Shown here: positions 1-64,000 of the stretch, in pieces
Layout of the letters: every line of letters starts with the position of its first letter
Numbering within the stretch: the stretch's first letter is position 1
From: Phycisphaeraceae bacterium
Lineage (GTDB): Bacteria > Planctomycetota > Phycisphaerae > Phycisphaerales > Phycisphaeraceae
Direction: 5' to 3'
NCBI GenBank assembly: GCA_963674705.1
Contig: OY771506.1
Span: 1,568,001 to 1,632,000 of the forward strand
DNA length: 64,000 bases
The notes under the pieces: generated by a model
The model's database searches: none
The model's input: the letters and a program-made list of their open reading frames with translations, nothing else
What the model was told of the DNA's origin: nothing
Position numbers and translations under genes: made by a program

Positions 1-230
1 TCGGCTTCCTTGAGCGCTTTGTCGTAATCCGTTCCACAAGCCGATTCGGGCAGGTGCGTAATTTCGCGCGCTTTGGCTAGCGCCTCTTCGCTGACATCAC
101 ATAAGTATGCAGGCGCAAAACCCGTATCCTTATTACAGTGGTCAAGCGGCCAGACGCCACGGTTCGCTACGCCCACGTGCAGCACACGCAGGATTTTCTT
201 ATTGGTTGTTGATCCGGTCGGTGTGCTCAT
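1..230 (-). CDS. Gfo/Idh/MocA family oxidoreductase, N-terminal part (runs off the window)
   Basis: Not in the ORF track. My translation from ATG at 230 gives MSTPTGSTTNKKILRVLHVGVANRGVWPL...AYLCDVSEEALAKARE...TDYDKALKEA, a Rossmann-type start like Gfo/Idh/MocA. It begins 7 bp after the upstream stop. Confidence 0.7.
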   Translation of the reverse strand, partial: MSTPTGSTTNKKILRVLHVGVANRGVWPLDHCNKDTGFAPAYLCDVSEEALAKAREITHLPESACGTDYDKALKEA

Positions 231-237
231 CACGATC

Positions 238-1116
238 TCACTTGCTTTCACGGTAGCGGTTGGCGATGTCTGCGAATTCGTCGGCGTCCCACACGCCGTC
301 ACGGTAACACACAAGATACTTGAATCTCAGCGTTTCGCCTTCCTCCACCGCCATCGCCTCGTGGAAAAGGAACGCGGCATTAATGTAATTCATTGCCGGG
401 CCATGCTTGGCGTACCACGGGCTGGGGCTGCGCGGGTTATCCGGATGATCGATCATCGCGAAGCCGATCTTCTGCTCGCTCCCGCCATCCACATCACCCT
501 GCATCAATAGCCAGTCATAGCTTTCGCCAGCCAAGCCTTCGGCCGTCCCGCCGCCGGGTAATGTGAAAGCGAGGTTGTGCATCTCGCGCGAACCCCGCAG
601 CGACAATCCGCCGTAACCGCCCCACGTCGTGTAAGGCGTGCGGTCGAGCTTCAAATCCTGCGTGGGCGTCAGCTCTGCTTCCCATTCGATGCTGCGTGTG
701 TTGTCATCATGAGCCCGGAAAGTCAGCACGCGCATCTCTCGGATCGCCAAACCCGTCGGCCCGGATTCCCAGCGTACGGGATGTGCGATCCGCACGGTAT
801 TGACATCAATCACTTCACACTTTGGCTCCGCATCATTGACATGGATGCCGTAGGGCTCGTGCTCCTCCCAGAAGTTTGTTTCGTTCAGATACTTGATCGT
901 AAACCATAATCCGCGGTGCCAGACGTGGTCGGACATTTCAAACCCGCTTAAGCAATGCCCGGCCGGCGTTGATAGCGGGTGCACGCATGCCTTGGGCAGC
1001 TCACTGTTATACCGATAGCAACTGGCGACACGATCCTTCGCGTGCAATACCTCGGCACGATCATTGAACTGCTGATAAATAGACGGGCCGGTCTGCGTGG
1101 ACTTGTTACAGAGCAT
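238..1116 (-). CDS. DUF6807 / PmoA-like family protein (sugar-locus associated, not a methane monooxygenase)
   Basis: Motifs HPLSTPAG, DHVWHRGLWF, NFWEE, YGGLSLR and DHPDNP are typical of this family. Confidence 0.7.
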   Translation of the reverse strand: MLCNKSTQTGPSIYQQFNDRAEVLHAKDRVASCYRYNSELPKACVHPLSTPAGHCLSGFEMSDHVWHRGLWFTIKYLNETNFWEEHEPYGIHVNDAEPKCEVIDVNTVRIAHPVRWESGPTGLAIREMRVLTFRAHDDNTRSIEWEAELTPTQDLKLDRTPYTTWGGYGGLSLRGSREMHNLAFTLPGGGTAEGLAGESYDWLLMQGDVDGGSEQKIGFAMIDHPDNPRSPSPWYAKHGPAMNYINAAFLFHEAMAVEEGETLRFKYLVCYRDGVWDADEFADIANRYRESK

Positions 1117-1294
1117 GATTAGCCTTTGGCGGGTTGGGGAATAGAGATCAGGGATTTTATTCAGGATATTGCCAACGGTTTGGAGGTTGCGCAGATACTG
1201 CCGGGCCTGGTTCTTCCTGCATCGATAGGATTATTGTCACTATTCGCGGGTAGTATCGGCTGCTTATTAAGATGTGCGATATCGGGCTGCATAC

Positions 1295-2215
1295 TTATTG
1301 CTTCACCGCTCCGCTTGTCAGGCCGCTGATAAATTCACGTTGCAGCGCAAGGAACAGAATCGCCGGCGGGATGATCGCAACCAGCGTCCCCGCCAGAAAC
1401 ACACCATACTGCTGCGCGTATTCACCGATGTATTGATTGAGCACGACCGGCAACGTCAGCTTTTCCTGGCTCTGCAAAAAGATGTTCGGCGCGAGGAACG
1501 AATTCCACTGCGCTAAAAACGTAATCAGGCAAAACGCCCCCGTCATCGGCCGAACCAACGGCATCGCAAGCTGCAGATAGATCCGAAACTCGCTGCACCC
1601 ATCGATCCGCCCGGCCTCGATCAGGTCCGCAGGCACATTCAACAGCGCCTGCCTGAACAAAAAGATCCCAAACGCCGACGCCGCCCCAGGCACGATCAAC
1701 GCCCTGTACTTATCCATCCAGCCAAGTTGATAGATAATTTCAAAGTTCGGAGCAAGCAGCACGACGCCGGGGATCGTCAGCGATGCGAGCATAAACCCGA
1801 GGATGGCGTGCCTGCCTCTAAATCGATACTTCGCCAGCGCGTAACCGCCCATCGAGCAGAACACCATCGAGATAAACGTCGTCGTGCTCGCCAGGAAAAG
1901 CGAGTTGGCGAAGTACCGCCAGAAACTCACCTTGCCCGATACCGTCTGTTTGGCGCTGAACAGTTCGATGAAGTTATCGAGGTTGACCGTTTCAGGCGAC
2001 AGCCGATCGATCGATGGTAGGAACATGTACTCATTGAGCACGGTCTTGTCTTTGAACGCAGCGCAGAAAAGCCAGACGAACGGCAATGTCATAATGATGG
2101 CCGCAAGGATCAGCCCGGCCCAGCGTGCATACGTCCAGCCCCACTTACGACGTACAAGCCACATGATGGGGAACACCGTCGCGATGATCAGCAATACGAT
2201 TTGCAGTGCGTTCAT
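1295..2215 (-). CDS. Carbohydrate ABC transporter permease (MalG-like)
   Basis: Transmembrane segments, FANSLF, and the EAA loop LIEAGRIDGCSEFRIY. Confidence 0.93.
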   Translation of the reverse strand: MNALQIVLLIIATVFPIMWLVRRKWGWTYARWAGLILAAIIMTLPFVWLFCAAFKDKTVLNEYMFLPSIDRLSPETVNLDNFIELFSAKQTVSGKVSFWRYFANSLFLASTTTFISMVFCSMGGYALAKYRFRGRHAILGFMLASLTIPGVVLLAPNFEIIYQLGWMDKYRALIVPGAASAFGIFLFRQALLNVPADLIEAGRIDGCSEFRIYLQLAMPLVRPMTGAFCLITFLAQWNSFLAPNIFLQSQEKLTLPVVLNQYIGEYAQQYGVFLAGTLVAIIPPAILFLALQREFISGLTSGAVKQ

Positions 2216-3168
2216 CCATCGTTCTCCATCGTGCCCGAAAGCTTGATCTGGATCAGGCTGATCGTGAGGATGATGAGCGTAAGCAGCCAGCCTACTGCCG
2301 CGGCTGTGCCGAGGTCGCCGTTTTCAAACGCGTTTGAATAGAGGTAGCCCACGATCGTCAGCCCGCTGTTCTTCGGGCCGTAACCTTGCAGCAAAACGTA
2401 AGGCAACTCAAACAACTGGAACGAACCGATCGAGCTGACGACAACGACAAACGTCGCCACGGGCGTCACGGCCGGCCGCGTCACGTTCCAAAACACACCC
2501 CAGGGCCCGGCCCCATCGATCCACGCAGCCTCAACCAAATCACGGCTCACGTTCTGCAGCGCCGCCAGGAAGTAGATCATGTTGAACCCGACATAAAGCC
2601 AAAGCGCCGCGATGACGACAGCCGGCATCACCCAACGCGGGTCGGTCAACCAACGCTGTTCGAGCCCGAAACCCGTCAGTATATGCACAATGCGGTTGAA
2701 CAAACCGTAGCGCGGCGTAAACAGCATCGTAAAAAGGATCGCGACAAATACCTGCCCGACCAGGTTCGGCGCAAAGATCGCAAGACGGAAGAAACCCTTG
2801 AGCCTGCTCTTGCCGGAATTGAGCAGCATCGCCAGGCCGAAGCTTAGCGGCAACTGGATAAGCAGCGAACAGACCGCGAAGAAGGCGGTGTTGTACAAAG
2901 CCCGATGGAAGTCCGGATCGGCCAGAACAAACGCGAAGTTGTCCAACCCAACGAAACGCCGAACGCCCGGGCCGCTGGTCATGTGGAACGACAGGATCGT
3001 GGCATAAAGAAGCGGATACAGAAAGAACACAAAAGTCACAAGGAAGTACGGCAACAGGAAACTATAAGGCGTAATCGCCTTGCGAAACTTGTATCGCCGC
3101 GCGCCGGCCGACGGCTTCGCGGCAAGCACGCCGGAAGCGACGGCCTGAGGTGTCTGGACCTGGCTCAT
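2212..3168 (-). CDS. Carbohydrate ABC transporter permease (MalF-like)
   Basis: FVGLDNF and EAA loop LVEAAWIDGAGPWGVF; 4-bp overlap with the next gene. Confidence 0.93.
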   Translation of the reverse strand: MSQVQTPQAVASGVLAAKPSAGARRYKFRKAITPYSFLLPYFLVTFVFFLYPLLYATILSFHMTSGPGVRRFVGLDNFAFVLADPDFHRALYNTAFFAVCSLLIQLPLSFGLAMLLNSGKSRLKGFFRLAIFAPNLVGQVFVAILFTMLFTPRYGLFNRIVHILTGFGLEQRWLTDPRWVMPAVVIAALWLYVGFNMIYFLAALQNVSRDLVEAAWIDGAGPWGVFWNVTRPAVTPVATFVVVVSSIGSFQLFELPYVLLQGYGPKNSGLTIVGYLYSNAFENGDLGTAAAVGWLLTLIILTISLIQIKLSGTMENDG

Positions 3169-4562
3169 GACCCGCCCCCTTCCTGATCTGACTCACCCGT
3201 ATCCACTTGAAGAAAGATGTTCCGGGCCATGACTTCACGCGTCCGATCCGCTACCCGCTTGATTTCTTTTTCGGTGTATTCCCGCAGGCCGACTTCGCCG
3301 TGCTCCCGGTGATACAGTGATACATTGGCAAACGCCTCGGATAACCGGTTGACCGCCATCTTCATGTACGCGTTGGATTGTTCCTCGGGCACCTGCGGCG
3401 CAAGGTCGGCATACATCCGCCCGATACGCTGATCGCTGAAGTATGGATTAGGCTTATCAAACGACGGCTCGTTCCACGCACTGCGCAACGGCGAAATAAT
3501 CTGCGTCTGCTCGAAGCGTCGGCCCTGCTCTTTCCTATTAAAGTACAGATGCATCGCCAGCTCCCAAGCAAGCTCGACGTCTTTACATTGCTCGGTAATC
3601 GCTAGCCCCGTCCCGCCCCACGTGCTCGTACGTGATCCACCTTCTTCCCACGCAGGCAACGGCATCAACGCCATCTTCCCTTCAAGCTGCGGCACATCCA
3701 TCTGGAACTGCCGCGTCCGCCAGTCAGGACACATATAAAATAGACACAACCCATCCAGCATCGATCGCGCCAGGTTCTGCCCCCACCCGGCATCGAAGGC
3801 AATCCGGTCTTGTCCCTGCACCTGCTTCAGATACCAAAGGAACACCTCGACCGTGCGCTCATCATCAAATGCAATATCACCTTGCTCATCAAACAACTGT
3901 CCGCCGCGTTGTAACAGCAACAGCCGCAGCGCATCGCCGCCCTGGATCGGCAAGTTGATCATGTAGCGATCGGGCACACCGTCGCCGTTAAGATCCTTCG
4001 TCGCAACCTCCCGCCCGACACGGGCAAACTCATCCCAGGTCGTGAGCTTGTCGACATCGATGCCCAGTTCCTCGACCAGGTCTCGCCGGTACGCCAGCAT
4101 GACGGGGTGCAGGTCGTGCGGCAGGGCGAAGATGTGTCCGCGATCCGTCCACTTGCCGAACCGGCTTGTGACGACGTTATCGATCAGGCCCGTATCGTTG
4201 ACGCGCTTAGTCAGGTCGACAAAGCGAACTTCTTCGATCGGCCCCTTGGTGAAGACACCGAGTGTGTCGTACATCAACTCGACCATGTCCGGCACATCCG
4301 CACCGACCTGCAAAGCGGCCTGGAGCCGGCTCTGCAAGGCACGCTGTTCGACGACCTGGATCTGGATGCGAACATCGTGATCCTTCTCGAACTGCTCGAT
4401 GACCGGGACGTAAGCGTCGGCGTGTTCCTTAACGAACGTAGCGAAGACCAGATCGGGTTGTGGGCCGGACTGTCGGAGTAATGCATCGTAGCCCACAACC
4501 GCACCGGCAATGAGGGCGAGGATGAGGATCGCCAGGGGTGCTTGGCCGTAGGGGAAGTTCAT
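3165..4562 (-). CDS. Sugar ABC transporter substrate-binding protein
   Basis: N-terminal hydrophobic anchor, GHIFALPHD, LAYRRDL, TTWDEF, WGGTGLAI. Start placed at ATG 4562 after a GGAG RBS (ORF track start 4613). Confidence 0.9.
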   Translation of the reverse strand: MNFPYGQAPLAILILALIAGAVVGYDALLRQSGPQPDLVFATFVKEHADAYVPVIEQFEKDHDVRIQIQVVEQRALQSRLQAALQVGADVPDMVELMYDTLGVFTKGPIEEVRFVDLTKRVNDTGLIDNVVTSRFGKWTDRGHIFALPHDLHPVMLAYRRDLVEELGIDVDKLTTWDEFARVGREVATKDLNGDGVPDRYMINLPIQGGDALRLLLLQRGGQLFDEQGDIAFDDERTVEVFLWYLKQVQGQDRIAFDAGWGQNLARSMLDGLCLFYMCPDWRTRQFQMDVPQLEGKMALMPLPAWEEGGSRTSTWGGTGLAITEQCKDVELAWELAMHLYFNRKEQGRRFEQTQIISPLRSAWNEPSFDKPNPYFSDQRIGRMYADLAPQVPEEQSNAYMKMAVNRLSEAFANVSLYHREHGEVGLREYTEKEIKRVADRTREVMARNIFLQVDTGESDQEGGGS

Positions 4563-4646
4563 GAGATCGATCACTCCAAGACGATGGCCGAATGATGGTA
4601 CGGGTATTGTCATCCAATTCGGCGGCGCCAGCGCATCCTACACAAA

Positions 4647-4660
4647 GTAAAACGTTTTTT
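4647..4660. promoter_or_regulatory. Putative LacI operator (GTAAAACGTTTTTT)
   Basis: Near-palindrome upstream of the ABC operon; one of 8 similar intergenic sites. Confidence 0.65.
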
Positions 4661-4836
4661 AAAGGCTATTGGCCTATTATTCGGCTTTGGCAGACAATCG
4701 AATCTTGCCTGGTGAAGTAGAGAACCCGATCTGACAGGCATTCAAAAAGAATAGCACGCCCGAAAAGCGTGGAATATCCGACGAAAAAGACTGAAAGGCG
4801 TTGCGAATCTGGCGGCGATGGGCTAAACTTGCGTTG

Positions 4837-4850
4837 GTAAATCGTTTTTC
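4837..4850. promoter_or_regulatory. Putative LacI operator (GTAAATCGTTTTTC)
   Basis: Upstream of the first GH10 gene; matches the GTAAAACGTTTTAC consensus. Confidence 0.55.
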
Positions 4851-4909
4851 ATACTGTAAATTACGCCGAGTCACAGCTTGCACGCGACCCCACTCGGCAC
4901 AGGTTGTTT

Positions 4910-6046
4910 ATGGATCAGTCACTAGAAACATCTGACGGCCCGCCCCAGGCGATCCAAACTCCCGCCAAATCCAAGCTGGGCAACCGTTTAACTAAACCGG
5001 TCGCGGTAGAGTTGCCTCTGCGTGATCCCGGCCACGGCCTGAAGGTGGGCTGCGCGATCGACAGTGTCAAGCCGGGCCAGATCAACCCAGCCGAGTTGGC
5101 GCTGCTCCGTCGGCATTTTGATGTGCTGACGCCCGAAAACAGTATGAAACCCGCCCTGATCCAGCCGGAAGAGGGACGATTCGAGTTCACCAAGGCCGAT
5201 GAGCTGCTCGACTTCGCTCAGGCCAACAACCTGGAAGTGGTAGGCCATTGCCTGGTCTGGCACCAGCAGTGCCCGCAGTGGTTCTTCCGTGATGGCGACG
5301 CCCCGGCCGGCCGCGAACTATTGCTCAAGCGGATGCGCGAACACATCAAAGCCGTCGTCAGCCGATACCGGGGCCGGGTCTTGGGATGGGACGTCGTCAA
5401 CGAAGCCATCGACGATAAGGACGGCCAATACAAGCAAACCCCCTGGATCGAACTGGCCGGCGAAGGTTTTATCGAACAGGCGTTCATCGCTGCCCATGAG
5501 GCGGACCCGTCGGCCGAACTTTATTACAACGACTACAACATCGAAAAAACCGAAAAACGCGAAAAAACCCTGCATTTATTGCGAAAACTCCAGCTGGCGA
5601 ACATCAAACTCGATGGCGTCGGCATCCAGGGCCACTGGATCCTCGACCAGGTACCTTACGACGAAATCGAAGCGGCGATCCTGGCGTACAACGGACTCGG
5701 TTTGAAAGTGATGTTCACCGAGTTGGATATTGATGTCATTGATCGGCCGGACTGCTCCGCGGATGTTTCGCTGCACGCCGAGTACACGCTCGAGCAGGAC
5801 CTCTATCGTGACGGTTGTCCGCCGGAGGTGCTCGAACGCCAGGCCGAGCAATACGCCAGGCTGTTCGAGTTGCTTCACCGCCACCGCGACAAGGTCAGCC
5901 GCGTCAGCTTCTGGGGTCTGCACGATGGGCGAAGCTGGCTTAACGAGTGGCCGGGCCAGCGAACGAACCACCCGCTTTTGTTCGACCGTGATTGCCGACC
6001 GAAACCGGCCTACCGGCGGGTCATCCAACTGCTGCGGGGCCGTTAA
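4910..6046 (+). CDS. GH10 endo-1,4-beta-xylanase, no evident signal peptide
   Basis: TPENSMK, GHCLVWHQQ, WDVVNEA (acid/base), YYNDYN, DGVGIQGH, FTELD (nucleophile). Confidence 0.93.
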   Translation: MDQSLETSDGPPQAIQTPAKSKLGNRLTKPVAVELPLRDPGHGLKVGCAIDSVKPGQINPAELALLRRHFDVLTPENSMKPALIQPEEGRFEFTKADELLDFAQANNLEVVGHCLVWHQQCPQWFFRDGDAPAGRELLLKRMREHIKAVVSRYRGRVLGWDVVNEAIDDKDGQYKQTPWIELAGEGFIEQAFIAAHEADPSAELYYNDYNIEKTEKREKTLHLLRKLQLANIKLDGVGIQGHWILDQVPYDEIEAAILAYNGLGLKVMFTELDIDVIDRPDCSADVSLHAEYTLEQDLYRDGCPPEVLERQAEQYARLFELLHRHRDKVSRVSFWGLHDGRSWLNEWPGQRTNHPLLFDRDCRPKPAYRRVIQLLRGR

Positions 6047-6097
6047 TTCAGTCAAAGTCTGCGGTTAAGCTGCAGTGAAACAACATTTTTCGTCTTA

Positions 6098-6140
6098 ATA
6101 AAACGTTTTTTCTTGACACAATCATGAATCGTGATACATT
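6098..6140 (+). promoter_or_regulatory. Sigma70 promoter with adjacent LacI operator
   Basis: ATAAAACGTTTTTT (6098-6111) abuts TTGACA (6113-6118); TG-n-TACATT extended -10 at 6132-6140. Confidence 0.65.
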
Positions 6141-6206
6141 TTATCAGGCGTCATGCCGCCATTTGGAGAAGCCGTTCCCATCAAACATGATGTGCGCTTG
6201 AAATCG

Positions 6207-6220
6207 AGTAAACGTTTTAT
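6207..6220. promoter_or_regulatory. Putative LacI operator (AGTAAACGTTTTAT)
   Basis: Second operator-like site in the leader of the gene at 6297. Confidence 0.55.
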
Positions 6221-6296
6221 TATTTGGTGGCGTAAACGTAAAGTAGCATCGACCTTTCGAGACATCTGTGGTCAATCACATCAGGAGGAGAGTTAA

Positions 6297-6938
6297 ATGA
6301 AACGTGGGATTCTTCTTGCAGCAAGCTTGGCGGCTGGCCTCGGTTTGGCGCAGGCCGTGCAGGCGGACGTGGTCATCGGCGACTTCGAGGGCGCCGCAGA
6401 GACCGGTTGGGGCCAATGGATCAGCAACTCCGTACAGCCGTTCGTGGACATCAGTATCAGCAACGAAGCCGCGACCTCCGGCAGCTACAGCGCCAAGGTC
6501 GACAAGGCCGGCTGGGCACAGACGCTGGCCTACAGCGCCGGCACCGCCGGGACCATCGCCGACTTCGAAGCCAATTCCGTGATCGAATTCGATCTGATCT
6601 TCGCGGAAACCACGGAAAGTGGTTGGGCGGAAATGTACGACCTTGCCCTGAACTCACAGTACGGCGGATTCACCTCGATCGCCACGAGCCCTGTTCAAGT
6701 CGGCTGGGGCGATGGCGGCGGCGGCGCCCAGACGGTCCACGTTGCACTGGACTACAGCGCTATCCGCCAGACCTGGATCGACAACGGCTCGCCGGGTTGG
6801 GTCGAATTGATCTTCGCATTCAATGATGACGGCAATCATCCCGTGAAGTACGTCGACAACGTCACGCTGACGCCTGAACCGGCCAGCCTGGCGCTGCTGG
6901 GTCTGGGCGGCCTGGCGCTGGCGTCGCGTCGCCATTAA
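6297..6938 (+). CDS. PEP-CTERM surface protein with a CBM-like beta-sandwich domain
   Basis: Signal peptide (AVQA), IGDFEG...YVDNV boundaries typical of galactose-binding-like folds, C-terminal TPEPASLALLGLGGLALASRRH; AGGAGG RBS. Confidence 0.85.
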   Translation: MKRGILLAASLAAGLGLAQAVQADVVIGDFEGAAETGWGQWISNSVQPFVDISISNEAATSGSYSAKVDKAGWAQTLAYSAGTAGTIADFEANSVIEFDLIFAETTESGWAEMYDLALNSQYGGFTSIATSPVQVGWGDGGGGAQTVHVALDYSAIRQTWIDNGSPGWVELIFAFNDDGNHPVKYVDNVTLTPEPASLALLGLGGLALASRRH

Positions 6939-6981
6939 CGACAGTTGCTTGTCTGCAAACACGCATTCCTCCAAGGCGGAA

Positions 6982-7044
6982 CCCCGCCCTCCAGCATCGC
7001 ATGCCATCCGTTTGGCCGATGCCGATGAGGGCGGGGCTTTCTTG
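6982..7044 (+). terminator. Intrinsic terminator-like hairpin
   Basis: CCCCGCCCTC...GAGGGCGGGG followed by CTTTCTT. Confidence 0.55.
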
Positions 7045-7163
7045 TCTGCGGACCTTGCCGGATCGAAACGTTCGGATATGTCGTATCATTCATACAAGCG
7101 GCTCAGAAACATAGGATCGCACGTGCCTCCATGCTGAATTGATGTATGATTGATTGTGTTAAG

Positions 7164-7177
7164 ATAAAACGATTCCG
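7164..7177. promoter_or_regulatory. Weak putative LacI operator (ATAAAACGATTCCG), possible autoregulation
   Basis: Good left half-site directly upstream of the LacI gene. Confidence 0.4.
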
Positions 7178-7215
7178 TTACACACTTAGCGACCGAAACA
7201 TCGAGGCATATCCCG

Positions 7216-8277
7216 ATGGCCCAAGCCGACAAACCTTCCCGCAATAAACCCGCAAGGCCCAAGCCGCCCGCCACGCGTCCGAAACTCAAAGACGTGGCCG
7301 CGGCCTGTGGCGTCTCGATCGGCACGGTCAGCCGGGTACTCAACCGCGATGAATCGTTTTCTGCTCGTGAAGAAGTGCGCCAGCGCATCCTTGATGCCGC
7401 CGACCGCCTCGGATACGCACCCGACCTCGCGGCACGCAACCTCAACCGCGGCGTCACCCAGATCATCGGCGTGTTCGGCGACCCGAACACGCACATCGGC
7501 GAAGGCATCAACGACGCTGTTTTTGAAGGCATTTCCGAAGCGGTACGCAGCCAGGAATACGATGTCTTCTTTGATGTGACTTCCAAACACCCCACCGGCC
7601 GCAAACTCCCGTTCTGGCGCTTCGACGGCGCGATCCTGATCCAGTCGCCTTTGCCGGAGGTCGTGGAAGAACTCGACCGACGGTTCGTGCCTTACGTCTC
7701 GGTCAACGAAACCGTCGGCAACCCGATCGCTTCGGTTCTTGCAGACGACGTCATGGGCACGACGCGGATCATGCAGCACTTCGCCGAGCTGGGCCATCGT
7801 CGCATCGCCTACGCCAACGCGGGCAAAGGCTACTTCGAACACTACAGCGTGCCCGACCGCCACGACACCATCCAGGCGTTCTGCAAAGAGTACAACATGA
7901 CGCTCGTGCCGGGACACGACGAAGATTTTCTCTCAGCCGACCAGTTCCTGCGCCGCGCTGTCAAAGAACACGGCGCCACTGCTGTGCTCGCCTACGACCA
8001 CCGCATCGTCGTGCGCATCCTCGGCACAGCGTACCGCCTGGGCCTGCGCGTGCCCGAGGACTTCAGCCTCGCCTGCTTTAACGACGAATTCCCCGTCGCC
8101 GAGTTGTACCCGCCATTGACCGTCGTCTCCGTTTCCGGCAAAGCAATGGGACGCACCGCCGCAGCGATCCTGCTCGACGCCATGCGCACCAGCCAACCAG
8201 AAGACAGGCCCAGCACGCTTCGGCTCGAAGAAAAAGTCGTCGTACGCGCCTCTACAGCCCCGCCTCGCATGGATTAG
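7216..8277 (+). CDS. LacI family transcriptional regulator
   Basis: HTH KLKDVAAACGVSIGTVSRVLN, hinge YAPDLAARNL, LGHRRIA, VPEDFSLACF, PPLTVV, VVRAST. Confidence 0.95.
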   Translation: MAQADKPSRNKPARPKPPATRPKLKDVAAACGVSIGTVSRVLNRDESFSAREEVRQRILDAADRLGYAPDLAARNLNRGVTQIIGVFGDPNTHIGEGINDAVFEGISEAVRSQEYDVFFDVTSKHPTGRKLPFWRFDGAILIQSPLPEVVEELDRRFVPYVSVNETVGNPIASVLADDVMGTTRIMQHFAELGHRRIAYANAGKGYFEHYSVPDRHDTIQAFCKEYNMTLVPGHDEDFLSADQFLRRAVKEHGATAVLAYDHRIVVRILGTAYRLGLRVPEDFSLACFNDEFPVAELYPPLTVVSVSGKAMGRTAAAILLDAMRTSQPEDRPSTLRLEEKVVVRASTAPPRMD

Positions 8278-8412
8278 AGCGTTCTCAATCCAGGCGTAGC
8301 GTTTTGGGTGCCACACTTTGGCTGCGCAGCAGCAAAGTGTGCGTTGCGAGAACACACTTTGCCCTTCGGGTCAAAGTGTGGCACACGCTTCAGTTTGATT
8401 GAGAACGCTCTA
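8275..8412. mobile_element. MITE-like element with 16-bp perfect terminal inverted repeats and two internal REP-like hairpins
   Basis: TAGAGCGTTCTCAATC (8275-8290) and GATTGAGAACGCTCTA (8397-8412); internal CACACTTTG/CAAAGTGTG pairs at 8312/8333 and 8353/8372. Confidence 0.6.
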
Positions 8413-8615
8413 GAACAGACCGAATCCAATCATAGCCTATTGGGCGCACACGCAAACTCTGTAGAAGTAAAGTATGTCAAGATCGTCTACTTTGTCGCTG
8501 CGCGATCAAGTTGAGTTCCCGATACACCGCGAGTTGATCCGCATTTGTGCTATCAGCACTATTGAGGACATAAAAACCCCACGGTTAACAATGAGGTCAA
8601 TCGCTGCAGTAATCA

Positions 8616-10205
8616 TCAGTGAACGAAACGGCTACGGCGTATGAGCAGTAAGCCTGTACAACTCAGTATCGCAATGCTTGCCGGTTCGGGAATTGCAGCT
8701 ACTGGTGGCGTTCCGTTGTTCCAGTCATTCAGGATGATGTCGAGGTCGTCGAGGCCGACATAGCCGTCACCGGAGGGGTCGGCAATGCTGTCGGCGGGTG
8801 GGACGCTTTGGTTCCATCCGGCGAGGACGATATCCAGATCATCGAGGCCGACGAAGCCGTCGCCGTTCAGGTCGCCGGGCAGCGAACCGATGGGCAGCGT
8901 GATGTCGAGTGTAGCGCCTGTTGCGTCGAGTGAGACGGTTTCATAATACGTCAGTCCGTCAACGGTGACTTCGATGGTGTGTTCGCCATGGAAAGCGCGG
9001 AGTAACGCCTGGCCGATCGCATCGGTGTCGAGTGTTTCGTCCGTCATGAACTGGTCAAGCACGAGGTCTTCCCAGACCTGGACCATGGGTGTTTCGGACC
9101 AGTCGAGGTTGAACATCGCGGCGTCGGGCCGCCAATGCCTGCCTTCCCAGAAGCCCCAGAGCATGAAGCCTTCTGTACCGGGGTGAGCGAACACAGCCGT
9201 GAGGAAGTCACGCAAGTAGTTTGCTTTGAGTGCTTCCCGTTCGCTCTCGCTGGCATTGGAGTCGGGGACCAAGTCGTACTCGGTGATGGTGATGGGCACG
9301 CCGGTTGCGTAGAACTGATCGAGGATGCCCCAGACGTCTTCGATATCGGTTAATGAACCGGCGTTGAAGTGGCCCTGCATGCCGATCCCGTCGAGGTTGA
9401 CGTTGTTATTCAGCAGGTAGTTGATGGTGTTGAGGTATTGCTGGCGGGTCCACCAGTTGCCATCCTGCGTGATGATGTTGTACTCGTTGATAAAGAGTTG
9501 CGAGTTGGTGGCTGAATCTGCACGGTTGAACGCATCGACGAGGATGCTGTCGCCGAAGATACCCATCAGATCGTTGTTGGTTCGCGGCTCATTGATCACG
9601 TCCCATTCCACGACACGGTTGCCCACCGCGGCAGTCACCTCATCAATATGATCGTAGATTTCCTGGCGCAGCGCGGTGGGATTGCTTGCGTAGCTTTGCA
9701 GGTATGTAGGCAGGTTGCTCCAGCCGGGCCAGAGCAGGACGTGGCCGCGGTTGTCGATGTCGCGAGCGTTGAGGTAGTCGAGCGTCTGGATTGCGCGGTC
9801 GAGGCTGTAGCTGGGGCCCCACTCCCCTTCCAGCGGAACCCACTTCAACGAGTTTTCGATAGTGGCGGTGTTAAACAGCTCCTCAAACTTCTGGCGATAG
9901 ATCGCGTCGTCGCTGGTATAGCCGAGTATCTGATTGACCGACACAGCCGAGCCGAATTGGTAGGCCTGCTTGGTTTGCAGCACATGGACCTCGGCATCCG
10001 AGACGGGATTGCCGAATTGATCCAGGACGTTGATGGTCAGGTCGGCCTTACGGTTCTGATCGATCATGATCTCGGCTGTGGCGCGCCAGGCGGCATCCGA
10101 CTCCGCCCCGCCGTACTGCGCCAGCGCAGGAATCGCAGCCGTCATCACAGCTGTCGACAACGATAAAGCCATGACGGCGTTGAACATTGAACGGCTCATA
10201 TTCAT
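8616..10205 (-). CDS. Secreted GH10 xylanase with dockerin-like domain and PEP-CTERM anchor
   Basis: Signal peptide, ENSLKW, RGHVLLWP, WDVINEP, GIGMQGH, ITEYD; GDLNGDGFVGLDDLD repeat; IPEPASIAIL...RRSR. Confidence 0.92.
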   Translation of the reverse strand: MNMSRSMFNAVMALSLSTAVMTAAIPALAQYGGAESDAAWRATAEIMIDQNRKADLTINVLDQFGNPVSDAEVHVLQTKQAYQFGSAVSVNQILGYTSDDAIYRQKFEELFNTATIENSLKWVPLEGEWGPSYSLDRAIQTLDYLNARDIDNRGHVLLWPGWSNLPTYLQSYASNPTALRQEIYDHIDEVTAAVGNRVVEWDVINEPRTNNDLMGIFGDSILVDAFNRADSATNSQLFINEYNIITQDGNWWTRQQYLNTINYLLNNNVNLDGIGMQGHFNAGSLTDIEDVWGILDQFYATGVPITITEYDLVPDSNASESEREALKANYLRDFLTAVFAHPGTEGFMLWGFWEGRHWRPDAAMFNLDWSETPMVQVWEDLVLDQFMTDETLDTDAIGQALLRAFHGEHTIEVTVDGLTYYETVSLDATGATLDITLPIGSLPGDLNGDGFVGLDDLDIVLAGWNQSVPPADSIADPSGDGYVGLDDLDIILNDWNNGTPPVAAIPEPASIAILSCTGLLLIRRSRFVH

Positions 10206-10266
10206 ATCCCTCCAAGTCTGCTGCCGGATTTGGCGTTGTCGCCTCCGGTGTGCAGAATACAGCAGA

Positions 10267-10280
10267 GAAAAGCGTTTTAC
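10267..10280. promoter_or_regulatory. Putative LacI operator (GAAAAGCGTTTTAC)
   Basis: Upstream of the secreted GH10 gene. Confidence 0.6.
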
Positions 10281-10355
10281 TTGATCAGTCTAGCGTATCC
10301 AGAGGGCAATTGGAAGCATTTATCCGGCGGATTTCACAATGTCATTGGTAGCCGA

Positions 10356-13300
10356 TCAGGGCTCGATAAAGCGTACCGCTTCGAGCCGGAGGTTGCGGTC
10401 CTCGCCGTTGCCTGAGCCATCGTTGAAAAACCGCAGGCCGAGGGTGTGTTCACCGGCATCCAGATCCAATTCAAGTGGGCCGAAGTCGGCGGTCTGCTCG
10501 TTATTCAGTTCGAGTTCTCCCGCAGGCATTTCATCGATCAGCACGCGGAGTTTGCAGTACTCGCCTTGATAGGGTGTGGACGAGCCGCGGAGCGTCAGGC
10601 TGTACTCGGCGGATCGTTCGACCTTGAACGGCGCCTGCACCAGGCCGTTGGCGCGGATGGTCAGTGAAGATGGTTTGGCTTCGTAATACGGGCTTTCACC
10701 GATCAGTTTGAAGTGCGTCAGCGGGAGGTCGGTCGTATTGGGCCCGGCCACGGGCGGCTGAAACGATGCGCCGAGGTTTGCCAGCAGTGCGGATAGATAG
10801 CGCCTGCTCTTGGCGGCGTTCGGGCCTTCAGACTCAAGTATGGTTGAATCGATAACGATCGAATCATCCACACGCACGATGGAAGCGGGGAGCGTGAGAA
10901 CCTCAACGTTGTTGGGATAGTTCAGGCGCCGGCCGATCGTGATCTTGTCGATGAGCAGTCGGCCGAAGGGGCCTCGTGGCTGATTCCGTTCGGCGACAAG
11001 TGAGATGTGGTTAACACCTTTGTTCAATTCAAGCAGGCCTCGCTTCATCTGGGGCTGGATCATGCATGCCAGCTTGCCGTTGACATGCACTTGGATCTGT
11101 GGGGCTGCATCACCTTCATCCGGCGAACTGCCTCTAAACGTGATCGGATACATACCCGCTTCGGGCGCATCGATCTCAAATGTGGCGTAGCCGAGCGCGA
11201 TCGCGATGACGCTGTCGCGCACGACGATGAAGCCGTTATCTCGGCCGTTCCATGGGATGTCTGTGATATTGACTTCATCGCCTTCAAGTTCATCCAGAGG
11301 GGCTATGGATGGGGAATCATCCGAGGTTGGCAGAATAAGTGCCGAGGCGCTGGGCTTAAGCGCTATCGTTCGCTTCCAGCCGACGGACTCGGTGGTGTAG
11401 GTCAGGTCTTCGCGCGAGATACCTTGAAGTAAATCGTCGTTGCGAGTGCGAATGACGGATGCGTTTGCTGTTGCGTCCAGTGTCAGTGAAGTCAGGCCAA
11501 GCGACTGGTTGAGCGTTTCCCAGCCGGTGGTTTTGGGTTGATGCCAATAGATTTTGCCGCTGCGTTTGTGATATGCCGTGATGGCATCGCGTGAATCGGA
11601 CAACGCTTGGTCGTTGCCGGCGATGATCAGCAGGTCTGCGTCAGAAAGGTCTTGCTGTGAAACAGAGCGATCGAAGTGGTCAAATGCTAGTCCTACTTTA
11701 CGTAGTAGCGACAAGAGCACTTCATCGTTACCCAGCACGACGGTTTTATGCACTGTGGTTGAAGTCTTGCTCGCAGCGTAGTCGACTGCATTTTGAAGCA
11801 AGCGATCGGCGGCGGGTTCGATACTTTTCTTCTCCCCTGCCAATGCCTGCAACAGCACGACGTAGCCTTTGCCGACGGGCATCTCGGCCACGGGGCCTTG
11901 CCTTAATGAACGTTCGCCGCCGGAGACAAGCACGCCGCGCCCCCCGCCGTGGCCGGGTCGGACGATCTCGTATCGGCTGACATAATGGTCGGGGTGCCAG
12001 TGCTTGAGGCTATCGGCGTCAATGCCCTGCAGTAGCGGATGATCGGGGTCGATCGCGAAAGTCATCGTCGCGGCGTGTTCGATCAATTCAAGGCCAAGCC
12101 CGAGTGGCGCAAGCGTGGTTTGTTCCAGCACGACAACGCGGCCGCCTCGGTTGGCATAATCCAGGAAAGCGGCGGTGTTGAACTGCTTGGCGCCGATGGT
12201 CGTGATGTCGCTGGCTTGGGTACCACCCAGCGCAGTCGGTGCGATCAGCAGGATCGTTTTCTGCGGCTGTTGGATACTGGCTAATGAATTAAGCGAATCA
12301 ATCGCGTTCGGCCAAGCGCCTGAGGTATCGAATGCGATCAGCTTTACATCGTCCGGCACGACTAACTGTTGCTGCTTCCAGACTTCCAACTCGTGTTCAA
12401 CTTCATGAAAGACTTTGCCGCCGCTTTGCAGTTTCGTGGTAAAGGAAAGTGTGCCGGGAGTTGCCGGCGTTTTGATCGAGAGCGTGACGCGCTGGTACCC
12501 GCCGGGATCGAGCGAGACTTTTTGCTCGACGGGCTTCACCTTGCCTGATTGTTCGGTCATGCGAAGCGTCATATCGAGCGGTGTTGGGCCGTCGTTGAAT
12601 ACGTCGAACTTAAAGTCGAATGTCTGGCCGGGGTAGGCGCGTTTATCATGGCTGTATAGAAATACTGCGACATGTTTGTAATAGTCCTGCGGGTCCTGGA
12701 ACGATCCCCACGGGCACAGGCCCGATACGTTTGCCCGGCGGTAAGCAAGGGTCTGATCGTTTTGGGCACGGAACTTGGCTTGCATCCAGTATTCGTAGCG
12801 GTTTTGGTAGGCGTCTTCTCCGAAGTAGACGCTGCCGATGGAGTAATCTTCGAACGGTGCCCAGAGGTATTCGCCGATGTAGAGTGGTTTTTTGCGTTCC
12901 CAGAAGAAGTCGGAGCTTGCCTGGCCGAGCATGCCGCCGGCCGCTTCGGTCTGAACACGTTTGGCGAGCCAGTCGCCCGTGTTCGGGTACGCGAAGTTGG
13001 CGGGGATTTCGTGCGGATAATGCAGGCCGATCACGTCGTATGCACCGTCCGGATCGATGTCGGCTTCAAAGGTGTAAAGATGATGCGGATCGATCTGCTT
13101 GGCAAAGCGTGCCATGTCGCCGAGCTTGCGAGGCAGGTCGGTTGCGCGGTCGGCGTTACCCATAAAGAGGATTTCGTTACCCAGTGAGTACAAAACAACC
13201 GACGGCCGGTTGCGATAGGTTTTGAGCATGTTCTCGATGTGGTTGCGGTAGTTAGACCAGAAGCGGTCGTCATCGTAGCCGTACATCCCTTCGCCGTCGG

Positions 13301-14504
13301 TGTAGACCGCGGTTTCGGGGATCATCATGATGCCCAGTTCGTCGGCGATGTCGTACCAGTGGTGCTGCCAGCCCCCGAGGTGTGTGCGGAATGCGTTGAC
13401 GTTCTGGCTCTTGAAGTTTTCGAGCATCGAGCGGATTTTCTCACGCGGCTGCGGGCGCGAGGGCGGCCATTCACTATCAGCAAGCAGGTGCCGTTTCACA
13501 CCGTTCAGATAGAAGTCAGGCCCATCCGCCCAGAACTCCTTAAACCCGAAACGTTCATCTAGTTGGTCTACTAATTGGTCCGATTCATCGTGAAGCTGTA
13601 AACGCAGTGTGTAAAGGTGCGGGTCTTCCGGCGACCAGACGTGTGCATCAGCAAAAGCGGTTGATGATTTCCAGTTGCCTTGCTTATCTAGGTTGGCTTT
13701 GACTGATTCAAGCACGACGTTACCGCTATCGAGTACTTGCGCTGTGATGGTTAAACCGTTCGTGCCGCCCTTGCTGTCAACACGACCTTCAAGATTCAGT
13801 TGCATCTTGCGTGTGGATGGCGTGATGATTAATTCATCGCGCACGATGTGTGTGATCGGCGTGGCATAGAGCGAAGCGCTGTCCCAGATGCCGACGAAGT
13901 CTTTGTAGCCACCGATGGGGGCAAGCACCTTGCCGCGCCGGCTTTCGTTGCTGTAGGCATTGCCGCGCGGCATGGGTTCTGCATAGACAGCGGTCTGATC
14001 AAGCGTGAGTACCGCCAGCTCGTGAGTTGAACCCGGCGAGATAGCATCGGTGATTTCGACGACCAGGGGATGCCAGCCGTCGAGACGATCGCCTATGAGT
14101 CGGCCGTCGATATAAATGTGGGGATGATACAGCGCGCCACCGAGGTGGACGAAAACACGTTTGCCTGTCCAGTTATGAGGGATCTCGATGCTGCGTTTGA
14201 CCCAGACCTGCCGGTGTGGATGGTAGAGGGTAATGTGGTTGACGCCCGGGACGGCTTGGTCTTGCCAAGTGGTTACCTGATCGAGATCGGTTCCGTAGGG
14301 GACCATGGCTCCCTGCCAGGTGCCGTCGAGAGAGATATAAGTTCTTGGATTGGGCGTTTGTGCATACGCGGAATTCAGATGGAATGCTAACACCAGCATT
14401 AGAAGGCAGATAGCCATGATTATGACCCGGGAACGCTTAAGAGAGGACCAGGCGCAATAGGCGATGTCGAGCCGGGGCGTTGATGCCTGACGGTGGTAGG
14501 TCAT
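10356..14504 (-). CDS. Large secreted GH2-family glycoside hydrolase with C-terminal CBM60-like module
   Basis: ISLDGTW, WSPEDPHLY, RFGFKEF, FYLNG, NAFRTH, SLGNE (acid/base), YIGEY (nucleophile); C-terminal FFNDGSGNGEDRNL resembles CBM60. Confidence 0.8.
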   Translation of the reverse strand: MTYHRQASTPRLDIAYCAWSSLKRSRVIIMAICLLMLVLAFHLNSAYAQTPNPRTYISLDGTWQGAMVPYGTDLDQVTTWQDQAVPGVNHITLYHPHRQVWVKRSIEIPHNWTGKRVFVHLGGALYHPHIYIDGRLIGDRLDGWHPLVVEITDAISPGSTHELAVLTLDQTAVYAEPMPRGNAYSNESRRGKVLAPIGGYKDFVGIWDSASLYATPITHIVRDELIITPSTRKMQLNLEGRVDSKGGTNGLTITAQVLDSGNVVLESVKANLDKQGNWKSSTAFADAHVWSPEDPHLYTLRLQLHDESDQLVDQLDERFGFKEFWADGPDFYLNGVKRHLLADSEWPPSRPQPREKIRSMLENFKSQNVNAFRTHLGGWQHHWYDIADELGIMMIPETAVYTDGEGMYGYDDDRFWSNYRNHIENMLKTYRNRPSVVLYSLGNEILFMGNADRATDLPRKLGDMARFAKQIDPHHLYTFEADIDPDGAYDVIGLHYPHEIPANFAYPNTGDWLAKRVQTEAAGGMLGQASSDFFWERKKPLYIGEYLWAPFEDYSIGSVYFGEDAYQNRYEYWMQAKFRAQNDQTLAYRRANVSGLCPWGSFQDPQDYYKHVAVFLYSHDKRAYPGQTFDFKFDVFNDGPTPLDMTLRMTEQSGKVKPVEQKVSLDPGGYQRVTLSIKTPATPGTLSFTTKLQSGGKVFHEVEHELEVWKQQQLVVPDDVKLIAFDTSGAWPNAIDSLNSLASIQQPQKTILLIAPTALGGTQASDITTIGAKQFNTAAFLDYANRGGRVVVLEQTTLAPLGLGLELIEHAATMTFAIDPDHPLLQGIDADSLKHWHPDHYVSRYEIVRPGHGGGRGVLVSGGERSLRQGPVAEMPVGKGYVVLLQALAGEKKSIEPAADRLLQNAVDYAASKTSTTVHKTVVLGNDEVLLSLLRKVGLAFDHFDRSVSQQDLSDADLLIIAGNDQALSDSRDAITAYHKRSGKIYWHQPKTTGWETLNQSLGLTSLTLDATANASVIRTRNDDLLQGISREDLTYTTESVGWKRTIALKPSASALILPTSDDSPSIAPLDELEGDEVNITDIPWNGRDNGFIVVRDSVIAIALGYATFEIDAPEAGMYPITFRGSSPDEGDAAPQIQVHVNGKLACMIQPQMKRGLLELNKGVNHISLVAERNQPRGPFGRLLIDKITIGRRLNYPNNVEVLTLPASIVRVDDSIVIDSTILESEGPNAAKSRRYLSALLANLGASFQPPVAGPNTTDLPLTHFKLIGESPYYEAKPSSLTIRANGLVQAPFKVERSAEYSLTLRGSSTPYQGEYCKLRVLIDEMPAGELELNNEQTADFGPLELDLDAGEHTLGLRFFNDGSGNGEDRNLRLEAVRFIEP

Positions 14505-14565
14505 AGATAGGGTTCCATGCGCCGAAGGGAGTTCCGAGTGGCGGTTTGGCGCGGTTCAAAATCAA

Positions 14566-14579
14566 GACAAACGTTTTAC
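14566..14579. promoter_or_regulatory. Putative LacI operator (GACAAACGTTTTAC)
   Basis: Upstream of the GH2 gene. Confidence 0.6.
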
Positions 14580-14795
14580 TTTCAGGTAACTTACGATCAT
14601 TGGGGTATTCCTGTCAAGCATTTTTGCCGGTTGTTCGGCACATCCACGATAAGGCAAGCGGGCCGACAGAACGTAGCTTAAGCCTCATTTGAACAAAAGA
14701 AAAGACGAAAATATGGCTTTCTGACACGATCAAGGGCGAAATAATGTGTTTGTACTTGCTTCCGGCATTATCTGATGAAAAATCAAGGTTGACCC

Positions 14796-14847
14796 TTGAC
14801 ACCTGCGGGCAAGGCTATTAACTTAATACGTAGGTAAAACGTTTTTC
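14796..14847 (+). promoter_or_regulatory. Sigma70 promoter plus downstream LacI operator for the DUF1559 operon
   Basis: TTGACA (14796-14801), 17 bp, TAACTT (14819-14824), then GTAAAACGTTTTTC (14834-14847). Confidence 0.65.
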
Positions 14848-14967
14848 ATGGTTCGGTTCATCCGCCGCGGGCTACGGGGCAGTCAACTCTTGAGCCCCGA
14901 AACCAAGCGGCCGCAAGTCTAAGCGGCGTGAACTGAAGCCCGTTGGGTTGCCTTGGAGGATATCAAG

Positions 14968-15900
14968 ATGGCGCATCGCCGAGCCTTCACGCTGATTGAA
15001 TTACTGGTCGTGATCTCCATCATAGCGCTGCTGGTCGGCATCCTCCTGCCTGCACTGGGCGCTGCCCGGCGGACCGCCCGCAGCGCCATGTGTCTAAGCA
15101 ACCAGCGCCAGATCATGGTGGCCCAACACAGCTACGCCGCGGATAACAATGACGTGTTCGCGCCCGGGCAGGATTGGCAGACGATCAGCCTGGATGGTGA
15201 AAATATCACGGGGCCCTACTGGTTTGTGATCCTTACCGCCCAGAATTATGCCGGCGGCTCCCGCGGCGCGGCGGTTGGCTCCAGCGTCTACATGTGCCCG
15301 GAAGGATCGGATGAGCAGATCAATTCAAACGATCTTTTCACAGCCGCAGGCATGATGCCGAATACGAGTGGGACTGAGGACCCACGAGCGAATCCCCTTG
15401 GCTTGGCATTTCTTGCACAAGGCGACACATCAAATCCGGAAAGGCAGTTGCGCACCAACTACGCGGTCAACACGACGTCGAATGCTGACCCGCCTTACGG
15501 CGCCAAGGTGGCGATGCAATCCGCTTTCCCGATGCAATACAGCTATCCGGCTGCTCCGGATAAGGCTAAATATCTGCCCCGAACCAACCTCGATGAAATG
15601 AAGTGGCCTGAAGAAACGATCACTTTCTTTGACGGGGTCGCCGCCACGATGGTGTATGCCGGAGGCACCAATGCGTTTGGGCGGATGGTGAATCGTCACG
15701 GTGACAATATCAACTATGCTTTTGTCGGTGGTCACGCTGCAGGTGTCAGCACAGCAAGAGTCCCCGATCCAACCAGCAACATGGCAACCGCCTATTGGGC
15801 GCAGTGGAACAACCCGACGGGTGTCGGGCCGCGCATCATGATTAATGCGGAGAATGAGTACGACATCAAAGTGCTCGCGTACAACCCGTTCACGAAGTGA
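14968..15900 (+). CDS. Prepilin-type N-terminal cleavage/methylation protein, DUF1559-like (xylan locus)
   Basis: [30 protein letters not shown]...[13 protein letters not shown]-terminal [23 protein letters not shown] before ATG 14968. Confidence 0.92.
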
Positions 15901-16018
15901 TCTTTCGGTCCGGGTTCGGTTTTACCGAATCGGGGCCCGTTTGCGATGAATATGATCTGAACGTTTACAAATTTGAGTCGCCTGATTAAAGCTCTCACAC
16001 TTCACAGGAGGATGGAAT

Positions 16019-17290
16019 ATGTTCGAGGCTCATATATGGAAAACCACGGCCGCTGCTGTTGTCGGTCTGGCTTTTGCCGCGACCGCTTCGGCGCAAAACG
16101 ACCCGCTGGCGCAGATTGACGTCGATTGGAACGGCAGCCCAACCTACACACCTGATGGCTTCACGGCCTGGGGTAGCTTTGAGCCGACGGCGCTGACCAC
16201 GGGTAATACCCATACCCAGACTTTCGGATCGATCACGTTGGCGATGACGCCGACCTATGGTCCGGACAACGGCGAGACCACCGGAGCGCTCGACGGCGAA
16301 CAGCGCTACATGGAATTCGGTGAAGGCAACGATCTTTATCGCAAGGATGTCTACGACGACTTCGTCCTCCTGCCGCGTAATACCGCCATCGGTATCGGGC
16401 AAAATTACTTTACGTATGAATTGAGCGGTCTGGCTGCGGATTCGGTCATCCGCGTTCGCATGTATAACTACGAACCCAACGCCAGCCCCGCGGACGAGAA
16501 CGCCGTCTATATGGCTTACAGCGCGGTGGACTCCGGCTTGTCATCCAGCTATCAACCTGCGGCGGACAACGCCGGTGAATATGCCAACCTCACACCCATG
16601 CTTCAGCGCAGCCGGTACACCGGGCCTTGGCCCGCCGACCCGGCGGTCGGTGATCCTTTGGGTTATGCGGTCGACTTCACCATCGCGACGGATGCGCTGG
16701 GCGAAGCCGTCTTCTATGGCTGGGCCGATCCGCTGAGCTACTCGCTTGATTCGGCGGGCCGATTCAACGGCATGGAAGTCTTTGCCCAGCAACTTGGCGA
16801 CATGAACTTCGACGATGTGGTTGACGCCAACGACGCCCCGATGTTCTACGACATCATCGCCGGCAACCTGCCGCAGGCTGTCGGTCTGGATGTCGCTGAT
16901 ATCACCAGCTTCGCGGCCGGTGTAGACCCGGGCGCACACGCTTGGGACGCCGCTGCTGATATGAACGGTGACGGCGTGCTCGACTTGGCCGACACCGCCC
17001 TGTTTGATGCCCTGATCGGGGCAAGTATCCCCGGCGATCTGAACGGCGACGGGTTTGTCGGCCTTGACGATCTGGACATCATCCTCGGCGCGTGGAACCA
17101 GAACGTACCACCTGCCGACGAGGCCGCCGACCCGTCCGGTGACGGTTTCGTGGGGCTGGACGATCTGGACATCGTGCTCAATAACTGGAATGCGGGCACA
17201 CCGCCGGCAGGATCGGTTGTTCCCGAACCCGCCAGCCTTGCCCTGCTGGGGCTGGGGATTGCTGCGATGATGCGTCGCCGCAGCTTCTGA
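16019..17290 (+). CDS. Non-catalytic secreted protein with two dockerin-like domains and PEP-CTERM
   Basis: Signal peptide (ATASA); GDMNFDD...ADMNGDGVLD module, then the GDLNGDGFVGLDDLD module; VPEPASLALLGLGIAAMMRRR. Confidence 0.85.
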   Translation: MFEAHIWKTTAAAVVGLAFAATASAQNDPLAQIDVDWNGSPTYTPDGFTAWGSFEPTALTTGNTHTQTFGSITLAMTPTYGPDNGETTGALDGEQRYMEFGEGNDLYRKDVYDDFVLLPRNTAIGIGQNYFTYELSGLAADSVIRVRMYNYEPNASPADENAVYMAYSAVDSGLSSSYQPAADNAGEYANLTPMLQRSRYTGPWPADPAVGDPLGYAVDFTIATDALGEAVFYGWADPLSYSLDSAGRFNGMEVFAQQLGDMNFDDVVDANDAPMFYDIIAGNLPQAVGLDVADITSFAAGVDPGAHAWDAAADMNGDGVLDLADTALFDALIGASIPGDLNGDGFVGLDDLDIILGAWNQNVPPADEAADPSGDGFVGLDDLDIVLNNWNAGTPPAGSVVPEPASLALLGLGIAAMMRRRSF

Positions 17291-17331
17291 TAGTAACACT
17301 TGTTTTTGATACACTTATATGATTTGGCTTC

Positions 17332-17361
17332 ACCGGTAGTCTTTCAGGGCTACCGGTTTTT
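17332..17361 (+). terminator. Intrinsic terminator
   Basis: ACCGGTAGTC-loop-GGCTACCGGT followed by a T run. Confidence 0.7.
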
Positions 17362-17535
17362 CGTTGTGTTTGACTTACAGTGAAAAAAGTCCGTCTAACG
17401 GGTTTAACAAGTTTGTCATTCTGATTTTGACGTTAAAATTGGTAATTTCAGTGTGAAACTGACAACGGGTCTCTATCCAGAAGTGTTTAACTTGTTTACC
17501 CTAGTGTAATCCAGTGTTGGGAGTTTCAGTTTTAA

Positions 17536-19944
17536 GTGGGAAGTAACAGCACGGCCTTCGATGACTTGAGGGGGGACGACGTTGGTACGTGTGATGATTC
17601 GGTGCTCAGTTCACTGATCCGATTTGCCCTGGATAACGCAACGATCTCGATGTTCACGGTGGATCCGGATGGCCGGTTCGTGGAAGTCAACGACACCGCC
17701 TGTCGGAATCTTGAATACACGCGCGAACAACTGCTGCGACTGTCTGTGCCGGACGTCAGCCTGTCGGTCACCCGCGAAACCTGGCCACAGCGTTGGCAGA
17801 CTATCCGCGAAGCGGGCAAAGCTGTATTCCTGCAGGAGCACAAGACCAAGAGCGGGCGGCGCTATCCGGTAGAGGTGGCGGCATCTTTTTTTGAGTATCA
17901 GGGGCGTGAATTCATCTGTGCCTGTGTCAATGACCTGACGGAGCGTATGCGTGTCGAGGAGTCTTTGTGCGCCAGCGAGCGATATAACCGGGCCCTGTTT
18001 GAGCAGAGCCCGGTAGGTCAGTCGCTGTGTCGGCTGGATGGTGTTCTGGTCGATGTCAATCAAGCGTATGCAAAAATCCTCGGTCGTTCGGCGACCCAGC
18101 TTGTCGGTCAGCCGTTTTTGCAGTTCACGCCGCAAGCGTATCACAGGCAGGGGAAAGAATCCTTGGTGTTGGCGCAGACGGAAGGTGGTTTCCCGGCCTA
18201 TGAGAAGAAGTACGTCAGGCCGGACGGAACGTGCGTATCGGTGAGGATCTCGGGCATCCTCTTGAATCGTGACGGCCAACCACTGATCTGGTGTTGTGTG
18301 CAGGACATTACCGAAGAGATACACGCACGCAACATCCAGAAGGAATCGCAGGCGTTACTCGAACGCCGGGTTGAGGAACGGACGCGTGAACTGACACGTG
18401 TGAATAAGCAACTGGCCCGTGAGGTCGCCGAGCGCCGACAGACCGAGCAGGCCCTGGCCGATGCCAAATCCAGGCTGCTGTCCGTGTTGTCGTCGAATCC
18501 TATGCTGGTCTACAGCTATCGGGTCGATACCGATCCGAAGGTGATCACGTTTGTCAGTGAGAACAGTGAGACGGAAACCGGATACCCCGCACAGAGTTTC
18601 CTGGAAGACCCGGATTTTTGGATCAATCATGTTCATCCGGATGACCGTGAGTGGGCACTGTATCAAGCGGCGGAATTAGTCGAGGCCGGCAGCGGCAGTT
18701 TCGAATACCGTTTCCTGCATGGCGACGGGACATACCGTTGGATCCGGGATACGGTGAGGGTTTCCCATAATGAAGCCGGATACCCGGCCGAACTGGTCGG
18801 TTGCTGGAATGATGTGACGCAGCAGAAGAAGGCCGAGCAGTTATTGCGTCTGGTGCAATCAGCGATGATGGCTATTTCCGAAGCCGTCATGATCACGGAT
18901 ACACGTTTTGAGGACGGTGGACCGTACATCGAATACGTAAATCCGGCGTTTGTAACGTTGACAGGGTACACCGGGGATGAGGTGGTGGGCAAGCCATCTC
19001 GCTTGATGCGGGGGTACGGTGCGGATGAGGAGGCACTGAAAAGACTGCAAAACGCGATACGTGAAGGCAAAACTTACAACGGACAGGTCGTTAACTACCA
19101 TAGGGACCGTACTGAGTATGCCGTCAAGTGGCAGGCGAGCCCGATCCGTGATGGCAACGGTGTCATTACGCATTGGCTGGTGGTGCAGGAAGATATTACA
19201 CAACAACTTCAGGACCAGGACACCCTGCGTAAGCGTGAACTGGAACTCGAACATGTTATGCGTCTGAGCACGATGGGAGAGATGGCGTCGGGCATCGCAC
19301 ACGAGTTAAATCAGCCGTTGACCGCCATCCATAACTACGCCCGCGGTGCGCTGCGTCGGATGAATCATCGAGAAGACGCGGACGACAGTCTGTTCCGGGC
19401 GATGGAGCACATCAGCGTGCAGGCCGAGCGATCCGGGCAGATTATCCGCAGGATGCGGCAGTTCGTGTCGCGGCGCGAACCCAGACGTTCGAGCATCGAA
19501 GTCCGTGAGCTGATACGGGACGTGCTGGTATTGTTTGAATCTGATCTGCGTTCACACAGCACGAGGGTCGAGCAGCATATCAGCGATGATTTGCCGATCC
19601 TTTATGCGGACCATATTCAGATCGAGCAGGTGCTTTTGAACCTGCTGCGTAATGCGACCGCGGCGATGCAGGACAACAAACCCGATGAAAAGGTAATCGA
19701 CGTCTATGTCTCGGCCGATGCCAAACGTCAGATCACGTTAAGTATCTGTGACAGGGGCTGCGGCCTGACAGACGAGCAACTGCAGCAGATATTCGATCCT
19801 TTCTTCACGACCAAGCGAGATGGGATCGGTATGGGATTAACCATCAGCCAGACGATTATTGAGATGCATGGCGGCCGCTTGATCGCTGAGCCCCGACCCG
19901 GCGGCGGCATGTGTTTCAAAATGATTCTACATGCTAAAGGGTAA
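17536..19944 (+). CDS. Cytoplasmic multi-PAS sensor histidine kinase (FixL/TtrS-like)
   Basis: Four PAS/PAC units, H-box GEMASGIAHELNQPL, N-box QVLLNLLRNA, DRGCG, FDPFFTTK, GMGLTIS. Confidence 0.92.
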   Translation: MGSNSTAFDDLRGDDVGTCDDSVLSSLIRFALDNATISMFTVDPDGRFVEVNDTACRNLEYTREQLLRLSVPDVSLSVTRETWPQRWQTIREAGKAVFLQEHKTKSGRRYPVEVAASFFEYQGREFICACVNDLTERMRVEESLCASERYNRALFEQSPVGQSLCRLDGVLVDVNQAYAKILGRSATQLVGQPFLQFTPQAYHRQGKESLVLAQTEGGFPAYEKKYVRPDGTCVSVRISGILLNRDGQPLIWCCVQDITEEIHARNIQKESQALLERRVEERTRELTRVNKQLAREVAERRQTEQALADAKSRLLSVLSSNPMLVYSYRVDTDPKVITFVSENSETETGYPAQSFLEDPDFWINHVHPDDREWALYQAAELVEAGSGSFEYRFLHGDGTYRWIRDTVRVSHNEAGYPAELVGCWNDVTQQKKAEQLLRLVQSAMMAISEAVMITDTRFEDGGPYIEYVNPAFVTLTGYTGDEVVGKPSRLMRGYGADEEALKRLQNAIREGKTYNGQVVNYHRDRTEYAVKWQASPIRDGNGVITHWLVVQEDITQQLQDQDTLRKRELELEHVMRLSTMGEMASGIAHELNQPLTAIHNYARGALRRMNHREDADDSLFRAMEHISVQAERSGQIIRRMRQFVSRREPRRSSIEVRELIRDVLVLFESDLRSHSTRVEQHISDDLPILYADHIQIEQVLLNLLRNATAAMQDNKPDEKVIDVYVSADAKRQITLSICDRGCGLTDEQLQQIFDPFFTTKRDGIGMGLTISQTIIEMHGGRLIAEPRPGGGMCFKMILHAKG

Positions 19945-20116
19945 ACCCCTATACGCTGAAAAAACAAGAATTTAGATGTTAAACTTGACGCATATTGTCG
20001 GCGATACTTTGTATCATGTTGGCCACTTGGTGTAGCCGATGTTGAATCGGCTTGGGTAATTTTAATTGGGGGCTTGTGGTGATGAAGGGGCCGTTTGCAC
20101 TCAGGCTTACAAGCGA

Positions 20117-20761
20117 ATGGAAACACGTCCAACGATCTATCTTGTAGACGACGACCAGGCAGTGCGTGATTCGTTAAAGTGGTTGATTGAATCAGCGGGG
20201 TGGCTCGTTCAATCCTACGAATCGGCACAGCCGTTGCTCGATGAGCTCGAAGCCGCGCAGCAGTTGTTGTCTGGATGCATTATTGCTGATGTCCGCCTGC
20301 CGGGCATGAGCGGTATGGCGCTGCAACTGGAATTGGTGCGGCGGAAAATCAACCTGCCGTTCATTATCATTACCGGGCACGGTGATGTGGCGATGGCGGT
20401 GCGCGCGATCAAAGCCGGTGCGCTCGACTTTATTGAGAAGCCCTTCTCAGACAAGTTGCTGCTTGACCGCATCGAAGACGCGATGCGCATCGATGAAAGA
20501 CGCCGGATTGATGAGAAGCAGTATCAACACATCAAACAGTGCTATGAGACATTGACCGCCCGGGAGCAGCAGGTGATGGGAGAAGTCGTCAGCGGCAAGT
20601 CCAACAGGCAGATCGCCACTGATTTGAACGTCACACAGAAGACGATCGAGCAGCACCGCGCCCACGTCATGACCAAGATGAAAGCCGATAGCCTGGCCCA
20701 TCTGGTCCGCATGGCGGTGGCGATCGACGTGATCCCCGCCCCACTGCCCAATGATGTCTGA
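20117..20761 (+). CDS. FixJ/LuxR-type response regulator
   Basis: YLVDDD, IADVRLPGMSG, ITGHGD, FIEKP, HTH LTAREQQV...SNRQIA...KTIEQHRAHVMTKM. Confidence 0.93.
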   Translation: METRPTIYLVDDDQAVRDSLKWLIESAGWLVQSYESAQPLLDELEAAQQLLSGCIIADVRLPGMSGMALQLELVRRKINLPFIIITGHGDVAMAVRAIKAGALDFIEKPFSDKLLLDRIEDAMRIDERRRIDEKQYQHIKQCYETLTAREQQVMGEVVSGKSNRQIATDLNVTQKTIEQHRAHVMTKMKADSLAHLVRMAVAIDVIPAPLPNDV

Positions 20762-20777
20762 TCATTACCGCCGGGCG

Positions 20778-22163
20778 TCAGTCGCGTTTGGGAGATTCTG
20801 TCCAGACTTGGTAGGACCAAGGCTGCAATTTTAGCTTCCCATTGGTTGACTTAGGCGCGTTCTTTGTAAAGACTGGTTGCATCCCATACACCCCTGCGGG
20901 TAATGAAGCAATCTGAGGATCATTACTCAGGTTCAACACCACCACAACACGATTGCCCTTAACCATACGCTGATAGGCAAGCACGCTGTCAGTGGTGCAA
21001 TAATCGATCACTTCAAGGCGGCCGCCGCTGTTGCCGTGCCACAACGCCGGATTCTTACGTTTCAGCTCTGACAATGTCCTGTATAGTTCTGCCATCGAGT
21101 CTTCGCGCCAGTTGATCGGTTCCCGCTCGAAGAATTCAAGGCGGTTGTCCAGCCGGGCCTCCTGGCCGTTGTATATCAAAGGCATCCCCTCGATCGTGAA
21201 CGTCAATACGGTGAACGTTTCCAACCCTTCGCCCAACCGCTCCACTGCCGTACCTTCCCATGAGTTGATGTCATGGTTGGTCGTGAAGTTCAGGCGGAAC
21301 CCATTGCCTGGCACAATCCTCGCTTCGGCGTTCAGGTAGTTCACCAGGTCGGTTACCGACTTTGTGCCGGCCTTAATCTCGTTCATGTTCGGTGTCAGGC
21401 TCCATGCGTATGCGGCGTCGAACGCGTATTCAATCAATTCCGGCTTCGCACCTTCACCCAGCATGAATACAGGCTTGATCTGCCACAGCGCATCACGTGC
21501 ACCAACCCAGAAGTCCAGCGGCACCCACTCGGCTGTGTCGCAGCGGAATCCATCAATATCTACCTCTCGCACCCAGAACGCCATCGCATCGATCATCGCT
21601 TCGCGCAAACCTTGTTCATCAAAGTTCAGGTCGACCACATCCTTCCATAACTCGATCGGCGGTACGAGTCCGCCATTTTCATCGCGCGTGAACCAGTCCG
21701 GATGCTGTTTGATCCACGGATGATCGTGCGATGTATGGTTGGCGACCCAGTCGATGATGACATACATGCCCAGGTCGTGCGCTTCTTGAACAGTTTGTTT
21801 GAACTCATCAAGCGTGCCGAACTCAGGATTGAAGGCCTTGTAATCCTTCACCGCATACGGACTGCCAAGTGTGCCGGACCGGCCTTCGACGCCGATCGGG
21901 TGGATGGGCATGAACCATAGAACCCCCACGCCCAGCTCTTTGAGCCTTGGTAATTCCTTACGAAACGCATCAAGTGTCCCGGGTTGAGAAAACTGGCGTA
22001 GATTGACCTCGTATACCACCAGGTTCTCAACCCACTTCGGCGGATCGGGATAGGGGTGTTCCCGTGCAAGTGTCTGTGTCGTGCCGCAACCAACTACGCA
22101 GCACGCCAATACCCACAGGCACACAACTCGCAGCCAATCCTGGAATCGTTCAATTCTACTCAC
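20778..22163 (-). CDS. GH13 alpha-amylase family lipoprotein
   Basis: Lipobox-like VVGC, DWVANH, GFRCDTA (nucleophile), LGEG (acid/base), TTNHD. Confidence 0.9.
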   Translation of the reverse strand: MSRIERFQDWLRVVCLWVLACCVVGCGTTQTLAREHPYPDPPKWVENLVVYEVNLRQFSQPGTLDAFRKELPRLKELGVGVLWFMPIHPIGVEGRSGTLGSPYAVKDYKAFNPEFGTLDEFKQTVQEAHDLGMYVIIDWVANHTSHDHPWIKQHPDWFTRDENGGLVPPIELWKDVVDLNFDEQGLREAMIDAMAFWVREVDIDGFRCDTAEWVPLDFWVGARDALWQIKPVFMLGEGAKPELIEYAFDAAYAWSLTPNMNEIKAGTKSVTDLVNYLNAEARIVPGNGFRLNFTTNHDINSWEGTAVERLGEGLETFTVLTFTIEGMPLIYNGQEARLDNRLEFFEREPINWREDSMAELYRTLSELKRKNPALWHGNSGGRLEVIDYCTTDSVLAYQRMVKGNRVVVVLNLSNDPQIASLPAGVYGMQPVFTKNAPKSTNGKLKLQPWSYQVWTESPKRD

Positions 22164-22237
22164 GGAAAATACCCTTGTTCTTCAGGTTTACGTTGCGATA
22201 TAGGTGAGGCGCCGGCTAAGGCTTTGCATACAACGCA

Positions 22238-23296
22238 TCAGACATCGATAAGCTCGGCCGACTCGCCGCGGAAGAAGTTGCTCCGCTTCGGTTCCAGCAG
22301 CATCGGCGCATCCCACGCCTCGTCACGCAGGAACCAACCGAAGCATTGCTCGAGGATCGAACTGACATCCGGGATATCCAGGCCCGCGATGCCCGGCGTC
22401 ATAAAGCGTGCCGGTGATTCGATATTCACCGCACAAATCGAGATATCCCGCCCGACCGCCAGACCCTCTTCCCAACAGGCCCGCATCGCGCCAAGCGCCG
22501 CGGGGAACGTCGTGCCGACCACCGCTGAGCCGCTCAGGTCCTGATCTTTAAGTTTCTCAAGCATGACCCGGTGGGCGTAAGGTGTCGGGTCCTCGAACGA
22601 GCGGGCCGGGTTTTCCCAGAGTTCGCCTTGGAGGCCTTCGCGTTTGATCCACTCCCGCCAGAGCCCGACACGTCGTTCGACTTCTGCGTTTTTCGTATGC
22701 GTCGAAATACAATGGATCTTCTTGTGCCCGTTTTTTTTCAGATGGCGGAAGACCTGGCGCACGTGTGTGTCGGGGAACAGGCGGATCGATTTGATCCCGT
22801 GCCGGCTCAGGTCGATGTCCAGCGAAACACACTTGCCATCACGCATCGCGCTGAGGACGCGCTCGGGTACATCACTTGAACTGGGGATCACGATCGCGCC
22901 ACCGCGATGACAGACCGCATCCATCACAACCGGGTCGTCCCAGTGCACATATTGCACCGGGCGCAGGTCCAGGTTGTGTTCGCGGGTGGCAACCGCCATG
23001 GTTTGGCGCAACTGTGTGAGGAAGGGCGAGGGATAGGCCGGGTAGAGCATCACGACCTGTGCGACTTGTTCTGTGGCTTGGTAATGCGGATTAACCTGTA
23101 GTGTTCCGCCCGTGCCGCGCTTCAGCACCCTTTTACCGATCAGCGCCTGCACCGCTTTGCGTGCGGTCATGTGGCTGACGCCGGTCTCCGCAGCGATCGT
23201 GCGTTCGCCGGGGAAAACCTCGAGCAGGTAATCACCCTGGCGTATCCGCCTTTCGATCACAGCCATGACCTCGGTGTATTTCGCTGAACGGGCCAC
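22238..23296 (-). CDS. GntR-HTH / LacI-type sensor chimeric regulator (AraR-like)
   Basis: GntR wHTH KYTEV...PGERTIAAETGVSHMTARKAV; C-terminal GHKKIHC, VGRDISICAV and PGIAGLD as in LacI ligand domains. Confidence 0.85.
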   Translation of the reverse strand: MARSAKYTEVMAVIERRIRQGDYLLEVFPGERTIAAETGVSHMTARKAVQALIGKRVLKRGTGGTLQVNPHYQATEQVAQVVMLYPAYPSPFLTQLRQTMAVATREHNLDLRPVQYVHWDDPVVMDAVCHRGGAIVIPSSSDVPERVLSAMRDGKCVSLDIDLSRHGIKSIRLFPDTHVRQVFRHLKKNGHKKIHCISTHTKNAEVERRVGLWREWIKREGLQGELWENPARSFEDPTPYAHRVMLEKLKDQDLSGSAVVGTTFPAALGAMRACWEEGLAVGRDISICAVNIESPARFMTPGIAGLDIPDVSSILEQCFGWFLRDEAWDAPMLLEPKRSNFFRGESAELIDV

Positions 23297-23439
23297 TATC
23301 GAACCTTCCTGTGGTTTGCATCCTTATTTATATAGAGCACGCCTCTATGACCCCATCAAAATACCAGCCGGGGCGGATGTCTGTCTGCTAGGGCGGCACT
23401 TTTTTACTGACTTCGGCCGCCAAGTGGTTAACAAAGGGG

Positions 23440-23482
23440 TTGACTTTAACCCTCACGCTGATATTATAACACTAGTGTTATA
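23440..23482 (+). promoter_or_regulatory. Sigma70 promoter overlapped by a perfect 18-bp palindromic operator
   Basis: TTGACT (23440-23445), TG-n-TATTAT (23459-23467), palindrome TATAACACTAGTGTTATA (23465-23482). Confidence 0.7.
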
Positions 23483-23549
23483 CTTTTCAAGCCCGCCGTC
23501 TTAGCAGGCACTCGGATAAATCTGATCCGTCGCACTTGGAGTCTTCGTT

Positions 23550-24491
23550 ATGACGACAACTGGCCGAAAAGCCGAACCGGGGTTCACGCTGATCGAATTG
23601 CTGGTGGTGATCTCGATAATCGCGCTTCTGGTCGGGATCCTGCTGCCTGCTTTGGGTGCGGCACGCAAGTCCGCCCAGCGGATGAAGTGCCTGGCGAACC
23701 TGAGGTCGATGGGCCAAGGCGCCCAGTCCTTCGCAACCGACCACCAGTATTACATCCCGATCAGCAGCAGCGACCTGGCGTGGGTGAATAACGGCACAGG
23801 TTTTCCTTCCGAACTGCGTGGAAAAATCGCGTCGTATAACGACCCAGCCTACCCGCGTATGAAAGACTGGGCCAGCGCGCTGGTGCCTTACCTCGGCGAC
23901 TCTTCGCAGGACGTCCCTTTCGACACCGCCGAGCCTAAAGTAGTGTCGATGTTCCGCTGCCCGAGTGATCCATATGAAGAAGGCCACGAGGTTGTCAGCA
24001 ACATCAGCGGGTCTCAACAGGGGATCCCGCTACCGATCTCGTTCAGTGTAAATGCGGATGTGACCACCTACGACGACACGCCCGGCGATGGCAGGGCTTG
24101 GTGGATGCCTAACGGCGGCGGGATGAACGTTCAGGAAATCCAGGTCTACAACGGCGATGCGTCTCCGGGGAGTCTCGACCGCATCCGGTCTATCTCAAAA
24201 ACCATGCTCTATGCCGATGGGGGCACGCGCTGCTATCCCAGCAGCTCGCCTATCCGCCGCGGCATCGTTTTGATGTACACCGCGGATAAGCGATTACCCA
24301 ATAAGGACAATCCCGGCACACTCGATGCGATCTACCAGTCCAACATCTTCCGGGAGAAGTTGCCACTGGCTGAGATCAATGCGGAGGATGACCGGCACAG
24401 TAACGCGCTGAACGTCGCGTTCGCGGACGGGCATGGTTCGTCGCATCAACCCGGAGAATTTCAGGAGGTTTATCTTTCGCCGAACAAGTAG
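23550..24491 (+). CDS. Prepilin-type N-terminal cleavage/methylation protein, DUF1559-like (alpha-glucan locus)
   Basis: [29 protein letters not shown]...CLANLR, FRCPSD, C-terminal RHSNALNVAFADGH (H-X9-DG). Confidence 0.93.
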   Translation: MTTTGRKAEPGFTLIELLVVISIIALLVGILLPALGAARKSAQRMKCLANLRSMGQGAQSFATDHQYYIPISSSDLAWVNNGTGFPSELRGKIASYNDPAYPRMKDWASALVPYLGDSSQDVPFDTAEPKVVSMFRCPSDPYEEGHEVVSNISGSQQGIPLPISFSVNADVTTYDDTPGDGRAWWMPNGGGMNVQEIQVYNGDASPGSLDRIRSISKTMLYADGGTRCYPSSSPIRRGIVLMYTADKRLPNKDNPGTLDAIYQSNIFREKLPLAEINAEDDRHSNALNVAFADGHGSSHQPGEFQEVYLSPNK

Positions 24492-24604
24492 TCGGCGTGT
24501 TATTCACAAGGCCGATCCGGCTGTGAACGATAACGGATCGGTTCGGCTGGTGCATCGCGAGCGTTGAATTCAATATTGTCTTACACACTTAGGAGGTTCT
24601 TGAT

Positions 24605-26185
24605 ATGAAGTTTTACAAAGCCGGCTTAACGGCCATCGCATTGTTGGCATTAGCAACACCGACCTACGGCACGTTCGTCATCGCGGGTGAAGTGCAGGAC
24701 GAACAAGGCGACCTCGCCGACTGGGACCCGACCGGTAGTTCGCTTCTGATGAGCGACCTGGGCGGCGGTATCTATACAATCTCGGTCCCCAACCTGCTCG
24801 ACGGCACGCGCTACGACTTCAAGGTCGTAGATGATGAAGGCACGCCCCCGGCCGTGTGGGGCGATCCGGAAATCACCCCCAACCAACTCACCCTCATCGG
24901 TGACGCGGACGGCACGGTCCAGATCACCGTGGACACCAACGTCACCAACGCCATCGGCAGCTTCGCCACGTGGATCAACTTCGACAACGCGCCGCTGCAT
25001 GTGGTCGGTGACTTCATGGATGAAGCCGGCGGCTTCGCCGACTGGGACCCGGCCGACCCGGCATTCGCCATGACCGATCAGGGCAGCGGTTACTACACGT
25101 TTGATGCTGTGATCAGCACGCCCGGTGTGTACAACTTCAAGGTTACCTTCGGCGACGGCTGGGACGATCAGATCGGTGTCGGCGGATTCAACAACAACGC
25201 CGCGACCTATCAGTTCATCACCTCGGCTGTCGACGAACCTGTCACGATGTTCGTCGACCTGTCGAACCGGCAAATCGGTGCGACAGCCGCGGTGTATCAG
25301 ATCGGCACACTCACGGTTGCAGGTGACTTCCAGACCGAACAGGGCGACCCCGCCGACTGGGATGTTGAGAACAGCTCTATTGTCATGAGTGAATCCGGCG
25401 GCGTGTATACCGTCACCGTCAGCAACCTCAGTGACGGTGTCGCGTATGACTTCACGATCTTCAATGACGCGGGCTCCCCGCCGGTATCTTCGAGTGATCC
25501 GAAGATCACACCCGTTGATATTACGATGTACGGCGATGCGTCCGGCGATGCCACCATCACGGTTGATACCAACGTTACGAACCTCCAGAACAACCCATCC
25601 GTGTGGGTGGACTTTGACACCGCCCCGCTGCAGGTGGTTGGTGACTTCATGGATGAAGCCGGCGGTTTAGCCGACTGGGACCCGGCCGACCCGGCCTTCG
25701 CCATGACCGCTGAAGGTGATGGCTACTACACCTTCGATGCCGTTATCAGTACACCCGGCACCTACGTGTTCAAGACCAGCTTCGGCGCGGGTTGGTCCGA
25801 CCAGGTCGGCACCGACGGCTTCAGCGATAACGCTCAAGTATTCGTCTTCGAAACGACCATAGCCGACGAAGCGATCACCATGTTCGTCGACTTGGCGAAC
25901 CGTCAACTTGGTCTCGTTTCCGCGAGCATCCCCGGCGATCTGAACGGTGACGGCTTCGTCGGTCTGGATGACTTGGATATTATCCTCAGCGCATGGAATC
26001 AGAACGTACCCCCGGCCGACAGCGCGGCCGATCCCTCCGGTGATGGTTTTGTCGGCCTGGATGACCTGGACATCGTGCTCAATCACTGGAACGAAGGCAC
26101 GCCCCCCAGTGCAGTCGTGCCCGAGCCGGCAACCGTGGCGCTTCTGGGAATGGGTTTGTTCGCGACGATGAAGCGTCGAGGCTGA
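24605..26185 (+). CDS. Non-catalytic PEP-CTERM/dockerin protein with four X25-like (putative alpha-glucan-binding) domains
   Basis: Four xxG(E/D)x(Q/M)xExG..ADWD repeats resembling pullulanase X25; dockerin-like tail; VPEPATVALL...KRRG. Confidence 0.82.
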   Translation: MKFYKAGLTAIALLALATPTYGTFVIAGEVQDEQGDLADWDPTGSSLLMSDLGGGIYTISVPNLLDGTRYDFKVVDDEGTPPAVWGDPEITPNQLTLIGDADGTVQITVDTNVTNAIGSFATWINFDNAPLHVVGDFMDEAGGFADWDPADPAFAMTDQGSGYYTFDAVISTPGVYNFKVTFGDGWDDQIGVGGFNNNAATYQFITSAVDEPVTMFVDLSNRQIGATAAVYQIGTLTVAGDFQTEQGDPADWDVENSSIVMSESGGVYTVTVSNLSDGVAYDFTIFNDAGSPPVSSSDPKITPVDITMYGDASGDATITVDTNVTNLQNNPSVWVDFDTAPLQVVGDFMDEAGGLADWDPADPAFAMTAEGDGYYTFDAVISTPGTYVFKTSFGAGWSDQVGTDGFSDNAQVFVFETTIADEAITMFVDLANRQLGLVSASIPGDLNGDGFVGLDDLDIILSAWNQNVPPADSAADPSGDGFVGLDDLDIVLNHWNEGTPPSAVVPEPATVALLGMGLFATMKRRG

Positions 26186-28348
26186 AAAAAACATGGCCGA
26201 TTTGGCTGTGTAAGTTGTAAAATACACCGAGCAGGAGAAACCCTTTACCGTAGATGCGTGTGCGGCTTTCGGTTTCCTCCTACTCGGTCGTTTCGTAATG
26301 TTTAAAAAGAAGTTGAGTAGTACATGACCGCGTTCAGCACCCTCATCAATGTTTTTGTACATAAACGGTTCTCACGCCGTGAGGGATACCTCCGGACCCT
26401 CATGGCGGCGGGGAGCCAACGTTTGGGTTCAACACTAGGCGCATTGTTGGTGTGTGCGCTGAGTTTGGTATGTGCAAATCCGGCGCCGGCTGTTCCCGCG
26501 GTCGAAGACATCGTGATGTACGAGGTCAACCTTCGTGCTTTCAGTGATGCGGGTAATCTGGCGGGTGTCACCGCACGACTCGACGATATCCAATCGCTCG
26601 GTGCCAATGTCATCTGGCTAATGCCCATCCATCCGATCGGACAGATCAACAGTGCCGGCGGATTGGGTTCCCCTTACTCTGTAGCAAACTACACGCAGGT
26701 CAGTAGCGAGTACGGCACGCTTTCCGACCTGACCACACTCGTCGACCAGGCCCATCAGCGCGGCATGTATGTTGTCATGGATTGGGTCGCCAACCACACC
26801 GCGTGGGACAATCCCTGGATCGCCAACACCGATTGGTACACACAAAACGCGCAGGGTGAAATCATTTCTCCTGCGGGCACGGGCTGGAATGATGTAGCAG
26901 ATCTGAACTACGACAATACCGACATGCGCGCCGCGATGGTCAGCGCGATGCAGTACTGGGTTACCGAGGTCGGTATCGATGGCTACCGCGCCGATGCGGC
27001 CGACTTCGTGCCCTACGACTTCTGGCAGGACGCGATCGCTTCCGTGCGTGTCAGCACGACGCGCGACCTGCTCATGCTTGCTGAAGGTGCACGAAGTGAC
27101 CACTACGCTGCGGGTTTCGACATGACCTACGGCTGGGACTTCTACGGCACGGTACAGAACGTGTTCAATTCGTCTGCATCAGCAACGGCGCTCTATCAAA
27201 GGTACGTCAATGAGTTTTCATCCGTACCGACGGGCTCGGGTATCCTGCAATTTACCACCAATCATGATGAGAGCGCGTGGGACGCAACACCCGTCGAACT
27301 GTTCGGCAGTCTCGAAGCCTCGCTCGCCGCGTACGCTGTCACCGTTGCTTACGGCGGCACACCGCTTGTCTATAACGGCCAGGAAATCGGCTGGGAAGAT
27401 AACATCCCCTTCTTCACCAAGGCTCCGCTCGACTGGGACACCGGCCAGACAACCGAGCAGTGGTACACGCAATTACTGAACGCCCGCGCCGATCATGCCG
27501 CACTTCGGCAAGGAGACATCAGCGATCAGAGCACCAGCAATGTCGCATTTCTTGTGCGCGAATATGAGGGCGACCAGGTGCTTGTCATGGTTAATACTCG
27601 TAATTCATCGCAACAGGTGCAGGTCCCCGTTTCGCTTCAAGGCAGTTGGAGCGATCTACTTGCCAATCAGGCGGCGACGTTAAGCGCTACACGCACACTC
27701 GCACCATATGAAGTGGTTATCCTCGGCAAGACCGTCGTGCCCGCGTTTGTTGTTGCGGGTGAATTACAGACAGAGCAAGGCGATCCTGCCGACTGGGACC
27801 CGGTTAATAGCTCGCTGATCATGGTCGAAGCCGGCGGTATTCACAGCGTTACGGTGAACAACCTTGTCAATGGCGTCGCCTACGACTTCAAGGTAGTCAA
27901 CGATCAAGGCTCGCCCCCCGCCGAGTGGGGTGACCCGGAGATTACGCCGAACCAACTCACCGTCATAGGAGATGCCGACGGCTCAATTACGATCACCGTC
28001 GACACGAATAGCATCAACAACATTGGTGAGTATGCAACGTGGATCAACTTTGATAACGCCCCCTTGCAAGTTGTCGGCGACTTCATGATAGAAGCCGGCG
28101 GCGCAGCCGATTGGGACCCTTACGATGATGCTTTCAACATGACCGATCAGGGCGATGGTTACTACACTTTCGACGCTGTCATCAGCACGCCCGGCATCTA
28201 TCAGTTCAAAGCCACTTTCGGCAACGGCTGGGACGACCAGGTTGGTATCGATGGCTTCAACAATGACGCGATCACCAAAGGCTTCGAGATCACCGAGGCG
28301 GATCAAAGCATCACGCTTTATGTTGATCTTGCCAGCCGTGAACTTGGT
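24674..28348 (+). repeat. Three copies of an about 200-codon two-domain unit (24674-25279, 25310-25912, 27746-28348)
   Basis: Clear protein and DNA similarity, e.g. PL(H/Q)VVGDFM(D/I)EAGGxADWDP and YYTFDAVISTPG in all three. Confidence 0.9.
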
Positions 28349-28636
28349 GTGTTGTTTGTCACTCTCGAAGGCGACCTCAACGGCGACGGCTTTGTTGGGC
28401 TCGACGATTTGGATATCGTCCTCGCCGCATGGAATCAGAGTGTTCCTCCTGCTAACAGTGCGGCCGATCCTTCAGGCGACGGCTTCGTAGGATTGGATGA
28501 TCTGGATATCGTGCTCAACCACTGGAACGAAGGCACACCGCCAACAAGTAATGTCAATATCCCCGAACCCGCTTCATTGATCTGTTTAACGACCTTGTCG
28601 GCGGTATTGTTACGACATACCAGGCAATCCGCTTAA
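26324..28636 (+). CDS. Secreted GH13 alpha-amylase with two X25-like domains, dockerin-like domain and PEP-CTERM
   Basis: MYEVNLR, DWVANH, GYRADAA, LAEG, TTNHDE; IPEPASLICL. True start may be ATG 26402. Confidence 0.9.
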   Translation: MTAFSTLINVFVHKRFSRREGYLRTLMAAGSQRLGSTLGALLVCALSLVCANPAPAVPAVEDIVMYEVNLRAFSDAGNLAGVTARLDDIQSLGANVIWLMPIHPIGQINSAGGLGSPYSVANYTQVSSEYGTLSDLTTLVDQAHQRGMYVVMDWVANHTAWDNPWIANTDWYTQNAQGEIISPAGTGWNDVADLNYDNTDMRAAMVSAMQYWVTEVGIDGYRADAADFVPYDFWQDAIASVRVSTTRDLLMLAEGARSDHYAAGFDMTYGWDFYGTVQNVFNSSASATALYQRYVNEFSSVPTGSGILQFTTNHDESAWDATPVELFGSLEASLAAYAVTVAYGGTPLVYNGQEIGWEDNIPFFTKAPLDWDTGQTTEQWYTQLLNARADHAALRQGDISDQSTSNVAFLVREYEGDQVLVMVNTRNSSQQVQVPVSLQGSWSDLLANQAATLSATRTLAPYEVVILGKTVVPAFVVAGELQTEQGDPADWDPVNSSLIMVEAGGIHSVTVNNLVNGVAYDFKVVNDQGSPPAEWGDPEITPNQLTVIGDADGSITITVDTNSINNIGEYATWINFDNAPLQVVGDFMIEAGGAADWDPYDDAFNMTDQGDGYYTFDAVISTPGIYQFKATFGNGWDDQVGIDGFNNDAITKGFEITEADQSITLYVDLASRELGVLFVTLEGDLNGDGFVGLDDLDIVLAAWNQSVPPANSAADPSGDGFVGLDDLDIVLNHWNEGTPPTSNVNIPEPASLICLTTLSAVLLRHTRQSA

Positions 28637-28771
28637 ATATCACTTCTATTTAGTTCTTGCGAAAAACATCTGCGTAACAGACAATCTGTTGCGTTGCATA
28701 TATCGACCGCTTGCAGGGCAGGGAGCGGCGCACATCTATCATTCACTTGGTGGCTATTGGGAAGCGTCGGC

Positions 28772-30517
28772 ATGTCAGAACCGTTGGATGAGAAAACCTT
28801 ACTTGAACAAACCGAGGCGAAGCCTTTCATGGCGCGCATCCCGGTTTATCTGCGCTTGTCCGGGCCGGGCTTTCTTCAATCGGCGTGCACGATAGGTGGA
28901 GCGACGCTCGGCGCATCATTATTCCTTGGCGTGATGGTTGGCTATCAGGGTTTGTGGATACAACCCGTCGCAATGCTGCTCGGGTTGACGATGTTGACTG
29001 TGATTGTTTACATCACGCTGTCGACAGGTGAAAGGCCCTTCCGCGCGATCAATCGCCACATCAATCCGGTGCTTGGTTGGGGCTGGCTGATCGCGACGAT
29101 CGCCGCCAACATGATCTGGGGCTTACCGCAATATAACCTGGCCGCTGGGGCGCTGACACAAAACGTTTTGCCCGAACTGCTCGGGCCCGGCAAACCATTG
29201 GGCGGCGAAAGCGGTACACTCGGTATGGGTATCGCCTCGGGCCTTATGGCGGCGATGGCGGTGGCCGTCATTTGGTTCTACAAGGGACGAAGCGCCGGCG
29301 TTAAATTGTTTGAAGGTCTGATTAAACTCATCGTTGCGATGATCGTTCTGTGTTTTGTCATCATGGTCATCAAACTCGTGACAACCGGCGGTCTGCCCGT
29401 TGGCGAAGCCCTGGCGGGTTTCGTGCCTGATCCCAAACTTCTTTTCCAGCCTGCCGATGTTTACATGCCCGTGCTCGAACGTTGCGGTGAATCCGCCGGC
29501 TTCTGGCAGCATCGAATCGTTAACACCCAACGCGACATCATCTACGCATCCATCGCCTCGGCTGTCGGTGTGAACATGACGTTCCTGCTGCCCTACTCGA
29601 TCCTCGCACGCGGATGGGGAAAGGCCCACCGTACACTTGCCGGCTTCGACCTTTTTATGGGTTTGCTCCTGCCCTTCGCGTTCGTTACGTCCTGCCTGGT
29701 CATCGTCTCCGGCGCAGTTTTTCACGGCCATTACGACGAGCAGCACATCAATTACAGCTTTGTTCAACAAGGTATGGATGCAGCCAATCCGCAGTACCGC
29801 GCCAACCTGATCGCTGTGACTGAATCAACCATGGGCCGAGATGGATGGGCACAACTCGATGCGAACGGCAAAGCCGAATCGCTTGATGCAACACCACGTG
29901 CCGATCGCGAGATGGCGTCCATGCTGATCCGCCGGAGTGACAAAGACCTTTCAGCAACCCTCACCCAACTCTTCGGCACATCCATCGGGCGCATCATCTT
30001 TGGTATCGGCGTCTTCTTCGTCGCCCTTTCCACCGCAACTGTCTTGATGCTTATTAACGGATATGCGGTATGCGAGGCCCTCAACCGCGAACACACGGGC
30101 CTTACATGGCGCATCGGCTCGTTGCTACCGGTGGTTAGCGTGATCGGCCCATTCTTCTGGGGGCATATGGCGGCGTACCTTGTCGTACCAACGAGCATCA
30201 TCGGCCTGATGATGTTGCCCGTCGCGTTCTGGTCGTTCTTCCTGATGCTCAACAGCCGGTCGGTGTTGCGCGACGCCTGTCCGCGTGGGATCAAGGGGCT
30301 GTTGATCAACATTATCGTCGGCGCGATCACCATGCTGTTTACGGTCCTCAGCGTCTGGGCGATGTGGGGCAAAGCTGAGACTAAAGGCACCCCCGGGCGT
30401 GTCGGTTTAATACTAACACTATGTCTTTTACTAATTGCGGTGCTCGTTACGCATATCACCACTCACGCCCGGAGAAGCGGCGCAGACCGTGATCGCACAG
30501 CGGATACCGGCAGTTGA
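28772..30517 (+). CDS. Nramp/APC-superfamily membrane transporter (non-canonical)
   Basis: About 11-12 TM segments, LSGPGFLQSACTIGG start, AVGVNMTFLLPY; canonical Nramp DPGN absent. Confidence 0.65.
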   Translation: MSEPLDEKTLLEQTEAKPFMARIPVYLRLSGPGFLQSACTIGGATLGASLFLGVMVGYQGLWIQPVAMLLGLTMLTVIVYITLSTGERPFRAINRHINPVLGWGWLIATIAANMIWGLPQYNLAAGALTQNVLPELLGPGKPLGGESGTLGMGIASGLMAAMAVAVIWFYKGRSAGVKLFEGLIKLIVAMIVLCFVIMVIKLVTTGGLPVGEALAGFVPDPKLLFQPADVYMPVLERCGESAGFWQHRIVNTQRDIIYASIASAVGVNMTFLLPYSILARGWGKAHRTLAGFDLFMGLLLPFAFVTSCLVIVSGAVFHGHYDEQHINYSFVQQGMDAANPQYRANLIAVTESTMGRDGWAQLDANGKAESLDATPRADREMASMLIRRSDKDLSATLTQLFGTSIGRIIFGIGVFFVALSTATVLMLINGYAVCEALNREHTGLTWRIGSLLPVVSVIGPFFWGHMAAYLVVPTSIIGLMMLPVAFWSFFLMLNSRSVLRDACPRGIKGLLINIIVGAITMLFTVLSVWAMWGKAETKGTPGRVGLILTLCLLLIAVLVTHITTHARRSGADRDRTADTGS

Positions 30518-30543
30518 CTATCCGCCGATCGTGGTACTATCAC

Positions 30544-31224
30544 TTACTGGTTTTCTTCCGTGGGAGCCGGTGGATTTGCTGCAGCCATGTCTTTGGTCAA
30601 GACGTCGATCTCATCCAGGATGGCGGTGATCTTCTCTTTGAGCTTGCTGCCTGATTCGTTGATCTGCTTGATAGTCGGGGCCGATGCCTTGACGCCGGAG
30701 GCGGACAGGTCATGTAGCAGATAGGCTTCAAGGTCATCGAGGTCTGCGACAAACGGCTGATAAGCCTCTTTTGCATCCGCAGCCGCTTCGTAGATTTTGT
30801 CAAAGTGGTCTTTCACGATTTCGGATTGCTGAGACGCAGCCTTGCGCAGCTGGGCGTTCTGCAGGGTTGCCAATTCCCTCTCCCAATTCTGGATGTGGAT
30901 GGCAGCATTGGTCCGCAGGTCTGCTATCCGTTTCGATGCTTCAATCGAACCCTCATGTGTCTGCCGTACTTCCTTCTGATAGGTCTTTAATGCCTTGTTC
31001 AGATCGGCTTCCGGCGCCTGCAGACCGTTGGCGGCCGCGATGGTTTGATCGACTTGCAGGTTGGCGGATTCCAGGTTGGACTTGAGATGCGAGATCGATT
31101 TAACCGCGCCGGATCGCTGCTCTGTTGATGTGATTGAACTGCAGGCCGTCAATCCTAACAGCATACACAGCAGCAATCCTGAAACATGCTCAAACCGATG
31201 GCGCAAAGACGATGCATATGACAT
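30544..31224 (-). CDS. Coiled-coil lipoprotein (DUF2959-like)
   Basis: Lipobox LTAC, helical heptad-rich body; start at ATG 31224 after AAGGA. Confidence 0.65.
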   Translation of the reverse strand: MSYASSLRHRFEHVSGLLLCMLLGLTACSSITSTEQRSGAVKSISHLKSNLESANLQVDQTIAAANGLQAPEADLNKALKTYQKEVRQTHEGSIEASKRIADLRTNAAIHIQNWERELATLQNAQLRKAASQQSEIVKDHFDKIYEAAADAKEAYQPFVADLDDLEAYLLHDLSASGVKASAPTIKQINESGSKLKEKITAILDEIDVLTKDMAAANPPAPTEENQ

Positions 31225-31311
31225 ACTACATCCTTTCAAAATGATGTTGAATATCTGGTAGTTTGTAACTGATAGCCAACAGCCTACATGTATTGGCACA
31301 ACCGGAACCGG

Positions 31312-31560
31312 CTACATGCCTGATTTACGGGCCGTATCAAATTCTTTCTTTTTGATCTTGCTGACTTCCGAGTTCTGGATGGTGACTTTATTACCCGTTA
31401 CAGCATCCTTGAATTCTATCGATCCGCTGCGCTTTTTGATGTCCTTGGTGTAATACACTTTTCCCGTGCCCGGGTCTGAGACTTTGTAGTAGCTGGAGCA
31501 ACCGAGGGTCATCGTCGCGCAGACGGCTAACGTGGCTAGTAGTGTGATTCTGTGTTTCAT
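31312..31560 (-). CDS. Small lipoprotein, hypothetical
   Basis: Lipobox TLGC, basic beta-rich body, AAGGA RBS. Confidence 0.75.
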   Translation of the reverse strand: MKHRITLLATLAVCATMTLGCSSYYKVSDPGTGKVYYTKDIKKRSGSIEFKDAVTGNKVTIQNSEVSKIKKKEFDTARKSGM

Positions 31561-31592
31561 GTGTATTTATCCTTTGACCTGACGATCGTGTT

Positions 31593-32570
31593 TCATTCCG
31601 GGAATATCTTCGACCAGTCTTTTGCCATGCTGATGATGATCCAGCCGCGTGCGTCGGCTTCATCCAGGCCGCGATCCAGCTTGCCTATGTGCGAATCGCG
31701 GTCGTAGGCGAATTCCCGATCAGCATCATCGTGGTGGACGAGAATGCCAAGGCGGGGTCCATCACCCGTGGTGGTGTATTCAAGCATCTGGAAGTCGCCA
31801 TCGGAGTTGCCCACCGCGATGATCGGGCGTCTGCCGATGTGTTGGTAGATCCCGACGGGTTTGCCTTCCTTGTCATCGACGAACAAACCCTTGGGTTGCT
31901 TGACGATCACCGGCACGCCGTTGCGGACTTCATAGATCGCTTCGATACTGCTGCCGACGACATGCTCGGGAGGTATGCCGTAGGCCTGCTCCGCGAATAC
32001 ACGCAGAAAATCGATCCCGCCGCCCGAGACGATAAACGTTTTGAATCCGTTGGCACGCAGGTAGTCAAGCAGTTCCAATTGCGGCTGATATAAACAGTCC
32101 GCGTACAGCCTGTCTAGTGTGGGGTGTTTGGCGGTGGCCAACCAATCCGCGACAGCCGCCCTGAATTCTTCCGCGGTCATGTTGGTGTGTGTTGCTGCAA
32201 TAATCTTAGCCAGTCCCTCCTTGCCCGAAGCCATCACCGCTTCCATGTCGCCGGCCAAAACGCTCTTGAACGGTTCTGTCGTCTTCCATTCGGGGTGATC
32301 CTCGGCCATCGCTTTGATGCGGTCCAAGGCGAAGATGAGTTGGAAGTAAGCGGGCTGTTCCGCCCAAAGACACCCGTCATTATCGAAAGTCGCGATCCGC
32401 TCGGTTGGCGGGATATAGTCGGGTGAACCCTCTGTCGTTACCTTTTTGACGAAAGACACAATCGCCTGCTTTGTCGGCGTATCGTTCCATGACGCCAGAG
32501 GATCATTTGATTGTGCCAACACTGTCGAGGCGGTCAGCCACAGGCTGAACAGGATCACCGGTATACGCAT
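31593..32570 (-). CDS. Secreted HAD-family hydrolase (nonspecific acid phosphatase-like)
   Basis: Signal peptide, PLASWND, ATFDNDGCLW (DxD), FIVSGG, GKP, GNSDGD; ATG 32570 after AAGGAG. Confidence 0.88.
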   Translation of the reverse strand: MRIPVILFSLWLTASTVLAQSNDPLASWNDTPTKQAIVSFVKKVTTEGSPDYIPPTERIATFDNDGCLWAEQPAYFQLIFALDRIKAMAEDHPEWKTTEPFKSVLAGDMEAVMASGKEGLAKIIAATHTNMTAEEFRAAVADWLATAKHPTLDRLYADCLYQPQLELLDYLRANGFKTFIVSGGGIDFLRVFAEQAYGIPPEHVVGSSIEAIYEVRNGVPVIVKQPKGLFVDDKEGKPVGIYQHIGRRPIIAVGNSDGDFQMLEYTTTGDGPRLGILVHHDDADREFAYDRDSHIGKLDRGLDEADARGWIIISMAKDWSKIFPE

Positions 32571-32645
32571 CGTTGTACTCCTTGGTAGACAAAGGTAAAA
32601 GCGTCTACCGGTCAATTAAGACAGGTAGACGAAGAGTGTGGGTGG

Positions 32646-34250
<1,605 letters not shown>

Positions 34251-34393
34251 AACTTTGATTTCCTCTTAATAAAGATAGATGAACAGTGGATACCTTGATG
34301 TCTCAACTTTAATTGGTTTAACGTCGTTGGTTTTGCCCCTTACTCAAAGGGCTTTGTCCTCATGGAGCTTCCATAGTCATTGTGAGTTTCTTA

Positions 34394-35245
34394 TTACTTT
34401 GGGAACAGCAGGGTTAATTGCACGCGCACACCCCATTCGGGACCGTTGTCCGGTGCTTCGATGTAGTACCTCGGTCCGGCCATCAGACTCATCTGCTGAC
34501 CGCCGAGGTTGAAGACTTTCGAGCTGTTGGCGAACACCGGGATCGTCCACTCTTCGGTCTCCCAGTTGTAGGTCGCCTCCATATTGCCGCCCACGCTCCA
34601 GCCTCCGCCGACGGCATACGATACAAACGGTTGCAAGAATGTTGAGTTTATCTGGGGGCGGTCGATGAAGAATGTGTCGTAATTGTCTGTTTCACCGATC
34701 GACCAGATATGATTGGCGAGGATGCCGTAGGTCCACTGTCCGTCCGCGACGAGAACCACGCCAGTCGGACCGATGCCCCACTGTTCGGCGCTGAAAATAT
34801 CTACGCTTGCGGTGGGCAGGTAGAAAACCGGTCCGACACCCCATGTGATTTTGCTGTCGGTCCGCGGGCTGAAGAAGAAGCTCTGGACAACATCGCCCAA
34901 TCCATATTTGTCTTTGAACGTTAAAGCTGAGGCTTGGTTGTTCTGATAGATGATTGGCACGATCGTTCGGCTGATCAGCATCCAGTCTTCATTCAATTCG
35001 ATCGGGATGACCGGCTGAACATTGAGCGTGTATCGTACGCCTTCGTTACGCGGCCCGGAACCGAAGTCAAGATTCGATTGCATCGGAATGCTGACAAGAT
35101 TCGCGATCGGATTAGCAAGTTGTTTGGCCAGGTCATCCGCGGTGGGGCCCCCCGCTTGCTCTCCGCTTTGAGCCAGCACCGGCATGATATTGACAGACAC
35201 ACCTAGCAAACAGGCAAAGAACAGGAGGCGTGCTTGTTTAAACAC
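34394..35245 (-). CDS. Putative outer-membrane beta-barrel protein of the LAKQLANP family
   Basis: LAKQLANPIANLVSIP, QPVIP, alternating aromatic beta-strands, C-terminal LLFPK. GTG 35245 likely start (track start 35302). Confidence 0.7.
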   Translation of the reverse strand: MFKQARLLFFACLLGVSVNIMPVLAQSGEQAGGPTADDLAKQLANPIANLVSIPMQSNLDFGSGPRNEGVRYTLNVQPVIPIELNEDWMLISRTIVPIIYQNNQASALTFKDKYGLGDVVQSFFFSPRTDSKITWGVGPVFYLPTASVDIFSAEQWGIGPTGVVLVADGQWTYGILANHIWSIGETDNYDTFFIDRPQINSTFLQPFVSYAVGGGWSVGGNMEATYNWETEEWTIPVFANSSKVFNLGGQQMSLMAGPRYYIEAPDNGPEWGVRVQLTLLFPK

Positions 35246-35877
35246 TTCAATACCCCTTAGGTAATAACGTATTAATACACACTGAATCCGCGTGGTATTC
35301 ACGCGATATGTTTTTCATCATATTCATATGATGTGTTAAGCCCTCTGATCGTCCGGGTGCATGACTATGCCCATGGTCAGCATATGAGCCCGGTTGTGTC
35401 TATTTTTGTGTTACCACGTCCCTGATACACATACTCTACACGAGAGCATCGCCGTCTGTTGCTACAAATCAAAGATCCCACCACATCAGAACATATTGTG
35501 GGGACGTATTAAAGGTAAAGAAAATGAGGTCGATCCATCGGAAGTTGTATGAATCGCGTCCTGCAACCAGCTTGAAATCTACCAGACTGATGCAGGAGGG
35601 TCAACTATTTTAGTGTGTGACAATTGTTTACTAATGTAATTCAACACAGGATTTAAATAAAGATTGAAAAGTCTGTATAGGTTTGGGTTATAATTCCCAA
35701 CTTAGACCGTTAATGATCTATCAACCTGTCCGGTAGGTGAGTTACGTCGTATTCGTTAACAGTTGCTTAACAGGTATGGATCATTGAAGTAATAGCGATA
35801 TCTATGGCCGTATTCTATCCTTTACACAAATACGTTAGCTCGCGAAACACCAACCGATTCTGATTAAGAGACTTCTC

Positions 35878-36660
35878 ATGATTCGACACACGATTTACTT
35901 ATTTGCGATCTTTAATTTCGTTCTAAGTTCAGCTCAGGCTCAATCGACAACAGAAATTGAACCGCGGGCCAAGGAAGTGCTCAAGAGTGCTTGCGATCTG
36001 TTGAAGGATAGTCAGAAGATCCAATATTCCGGAGAGATCACGCGAGAGCTGCTGCTTGATGACGGCCAGAAAGTGACGCTGTCATCTCAACGCTGGATCG
36101 CGATGCAGCGGCCTGACAAGCTCAAACTCTACGGCAAGGGGGATTACAACTTCGTACAGCTCTACTACAACAATAACCGTATCCTGCTTCAGGACCTGAT
36201 GTCCAAGAAGTATGCCTTCCTCGATGCTCGCGAAACCATCGATGAAACCTTCGACATGCTCGCCCAGGAATACGCAGTCGTTATGCCGATGGCGGACCTG
36301 CTGGTCAGCGATCCGTATCAGTCGCTTATGGCAAGCGCCAAGCAAGGCACTTATATCGGTCTGCATCCCGTCCGTGGTATTCAGTGCCATCACCTGGCGT
36401 TCCGTGCTGGCGTGATGGACTGGCAGATCTGGATTGACGCCGGTGAAAAACCGCTGATCCGAAAGTTCACGATCACGAGCGTAACCCTGCCCGGTGAGCC
36501 GGACTGGTCCGTCGAAATCAATGATTGGGACCTCAATCCCACATTCAACGAAGCGACTTTCAGCCTCACGCCGCCTGAGTATCATGAAGAGATTTCGATG
36601 AAAGAACTGATCGAACAGCTTCGTGCCAACCAAGGTGAACAGGACGCTTCCAACGAATAA
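35878..36660 (+). CDS. DUF2092-like periplasmic protein (LolA-like fold)
   Basis: Signal peptide, QRPDKL, PMADLL, CHHLAFR...DWQIWI...PLIRK. Confidence 0.8.
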   Translation: MIRHTIYLFAIFNFVLSSAQAQSTTEIEPRAKEVLKSACDLLKDSQKIQYSGEITRELLLDDGQKVTLSSQRWIAMQRPDKLKLYGKGDYNFVQLYYNNNRILLQDLMSKKYAFLDARETIDETFDMLAQEYAVVMPMADLLVSDPYQSLMASAKQGTYIGLHPVRGIQCHHLAFRAGVMDWQIWIDAGEKPLIRKFTITSVTLPGEPDWSVEINDWDLNPTFNEATFSLTPPEYHEEISMKELIEQLRANQGEQDASNE

Positions 36661-36693
36661 CAGGAGTGTCGGCACATAACTAAACGCCGGCAG

Positions 36694-37197
36694 ATGAAAA
36701 TGCATCACCGAAAAATCACGCTGTCAGGTCGTTCGCTTAGCCTGCTTTGTCTCGTTCTTGTTTCTAGCTCCGTCCTCCTTGCACAGATCCAGGTGGACAT
36801 GCGCGCCGATGGCCCTGCGGGACAAGCGCCGTCTGTACGATACGGTGAAGTCCAGACACAGGTCCAGACGCGATTGCTCCCATCCGAAGTGCGATACAAC
36901 CGCTCCGCCTCCGGCATGCTGCCTTCCGAATACCGGTATTCGGTACACGGCAGCGGCAGGCTCCCTTCCCAAGGGCCGCCTCCCAATATCGGCCAGCCAA
37001 CGTCACAGCGATTAACCAGCCAAACAACCACGGGTGGTGCGCCAAACTTCCAGGATGTCCAACGGCACTACGATAAAATCGGCGCGAACGCCTCCTATAA
37101 CACCCCGTCGTTGCGGTACAGCCCGAGCACCCGGGTCGATACCTATGTCCAGCCCGACCACAACTTCAAACCCCCGTCAGCCCCCGGAATGCCTTGA
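36694..37197 (+). CDS. Secreted low-complexity hypothetical protein with LPS(E/Q) repeats
   Basis: Signal peptide; LLPSEVRY, MLPSEYRY and RLPSQG at 14-aa spacing. Confidence 0.6.
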   Translation: MKMHHRKITLSGRSLSLLCLVLVSSSVLLAQIQVDMRADGPAGQAPSVRYGEVQTQVQTRLLPSEVRYNRSASGMLPSEYRYSVHGSGRLPSQGPPPNIGQPTSQRLTSQTTTGGAPNFQDVQRHYDKIGANASYNTPSLRYSPSTRVDTYVQPDHNFKPPSAPGMP

Positions 37198-37301
37198 AGC
37201 CTGATTGTTTGGTAGTTCGCAATCTCACAAGTCCTTTGTCGTGCTTACAACCCCCGATCGAGATGTGGCCTGCCCGGTGTTGTCACTGCCAGGACACGAT
37301 A

Positions 37302-37338
37302 TTAATCCATTGATTGCAATGGATTAAATGTTTTTTTT
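37302..37338 (+). terminator. Perfect 11-bp inverted repeat followed by a T run (terminator or operator)
   Basis: TTAATCCATTG-ATTG-CAATGGATTAA, then ATG and a T run. Confidence 0.45.
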
Positions 37339-37392
37339 CATTTTCGGGTTCTTGTGGTATACTGATAATAACAACAGGCAAAATGCGCAGCT

Positions 37393-40300
37393 TTGAAATT
37401 GCGGAGGCAGACGGGGCTTAGGCCCTGTTTGCCGGGCTGTGTGTCTATTCTTATCAGTCGGAGTTGTCGCGTGACAAGGTCCAGGTCGTGGCGGGATTCA
37501 CTCATCTGTCGGTCTGCTCGTCGTTGCTCAAGTAGCGCGGACGCGGTATCGACGAGTGATCACTTTACAGGTCTCGAAGTCCTCGAACCGCGCTGGCTGC
37601 TCAGCGCCACACACCTGTACACCTTCAACGATGGCCTGGGCACCGACTCGATCGGCCGCATCAACCTCGACCTGGTCAACGGCGTCAACGTCTCCGCGGG
37701 CAAAGCCATACTCAACAACACCGGCATCACCAGCGGCGACACCGACAACATCCAATACCTCGATCTGCCCGCCGCCGCGATCCCCGGCACTGGCCCACTC
37801 ACGCTCGAAGTCTGGTTCTCTTCCAACGACACCACCAACTGGACGCGCATACTAGACTTCGGCGATCAATCCGGCGTCTACGGCAATTCCTACCTCTTCT
37901 ACACACCCCAGTCCTCCTACAGCGACGCCCGCCTCGTGCTCCGTCCCGATGCCGGCACTGAAGTCGTCGCCTCGTCCGGCACGACAAACGATGGCCAGCA
38001 GCACATGCTCGCCGCCGTCGTTGATCCTTCCGCCGACACGATGCTCGTTTATATCGACGGCAACGAAGTCGCGACCACAGCACTCAATGGCACCGGTATA
38101 GAGGACATCAACCAGGTCTACGCCTACTTCGGCAGATCGCTTTACGATCAGGATGCCGGCTTCACCGGCGCGTTCGATCAGATCACCATCTACGACGAAG
38201 CACGCACCGCTTCAGCGATCGCAACAACCTACGCAGACGGCCCTACACCCGCGCCGGACGCGTATCCTGAGAATCCCACCCAATACGCCAGGCAAGTCGA
38301 AAACCTTGACCGAGGTTTGGTCGCGTTGCGTACTTCCTCTACGCAGGTCTACATGAGCTGGCGTTTGCTCGGTCTCGACCCAAGTGATATCGCGTTCAAC
38401 GTCTACCGAAGCACAAGCGGATCTATCGCTGTTAAACTCAACAGTTCGCCGATCAACCAGACCACCGACTTCATCGATAGCAATGCAAACCAGAGCCAGA
38501 CGCATACCTACCTCATCCGACCTGTCATCGATGGCGTGGAGGGTGATCCGAGCAAGTCTTTCATCGTCGAAGCCAACGGCGGGACGAGGCCTTACCTCAG
38601 CGTGCCGATCGAGCCACCGCCCAGCGGCGTGACCGATGACGGCGAAGCCTATGACTATGTCGCCAACGATTCCAGCGTCGGCGACCTGGACGGTGACGGG
38701 GATTACGAGATCATCGTCAAGTGGCAGCCAACCAACGAGAAGCACGCCGGCGTCAACGGCCAGACCGGCAACACCATCTTCGATGCCTACACGCTCGAAG
38801 GTGTAAGACTTTGGCGCATCGACCTGGGCATCAACATCCGTTCCGGCCCGCAATACAACCCCTTCCTCGTCTACGACTTCAATGGCGACGGTCTCGCCGA
38901 ACTGGTGACCCGTACAGCCCCCGGCACAGTCGACGGGCTGGGCAATGATGTCATCATCAACGGCGACGATCCCGACGCCGACTGGCGCAATGAATGGGGG
39001 CACATCAACGACGGTCCCGAATACCTCACGGTCTTTGATGGTCTGACTGGCGAAAATCTCGCGACCGTGAACCTCGAACCCGCGCGCGGCGAACTCTACT
39101 CATGGGGTGATACCTACGGCAACCGTGCCAACCAGTTTCTCATGGCGGCTGCTTACCTGGATGGGCAGCGGCCAAGCATCGTCGTCGCCCGTGACTACAA
39201 CATGCCGCAAACGGGATTGCCCGGCCGTGACGAGTTGGCTGCTTTCAACTGGCGCGATGGTGAGCTTACGCTCGAATGGCACTTCAAAGCAGGTATCGAC
39301 TGGTACAACAACGAAAACTCCGAGTACGTCGGCCAAGGCAACCACCAGCTCAGCGTCGCTGACGTCGACGGCGACGGGTACGACGAAATCATCCGCGGTG
39401 CTTCGATCATCGATCAAGACGGCACAGGCTACCTCTCCACCGGTGCGGGCCACGGTGACGCCATGCACGTCGGCGACCTCGACCCCACCAATCCCGGCAT
39501 CGAAGTCTTCAGTGTGCATCAGCATCCGTCCGCGTATTCAAACGTCCAGGGGGTGAACGTCGGCGGATTCTTGTACGACGCGGCCGACGGCTCTGTCATT
39601 GTCGGTATCGACGGCCATGACGCCGACGTCGGGCGAGGCGTCGCCATGGACATCGATCCCAACTACGCCGGCGCCGAGATGTGGACCAGCGCTGATGACG
39701 GCATCTGGAACGTAGACGGCACACGCATCTACGGCAAGCCCTCCAACATGTTCCAGAACTTCGGCGTCTGGTGGGATGGCGACCTGCTGCGCGAATTGAT
39801 GGATCGCACGTACATCAGCAAGTGGCACTACGAATGGAGCACGCCCGGCAGGCAGAACATCGTGCAGGCCTGGGAATACGGCGCATCAACAAACAACGGC
39901 ACAAAAGAAACGCCCTGCCTCTCCGGCGATATCCTCGGCGACTGGCGCGAAGAAGTTATCTGGCGCAACGTCGACAGCACTGAACTTCAGATCTGGACCA
40001 CTACCATCCCCGCCCAGAGCCGCCTGTTCACGCTGATGCACGACACGCAGTACCGCGAAGCGATCGCCTGGCAAAACAACATCTACAACCAGCCCCCCAC
40101 CACCAGCTTCTTCCTCGGCGCAGGTATGGAAACGCCTGGCCAGCCGATGGTCTACTACGTTGGTGAAATCGAAGGCGGTCTCACCGGTGACCTCGACTAC
40201 GACGGCTTCGTCGGCCTCTCCGATCTCGACCTCATCCTCAACAACTGGAACCTCACCGTCCGCGACAACCACCCCGCCGACACCAACGGCGACAACTTCA

Positions 40301-40641
40301 TCGGCCTCGCCGACCTCGACACCGTCTTGAATGACTGGAACAAAGGCACGCCCCCCACCGCGGAAACCGAAGTGCTGATCCAGACCCTACAAACCCAGGA
40401 ACTCACCGCGACCGCCGCTTCAATATCGCAGCAAACCGCAACAGTCCAACAGCAACCAGCATTATGCCTACGCAATACAACGAAGTCACAAAGCACTTTC
40501 ACCCAAGACTTCCAAGCCGCATTTGCTCAGATGTCGTTCCCCCAAAGCCATCGTACCACACACGCCGCCGCCAACCTCAGCTACACCCCGCTTGCTCTGG
40601 AGTCGAGCGACACTACAGAGGCATTTGGTCTGTGGGAATAG
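37393..40641 (+). CDS. PL11 rhamnogalacturonan lyase (YesW-like) with LEPR-XLL signal, LamG domain and dockerin-like module
   Basis: LEVLEPRWLLS; LamG (WTRILDFG, YIDG, FDQITIY); RQVENLDRGLVA, SWRLLG, ANDSSVGDLDGDG, GQGNH, GHGDAMH, GDILGDWREE, TLMHDTQYR. Start uncertain. Confidence 0.9.
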   Translation: MKLRRQTGLRPCLPGCVSILISRSCRVTRSRSWRDSLICRSARRCSSSADAVSTSDHFTGLEVLEPRWLLSATHLYTFNDGLGTDSIGRINLDLVNGVNVSAGKAILNNTGITSGDTDNIQYLDLPAAAIPGTGPLTLEVWFSSNDTTNWTRILDFGDQSGVYGNSYLFYTPQSSYSDARLVLRPDAGTEVVASSGTTNDGQQHMLAAVVDPSADTMLVYIDGNEVATTALNGTGIEDINQVYAYFGRSLYDQDAGFTGAFDQITIYDEARTASAIATTYADGPTPAPDAYPENPTQYARQVENLDRGLVALRTSSTQVYMSWRLLGLDPSDIAFNVYRSTSGSIAVKLNSSPINQTTDFIDSNANQSQTHTYLIRPVIDGVEGDPSKSFIVEANGGTRPYLSVPIEPPPSGVTDDGEAYDYVANDSSVGDLDGDGDYEIIVKWQPTNEKHAGVNGQTGNTIFDAYTLEGVRLWRIDLGINIRSGPQYNPFLVYDFNGDGLAELVTRTAPGTVDGLGNDVIINGDDPDADWRNEWGHINDGPEYLTVFDGLTGENLATVNLEPARGELYSWGDTYGNRANQFLMAAAYLDGQRPSIVVARDYNMPQTGLPGRDELAAFNWRDGELTLEWHFKAGIDWYNNENSEYVGQGNHQLSVADVDGDGYDEIIRGASIIDQDGTGYLSTGAGHGDAMHVGDLDPTNPGIEVFSVHQHPSAYSNVQGVNVGGFLYDAADGSVIVGIDGHDADVGRGVAMDIDPNYAGAEMWTSADDGIWNVDGTRIYGKPSNMFQNFGVWWDGDLLRELMDRTYISKWHYEWSTPGRQNIVQAWEYGASTNNGTKETPCLSGDILGDWREEVIWRNVDSTELQIWTTTIPAQSRLFTLMHDTQYREAIAWQNNIYNQPPTTSFFLGAGMETPGQPMVYYVGEIEGGLTGDLDYDGFVGLSDLDLILNNWNLTVRDNHPADTNGDNFIGLADLDTVLNDWNKGTPPTAETEVLIQTLQTQELTATAASISQQTATVQQQPALCLRNTTKSQSTFTQDFQAAFAQMSFPQSHRTTHAAANLSYTPLALESSDTTEAFGLWE

Positions 40642-40673
40642 TCAGCAAACATTTGGATATCCCCCAAAAAACA

Positions 40674-40713
40674 AAAAACCCTTGAGCTAAATCCATTAGC
40701 CCAAGGGTTTTGT
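40674..40713. terminator. Bidirectional terminator between the PL11 gene and tRNA-Ser
   Basis: AAAACCCTTGAGCTAA-loop-TTAGCCCAAGGGTTTT with A and T runs on either side. Confidence 0.7.
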
Positions 40714-40720
40714 GTTTAAG

Positions 40721-40810
40721 CGGAGAGGGCGGGATTCGAACCCGCGGAACAGGTAAAACCCGTTCGACGATTTAGCAAACCGTTGCCTTCAGCCGCTCGG
40801 CCACCTCTCC
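40721..40810 (-). tRNA. tRNA-Ser (GCT)
   Basis: Reverse complement GGAGAGGTGGCCGAGCGGCTGAAGGCAACGGTTTGCTAAATCGTCGAACGGGTTTTACCTGTTCCGCGGGTTCGAATCCCGCCCTCTCCG; long variable arm; no encoded CCA. Confidence 0.95.
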
Positions 40811-40926
40811 GGGGTGTCGCTGTGGGAGGCTCTCGCCTTGCCACGCGGCAGAGATGCATTGTAGCTAGAACCCCCCGAGTCTCAAGGGGGACAATATCAC
40901 ATGGGCTGTTGGGTGTCGCAAGAGTG

Positions 40927-40969
40927 AAAAAGGGGTGGCGGGGCGGGGGAAACGCGCCCGCCACCCTTT
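40927..40969 (-). terminator. Intrinsic terminator of the large surface-protein gene
   Basis: AAAGGGGTGGCGGG...CCCGCCACCCTTT directly after the stop codon. Confidence 0.65.
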
Positions 40970-40975
40970 GTCGCC

Positions 40976-43900
40976 TCATCCTCGCCGTATCAGCGCCAGG
41001 CCCGTCAGCCCTAGCACGATCAATGTTGCCGGCTCTGGGATGCTGATCTGCCCAGCAGGCGGTGGCGAACCCGCGTTCCAGTTGCTCAACACGAGGTCCA
41101 GGTCATCCAGGCCGACGAATCCATCACCGCTGGGATCAGCAAGCGGGTTGCCGGGCGGGACCGTCTGATTCCAGTTGCTCAGGACGATGTCCAGGTCGTC
41201 GAGTCCAACGAAGCCGTCTCCGTTCAAGTCGCCTTCCAGTGCGGCATTGATCACTTCCAACTGCACAGTGGTCGACAGGTAGTTGACTCTGAACCCAAGA
41301 TCACCAGCCAGTGTCGGCAGGTTTTCGACGCTGAACGTGCCCACGCGTGAGCCCGCGCTGATGATGTTGAACGTCTGTCCCAGGGACGGTGAGAAACCAC
41401 CGATGATTGAGACATCGAGCACACCATCCAGGTCAGCGGTCCCGGTCACCAGCCATTGGTCGAATTCCATGCCGGGGAACAGGCCGCCGATCTCGATCTC
41501 GATGACGCCAACGGAACCCTGTGTGAGTTCGGCAACCGTTGCCTGGCCCGGCGAAGTTCCCAGAACGAGGGTACCTTGGTTCACCACTTCGACGCCTATC
41601 GTTGCGCCGTCTTCGACAGTCAGTGTCGACGTACTGAGCACGCCCAGTTTGTTGGTACCGCTGAAGGTTGCACCGGCCCTAACCGTCATATCCTGCTTGA
41701 TCTTGAGGTCGGCGTTGATAATAGTGTTTGAACTCGATTGGAATATACCCGGCGCGTCCAGTTCGGAGATCGAGCCGTTAACAGAAAGATCTCCAGCAAA
41801 GGTTTGACTCACATTCGAGCGATAGACCCCCCCGGCAAGGTTGAGTGACGAATCGGAGTTGAAGTCCAGGTTGAAGTCTTCGACGTAGGCATGATGACTC
41901 AAACCAATGTTGAGCGTGCCGTCGAAGCCGTACGAGATAGAGGGATACGTCAATTCCAGGTCCCCATCGATCGCGTTGAGTGTCCCCGTCTCCGTTCCGC
42001 CATCGAAGTCGGAGCCGTTGAGTATGAGTGCCCCGCCGTTGGCGGAGACCTGTGTGTTATTGATGAGCGGTGCATTGATAGTTCCGAAGCCGGAAATGCC
42101 CGCGGGCAGTTCATTTGTGATGGTACCGCCTTCAAACGAACCGCCGTTAAGCACAACGTTGTCGGCGCGGTTGGTGTTCCAAGGTCGTGAAGAATCCAAC
42201 ACGCCGTCGGAATCGGCTGTGCCGATCGTGCCGACATCTACGATCTCACCATTGATGTAGAGTGTGCCGTTGTCGGCTAACAACGTTGCATTATTCTGGA
42301 AGTTGATAGAGGTGTCGATCGTACCGTAGCCGACCAAGGCGTCGCCGTTGGAAGCCCGTAGCATGCCCAGGCCAGTGATGGTGCCACCGATCAATCGATT
42401 CGGGTCTGCCAGGCTGCCGCCCCCGAATTGGATAGCGTTGTCGGCGGCAACAGTGTTGACGGTTCCATAGATGTCGGCCCTGGCGCCCCATACGGAGTAA
42501 CCATTGAGCCCGGAAACATTGACGTTGCCGTAGACGTTGACGTCCGAACCATAAATGCCGTTATTGACTAGCGGTCCGCCACTAGTATTGAAGTTCACAA
42601 TGGCTTGGCTGTTGATGGTCCACTCATCGTTTGGGTCGGTGAGGTTGACGATCAGGTCGGCTTTACCGTTAAGTTGCAGGATATTGGTGCCGGCGGCATT
42701 TGTCTTGCCGAAGGAATACATGGTGTCGGCATTGATGGTGGTGTCGGCGTTGAGCGTTACGGTATTGCCGACGGCATCGGTGCTGCCGCCGTCGAGGTCC
42801 ACTGCACCGCCGGGCATGTCAATGGTCGTGGTTTCCTCGAACGTGGTCGTGCCGCCGATCAGGAGCGTCCCGTTACCTACGAACTGAGCGCTGTCGGTGC
42901 CGTTGTCGCTGTAGAAGGTCGTGGTACCCGCAAGCCGTAGTGACGCCCCCGCGCTGATATTAACGACAGCGTCCGCATAAAACTCTACCGTTGTGGATAT
43001 GTAAGATTGGCCCGAGCCGCCAACGTAAATAGCTCCATGGCTGTCAGCGGTATCGTCGTTGCCGATCCGGATCATGTTGCCGGTAACAACGGCCGCGCCG
43101 GAACCGGTGTTATTCAGATTTAATGTCCCGTCCATGATCCAGTACGTGTTGCTGGTCATTTCCATGTCGAGTTTGCCGCTGTTGAGCGTGAGTGCTTCGT
43201 CATATTTTTGTACGGCGCCGGTCTCGATATAGTCCGAGGCAATAGTCAGCACGCCGCCGGGCTCGATAGTCGTCGACCCGTAGTCGAAGTCGAACACTTC
43301 GACATTGACGGTCGATTCACCGGTCACAAACAGATCGGCTTGCAGCCGAACGGTGGAGGTGGCAACAGACCGGTCGATCGTATCGAGGATGTCGCCGCCA
43401 TCGAGCGTAATGGTGTGTAGATAGTCAATGAATACAGCTCCACCGGACCCGACAATGGTGATGTCGGTGCCCGAACCCGCTGTTGAACCCTCTTGCAGTA
43501 TCACGTTGGTGTAGATGTTGGCCCCGCCATCGACTCTGATTGTGCCGTTGCCCTGAACCTTTAGCTCATCACCATACAGAGCCGGCGTACCCGAGCCGGT
43601 GTCGGTCATGTTCAGCACGCCGTCCAACTCCCACTGGTCATCCGCGACGTTCACATCGAGTGTGCCGGAGTTGATGTTGATCGTGCCGTCATGCCGATCG
43701 TTACCGCCGTCGACGTTGGTGGCGTTGATCGTAAGTGTCACGCCGGGATAGATCGTGGTCGTATCCGAGCCGGCGCCGTCCCAGTCGTAGGTGCCGATTG
43801 TGATGGTCTGGTCCGCAGTAACGATGTTATCGCCCGGTTGGATGATGCCCGTACCGGTGACTGTGGTGCCCGCCCACTCTGTATCTCCATATAGGAGCAG

Positions 43901-45334
43901 AGACCCATCCACGTTCAGGGAACCGCTGTCCCAATCCTGTTCGCAATTCATAACTAACGCAGCGCCCGATACGACCGTAATAGTACCGCCGGTCTTCTCG
44001 AAGCGGTCGCCGGAGATATAACTTGCAGTCGATCCACTGATGTTAAAGAAGCCGCCGTCCTGCCCCCATGTGTCGAGTTGACCCTGGACGTTGAGTGTAC
44101 CACTGTTGATGTTCATCACGGCGCTGTAGCGGTCGCTTATGCCAGTGATATTGGCGTTGAGCACGCCACCGTCACCGATGTTGATCACATTATTAACAGA
44201 CGAACCGGCGCCGTCCCAGTTCCAGTCGGCATCGTTGATGGTGACGGTCGCATTAATGTTGAGTTCGGTTTCAGCGGAAGCCGCGTTGTGGTTGAAGTCG
44301 ACGCCCGAATCGATTGTCGTGGTGCTGTTGAACGTGATGGTCCCTTCGGTCAGGTCGATCGTGCCGCCGGTCGCGGTGTAAGGCGCGTTGATGACAAGAT
44401 GATCGGCCGTGTTATCGAGGGTGATCGTCCCGCCTGTCTGTGTGAAGGTTGCGCCTTCGATCGTGGCGGTTCCCGCGGGCTGGCCGACGAAGGTCCCGGC
44501 TTGGGTATTGACGTTCAGGTTGCCGTTATCCATGGTCCAGGCATCGGACATATCCAGCGTTGAATTGGCATACATATTAATCGTTGCGCTGAACGCATCG
44601 GTCAGCGGGCCGTTGATGTCCAGTGTTCCCGCACGATTGATACTGACGATTGCATCACCCTGATCGAGGTTGACTCCTCCCGAAGCGCCGTTGACGTTAA
44701 TGGTGAGTGTGGCGGCGGTATCAGTCGTGGGAATGGATATCCCGTCGACCGCGTAGCCAGCACGGATGGTACCGACATTGTAGAGTTCACCGCTGGCGGC
44801 ATCGAGATCGATCGTACCGTAACCACCGAGAGCGGATCCGGCGTAAAGTGTCAGGTCCCCTTCATCCACCTCCAGCACGCCCCCAAGCATCAGCACGACC
44901 GAGCCATCCCCGACAGACAACGAATCCGTGTCGAATGAGTCATACGTCGGATTATTACTGTTCACTTTTACTAACAGCGTCGTGCCAGAGCCGCTGAGGG
45001 AAGTACCTGACGAAGCACTGGCTGTATCCACTAATACTTCATATCCGCCAGTATCAAGCTCATTGCCATTCACCATCGTCAGCGTATTTGCATTGCTGTT
45101 GGCATCCGCTGTGACGCGTGTGCCCTCGGTACCCGCAACAGTACCGATCGATACGTCGTCCGAACTGGTCGGCACACTTGGGGGCGTCCATTTAGAGGCG
45201 TCGCTCCAGACATCATCCGTCGCCGAGTTCCAGGCGACGGGTACAGCAACAGCTGAGATCGAAGTGAACAGTAAGCATGTGAATAACGTGGCCAACGTTA
45301 GACCGCGTTGGGACCGGTCGTGGCAATACGACAT
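40976..45334 (-). CDS. Large beta-helix (autotransporter passenger-like) surface protein with dockerin-like domain and PEP-CTERM
   Basis: Signal peptide, G/T/N/D-rich strand repeats, recurring (D/N)WDG...ININSGTL units, EIEIGG..DQWLVTG cap, dockerin tail, IPEPATLIVL; no beta-barrel. Confidence 0.85.
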   Translation of the reverse strand: MSYCHDRSQRGLTLATLFTCLLFTSISAVAVPVAWNSATDDVWSDASKWTPPSVPTSSDDVSIGTVAGTEGTRVTADANSNANTLTMVNGNELDTGGYEVLVDTASASSGTSLSGSGTTLLVKVNSNNPTYDSFDTDSLSVGDGSVVLMLGGVLEVDEGDLTLYAGSALGGYGTIDLDAASGELYNVGTIRAGYAVDGISIPTTDTAATLTINVNGASGGVNLDQGDAIVSINRAGTLDINGPLTDAFSATINMYANSTLDMSDAWTMDNGNLNVNTQAGTFVGQPAGTATIEGATFTQTGGTITLDNTADHLVINAPYTATGGTIDLTEGTITFNSTTTIDSGVDFNHNAASAETELNINATVTINDADWNWDGAGSSVNNVINIGDGGVLNANITGISDRYSAVMNINSGTLNVQGQLDTWGQDGGFFNISGSTASYISGDRFEKTGGTITVVSGAALVMNCEQDWDSGSLNVDGSLLLYGDTEWAGTTVTGTGIIQPGDNIVTADQTITIGTYDWDGAGSDTTTIYPGVTLTINATNVDGGNDRHDGTININSGTLDVNVADDQWELDGVLNMTDTGSGTPALYGDELKVQGNGTIRVDGGANIYTNVILQEGSTAGSGTDITIVGSGGAVFIDYLHTITLDGGDILDTIDRSVATSTVRLQADLFVTGESTVNVEVFDFDYGSTTIEPGGVLTIASDYIETGAVQKYDEALTLNSGKLDMEMTSNTYWIMDGTLNLNNTGSGAAVVTGNMIRIGNDDTADSHGAIYVGGSGQSYISTTVEFYADAVVNISAGASLRLAGTTTFYSDNGTDSAQFVGNGTLLIGGTTTFEETTTIDMPGGAVDLDGGSTDAVGNTVTLNADTTINADTMYSFGKTNAAGTNILQLNGKADLIVNLTDPNDEWTINSQAIVNFNTSGGPLVNNGIYGSDVNVYGNVNVSGLNGYSVWGARADIYGTVNTVAADNAIQFGGGSLADPNRLIGGTITGLGMLRASNGDALVGYGTIDTSINFQNNATLLADNGTLYINGEIVDVGTIGTADSDGVLDSSRPWNTNRADNVVLNGGSFEGGTITNELPAGISGFGTINAPLINNTQVSANGGALILNGSDFDGGTETGTLNAIDGDLELTYPSISYGFDGTLNIGLSHHAYVEDFNLDFNSDSSLNLAGGVYRSNVSQTFAGDLSVNGSISELDAPGIFQSSSNTIINADLKIKQDMTVRAGATFSGTNKLGVLSTSTLTVEDGATIGVEVVNQGTLVLGTSPGQATVAELTQGSVGVIEIEIGGLFPGMEFDQWLVTGTADLDGVLDVSIIGGFSPSLGQTFNIISAGSRVGTFSVENLPTLAGDLGFRVNYLSTTVQLEVINAALEGDLNGDGFVGLDDLDIVLSNWNQTVPPGNPLADPSGDGFVGLDDLDLVLSNWNAGSPPPAGQISIPEPATLIVLGLTGLALIRRG

Positions 45335-45587
45335 GACTCATCCTCCTGTGCTGTAAGCAAGTTGTATGACTGCGTAACAATCAGCAGACGATGTGATAGC
45401 GCGGCGAGGTGGTGCGGCGCACGATTGGCAAACAATGAATGTAGAAACGGTGAATGTGTTTGTGCCCGGTGTCTCCCACACATGGGAAGCATTGAGATAG
45501 CGGAATCAACATCGTCAGGCCCCCTGGCCGGCTATAAGGTCGGCTACTGCCCGAACAAGTCGTCAACCCCCAAATTGTCAGTCCTGA

Positions 45588-45616
45588 ACGATAAGTAATG
45601 CGCCAAACCATGTCAA
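45588..45616 (-). promoter_or_regulatory. Sigma70 promoter of the beta-helix gene
   Basis: TTGACA (45616-45611), 17 bp, TATCGT (45593-45588); implies a leader of about 245 nt. Confidence 0.5.
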
Positions 45617-45831
45617 GATATAATTATCTTTAGTATTCGTGCGATCTACGTCCTGCATTGAGAGGCTAGTCTTGCCATAACAACGATCTAATAGTTTCAT
45701 TTCAAACGAGTTATATGAATATTAGTCGGCGGTGTGGTGCGCGATCGACTTTGCTCAAAAGTGCATATTGCAGTGCTGACTGTGTGTGGCCCGGAATGAA
45801 TCATATATGGGCTTGGTCCCCGATCCTTCAA

Positions 45832-45903
45832 TGCCGACGGCTGGATTTGAACCAGCGACCCAGGGCTTATGAATCCCTTGCTCTACCACTGAGCTACGTC
45901 GGC
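45832..45903 (-). tRNA. tRNA with CAT anticodon (elongator Met, or Ile2)
   Basis: Reverse complement GCCGACGTAGCTCAGTGGTAGAGCAAGGGATTCATAAGCCCTGGGTCGCTGGTTCAAATCCAGCCGTCGGCA; G1-C72 paired, so not initiator; no CCA. Confidence 0.92.
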
Positions 45904-46062
45904 GAGACCCGCCATTGTAGGGCTCCCGCGGCCGGGTTCAAGCCGGGCAGTATCAGAGCAGGTGAGTGATGGTAGAGTTGGGCTGCAGAACATTTTGTAG
46001 CAGTAGATGGGCCGCCAAACCGTATCGGGCGTTGAACTTGCCTAGATTCACGGCAAAGCGGC

Positions 46063-47169
46063 GTGCTTGTCGATATTAACAGTCGCCGAGTGGTCCCAGA
46101 CAGCCGAATTTCGATGCTTATTGGGTGCTTTCGGTGGTGCGCGGCGACTGATCAACGACAACCCCCATATCCGGAGCCCCTGCCCGCTTTGAATCCGGCC
46201 CAAGTAAGCCAACCTGTCCAAGCGAACACCTCCGCCTCCGCCGGGGCCCTGCGGATCGCGGGGATCGAGCCCGGTTCGGCCCTCGAGCCGGCGGTCCGGG
46301 AGTTCCTCAGCTACTGCCGGATCGAGTGTGGCTTCGCCAAGGCGACCCTCGAAGCCTATGCCCGCGACCTGATCGACCTCTGGCGGTGGATGCAGCAGCA
46401 GGGCCACGCCACCTGGGACGAACTGAACCTCGACACCATCGGCAAGCACCTGCGGTACCTGGAAGCCAAGGGGCTGGAAGTCTCCTCGATCGTCCGTCAT
46501 GTAGCGACCATGCGAGTCTTCGGCCGATTCATCGAGGCCCGGGGCATCACCAAGCGTAACCCCGCCGAACTGCTCAGCAGGCCTTCTGCCTGGAAACGCC
46601 TGCCCACCGTAATGGGTGTTGACCAGGTCAGCCAGCTCATCGAAGCCCCACGCCCGACGGACCCGCTGTACCTCCGCGATGTCGCTCTGCTAGAGCTGCT
46701 CTACGCCTCGGGCCTGCGTGCCAGCGAAGCGGCGGACCTGATGATCGGCCAGGTCAACTTCACGCTCGGCGTCACCCGCGTCATCGGCAAGGGCAACAAG
46801 GAACGCATCGTCCCGATCGGCAAGCGGGCACTGACCGCGCTGCGTAACTACATCGACAGGCTCCGCCCGGAACTGGTCCGTGATGATAAGCCGACCGACA
46901 AGGTGTTCCTCTCCCGCACGGGTGGTGCGCTGACCCGCGTCGTCATCTGGCAGGTCGTCAAACGCCACGCCAAGCGGGCCGGCCTGACCGGTGTGTACCC
47001 GCACATGCTCCGACACTCCTTCGCCACCCACCTGCTCTCCGGCGGCGCCGACCTGCGCGTCGTCCAGGAACTGCTCGGCCATTCCAACATCCAGACCACA
47101 CAGGTCTACACCCACGTCGACCGCTCGCACCTCAAGGAAGTCATGGCCAAGTTCCATCCCCGCCCGTGA
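46063..47169 (+). CDS. xerD: Site-specific tyrosine recombinase XerD
   Basis: TLEAYARDL, LPTVM, LLELLYASGLRASE, GKGNKERIVP, HMLRHSFATHLL.GGADLRVVQELLGH..IQTTQVYTHV, terminal FHPR. True start probably later (about 46189). Confidence 0.88.
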   Translation: MLVDINSRRVVPDSRISMLIGCFRWCAATDQRQPPYPEPLPALNPAQVSQPVQANTSASAGALRIAGIEPGSALEPAVREFLSYCRIECGFAKATLEAYARDLIDLWRWMQQQGHATWDELNLDTIGKHLRYLEAKGLEVSSIVRHVATMRVFGRFIEARGITKRNPAELLSRPSAWKRLPTVMGVDQVSQLIEAPRPTDPLYLRDVALLELLYASGLRASEAADLMIGQVNFTLGVTRVIGKGNKERIVPIGKRALTALRNYIDRLRPELVRDDKPTDKVFLSRTGGALTRVVIWQVVKRHAKRAGLTGVYPHMLRHSFATHLLSGGADLRVVQELLGHSNIQTTQVYTHVDRSHLKEVMAKFHPRP

Positions 47170-47329
47170 TTGTGGTAAGTCTTTAAATATAGATAATGGG
47201 TAATGCACGCGGGCATCATTGATTTGTCCAGTGGCTTATAACTGGCGAATATATAATGTATTCTGCGGAGTCTGTGATGTTAGGCGCCTATAGTCACAAC
47301 GAGTTAATGCTAATCAATCATTCGGATTC

Positions 47330-48412
47330 GTGATGCAGGATATCAAGACACGCGAGTACGCTGTAGCCGAGTTGCTGGACCGGTCGGCGATGGCGTTGGC
47401 TGGCTACGCAACCGAGCAATTGGTCGGCCAATCCGCAAACGGTGCGCCCATATCAGATCGGTTTCACTTCTGGCAATCATATCTGGCATCGCGATTGCGC
47501 GACCTATCAGCGGCGGTGCACCTGGGACGGCCCGGGCTTTTCGCACGGCAGATACGCTGGTGTTGGGACGCACTGGCGGCGAAAGATCTAGATCCGACTG
47601 AATTCAAAGAGGCACTGGAAGTATTGGCTGGTGTGATCGAGACCGAGGTGGACAAAGTTGGACCGCGCATCGCTGATACGTACGTACGAGCCGCGATCGC
47701 ATCACTTGATCAGCTAAGCGACAACGGTTTGGCGTCGTTGCTGGATAGTTCGCAGCCCACCGGTAAGCTGGCCGCGTCGTATATGCTGGCGGTGCTGGAG
47801 GGTGACCGACGACGAGCGGCGGACCTGATCCACCAGGCGGTTGATGATGGGATGCCGGTGCGGCAGGTTTACCTGGATGTGCTGGCGCCGGCTTCGCGAG
47901 AGATAGGGCTTATGTGGCATCGTGACGAGGTCGGCATTGCCGAGGAGCACTTCGCCACCGCGACAACACAGATGGTGATGTCGCAGTTGTTACGGCGTTC
48001 ACCGGTCCCGGCGCTGAATGGTAAAACCGTGGTTGTGGCTTCGGTGATGGGGGATCGTCACGGGCTGGGGACACAGTTGGTGGCGGACTGTTTCGAGTTG
48101 GACGGTTGGCGAGTGGTTTATCTTGGCCCCGACATCCCCGGTCAGGAGTTGCCGCAGGCGCTCATAGATTTTCAGGCTGATCTTTTGTTGCTGTCCGCGA
48201 CCTTGTACACACACCTGCGTGCGTTGGAATCAACGATCGCTGCCCTGCAAGTCTTGGAAGAGACGCGGTCTGTGCCCGTGCTGGTTGGTGGACACGCGTT
48301 TGCGGAACAGCCGGACCTGGCCGAGCAGATCGGTGCGGATGATTACGCGGCGGACGCAGACGCTGCGGTATCGAAAGGTCGTAAACTTGTGGGTCTTGGA
48401 GAATCCTGTTGA
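47330..48412 (+). CDS. Cobalamin (B12)-binding sensor protein (CarH/AerR-type W-x9-EH), no DNA-binding domain
   Basis: GLMWHRDEVGIAEEHFATA (W-x9-EH), GDRHGLG (DxHxxG), LSATL, LVGG. Confidence 0.85.
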   Translation: MMQDIKTREYAVAELLDRSAMALAGYATEQLVGQSANGAPISDRFHFWQSYLASRLRDLSAAVHLGRPGLFARQIRWCWDALAAKDLDPTEFKEALEVLAGVIETEVDKVGPRIADTYVRAAIASLDQLSDNGLASLLDSSQPTGKLAASYMLAVLEGDRRRAADLIHQAVDDGMPVRQVYLDVLAPASREIGLMWHRDEVGIAEEHFATATTQMVMSQLLRRSPVPALNGKTVVVASVMGDRHGLGTQLVADCFELDGWRVVYLGPDIPGQELPQALIDFQADLLLLSATLYTHLRALESTIAALQVLEETRSVPVLVGGHAFAEQPDLAEQIGADDYAADADAAVSKGRKLVGLGESC

Positions 48413-48450
48413 GCCTACCTCGACCGGGGTGTTACGAGGCTTCATTTAGT

Positions 48451-49020
48451 ATGGCAAGCGAACGAACGGGTAATACCGGAGTGTTGCAACGGATCGCGGC
48501 AGGCGAAGCCGACGCGGTCAACGAGTGCCTGGATCGGTTCGGGGGCCTGGTCTGGTCACTTGCCCGACGGTTCTGCGCCAATCCAACCGATGCCGAGGAT
48601 GCGGTCCAAGAGGTCTTCACCGAAATCTGGACCAAGGCAGACCGCTACAAACCGGAAGTCGCCTCCGAAAAGACCTTCGTGACAATGCTGGCCCGTCGCA
48701 GGCTGATCGACATGTTGCGCAAGCGCGGTCGGGCGCCGCGCGAGACTGCGATCGAGGATGTGCAACTCGCTTCACAGCCGCAGCCTTCCACTATGGAACG
48801 GTCCGAGGAAGTCGAACGGGTGGAACGGGCAATTGATGAACTAAAGCCGATACAACGCGAGGCCCTGCGCATGGCGATATACGATAACTGCACGCACGCC
48901 CGCATCGCCGAAGTGATGGACATCCCGCTAGGTACCGTCAAGACCAGCATCCGCCGAGGTCTGCAGCGCGTGCGCGACGCGCTGAAGGTCGATGAAACCG
49001 GGGACGGCTCCGGCGCCTGA
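48451..49020 (+). CDS. ECF sigma factor (SigK-like)
   Basis: DAEDAVQEVF, ARRRLID, region 4 THARIAEVMDIPLGTVKTSIRRG. Confidence 0.92.
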   Translation: MASERTGNTGVLQRIAAGEADAVNECLDRFGGLVWSLARRFCANPTDAEDAVQEVFTEIWTKADRYKPEVASEKTFVTMLARRRLIDMLRKRGRAPRETAIEDVQLASQPQPSTMERSEEVERVERAIDELKPIQREALRMAIYDNCTHARIAEVMDIPLGTVKTSIRRGLQRVRDALKVDETGDGSGA

Positions 49021-49220
49021 CCACGGTTGGATTCGTTTTTCTTGCAGTGCCTGTATACCCGGGATAATTCAGTCTGCACATGACGAATGGTTGTTGATGA
49101 GATAGCGGTGCTGTCTGTTTTTGTTGTTTGGCTTGTACGGAGATAATGGCATAATCTTTAGGATGGACAGCGGCCTATTCTGTGCTGCCCGGTATTAGAT
49201 ATCACGATCCGGAGGTGAAC

Positions 49221-51839
49221 ATGGCTAAATCCTCTCGAAGTCCAGACGAATGGCGGTGGTTAAGCGCGATCTTGTGGTTGTTGGTGGTGGTGGAGGTCTG
49301 CGGGCCCGCTTGTTTGGCTGCGGATGCGCCGACACATAAAGCGCCTGTGCCGCCGGAGCCGCCGGCGGGGGTGTATCGTGATCCGGATTGGAAGTTTGAT
49401 TTTGAAGGCTACCGATCGATTGCGCAGGGCTGGCTAAGCGCTGACGGCAAGACGTTTTGTTGCATCGCGGACAAGGGCGAGCCGATCGACATCGACTTGA
49501 TGATGCAGGGTCGGGCCAAAGGCAAGTTCAAGGCTGAGCCGGTGTTTGTTGAGTTGGACCTGGTGACGCGCAGCATCGTGCGCGAGGTGGCGCTGCCGGA
49601 GGAGGGGCGGTGGTATAGCATGCCCGCAGTCGCGTTTCTGCCCTTGACAGATCGGTTGATCGTTTGGCGGGCAACTTACGCACCACCGGCCGAAGCAACC
49701 CGGGAGGATATCCCATTTGCTCGCGTCAGCAACGGCTGGGCACTGACTTCGATAGACCTGGGTGAAACACATCAAGCTATCTCACGCGCGTATCCGGGTG
49801 AGCGTGCTGATCCGCCCGGCACGGACTGGCAATGGGAATTCAGCAAGGACGGCCGATGGCTGTGGCGGCTGACGTTTGACCGGGATCAGACGCTTTTCTG
49901 TTTGGAGAAGATGTCGACGCAGTCCCTGGAAACGACGCACACGATCCACTTCGAGTACGAGCTGAGTGAAAGCCAGCTCAGTAATCCAACCAGTCCTTTT
50001 GGCCCCATGGCCTGGCATATCAATGAAGATGCAAACGAACTGTGGGTCGGCTTATTGACCGGGTCGGGGCAGCAAGGTGAATTGCACTGGCTGCGTTTCA
50101 AATTATCTGACGGATCCTTGATCAAAAGGGAAGTGATAAGCGATGCGGTGACGCCGATGCGTGGCGTACGATTCCGGGAAGATGGACGATACCTGGTTGC
50201 ACGTCCGCCGGCGCCGGAGGATCAGTATTGGTCCGCTCCGCAGCGTTACTGGCGATTGCCTGAAGGTGAATGGGTGTACGAGATGCGCCGGTCACCGATA
50301 GGCTGTCACGTTGCGGGTTCACCGTCCGGTAGCAACCGGTACTTGTTCTTCCATGAGTTGCTGAGGCCCGGCGAGGATCAGGTGGTGTGGCGATACGATC
50401 GTGAAGAAGAAGCGTGGAGTTGGCCTAGGTGGGTCGGGGGTCGGCAAGGCGCGAGACTGAAGCTGATATCGCAAGACGGCTCGACACTCGTGACATTCAA
50501 CGACGTCGACAGCCTGAAGAACCGGGTGGCGGTGTATCGGTTCGGCGGACAGGAGCGTTATGACGCGGAAGTAGCCGAAAGCCTGGCAAAACAGTTACCC
50601 CCAAAGCTCGTGCCTGATTCGCCGCCTGAAGCGGAGCATACGATCGCGCTGCCTGCCTTGGATGAAGAAGTGAAGGTAGAGCGTCGAGCGTTGCCTTTAC
50701 CTAAAGGTCGAGTGCTGCGGGCGCATGCCTCGGCGAACGGACAACGGGTGGTGCTGTGGATGCAACGGGGGCTGGATGAAAAACTTGAAAAAGCGGAGCG
50801 GGGCGAAGACGGCGATCCGGGCAAGATCACCTACCGGGCGGTGGTGCTGGATACTGAAAGCGGCCGGGTGCTGCGCGAGGTCGAACCGCCTCAGACTTAC
50901 AAACCGAATGAATTGATCTACCACACGCAGGTGGCTTTGTCGGCCGATGGTCGCTGGCTTGTGGTTTTCTATGCACATGAATTCATGCGTGGACCTTATA
51001 GAGATAGTCCGTTACCCGGCGATGCGCTGGTTCGCGTGATCGATGTGGACAGCGGTGAGGTTCTGGCCGAACGACGCCGTGAAGGCGAGGGGTGGTCTGT
51101 TTTCAGGGTGATCGATGATGGCAAACGCATCCAGATGCGTTCTTCCAACATGTCGAGGCCGACCGTGACAAGTTTTGAGTTCTGGAAGCTGCCGACGCTT
51201 GAGACCGAGGCGAAGATGCAATGGGTTTGGCCCGATCCTGAGTTCGGCGCGGATGAAAACAGCGCAATCGCGGACCGCGTGCGCTACGATGAGGAGCATG
51301 ACCGGCTTGTTGCGGTGATGCGCAACCCGACAGCTTACAATAACAGCCGCAACGACTCTGCGTACCAGTGGGTGCAGATGTTTGATGCTAAAACGATGCA
51401 GCCGAAGGGACGCCGGGCGGTGTTTTACCGTGAGCATGGTCTGGGTCTGGCCCGGCCGGAGAACGGGCTTGTTGTGACAACTTACGGTCGCGATGGTACC
51501 GATAGCTTCATTGACATCTATCATTATGACTCGGTCAGGCCAATCCTGCGGATTGACGGTGAAAATACCCAGCAACGTATTTACGGCAGATTCACCGGCT
51601 GCGGCGCGTGGATCGCAATAGAGTCCGGCTCGCAACGGAACGACAAGCCCGGGGCCGTGCTGGTGAACGCCGAGACAAAAAAAGTGGTCGGGCCTTTGAC
51701 TGGGATGAATCGTAACGAGGCGCTATGGATCAGTGACGACGGCCGAAAGATATTAATCAGTCATAGCAACCCGTTCTTCACGGCATACGATCAATCGCAG
51801 TCTCCCCCGCCGCTCGAATGGCTTTTCGTGGCGGAGTGA
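49221..51839 (+). CDS. Secreted hypothetical protein, probable tandem beta-propeller
   Basis: Signal peptide, repeated S(A/K/Q/D)DG(K/R/S) blade motifs, GGAGG RBS before ATG 49221. Confidence 0.65.
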   Translation: MAKSSRSPDEWRWLSAILWLLVVVEVCGPACLAADAPTHKAPVPPEPPAGVYRDPDWKFDFEGYRSIAQGWLSADGKTFCCIADKGEPIDIDLMMQGRAKGKFKAEPVFVELDLVTRSIVREVALPEEGRWYSMPAVAFLPLTDRLIVWRATYAPPAEATREDIPFARVSNGWALTSIDLGETHQAISRAYPGERADPPGTDWQWEFSKDGRWLWRLTFDRDQTLFCLEKMSTQSLETTHTIHFEYELSESQLSNPTSPFGPMAWHINEDANELWVGLLTGSGQQGELHWLRFKLSDGSLIKREVISDAVTPMRGVRFREDGRYLVARPPAPEDQYWSAPQRYWRLPEGEWVYEMRRSPIGCHVAGSPSGSNRYLFFHELLRPGEDQVVWRYDREEEAWSWPRWVGGRQGARLKLISQDGSTLVTFNDVDSLKNRVAVYRFGGQERYDAEVAESLAKQLPPKLVPDSPPEAEHTIALPALDEEVKVERRALPLPKGRVLRAHASANGQRVVLWMQRGLDEKLEKAERGEDGDPGKITYRAVVLDTESGRVLREVEPPQTYKPNELIYHTQVALSADGRWLVVFYAHEFMRGPYRDSPLPGDALVRVIDVDSGEVLAERRREGEGWSVFRVIDDGKRIQMRSSNMSRPTVTSFEFWKLPTLETEAKMQWVWPDPEFGADENSAIADRVRYDEEHDRLVAVMRNPTAYNNSRNDSAYQWVQMFDAKTMQPKGRRAVFYREHGLGLARPENGLVVTTYGRDGTDSFIDIYHYDSVRPILRIDGENTQQRIYGRFTGCGAWIAIESGSQRNDKPGAVLVNAETKKVVGPLTGMNRNEALWISDDGRKILISHSNPFFTAYDQSQSPPPLEWLFVAE

Positions 51840-51902
51840 TGCAGTCTGCGAGGTTCTGTGATGATGATCATTTAGTTAATAGTTGATTGAATTACATCAA
51901 AC

Positions 51903-51939
51903 CGGCCCTCACCCCGGCCTCTGCCGGGGGCAGAGGGAG
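51903..51939. repeat. BoxC/REP-like extragenic palindrome
   Basis: CGGCCCTCACCCCGGCCTCTGCC-GGG-GGCAGAGG, sharing CGGCCCTCACCC with the copies at 61171 and 61290. Confidence 0.6.
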
Positions 51940-52027
51940 GTAGGTAATGGAAAGCGCTCTGACCTCGCGCTAGAATGGGACTCGATTACTACTTAATCCT
52001 GTTCAACCTAATACGAAAGGCATACAC

Positions 52028-52609
52028 GTGGCGGCGAAGAAGATATTGATGATTGTTGGTGATTATGGCGAAGACTACGAGATCATGGTGCCGTTCCAGG
52101 CGCTGTTGATGGTGGGGCATCAGGTGGATGCGGTGTGCCCGGATAAGAAGGCGGGCGAATCGGTGCGGACGGCGATCCATGATTTTGAAGGCGACCAGAC
52201 CTACAGCGAGAAGCCGGGGCATAACTTTACGCTCAACGCGACGTTTGATGAAGTCGATCCGAAGGATTACGACGCGCTGGTTGTGCCGGGCGGGCGTGCG
52301 CCGGAGTATCTGAGGCTGAACGAAAAAGTGATCGGGATGGTCAAGCACTTTTTCGATGAAGATAAGCCGGTCGCGGCGATCTGCCATGCGCTGCAGTTAC
52401 TGGCGGCAGCGGGCGTGTTGAAAGGACGCAAGGCGTCGGCGTATCCGGCGTGTGGCCCGGATGTGAACGCTTCGGGCGGGCAGTACCAGGCGATCGACAT
52501 CGACGCTGCATGCACAGACGGCAAGCTCGTTACCGCACCGGCCTGGCCTGCACACCCGGCGTGGCTGGCGCAGTTCCTGAAGGTGCTGGGCACGACGATC
52601 AATCCGTAA
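52028..52609 (+). CDS. DJ-1/PfpI family protein
   Basis: [38 protein letters not shown] (nucleophile Cys). Confidence 0.92.
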
Positions 52610-52640
52610 ACGTAAAGTAAATTACATTTATTGATTAGAT

Positions 52641-52677
52641 ACGACGGGTCCCGATCTGTGGGGCCCGTTGTTTTTTT
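52641..52677 (+). terminator. Intrinsic terminator
   Basis: ACGACGGGTCCC-loop-GGGCCCGTTGT followed by a T run. Confidence 0.65.
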
Positions 52678-52751
52678 GAAACTTACGCATGCAATATGGT
52701 CAGGCACTATGATGTGAGTTGCTGATGCGCAAATACACAAAGGAACTTCAC

Positions 52752-53666
52752 ATGGCGGAGATCACTTCCACGCACGCCCGGTTTGCTTCGCAATTTGCTG
52801 TGTCACTTTGGCGCAGTGCTGTGCTGCTGCTGTGTGCTTTAGTTGTGCTATGTGCGAACGCGGTGGTATTGGGTGATGAACAAGCGGCAGATGGGGCCAG
52901 CGAGGAAAAATCCGCGCTCTGGATCATCGGCGATTCAACCGTCCGCAACGGCAGTAACGACGGCGTCGGCTGGGGCGAGGTGATCGGGGAGTACTTCGAT
53001 CAGGAAAAGATCACGATCCAGAACCGCGCGATCGGCGGACGCAGCAGCCGAACGTTCCGCACCGAGGGACGCTGGGAAAAGATATTAGAAGAGGCGAAGC
53101 CGGGCGATTACGTGTTGATGCAGTTCGGGCATAACGACCCGATCGCGCCGGATGATCCGAAGCGGCCGCGAGGCACGATCCGCGGGATCGGCGATGAAAC
53201 GGTTGAGATCACGCACCCACACACCGGCGAGCAGGAGATCGTCCACACGTTCGGTTGGTACATGCGGATGTACGTGCGCGAAGCCAAAGAAAAAGGCATG
53301 ATCCCGATCGTCTGTTCATACGTCCCGCGCGCGCCGAGGAAAGGTGAAACGCCGGACCCGACACTTCGCAGCTATGCGCTCTATGCTCAGCAGGTGGCGG
53401 AGCAGGAAGACGCAGCGTTCATCGACTTGTTCGGCCGGATCGCACGGGATTATGCAGAGATCGAAGCCAAGCAGCCGCACGCGGTGAAAGAAAACCTGTT
53501 CGTCGAAGGTGACCGTGATTACACGCACACGCGAAGCGCCGGCGCCGAGCGCAATGCTCAGCATGTAGCCAAGGGCATCGTGGATCTTGACGGTGAGGCC
53601 GGGGAATTGGCACGGTACCTGATCGGTGCGCCGGATCAAGAGCAAGTTCGCGGGGCGAACCGCTAA
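52752..53666 (+). CDS. SGNH rhamnogalacturonan acetylesterase (CE12-like)
   Basis: IGDSTV, GWGE, NRAIGGRSSRTF, QFGHND, DYTH. Confidence 0.88.
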   Translation: MAEITSTHARFASQFAVSLWRSAVLLLCALVVLCANAVVLGDEQAADGASEEKSALWIIGDSTVRNGSNDGVGWGEVIGEYFDQEKITIQNRAIGGRSSRTFRTEGRWEKILEEAKPGDYVLMQFGHNDPIAPDDPKRPRGTIRGIGDETVEITHPHTGEQEIVHTFGWYMRMYVREAKEKGMIPIVCSYVPRAPRKGETPDPTLRSYALYAQQVAEQEDAAFIDLFGRIARDYAEIEAKQPHAVKENLFVEGDRDYTHTRSAGAERNAQHVAKGIVDLDGEAGELARYLIGAPDQEQVRGANR

Positions 53667-53694
53667 GGCTGAGACTGCTGATTAATCAGTCGGC

Positions 53695-55464
53695 CTATTG
53701 CTGCTGGTCCTCTAGCTGTACAAGCACAAGCTCGTGGCGAGCGATTGATATCCGATCTGCACGATCGATCAACTGGATATCGATATCGTCACCTGCTTCA
53801 TTGAACAACATAGTGAATAAACCTTCGGGACGGCGAAGTTGCCGGATGCGCAGATTGGTGTGATGCCCTGCAATGATTGAATTGATGTGGCTCAAAGCTC
53901 GGATGGAGTCGATCAGCTTTGCAGTTGTATGAATAACACGGCCAGCTTGTTCAAAAGGTTTAAGTACTGCGCACAATTCATCGGTCAACAGCGTGTCATC
54001 TTCCACGATCAGTACACGATAATGCATCGGGCCGATAGCTATGTGGTTGCTGGTCACGATGGCGGTGCCGTCGAGCAGCAGACGGTTTTCCAGATAATTG
54101 AAGTCGACTTGGTGTTCGTACAGTTCTTTGACGGTGCGCCAGGGGCAGCGGTCGCTGGTGAGGATCGCGACGTCACAAACGTGTTCGCTGGTCGCGTTAA
54201 GGTGGCAGAGTTGCCTGCATTGATCGGCAAAGGGTTTGAATTCATTCCACCACGATGCATGCGGACCGACCTGTGGCGGGCGCTCGTCACGGCGCGGGCC
54301 GCGCGTGCTGTAATAGAAGGCGTGCGGGATCAGCATGTTGACCCCGCGCACAAGGCACCAGTACGCGAGCCATTTGAATTCGTCGAAAGTGGTTTCGTGG
54401 CCGTACGCGCCGCAGAATTCGTTGCTGTTTCGTTCACGGCTCAGGTGCAGCGCAGCGGAGCTGCTTGCTTTAGCTTGCGTGGATTCCGGGCCTACGATCG
54501 CGGTGGGCGTGTCGGGTTCGACCCATCGCCAGACCAGGTCCTGGCCCGGTGTCTGGAAGTATCGCAGGCTGCCGATCTCATCGCCCTCGGCCGGATGGCC
54601 GCATAGCGCAACTTTGTGCCGCCCGCACCACGCGCTTAACGGCGCGTACCATGTTTCTTCCAGACGCAACCGGATCGCTTGCATGTATTGAGCGCGATAT
54701 AGCTCAGCATCTGGAAAGTCATCGAACCATAAGGCCAGCAAGTACGGTGCGAAGTCTTTGCCGAGCAGGCGGTTGATGTGCGAGAGGATATTGGTTGTGC
54801 CGGGCCAGGTGTTTTGCTCACGGCATCGGCCGAGAGGATTAGGTTCATCGGTGAAAATGCCCTGGATCGTATTGCCGAAGTGCTGTCCGAATTCGCTGTA
54901 ATAACGGCCATAAACAAGATTGATGAAAGATGCAACCGCGTCGGGGTTGAGGATATCCGCCATCGCCGGCTCATCTTCAGCCGGCCCGTCGTTGATGTAA
55001 TGCAACCCGCGGATCACGCTGTCAACCCGACGGTCGACGATGCGGATGTGTCGGTTGTTGATTGTTTTATCGAGTAGCACGTTGTGATCATCGGGCAATG
55101 ATGTATCAGCATCATCCATCGCCAGGCAACGGCAAGCATGACTCGGATCGGCCGCGACAACCTGCCCGCTAGCCGAACCGCTTGGGTACATCCCCTCATC
55201 GTAGAGCAGCACGGTCATGTCGCGCTTGTACGCTTCTTCGATTACAAGATGCATAAAGCCCAGCAAGCGCTCGCTCATCCAGCCGCAATCGCGCGGCAGG
55301 CCCACACGTGGATGGATCACAGAGCCGTACACGCCGTGGCTTTCAAACTCATCGATCTGTCGGAGCAATTCGTCCGCTTCCAGCCGATCGTTCCAGAACC
55401 AGAACGGCATGAGCGTATATCGACGTGGCGCGTCGGGCAGAGATAGATGATCTACGACTCTCAT
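53695..55464 (-). CDS. GH106-like glycoside hydrolase (alpha-L-rhamnosidase-like), cytoplasmic
   Basis: PFWFWND, HPRVGL, LYDEGMYPSGSASG, GIFTDEP, GVNMLIPHAFYYS. Confidence 0.7.
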   Translation of the reverse strand: MRVVDHLSLPDAPRRYTLMPFWFWNDRLEADELLRQIDEFESHGVYGSVIHPRVGLPRDCGWMSERLLGFMHLVIEEAYKRDMTVLLYDEGMYPSGSASGQVVAADPSHACRCLAMDDADTSLPDDHNVLLDKTINNRHIRIVDRRVDSVIRGLHYINDGPAEDEPAMADILNPDAVASFINLVYGRYYSEFGQHFGNTIQGIFTDEPNPLGRCREQNTWPGTTNILSHINRLLGKDFAPYLLALWFDDFPDAELYRAQYMQAIRLRLEETWYAPLSAWCGRHKVALCGHPAEGDEIGSLRYFQTPGQDLVWRWVEPDTPTAIVGPESTQAKASSSAALHLSRERNSNEFCGAYGHETTFDEFKWLAYWCLVRGVNMLIPHAFYYSTRGPRRDERPPQVGPHASWWNEFKPFADQCRQLCHLNATSEHVCDVAILTSDRCPWRTVKELYEHQVDFNYLENRLLLDGTAIVTSNHIAIGPMHYRVLIVEDDTLLTDELCAVLKPFEQAGRVIHTTAKLIDSIRALSHINSIIAGHHTNLRIRQLRRPEGLFTMLFNEAGDDIDIQLIDRADRISIARHELVLVQLEDQQQ

Positions 55465-55528
55465 GTTGATTAACAGCGGCGCTGGTGTTGTATCGGTTAA
55501 GATATGTCAGCCATAAGGGGACCTTTCC

Positions 55529-57007
55529 ATGCAATTGTATCGCACCATCAAGTCAATGACAGCCCGGGCGATCATGGTTCTGACCATGGCGGCCATGCAG
55601 CTTGGCGCATCAGGGCAAACGCCATCGACGCCCGCTGACCGCGTGATCGAAATAGGTTCGCGTTTGCAGCTATTCCTTGACGATCACCTGATCGATTCAT
55701 TCGATGGTGCACGGCTACGTATGCACGCACCGATCGCGAGGGAGGCAGTGTTTGAATTTGACCAGCCATGGGAAGGCGGGCAGAGCGCATATGTGACTGT
55801 GCTCGAAGATGGCGGCAGATTCCGGCTGTATTACCGGGGCGGCGGTGAACTGACACAAGAGGTGACATGTTTGGCTGAGAGCGCGGACGGCATCCACTGG
55901 GAGCGCCCGACGTTTGGGTTGTTCGAGTTCGACGGCTCGAAGGACAATAACATCATCTGGCGCAGCAAGCGCAAAGCCTACGGTGCCTGTCACAACTTCA
56001 CGCCGTTCATTGATACCAACCCGGATGCGCTGCCCGAGCAGCGATACAAGGCGATCGCGATCGAGAAGTTCCCCGATGGCAGCGGCGATGTCAGCAAGAT
56101 GTTGATCGCATTGGCTTCGTCTGACGGTATTCACTGGCATTGGATGCATGACGGGCCGATCATCCGCAAAGGCGGTTTTGATTCGCAGAATGTCGCGTTC
56201 TGGGATTCGATATACCAGGAGTACGTCTGCTATTCACGCATCGGCGTGCAAGGCGTGCGCAGCGTGCAACGCCATACCTCCAAAGACTTCATCCACTGGA
56301 CCGGCGGCGAACCGCTTGACTTCGGCGACAGCGAGCTTGAACAGTTCTACACCAACGCGATCAAGCCTTACTTCCGCAACCCTCGACTATACATCGGCCT
56401 GCCGATGCGATTCGTACCGCAACGCAAAACCATTGGCGAAGAACGTCACGCAATCGATGGCGTATCCGATGCCGTACTGATCAGCAGCCGTGACGGACTG
56501 CACTTCGACCGCACCTTCCGCGAAGCGTTCATCCGCCCCGGGCTCGATCCGATGAACTGGGGCAACGCCCACGGCAACAACACCCCGGCATGGGGCATCA
56601 TCCAAACCTCCGAAACCGAGTTATCCATCTACTGGGCGCAGCGCTACGGCGACGTACCCGTCTTGCGACGAGGATCCCTGCGTATCGATGGCTTCGCTTC
56701 GCTCTACGCACCGGACGCCGGCGGCGAAGCAGTCACCCTGCCGTTGCAGATCACCGGCAATAAACTCGTGATCAACTTCGCAACGTCAGCCGTCGGCAGC
56801 GTGCGTGTAGAGCTTCAGGATGCTGCGGGCAATCCGCTGCCCGGCTACACGCTTGAGGATAGCGAAGAAGTTTTCGGGGACGCGATCGAACGCACACTCT
56901 CCTGGCAAAGCCGGACCGACCTGACGGAGCTTGGAGACAGGCCGATCCGTTTGCGGTTTGTATTGCGTGATGCAGATGTTTATACGTTTGGTTTCAAGTC
57001 GCAGTAG
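55529..57007 (+). CDS. Secreted beta-propeller putative glycoside hydrolase (GH32/43-like)
   Basis: Signal peptide, QLFLDDHLI, Asp-box-like SADGIHW, SSDGIHW, SKDFIHW and SRDGLHF repeats, LRIDGFAS. Confidence 0.65.
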   Translation: MQLYRTIKSMTARAIMVLTMAAMQLGASGQTPSTPADRVIEIGSRLQLFLDDHLIDSFDGARLRMHAPIAREAVFEFDQPWEGGQSAYVTVLEDGGRFRLYYRGGGELTQEVTCLAESADGIHWERPTFGLFEFDGSKDNNIIWRSKRKAYGACHNFTPFIDTNPDALPEQRYKAIAIEKFPDGSGDVSKMLIALASSDGIHWHWMHDGPIIRKGGFDSQNVAFWDSIYQEYVCYSRIGVQGVRSVQRHTSKDFIHWTGGEPLDFGDSELEQFYTNAIKPYFRNPRLYIGLPMRFVPQRKTIGEERHAIDGVSDAVLISSRDGLHFDRTFREAFIRPGLDPMNWGNAHGNNTPAWGIIQTSETELSIYWAQRYGDVPVLRRGSLRIDGFASLYAPDAGGEAVTLPLQITGNKLVINFATSAVGSVRVELQDAAGNPLPGYTLEDSEEVFGDAIERTLSWQSRTDLTELGDRPIRLRFVLRDADVYTFGFKSQ

Positions 57008-57018
57008 CTTGATACGGT

Positions 57019-58416
57019 TCAAGTTCGCCGCGTGATTGCCAATGCGCAACCCGCCTCGAAAAGCAACAGGCTTGCCGGTTCAGGCACGGCATCGCTCGAA
57101 GTCGGCGGTGTTCCGGTGTTCCATTGCGAGAGCACAACATCGAGGTCCGACAACCCGACAAAACCTTCGCCCGTGATGTCGGCACTTGGATCGGCATCGG
57201 GCACAGCCATGTTCCAGTTGTTGAGGATGACATCGAGATCCGTCAGGCCGACGAAGCCGTCCTGATTGATGTCACCGGTGAGTGTGGGTGTGGTTCGCGT
57301 CATGGATAGCGGGACGGGCGCTTCGCTTGGCGAAAGCAGGAACAAGTGTGACCCATAAGTGTCGGTGCCGTCGAGCCGACCGGTGGCGATGATCTCGCCC
57401 TGCTCGGTGATTGCCAACGCGTTTTCGAGGATGTAGTCACCGTCGATCAGTTCGTTAAGGTCGGTAACGGACCATGCGCCTGCGTCGTATTGCCAGATCG
57501 CGGCGAAGTGTTCCCAGCTCTGATCGTTACGCCACGTGTTGCCGACCGCCCACAGCGCGTTATTCACATCATTCACTGTTCCTTCATCAACGCTGTTTTG
57601 TGTCGGCAGGCCGAGGTCGGTGATGGTTGTGCCATCGATGCTGGCAAAGGGGTGTCTGCGGTAGAGGGTAGAGACGCCGTTGTAGTTCACGGTCGTGCTG
57701 TTGCCGACGATCGTGCCGTTGCCGTTGATGGCGTTGGCTTGTGTTGTGCTGGCGAACGTGTCGAGTGTTTCGTATGCACCGTTCGGGTAATAAACGAATG
57801 CACGGGTGCCCGTTCCAGTATCCGCCCAGCCGACAACCATCCCCGCATCGTTGACCGCGTTTGCGCCTGCTTTGGAGGCGATCGGTGTCAGGTCGGTTTT
57901 TGAATCCGTTGTGCTGTCATACGAGATCGCATGTGAGGTATAGCCGTAGGAAGATTCGCCATTACCCGTGAGTGTGGAGTCGCCGACCGCGATGCCGTTG
58001 TTATTGATGTCGTTGGCGTGCGTGAAGGAGACGCGGCCGTTCTGGAAGTGATAATCCGTGCCGTCCCAGTAAAGGTATTGCCAGTAGTAGGTGCCGTAGG
58101 GATTGATGTTTTCAATCGTAGGCGTGTCGGTGACGACGGCCGACAACGGGCCGTAGGTTGACGAGCGCTCACCGACGGTTTGGCCGTTGGTGTTATGGGC
58201 TTGTGCTACGTACCCCGTGGGCGCACCTGCCGGCGCATAAGGGACCCATCTTTGGAAGTGTGGCAACGTATCGAGTTGTGTCTGATTCCAGCCGGTGATA
58301 TCGGTCAGCGAGAAGGTCAGTTCGGCGTTCGCCACGGTGCCGGTAAACAGCAAGGCACTCGCGGACAGAAGTATCGCCCAACAGCGATAGCCGGCAGAGT
58401 CAGCAATAGAACTCAT
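57019..58416 (-). CDS. HAF-type extracellular repeat protein with dockerin-like domain and PEP-CTERM
   Basis: Repeats ANDINNNGIAVG, ANAVNDAGMVVG, ANAINGNGTIVG; GDINQDGFVGLTDLD; VPEPASLLLF; ATG 58416 after GGAG. Confidence 0.83.
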   Translation of the reverse strand: MSSIADSAGYRCWAILLSASALLFTGTVANAELTFSLTDITGWNQTQLDTLPHFQRWVPYAPAGAPTGYVAQAHNTNGQTVGERSSTYGPLSAVVTDTPTIENINPYGTYYWQYLYWDGTDYHFQNGRVSFTHANDINNNGIAVGDSTLTGNGESSYGYTSHAISYDSTTDSKTDLTPIASKAGANAVNDAGMVVGWADTGTGTRAFVYYPNGAYETLDTFASTTQANAINGNGTIVGNSTTVNYNGVSTLYRRHPFASIDGTTITDLGLPTQNSVDEGTVNDVNNALWAVGNTWRNDQSWEHFAAIWQYDAGAWSVTDLNELIDGDYILENALAITEQGEIIATGRLDGTDTYGSHLFLLSPSEAPVPLSMTRTTPTLTGDINQDGFVGLTDLDVILNNWNMAVPDADPSADITGEGFVGLSDLDVVLSQWNTGTPPTSSDAVPEPASLLLFEAGCALAITRRT

Positions 58417-58849
58417 AGGAATCTCCAAGGATTGAATTGGCCGCCCACGAGCCGAAGCATCGACTCACATACTGCGGGCATTATACGGAGGCAGATGCAT
58501 GAATAGGCACAGAACCAGCATGAATACCTGAATTTTAAAATATGTGATTGTGATACAGTCTCAAATATGCGAGGTTTATTTTGGCCTGCTATTCGGTGTG
58601 ATCGCTCCATTTATCACGCGTGACTCTCCACCTGGTCCAACTTGGTGAATAAAGTGATGACGATGCTTACATACCCTTTTCACTTTATCTGGCCACCGGT
58701 TGTTCTCTTAGTATCGCCGCATTAACCGACTTGATATGCCTTAATCAGCATGTGACGGGGTATTACACGCCTTGCCGGACCGCTGCTCTGAGGCCGTTTT
58801 AATAAGACTCTTCGGTACGCTATCATGCTTCGAACAGGAGACTTTCAGC

Positions 58850-60019
58850 ATGAGTAACACCGCTCCCACCGTTAAACTGGCGATTGTCGGCATGGGCTCG
58901 ATCGCCCAGATGCATATCGAGCACGCCAAACAGATCGAAGGCGTGGATATCACCGCCGTATGCGATATCGACCCGAAGGCGCTGCAGCGTGCGGTTGAAA
59001 AATGTGATTGCAAAGGGTTTGCCACGCATCAAGAACTGCTTGAAGCCGATGTGTGCGATGCGGTGCTGATCTGCACCCCCCACTACGACCACACCACGAT
59101 CGGCATCGCGGCCCTCAATGCGGGCAAGCACGTGCTGGTCGAAAAACCGATCTCCGTGCACAAGGCCGACTGCGAAAAACTGATCGCGGCCTACAAAGAT
59201 AAGAGCCTCGTCTTTGCCGCGATGTTCAATCAACGTACCGACCCGAGCTACAAGAAACTCAAAGCGATGCTGGGCAACGGCGAACTCGGCGACATCGTAC
59301 GCGTCAGTTGGATCATCACCGACTGGGTGCGCACCGAGAAGTATTATCGCGGTGGCGGGTGGCGTGCGACCTGGGCCGGCGAGGGCGGCGGCGTGCTGCT
59401 GAACCAGTGCCCGCATCAATTGGATCTGATGCAGTGGCTGTTCGGCATGCCCATGAAAGTGGCGGGGTTCTGCGGCCTGGGTAAACGACATGACATCGAG
59501 GTCGAGGACCAGGTCACCGCATACCTTGAATACGACAACGGGGCAACCGGCACATTTATCACCGCCACCGGTGAAGCACCGGGCACGAACCGCCTGGAAG
59601 TCGCGGCCGAGCGAGGCAGGGTCGTGATTGAAGACGGCACATTCAAGTTCACTCGCAACGAAGTGCCGGCCGACGACTACCTGAAAACCAGCGAAAACGC
59701 GTTCGGCGGGCCCGAGGTCTGGCACGTCGATATCCCGATTAAAGGCAAGGGCGGGCAGCACAAGGAAGTCCTGGCGAACTTCATCGATGCGATCCGCAAC
59801 GGCGCGGAACTGATCGCACCGGCGACGGAAGGGATACACTCGGTCGAACTGGGGAACGCGATGCTGTATTCGTCGATCACGGGTAAACCCGTCGGCATGC
59901 CGTTGGATGGTGTGGCTTACGAAGGGCAGCTCAAGAAGCTGATCGAGGAATCGACGCACGTGAAGAAGGTCGATGATGATAGTCAGCCTCGCGATATGAG
60001 TAGTAGTTTTGGAAATTAG
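58850..60019 (+). CDS. Gfo/Idh/MocA family oxidoreductase
   Basis: IVGMGSIA, ICTPHYDH, GKHVLVEKP, GGGVLLNQCPHQLD. Confidence 0.93.
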   Translation: MSNTAPTVKLAIVGMGSIAQMHIEHAKQIEGVDITAVCDIDPKALQRAVEKCDCKGFATHQELLEADVCDAVLICTPHYDHTTIGIAALNAGKHVLVEKPISVHKADCEKLIAAYKDKSLVFAAMFNQRTDPSYKKLKAMLGNGELGDIVRVSWIITDWVRTEKYYRGGGWRATWAGEGGGVLLNQCPHQLDLMQWLFGMPMKVAGFCGLGKRHDIEVEDQVTAYLEYDNGATGTFITATGEAPGTNRLEVAAERGRVVIEDGTFKFTRNEVPADDYLKTSENAFGGPEVWHVDIPIKGKGGQHKEVLANFIDAIRNGAELIAPATEGIHSVELGNAMLYSSITGKPVGMPLDGVAYEGQLKKLIEESTHVKKVDDDSQPRDMSSSFGN

Positions 60020-60039
60020 TATCCAAACATAAAGCAGCA

Positions 60040-60153
60040 GCCACAAAAAGGCACAGAAAACACAAAATAGAAGTTCAGATGTGTGGGATAGCGCGCAAAT
60101 CATTTTTGCTGACATTACCCATCTATTTTGTGTCTTTTGTGCGTTTTCGTGGC
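60040..60153. repeat. 31-bp imperfect inverted repeat pair (REP-like)
   Basis: GCCACAAAAAGGCACAGAAAACACAAAATAG (60040-60070) versus the reverse complement of 60123-60153; 4 mismatches. Confidence 0.7.
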
Positions 60154-60202
60154 AAAACAAATCGCTAAGCCGCAAGCGGCTTATTTGAAGGAAGGTTTTA
60201 TC

Positions 60203-61066
60203 ATGGCGTGGACATTGAGTTCGTTTGCGGATGAAGCGGGGCCGACGACCGCCGAACAGATCGCGGCCAGTATGGCTGGGGGCTTGAAGTACATCGACCC
60301 ACGCAACCTCGACGGGTACAACATCACCGAACTGCCGTTGGATAAGGCAGAAGAAGTTGCCAAGCAATACGAGGCGGTCGGCATCAAGGTCGGGATGTAT
60401 GGTTCACCGATCGGCAAGATCGATATCGCCGACGACATGAAGTCCGATCTCGATAAGCTCGAACACCTTGGCAAGCTGAAGCAGATCTTCGGCGGCACGG
60501 ACGTGCGCATCTTCAGCTACTACAACAAAGCCGGCGTCGACAAGGCCAAGTGGCGGCAGGAGAGCCTCGATCGTCTCAAACGTCTGCGCGACCTTGCGGG
60601 CAAACTCGGGCTTGTCTTGTATCACGAAAACGAAAGTGAAATCTTCGGCGATCATCCGGAAGACGTCGCGGCCATCGCCGAACTGCGCGACGGCGAAACC
60701 TTCAAGCTGATCTACGATTTTGCCAACTACGTACGCACCACCGCTTCGCCTAGCGAGTGCTGGTCGATCTGCAAGAACATCACCGACAGCTTCCACCTCA
60801 AAGATCAACGCAAGGACGGCCAGCATGTCCCGATGGGCGGCGGTGACACCGATTCCGAAGCAATCCTCCAGGACGCGCTAGACTCCGGCTGGTCCGGCCC
60901 CTGTATTATCGAACCACACCTGACCCACTCCGACGCGGTGCTCGCAACCAACGTGCACGGCAGCGGCGACATGTCATTAGCCGACCTCGCACCGTCCGAA
61001 TCCTTCGCGATTGCGGTCGAAGCATCGAAAGCGCTGTTGGCGAAGATCGGTGTGGAATTGGCGTGA
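60203..61066 (+). CDS. Sugar phosphate isomerase/epimerase (xylose-isomerase-like TIM barrel)
   Basis: LSSFADE, GSPIGK, RIFSY, HENE, YDFAN, HLKD, IEPHL. Confidence 0.88.
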   Translation: MAWTLSSFADEAGPTTAEQIAASMAGGLKYIDPRNLDGYNITELPLDKAEEVAKQYEAVGIKVGMYGSPIGKIDIADDMKSDLDKLEHLGKLKQIFGGTDVRIFSYYNKAGVDKAKWRQESLDRLKRLRDLAGKLGLVLYHENESEIFGDHPEDVAAIAELRDGETFKLIYDFANYVRTTASPSECWSICKNITDSFHLKDQRKDGQHVPMGGGDTDSEAILQDALDSGWSGPCIIEPHLTHSDAVLATNVHGSGDMSLADLAPSESFAIAVEASKALLAKIGVELA

Positions 61067-61111
61067 TTGCATATCACATAAACTCAGTTTCATAGACCAA
61101 GTAACCAATAG

Positions 61112-61142
61112 CCCCTTGCGGAAGCAAGGGGTTTTTCTTTTG
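61112..61142 (+). terminator. Intrinsic terminator
   Basis: CCCCTTGC-GGAA-GCAAGGGG followed by TTTTTCTTTT. Confidence 0.8.
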
Positions 61143-61170
61143 GCGCAGATAAAGAGGTTATTCCTCTTAT

Positions 61171-61328
61171 CCCCTCTCCCCTCGGGAGAGGGTTAGGGTG
61201 AGGGCCGGATTGATTGCGTGTGAAGATTGTCGTGAATGCTTAAGTAACTAATCAAGATCACGTATTTAACATCGTACGGCTATCACACAACGGCCCTCAC
61301 CCCGGCCCTCTCCCAAGGCGAGAGGGGG
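61171..61328. repeat. Inverted pair of BoxC/REP-like palindromes
   Basis: CCCCTCTCCCCTCGGGAGAGGGTTAGGGTGAGGGCCG (from 61171) and CGGCCCTCACCCCGGCCCTCTCCCAAGGCGAGAGGGGG (from 61291) around an AT-rich spacer of about 82 bp. Confidence 0.7.
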
Positions 61329-61354
61329 TGAACACATCTGAAGGCTTTTTACCC

Positions 61355-62761
61355 TCAATCAAAATCCGCGTCTTTGCTTGCATCACCCACCGTGTGCATG
61401 AGCCGCCAGAAGCCAATCGTTGCGATGATGGCGAGCGCGGTGGTGACGAGGAAGACGTGGATGCCGATGCCGTTGAAGGTGGGCAAGGTAAGACCGGGGA
61501 TCGCGTCGGACTTCCAGCCATAGAGCAATACCATCGCCATGTATGGCGCGATAAATCCACGGACGCCGGTCAGTGTGACGTGGATACCCATGTAAAGCGG
61601 GACCATACGCCGGTCGGCAAAGTCGTTATGGCCAAGGTTCCAGGCGAGCATCCCCCCGCCGCGCGAGGTGCCTTCGATAAATCGGGGCAGTGCCAGTAGC
61701 ACAATAGATCCGGTCAAGCCGGCCAGCCATGTGCCGAGTTGTATCGTGATCCAGAAGAAACCCTGCCTTGTGCGGAAGCGTGAAATGTGCACGCGGTCCA
61801 GGTAGCGAGCCCAGTAAGGTACGGCCAGCATCGCCATCGTCATCGGGATCGTCGTAGTGACGAGGATGCTGATCGCGTACTCGTATGTTTTGCCATCGGT
61901 CAATTCGATGATGATGCGGATGAAGGCGAAGTTACCGAGCATGTTGGCCATCCCGCCGAAGAACATCCAGACCATGTACCAGCGGTAGTTGTGGTCTTCG
62001 CGCAGGATGGTCCAGACGGTGTGGCGTTTGGCGGTCCTGCCGTCGGGCTCGAACGCGTAGATGTGGCCCGGGTCGCCGTGCGGTTGTGGTTTGGCGGTGG
62101 GTTGCAGTTCATATTCGATCAGGTGTTTTTCACCACGCAGGCGGATGCGGGAATACGAGAACACACCGATCGCAGCGACCAACGCAATCACACGGTACAC
62201 CCATCGAAAACTTTCAGGAGCCAGATCCTGGATGAAGAAGCCGATCAACGGGCCTGCCGCCATGATCAGGCTGGCGAGGATGGTGAACCTGCCGGTGATC
62301 TGGGCGCGGGACGCCTGCGGGTAGTTCTGTCGCCAGACGACGCTGCGGAGCGTGACCATCCCGGCGAGGATGCAGCGAGCGATGATGACGCAGATCACCA
62401 GCATAATCGGCCCGGGCCCGACCGTCGGCAGGAACGAAATCACCAGCAGCATCAACAGGACCAGCGCCTGCAACGTCGAGATAAACGGCACCTTCTGCCG
62501 GCCGCGTGCGAGCATCGCCCACATGAAGCTGGTCAGGTTCGCGAAGATCGGCGCAGCCATGATCGTCGCCAGCTCCAACTCGTTGACGTTGAAGGTTTTT
62601 TTGGCCAGGACACCGATCACACCCGCTTCGAGGATCGCCGGCGCCAGCGGGAAGGTCGACGCGGTCAGCAATTCATGCTTATAGCTCTGCCTGGCCATCA
62701 AGGGCTGTCGGCTGGTCAGGAAGTTTTTCGGTGAAGGCCATGGCATGGATACGCCCATCAT
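61355..62761 (-). CDS. MFS transporter
   Basis: About 12 TM segments in two halves with a central loop; WRQNYPQASRAQITG. Confidence 0.8.
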   Translation of the reverse strand: MMGVSMPWPSPKNFLTSRQPLMARQSYKHELLTASTFPLAPAILEAGVIGVLAKKTFNVNELELATIMAAPIFANLTSFMWAMLARGRQKVPFISTLQALVLLMLLVISFLPTVGPGPIMLVICVIIARCILAGMVTLRSVVWRQNYPQASRAQITGRFTILASLIMAAGPLIGFFIQDLAPESFRWVYRVIALVAAIGVFSYSRIRLRGEKHLIEYELQPTAKPQPHGDPGHIYAFEPDGRTAKRHTVWTILREDHNYRWYMVWMFFGGMANMLGNFAFIRIIIELTDGKTYEYAISILVTTTIPMTMAMLAVPYWARYLDRVHISRFRTRQGFFWITIQLGTWLAGLTGSIVLLALPRFIEGTSRGGGMLAWNLGHNDFADRRMVPLYMGIHVTLTGVRGFIAPYMAMVLLYGWKSDAIPGLTLPTFNGIGIHVFLVTTALAIIATIGFWRLMHTVGDASKDADFD

Positions 62762-62990
62762 GGCGAGTCTTGGCGAGTCTGTCGAGTGCGGGAATGGACA
62801 GAAGTTAGCCGAAACTGTCGAGCCGGTACGGCAAGAGCCTCCACAGAGGGCGCAATCAAGACCGTTCAGTGCTGATTTTCGTCAGCGCCAATAGCGGTTA
62901 AGGCCTTGAGTGTGTGTGTCATCGGTCAAACAACTGCGTGCGAATGATTCACCTTCGTGTATCCGCGTTAGAGTTCCCCCGCTATCGTGC

Positions 62991-63815
62991 TCAGACAATC
63001 GATTGTCTGTTGCGATACATCAGCAAGGTGAAGCCAGCGCACAAGGCAAAGGTGCCCGGCTCGGGGATCAAGTGTAATGCACCCGTCCATTCACTTGAGC
63101 CCTCTTTGGCTGCGACAAAATCGAAGCTGGTCTGTGTATTGTCCGCAAACGTGATGGCCAGGGAAGTGCCCAGCATGTCGCTACCGAATGGAACGGTCAG
63201 GTCGCTTAAGGTGATCACCTGGCCAGCCTGGTAACCCGGTCCGAAGTCGTCAGCAAAGATATAGATGTTGCCGGCACCCGATGCTTCCAGGACGCCCCCG
63301 GCAAGATTGCCGCCAGACATGCTTAGCGTGGCGACATTACCGACCACGACTTTGTCATTGATCGTGCCGCTGCTGAGATAACCCGTGCTGTCATGGACGA
63401 TATCCCATTTACCCATCACGGTTCCGCCGCGGACATGAACGGTCGCGCCGAATGTGGCGATTGAACCCTCGATTGTCCCACCGGCAATGCGCGTCATGCC
63501 GTCGTCACCGGAAGCATAGATATTCCCGCCGATCGAACCACCCGTGACGTTAAGCTGCCCGTGGAAGTGGACATAGACATAGTCGGTGATCTCGACGCCC
63601 GGACCGAGTGTGAGCGTTGAATAGTCATAAATGTTGGCAAAGTCGTAGACGCCCGGCGCGGCGACCACATGTTGCGTGCCCGTCGTTGTGATATCCGCTG
63701 CGTACGTACCGGCCGTACTCATCAGCAAGGCAAAAACACATAAGAGAGCACTTGTCCACCTTCGCAAAGATGATGAGCGAGCAAGTGAACACACGCGATT
63801 GAAGTAATTAATCAT
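62991..63815 (-). CDS. PEP-CTERM protein with GG-rich beta-helix-like repeats
   Basis: Signal peptide, repeated xxGG(S/T/N)(I/V/L), C-terminal IPEPGTFALCAGFTLLMYRNR. Confidence 0.8.
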   Translation of the reverse strand: MINYFNRVCSLARSSSLRRWTSALLCVFALLMSTAGTYAADITTTGTQHVVAAPGVYDFANIYDYSTLTLGPGVEITDYVYVHFHGQLNVTGGSIGGNIYASGDDGMTRIAGGTIEGSIATFGATVHVRGGTVMGKWDIVHDSTGYLSSGTINDKVVVGNVATLSMSGGNLAGGVLEASGAGNIYIFADDFGPGYQAGQVITLSDLTVPFGSDMLGTSLAITFADNTQTSFDFVAAKEGSSEWTGALHLIPEPGTFALCAGFTLLMYRNRQSIV

Positions 63816-64000
63816 TTGGCCCCTCCGTTAAATAACCCGAACAGTTTAAGGGGCGTCGAGATCAATCCGTACCCCCATCAAGAACACTGCGTAACTGCAA
63901 CAATCAGTCTACCGCAAAGTGATTATCCGTCAATCCCCCAGAGCCGAATTTATATATGGTCTTAATACTGACAAGATAGGCAGCTAAAGCAATAAATCGA

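Follow-up and report, generated by a model that had tools for sequence, protein, structure and literature searches.

Distinct versions of a prepilin-like protein occur in loci for starch, xylan and vitamin B12 in this Phycisphaeraceae bacterium and its relatives and are therefore likely to act as interchangeable parts of a pilus, each capturing a particular nutrient. Our main reading, that these prepilins serve as minor pilins, each specific for a ligand, in the capture and uptake of nutrients, is a tentative one to which we give a rough probability of 0.45. The window (the whole 64-kb stretch of DNA analyzed) contains two neighboring loci, a xylan regulon (locus A) and a starch module (locus B). 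As an earlier note on this DNA had described, each of them combines carbohydrate-active enzymes (CAZymes) with a prepilin gene and a PEP-CTERM gene, and the pilus-based uptake that the note proposed is partly supported by the results below. The only Rfam elements in the window were tRNAs. The features were the following:

1295 to 4562, minus strand: sugar ABC transporter, with a binding protein (3165 to 4562) and two permease-like genes; TIGR03850 match below the cut-off; operator copy at 4647
4910 to 6046, plus strand: GH10-type xylanase; operator copy at 4837; the orthologue in genome G429 is also a GH10
6297 to 6938, plus strand: small protein with PEP-CTERM; two operator copies (6098 and 6207)
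7216 to 8277, plus strand: LacI-family repressor; two operator copies of weaker match (7066 and 7167)
8616 to 10205, minus strand: GH10 with a dockerin-like repeat and a PEP-CTERM-like tail; operator copy at 10267
10356 to 14504, minus strand: large protein of the GH2 family, its C terminus weakly CBM60-like; an operator copy lies at 14566
14796 to 14847, plus strand: probable promoter (TTGACA at 14796) and LacI-type operator (14834 to 14847)
14968 to 15900, plus strand: prepilin A, with a class III signal peptide and a DUF1559-like head of the xylan-locus clade
15901 to 16018, plus strand: spacer with a hairpin (15907 to 15937), a weak operator copy (15959) and AGGAGG
16019 to 17290, plus strand: protein X, with an unnamed beta-sandwich domain, dockerin-like repeats and PEP-CTERM (PF07589 above the cut-off)
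17332 to 17357: terminator-like hairpin, preceding the next pair
17536 to 20761, plus strand: PAS histidine kinase and LuxR-type response regulator, between loci A and B
20778 to 22163, minus strand: GH13 alpha-amylase-family enzyme; its orthologue (54%) adjoins the prepilin B orthologue in genome G144
22238 to 23296, minus strand: repressor with a GntR helix-turn-helix (HTH) and a periplasmic-binding (sugar-binding) fold, divergent from prepilin B and conserved in G144
23440 to 23482, plus strand: sigma70-type promoter and perfect 18-bp palindromic operator (23465 to 23482)
23550 to 24491, plus strand: prepilin B, with an N-methyl motif and PF07596, of the alpha-glucan clade; predicted type IV pilin core and loop-rich insertion
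24605 to 26185, plus strand: four X25 (pullulanase-associated) modules (PF22058, 4 stretches, 126 bits), a dockerin-like repeat and PEP-CTERM
26324 to 28636, plus strand: GH13 with two X25 modules, a dockerin-like repeat and a PEP-CTERM-like tail
28772 to 30517, plus strand: Nramp-like inner-membrane carrier, directly 3' of the preceding GH13 gene

Both loci are flanked by substrate-specific CAZymes, GH10 (8616 to 10205) and GH2 (10356 to 14504) at A and two GH13 enzymes (20778 to 22163 and 26324 to 28636) at B, and each has a local sugar-type repressor, a LacI protein near A and the GntR-HTH repressor at B. A LacI-type operator is common to seven genes of the xylan regulon; 6 of its 16 genome-wide matches fall in locus A (p~1e-10, seed site left out), and this shared site suggests that the genes of locus A are co-regulated. 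The likely regulator is the LacI repressor at 7216 to 8277, which lies three genes from prepilin A, beyond the part of the window that the note covered, and whose orthologue (60%) adjoins the prepilin A orthologue in G429. A palindrome related to that of locus B was found upstream of the prepilin B orthologue in G144. No link of the kinase and response regulator pair to either locus was seen.

The partner proteins had been described as noncatalytic dockerin/PEP-CTERM proteins. Both carry PEP-CTERM, and the description of the one at 24605 is corrected to four X25 modules; it has PF07589 above and PF00404 (dockerin) below the cut-off, its sequence had no match found in the PDB, and it is likely a surface starch-binding protein. 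Protein X has PF00404 above the cut-off, and, as to a possible cellulosome-type assembly of dockerins on cohesins, the two cohesin matches in the genome both lie in one 5744-aa frame. The model of protein X was poor (pLDDT 41.7), with YXIM as the best structural match (Z 7.4, rmsd 3.2, 117 aligned), CBM22/CBM4 matches at Z of about 6 and an Atlas lead of 0.85, so that its beta-sandwich domain may be called CBM-like only weakly.

Several proposed hallmarks of the control regions held in part. An operator-bearing sigma70 promoter was found at B by the promoter scan (TTGACT-16-TATTAT, 23440 to 23467, overlapping the perfect 18-bp palindrome), while at A the TTGACA is followed by a second hexamer with 3/6 matches and was missed by the scan. 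The scan gave 5 sites versus 8.4 in shuffled sequence, and the promoter consensus alone was thus rejected as evidence. A hairpin and AGGAGG were present in both spacers, with only the native sequences folded; a strong ribosome-binding site follows 12/59 prepilins, compared with 135/408 PEP-CTERM genes and 655/4,226 of all genes, and neither it nor the hairpin was retained as a hallmark of prepilin loci.

The family search found 72 DUF1559-like prepilins in the genome, and the cleavage motif G/A|F-x-x-x-E was kept in 70 of them. Prepilins A and B both scored above the cut-off for PF07963 and TIGR02532. As had been noted, their N termini are nearly identical (28 residues identical from the cleavage-site Phe) and their middles are dissimilar, the heads having no BLAST match of >50 bits; such helices are common to the whole family, and the helix was rejected as a special tie between A and B. 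The assignment of both to DUF1559 stood for B (PF07596, 28 bits; cut-off, 23.3) and not for A, which had no match at an E value of ≤0.01. Prepilin A is classed as DUF1559-like because it scored 179 bits on a profile built from the genome's own paralogues. Prepilin B and the rest of its clade carry a C-terminal H-X9-DG motif (H283, D293, and G294), and the A clade has GGH for DGH; no model dedicated to this motif came up among the profile matches. The model of prepilin B (pLDDT 92.7, helix 14 to 64) predicts a type IV pilin core with a loop-rich insertion of ~150 residues. Its first 12 structural matches were all type IV pilins or pseudopilins, with EpsG second and the ComP structure 5hz7 among the matches; the fold match itself was weak (best Z 4.5, rmsd 3.9, 121 residues). 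Foldseek gave no match for this model at an E value of ≤0.001, an Atlas search with the head returned clusters without names, and no lectin-like site was found in prepilin B, nor did a lectin stand out among its structural matches.

Loci A and B lack a TonB-dependent transporter and SusD, as the earlier note had claimed, and the genome (96.6% complete) has 0 SusD matches (a control search was positive in Bacteroides thetaiotaomicron) and a single TonB barrel, outside both loci and in a signaling-type context. Inner-membrane carriers (ABC, SSF, or Nramp-like) occur in prepilin loci. Pilus assembly machinery is encoded elsewhere, with 18 assembly-ATPase matches over the cut-off, 5 secretins and 2 A24 peptidases, several of the ATPases and secretins being of the type II secretion system (T2SS) type. 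No assembly gene lies in locus A or B, and another of the paralogues is two genes away from a PilM gene. Of all 72 prepilins, only 1 has an ATPase or secretin gene at a distance of up to 10 genes. The genome also has ~408 PEP-CTERM-like genes and 3 exosortases.

Genome-wide, the association of prepilins with regulators, PEP-CTERM genes and glycoside hydrolases was far above the null. LacI-type regulators lay within 3 genes of a prepilin in 22/41 cases (shift null, 3.5; maximum, 11) and within 10 genes in 34/41 (null, 10; maximum, 24). Counted from the prepilins, a LacI-type gene is this close (3 genes or fewer) in only 21/72 cases, and several prepilins adjoin housekeeping genes. A same-strand PEP-CTERM neighbor was present for 40/72 prepilins (null, 9; local null, 12.4; maximum, 22), PEP-CTERM proteins made up 91/205 of prepilin neighbors versus 10/137 of controls, and glycoside hydrolases or polysaccharide lyases (GH/PL) made up 30/205 versus 6/137 (P = 0.002). 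SSF and ABC carriers were frequent neighbors as well. A fixed order, with prepilin and PEP-CTERM genes placed as SusC then SusD, was rejected, since the PEP-CTERM gene was as common upstream (26/72) as downstream (21/72). From the main alpha-glucan locus of the genome the neighboring prepilin has been lost, and its paralogue is found at a distance of 2 Mb, together with a pair of PEP-CTERM genes; the starch locus g929-g935 has PEP-CTERM cargo and no prepilin.

Across genomes, the head-domain clades follow the nutrient of the locus, although such tracking among kin can reflect plain vertical inheritance of one locus. For clade B, a GH13 homologue was nearby in 26/28 places, in 27 other genomes from four families and with the gene order shuffled. 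The copy in the window keeps the alpha-glucan link, and its regulator and partners differ from the common locus. For clade A, the xylan locus (LacI, operator, three GH10s, GH52, and X) is conserved in another genus; the clade was found in only 2/143 family genomes, in 0/400 other genomes of the class and in neither of two metagenome scans, and a GH20/ROK clade (g448) was likewise found in 0/400. The earlier claim of a polysaccharide system is partly supported for starch and xylan, but the range of nutrients extends beyond polysaccharides, as a third clade, present in 51/144 family genomes, is preceded on the same strand by a cobalamin riboswitch in 19/20 fetched loci. The partners of this clade vary (a DUF4465 homologue in 7/20, another homologue in 4/20), and in 2/20 loci there is no PEP-CTERM gene between riboswitch and prepilin. 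Two closed (single-contig) genomes have the cobalamin prepilin locus and no TonB barrel, and a BtuB-type barrel under a riboswitch was absent from the window's own genome, G479, G358, G519, and G520. G248 has both the prepilin and, 1.9 kb on, a TonB barrel under a second riboswitch; thus, the two are not mutually exclusive. For a cross-phylum sample, a scan of genome contigs, which had keyed on the N-terminal helix and returned unrelated paralogues, was used, and we kept the 33/78 loci that passed the H-X9-DG pattern. In this small sample, which has no matched control set, GH/PL were named in 6/103 neighbors overall and in 1/40 for Planctomycetia and unplaced Planctomycetota, and the sugar signal in Planctomycetia was slight; an adjacent PEP-CTERM gene was found in only 3/33 loci.

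Under our main reading, a locus would be derepressed by its sugar, or by lack of B12, and the prepilin would be cleaved by a prepilin peptidase and enter a type IV filament at its tip. The variable loops would bind the ligand, handed over by coexpressed surface PEP-CTERM enzymes and binding proteins, and the filament would draw the nutrient through a secretin into the periplasm for onward import by the ABC or SSF carriers of the locus. The prepilins may thereby stand in for conventional importers of the outer membrane, in the role that the TonB-dependent transporter has in other diderms. A wider version, in which Phycisphaerae replaced TonB-dependent transporters with dozens of ligand-specific pilins, combining a shared retractile type IV filament and a secretin with locus-specific tip subunits for glycans, cobalamin, and perhaps metals and phosphate esters, is, in our view, somewhat unlikely.

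The main rival explanation is that the prepilins are cargo-specific secretion adaptors, T2SS-like pseudopilins which recruit cotranscribed PEP-CTERM/dockerin proteins and track nutrients via this cargo only. The abundance of PEP-CTERM neighbors, the T2SS-type ATPases and secretins, the rank of EpsG and the increase of T2SS proteins on fucoidan in an externally digesting planctomycete (in the accessible part of PMC11685898) all agree with it. However, the prepilin clade stays constant while its partners are swapped for nonhomologous proteins, no such cargo gene stands between riboswitch and prepilin in 2/20 cobalamin loci, only 3/33 prepilin loci of the cross-phylum sample have one adjacent, and PEP-CTERM genes far outnumber prepilins and form a locus without one (g929-g935); we regard secretion adaptors as unlikely, though a serious contender. 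It is less probable still that the pilins serve only capture or adhesion, keeping cells or their enzymes attached to the substrate while import proceeds via porins or another route. All genomic evidence of ligand specificity fits this explanation, and glycan-binding minor pilins reportedly occur in S. sanguinis. Further precedents are the type IV-like MUL2 pilus of Akkermansiaceae (available text of PMC13174399) and pili with chitin adhesion in Fimbriiglobus (as cited in the accessible part of PMC11131199). Cobalamin, however, is a soluble micronutrient that needs active passage through the outer membrane, and the two closed genomes without a TonB barrel carry its clade. We consider it improbable that the proteins work in the periplasm without any filament, held to the membrane by the pilin helix as a mere anchor, and bind or sense ligands so as to feed inner-membrane carriers or signaling. 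The scarcity of linked assembly genes, the frequent SSF/ABC neighbors and the recovery of these proteins in detergent-soluble fractions in Tuwongella, where they are encoded near secreted-protein genes (excerpted text of PMC8567305), are consistent with such anchoring, but the cleavage motif is kept almost throughout, a whole pilin topology is predicted by the model, and the loci already contain ABC binding proteins and cytoplasmic repressors. Finally, an origin of these neighborhoods by chance is very improbable despite high copy numbers (72 prepilins, ~408 PEP-CTERM genes, and many CAZymes), regional clustering and family-wide identical helices, given that global and local shift nulls were exceeded, operators are shared and contexts are conserved by clade.

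The loci resemble the SusC/SusD/SusE-F/SusG polysaccharide utilization loci (PULs) of Bacteroidota in their coregulated CAZymes, a protein with tandem noncatalytic starch modules, a surface GH13, a local sugar regulator and one locus per substrate. They differ in having no SusC/SusD, in PEP-CTERM tails rather than lipoprotein anchors, in variable gene order and in that the constant which tracks the substrate is a pilin-fold protein. The minor pilin ComP of the competence pilus is the DNA receptor in uptake by a type IV filament. ComP-type uptake shares with our main reading a pilin fold with a variable surface and common machinery encoded elsewhere, but involves one DNA receptor, compared with dozens of paralogues under nutrient control here, whose role in uptake is putative. 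The riboswitch upstream of a DUF4465 gene, found outside the window in this genome and its relatives, recalls the btu operons (BtuB plus the B12-binding DUF4465/BtuJ proteins) of Bacteroides; relative to the accessible part of that preprint (bioRxiv 10.1101/2025.07.31.667871), a prepilin rather than a TonB-dependent barrel follows here, and the DUF4465 protein carries PEP-CTERM. In MUL2, too, a pilin-like protein is linked to the use of glycans by a PVC bacterium that lacks SusC/D, but MUL2, in the available text of PMC13174399, is a single conserved locus of four genes that includes PilM, whereas here many substrate-specific prepilins are scattered over CAZyme and other nutrient loci. The N-methyl motif, long hydrophobic helix, C-P-S-D and RH...N...F-x-DGH motifs and paralogue expansion are those of DUF1559/SBP_bac_10 (PF07596) of PVC bacteria, from which prepilin A departs by falling below the Pfam model and by its GGH. 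According to the accessible part of PMC8567305, Planctomycetales genomes have at least 41 DUF1559 proteins each, often flanked by secreted-protein genes. We found no paper tying DUF1559 clades to nutrients, operators or riboswitches. The supplements of PMC11685898, PMC13526803, and PMC11361711 have no DUF1559, prepilin or PF07596 label, and the genes may carry other labels there; pilin terms were not found in the main texts of the Kiritimatiellia synteny and marine CGC preprints (bioRxiv).

Planctomycetota are major polysaccharide degraders without SusC/D, and DUF1559 is among their largest families without an assigned function; the accessible part of a 2025 review (PMC12673574) describes the players in the passage of large nutrients through their outer membrane as not known and discusses pili. 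The assignment of clades to starch, xylan and cobalamin leads to named protein-ligand pairs, and prepilin clades provide a marker for nutrient loci in lineages missed by PUL tools. If import by these pilins is true, it would constitute a second general outer-membrane route of nutrient uptake, and, if the wider repertoire is also true, the receptors long sought for fiber-associated uptake of macromolecules in Planctomycetota would be the DUF1559 family.

The two loci lay in a genome assembled as one contig of 5.54 Mb (completeness, 96.6%; 4228 genes called by a custom script). The plan described in the earlier note was borne out, since a prepilin, a PEP-CTERM partner, CAZymes and regulators were found in both xylan locus A and starch locus B (window positions):

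1295-4562: locus A, sugar ABC transporter
4910: locus A, GH10
6297: locus A, small PEP-CTERM gene
7216: locus A, LacI
8616: locus A, GH10 carrying a dockerin-like repeat and a PEP-CTERM-like tail
10356: locus A, GH2
14968: locus A, prepilin A
16019: locus A, protein X
20778: locus B, GH13
22238: locus B, GntR-HTH repressor with sugar-binding fold
23465: locus B, perfect 18-bp palindrome in a divergent promoter
23550: locus B, prepilin B
24605: locus B, protein made of four X25 modules
26324: locus B, GH13 with two X25 modules
28772-30517: locus B, Nramp-like carrier, directly 3' of the starch genes

A PAS kinase/regulator pair lay between the loci. The Nramp-like carrier may be a divergent-type sugar carrier, and the convergent LacI/GH10 gap (8275-8412) held nested inverted repeats with arms of 28 and 13 nt. 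Elsewhere in the window, a tRNA separated the genes of two large secreted-type proteins: one (37471-40641) resembled, by BLAST, a PL11 lyase in a relative, and the other (40976-45175) was a 1399-aa dockerin/PEP-CTERM protein. Protein X had a homologue at 63% identity labelled Phycisphaeraceae by its source, the family to which this genome likely belongs. The DUF1559 label held for prepilin B, which passed the PF07596 cut-off, but not for prepilin A, which missed it, though a local profile placed both in the same paralogue set. When intergenic sequence of the whole genome was scanned with the LacI-type palindrome at 14834 (operator A; ≤2 mismatches), 6 of the 16 matches fell in locus A (4647, 4837, 6098, 10267, 14566 and 14834), where weaker copies were also seen at 6207, 7066, 7167 and 15959; five of the 15 other matches lay within 1930 of 937,623 intergenic bases (p ~1e-10). 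Because operator A copies cluster in this locus, prepilin A is likely a member of the xylan regulon.

Genome-wide, we picked 72 DUF1559-like prepilins by eye out of 91 profile matches; pattern counts gave 408 PEP-CTERM-like and 199 dockerin-like genes. The ribosome binding site, hairpin and gene order seen in the window loci were no hallmark of these prepilins, while the adjacency proposed in the earlier note exceeded null or control values for regulators, PEP-CTERM genes and GH/PL genes. PF13377 matched 43 regulators, 41 of them mapping to called genes; 22 of the 41 lay ≤3 genes from a prepilin (circular-shift null mean 3.5, maximum 11) and 34 lay ≤10 genes away (mean 10, maximum 24), but the count at distance 1, seven, just equalled the null maximum. 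Conversely, 21/72 prepilins had such a regulator ≤3 genes away (local null 7.5, maximum 13), or 29% versus 15% of PEP-CTERM genes, and 40/72 adjoined a PEP-CTERM gene on their own strand (null 9; local null 12.4; maximum 22). Pfam was run on 205 genes ≤2 genes from prepilins (excluding the window pair, regulators, other prepilins and genes <100 aa; proteins cut at 800 aa) and on control genes near 40 centres drawn at random, each >12 genes away from every prepilin; of 154 such genes, 17 fell out at the size cap and 137 were used. With BNR proteins scored as GH/PL in both sets, GH/PL numbered 30 among neighbours versus 6 among controls (p=0.002), and LamG-only (7), SSF (5) and ROK (4) proteins were absent from the controls. 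Three prepilins (L014, L021 and L028) had a common neighbour that joins a phosphodiesterase domain to TPR repeats. As the earlier note had it for the two loci, SusD was absent, here from the whole genome; the one TonB barrel preceded a HAMP-type kinase, and a second, Plug-only match lay near a CHASE2 cyclase.

Searching 401 class genomes with the head of prepilin B (the variable domain; residues 60-313) gave matches in 28, at 30 places spread over four families, and we retrieved all 28 places outside the own genome. A BLAST homologue of an own-genome GH13 lay within the retrieved stretch in 26, and the same LacI in 19; of the two places without the GH13 homologue, one carried an X25 protein with that LacI and one was truncated by the contig end. 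Pfam backed the GH13 identity on a subset of places, one long g929 homologue lacking an amylase match, and gene order was shuffled between genomes. The expected pairing of head clades with CAZymes thus stood for clade B, but such counts measure conservation, not repeated origin, because kin are not independent. The own genome's common alpha-glucan locus (g929-g935) had no prepilin; its prepilin, g2510 (42% to prepilin B over the head), lies elsewhere, beside two PEP-CTERM genes. This main locus (L232; G000:C1:1224235-1240065), conserved across the class, codes for a divergent GH13-like PEP-CTERM protein (g929), a pullulanase and a fusion of a binding protein with an ABC permease. Locus B is a second alpha-glucan locus with different partners, and G144, from another genus, has both, with the window-type regulator and a related palindrome kept. 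A palindrome three mismatches off operator B (G000:C1:651358) lies upstream of prepilin g479, which adjoins a similar GntR-type repressor and GH99/GH71 genes. Clade A was rare (0/400 class and 2/143 family genomes); in another genus it accompanied three GH10, GH52, X (33%), LacI (60%) and an operator-like site. The third clade (g4113, next to GH16/GH17) matched six of 400 other genomes, with a GH nearby in 5/6 loci and GH16 in two, and the head of a fourth, g448 (GH20/ROK), matched none of 400 other genomes.

The polysaccharide-pilus interpretation was partly supported but proved too narrow, as one clade extends beyond glycans. The sole cobalamin riboswitch found in the own genome (G000:C1:1884655-1887834; L017:3277-6456) is followed by two PEP-CTERM genes, one DUF4465, and prepilin g1450; the consulted part of a preprint describes cobalamin binding by DUF4465 proteins of Bacteroides (bioRxiv 10.1101/2025.07.31.667871). 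The g1450 head matched 51/144 family genomes. Among 20 of 54 non-own places, retrieved across genera on long contigs, the riboswitch lay upstream on the same strand in 19 and immediately before the prepilin in two; homologues of DUF4465 and of the other partner occurred in seven and four. In five near-complete genomes all cobalamin riboswitches sit at the prepilin locus; TonB barrels numbered none in two, one (elsewhere) in two and seven in G248, one of these 1.9 kb downstream and preceded by a second riboswitch. At G000:C1:3252902-3256416 (L026), a Fur-family gene, a small protein, a prepilin and two His-rich PEP-CTERM proteins run in the same direction, possibly a metal-uptake version of this plan; the arrangement is reminiscent of the gene context of the zinc protein ZepA (PMC10957091). 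Further prepilin paralogues adjoin metallophosphoesterases or glycerol-3-phosphate genes.

The cleavage motif was kept in 70/72 prepilins. A model of prepilin B from 96 sequences (pLDDT 92.7, pTM 0.89) had a helix at 14-64, and the strands in its head were few and short; Foldseek gave no match at E≤0.001, while the first 12 VIA-align rows were type IV pilins or pseudopilins, weakly (best Z 4.5; residues 12-308), which would fit a pilin core with large insertions. The poor model of protein X only hinted at a CBM-like sandwich. The genome held 18 type II/IV secretion ATPase matches over cut-off and five secretins, an unusually rich type IV filament machinery, with two A24 peptidases and three exosortases, and 1/72 prepilins lay ≤10 genes from an ATPase or secretin. 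Two cohesin matches in one 5744-aa frame (G000:C1:999450-1000430) mark a possible scaffold in this genome of ~199 dockerin-like genes.

Across other PVC genomes (33 of 78 unrelated loci, counted without matched control), the proposed cross-phylum adjacency held in part: a LacI-type gene lay ≤3 genes away in 4/5 Lentisphaeria loci, but in 1/7 Phycisphaerae, 1/9 Verrucomicrobiota and 0/12 other Planctomycetota. PEP-CTERM was adjacent in 3/33, and 6/103 neighbours were GH/PL-named. The nutrient-locus result should not be stretched to all DUF1559 proteins. The consulted parts of PMC8567305, PMC4807772, PMC2754498 and PMC5352709 treat DUF1559 expansion, secreted neighbours and stress regulation and do not mention nutrient loci. 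In the open-access literature searched, no paper combined as many as four of the topics prepilins, CAZymes, planctomycetes, polysaccharide utilization loci and PEP-CTERM, none of the matches listed combined cobalamin riboswitch and prepilin, and term searches of PMC13526803 and a Kiritimatiellia preprint gave no matches. Family and filament type are known; the nutrient-specific prepilin repertoire appears new to that literature.

We tentatively favor, at a probability of roughly 0.45, prepilins acting as ligand-specific pilins that capture and help import nutrients, because the prepilin is the constant that tracks the nutrient while partners change between loci, and because the cobalamin clade occurs in genomes without a TonB barrel. 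The same two observations count against a cargo adaptor for export, a doubtful but serious competitor; against a role in adhesion only, which is unlikely; and against a filament-free anchored binder, which is less likely still. Chance neighbourhoods, facing this evidence too, are very improbable. For capture and import, we infer the steps from cleavage onward from established type IV filament biology: a ligand-specific pilin would capture its nutrient and aid import.
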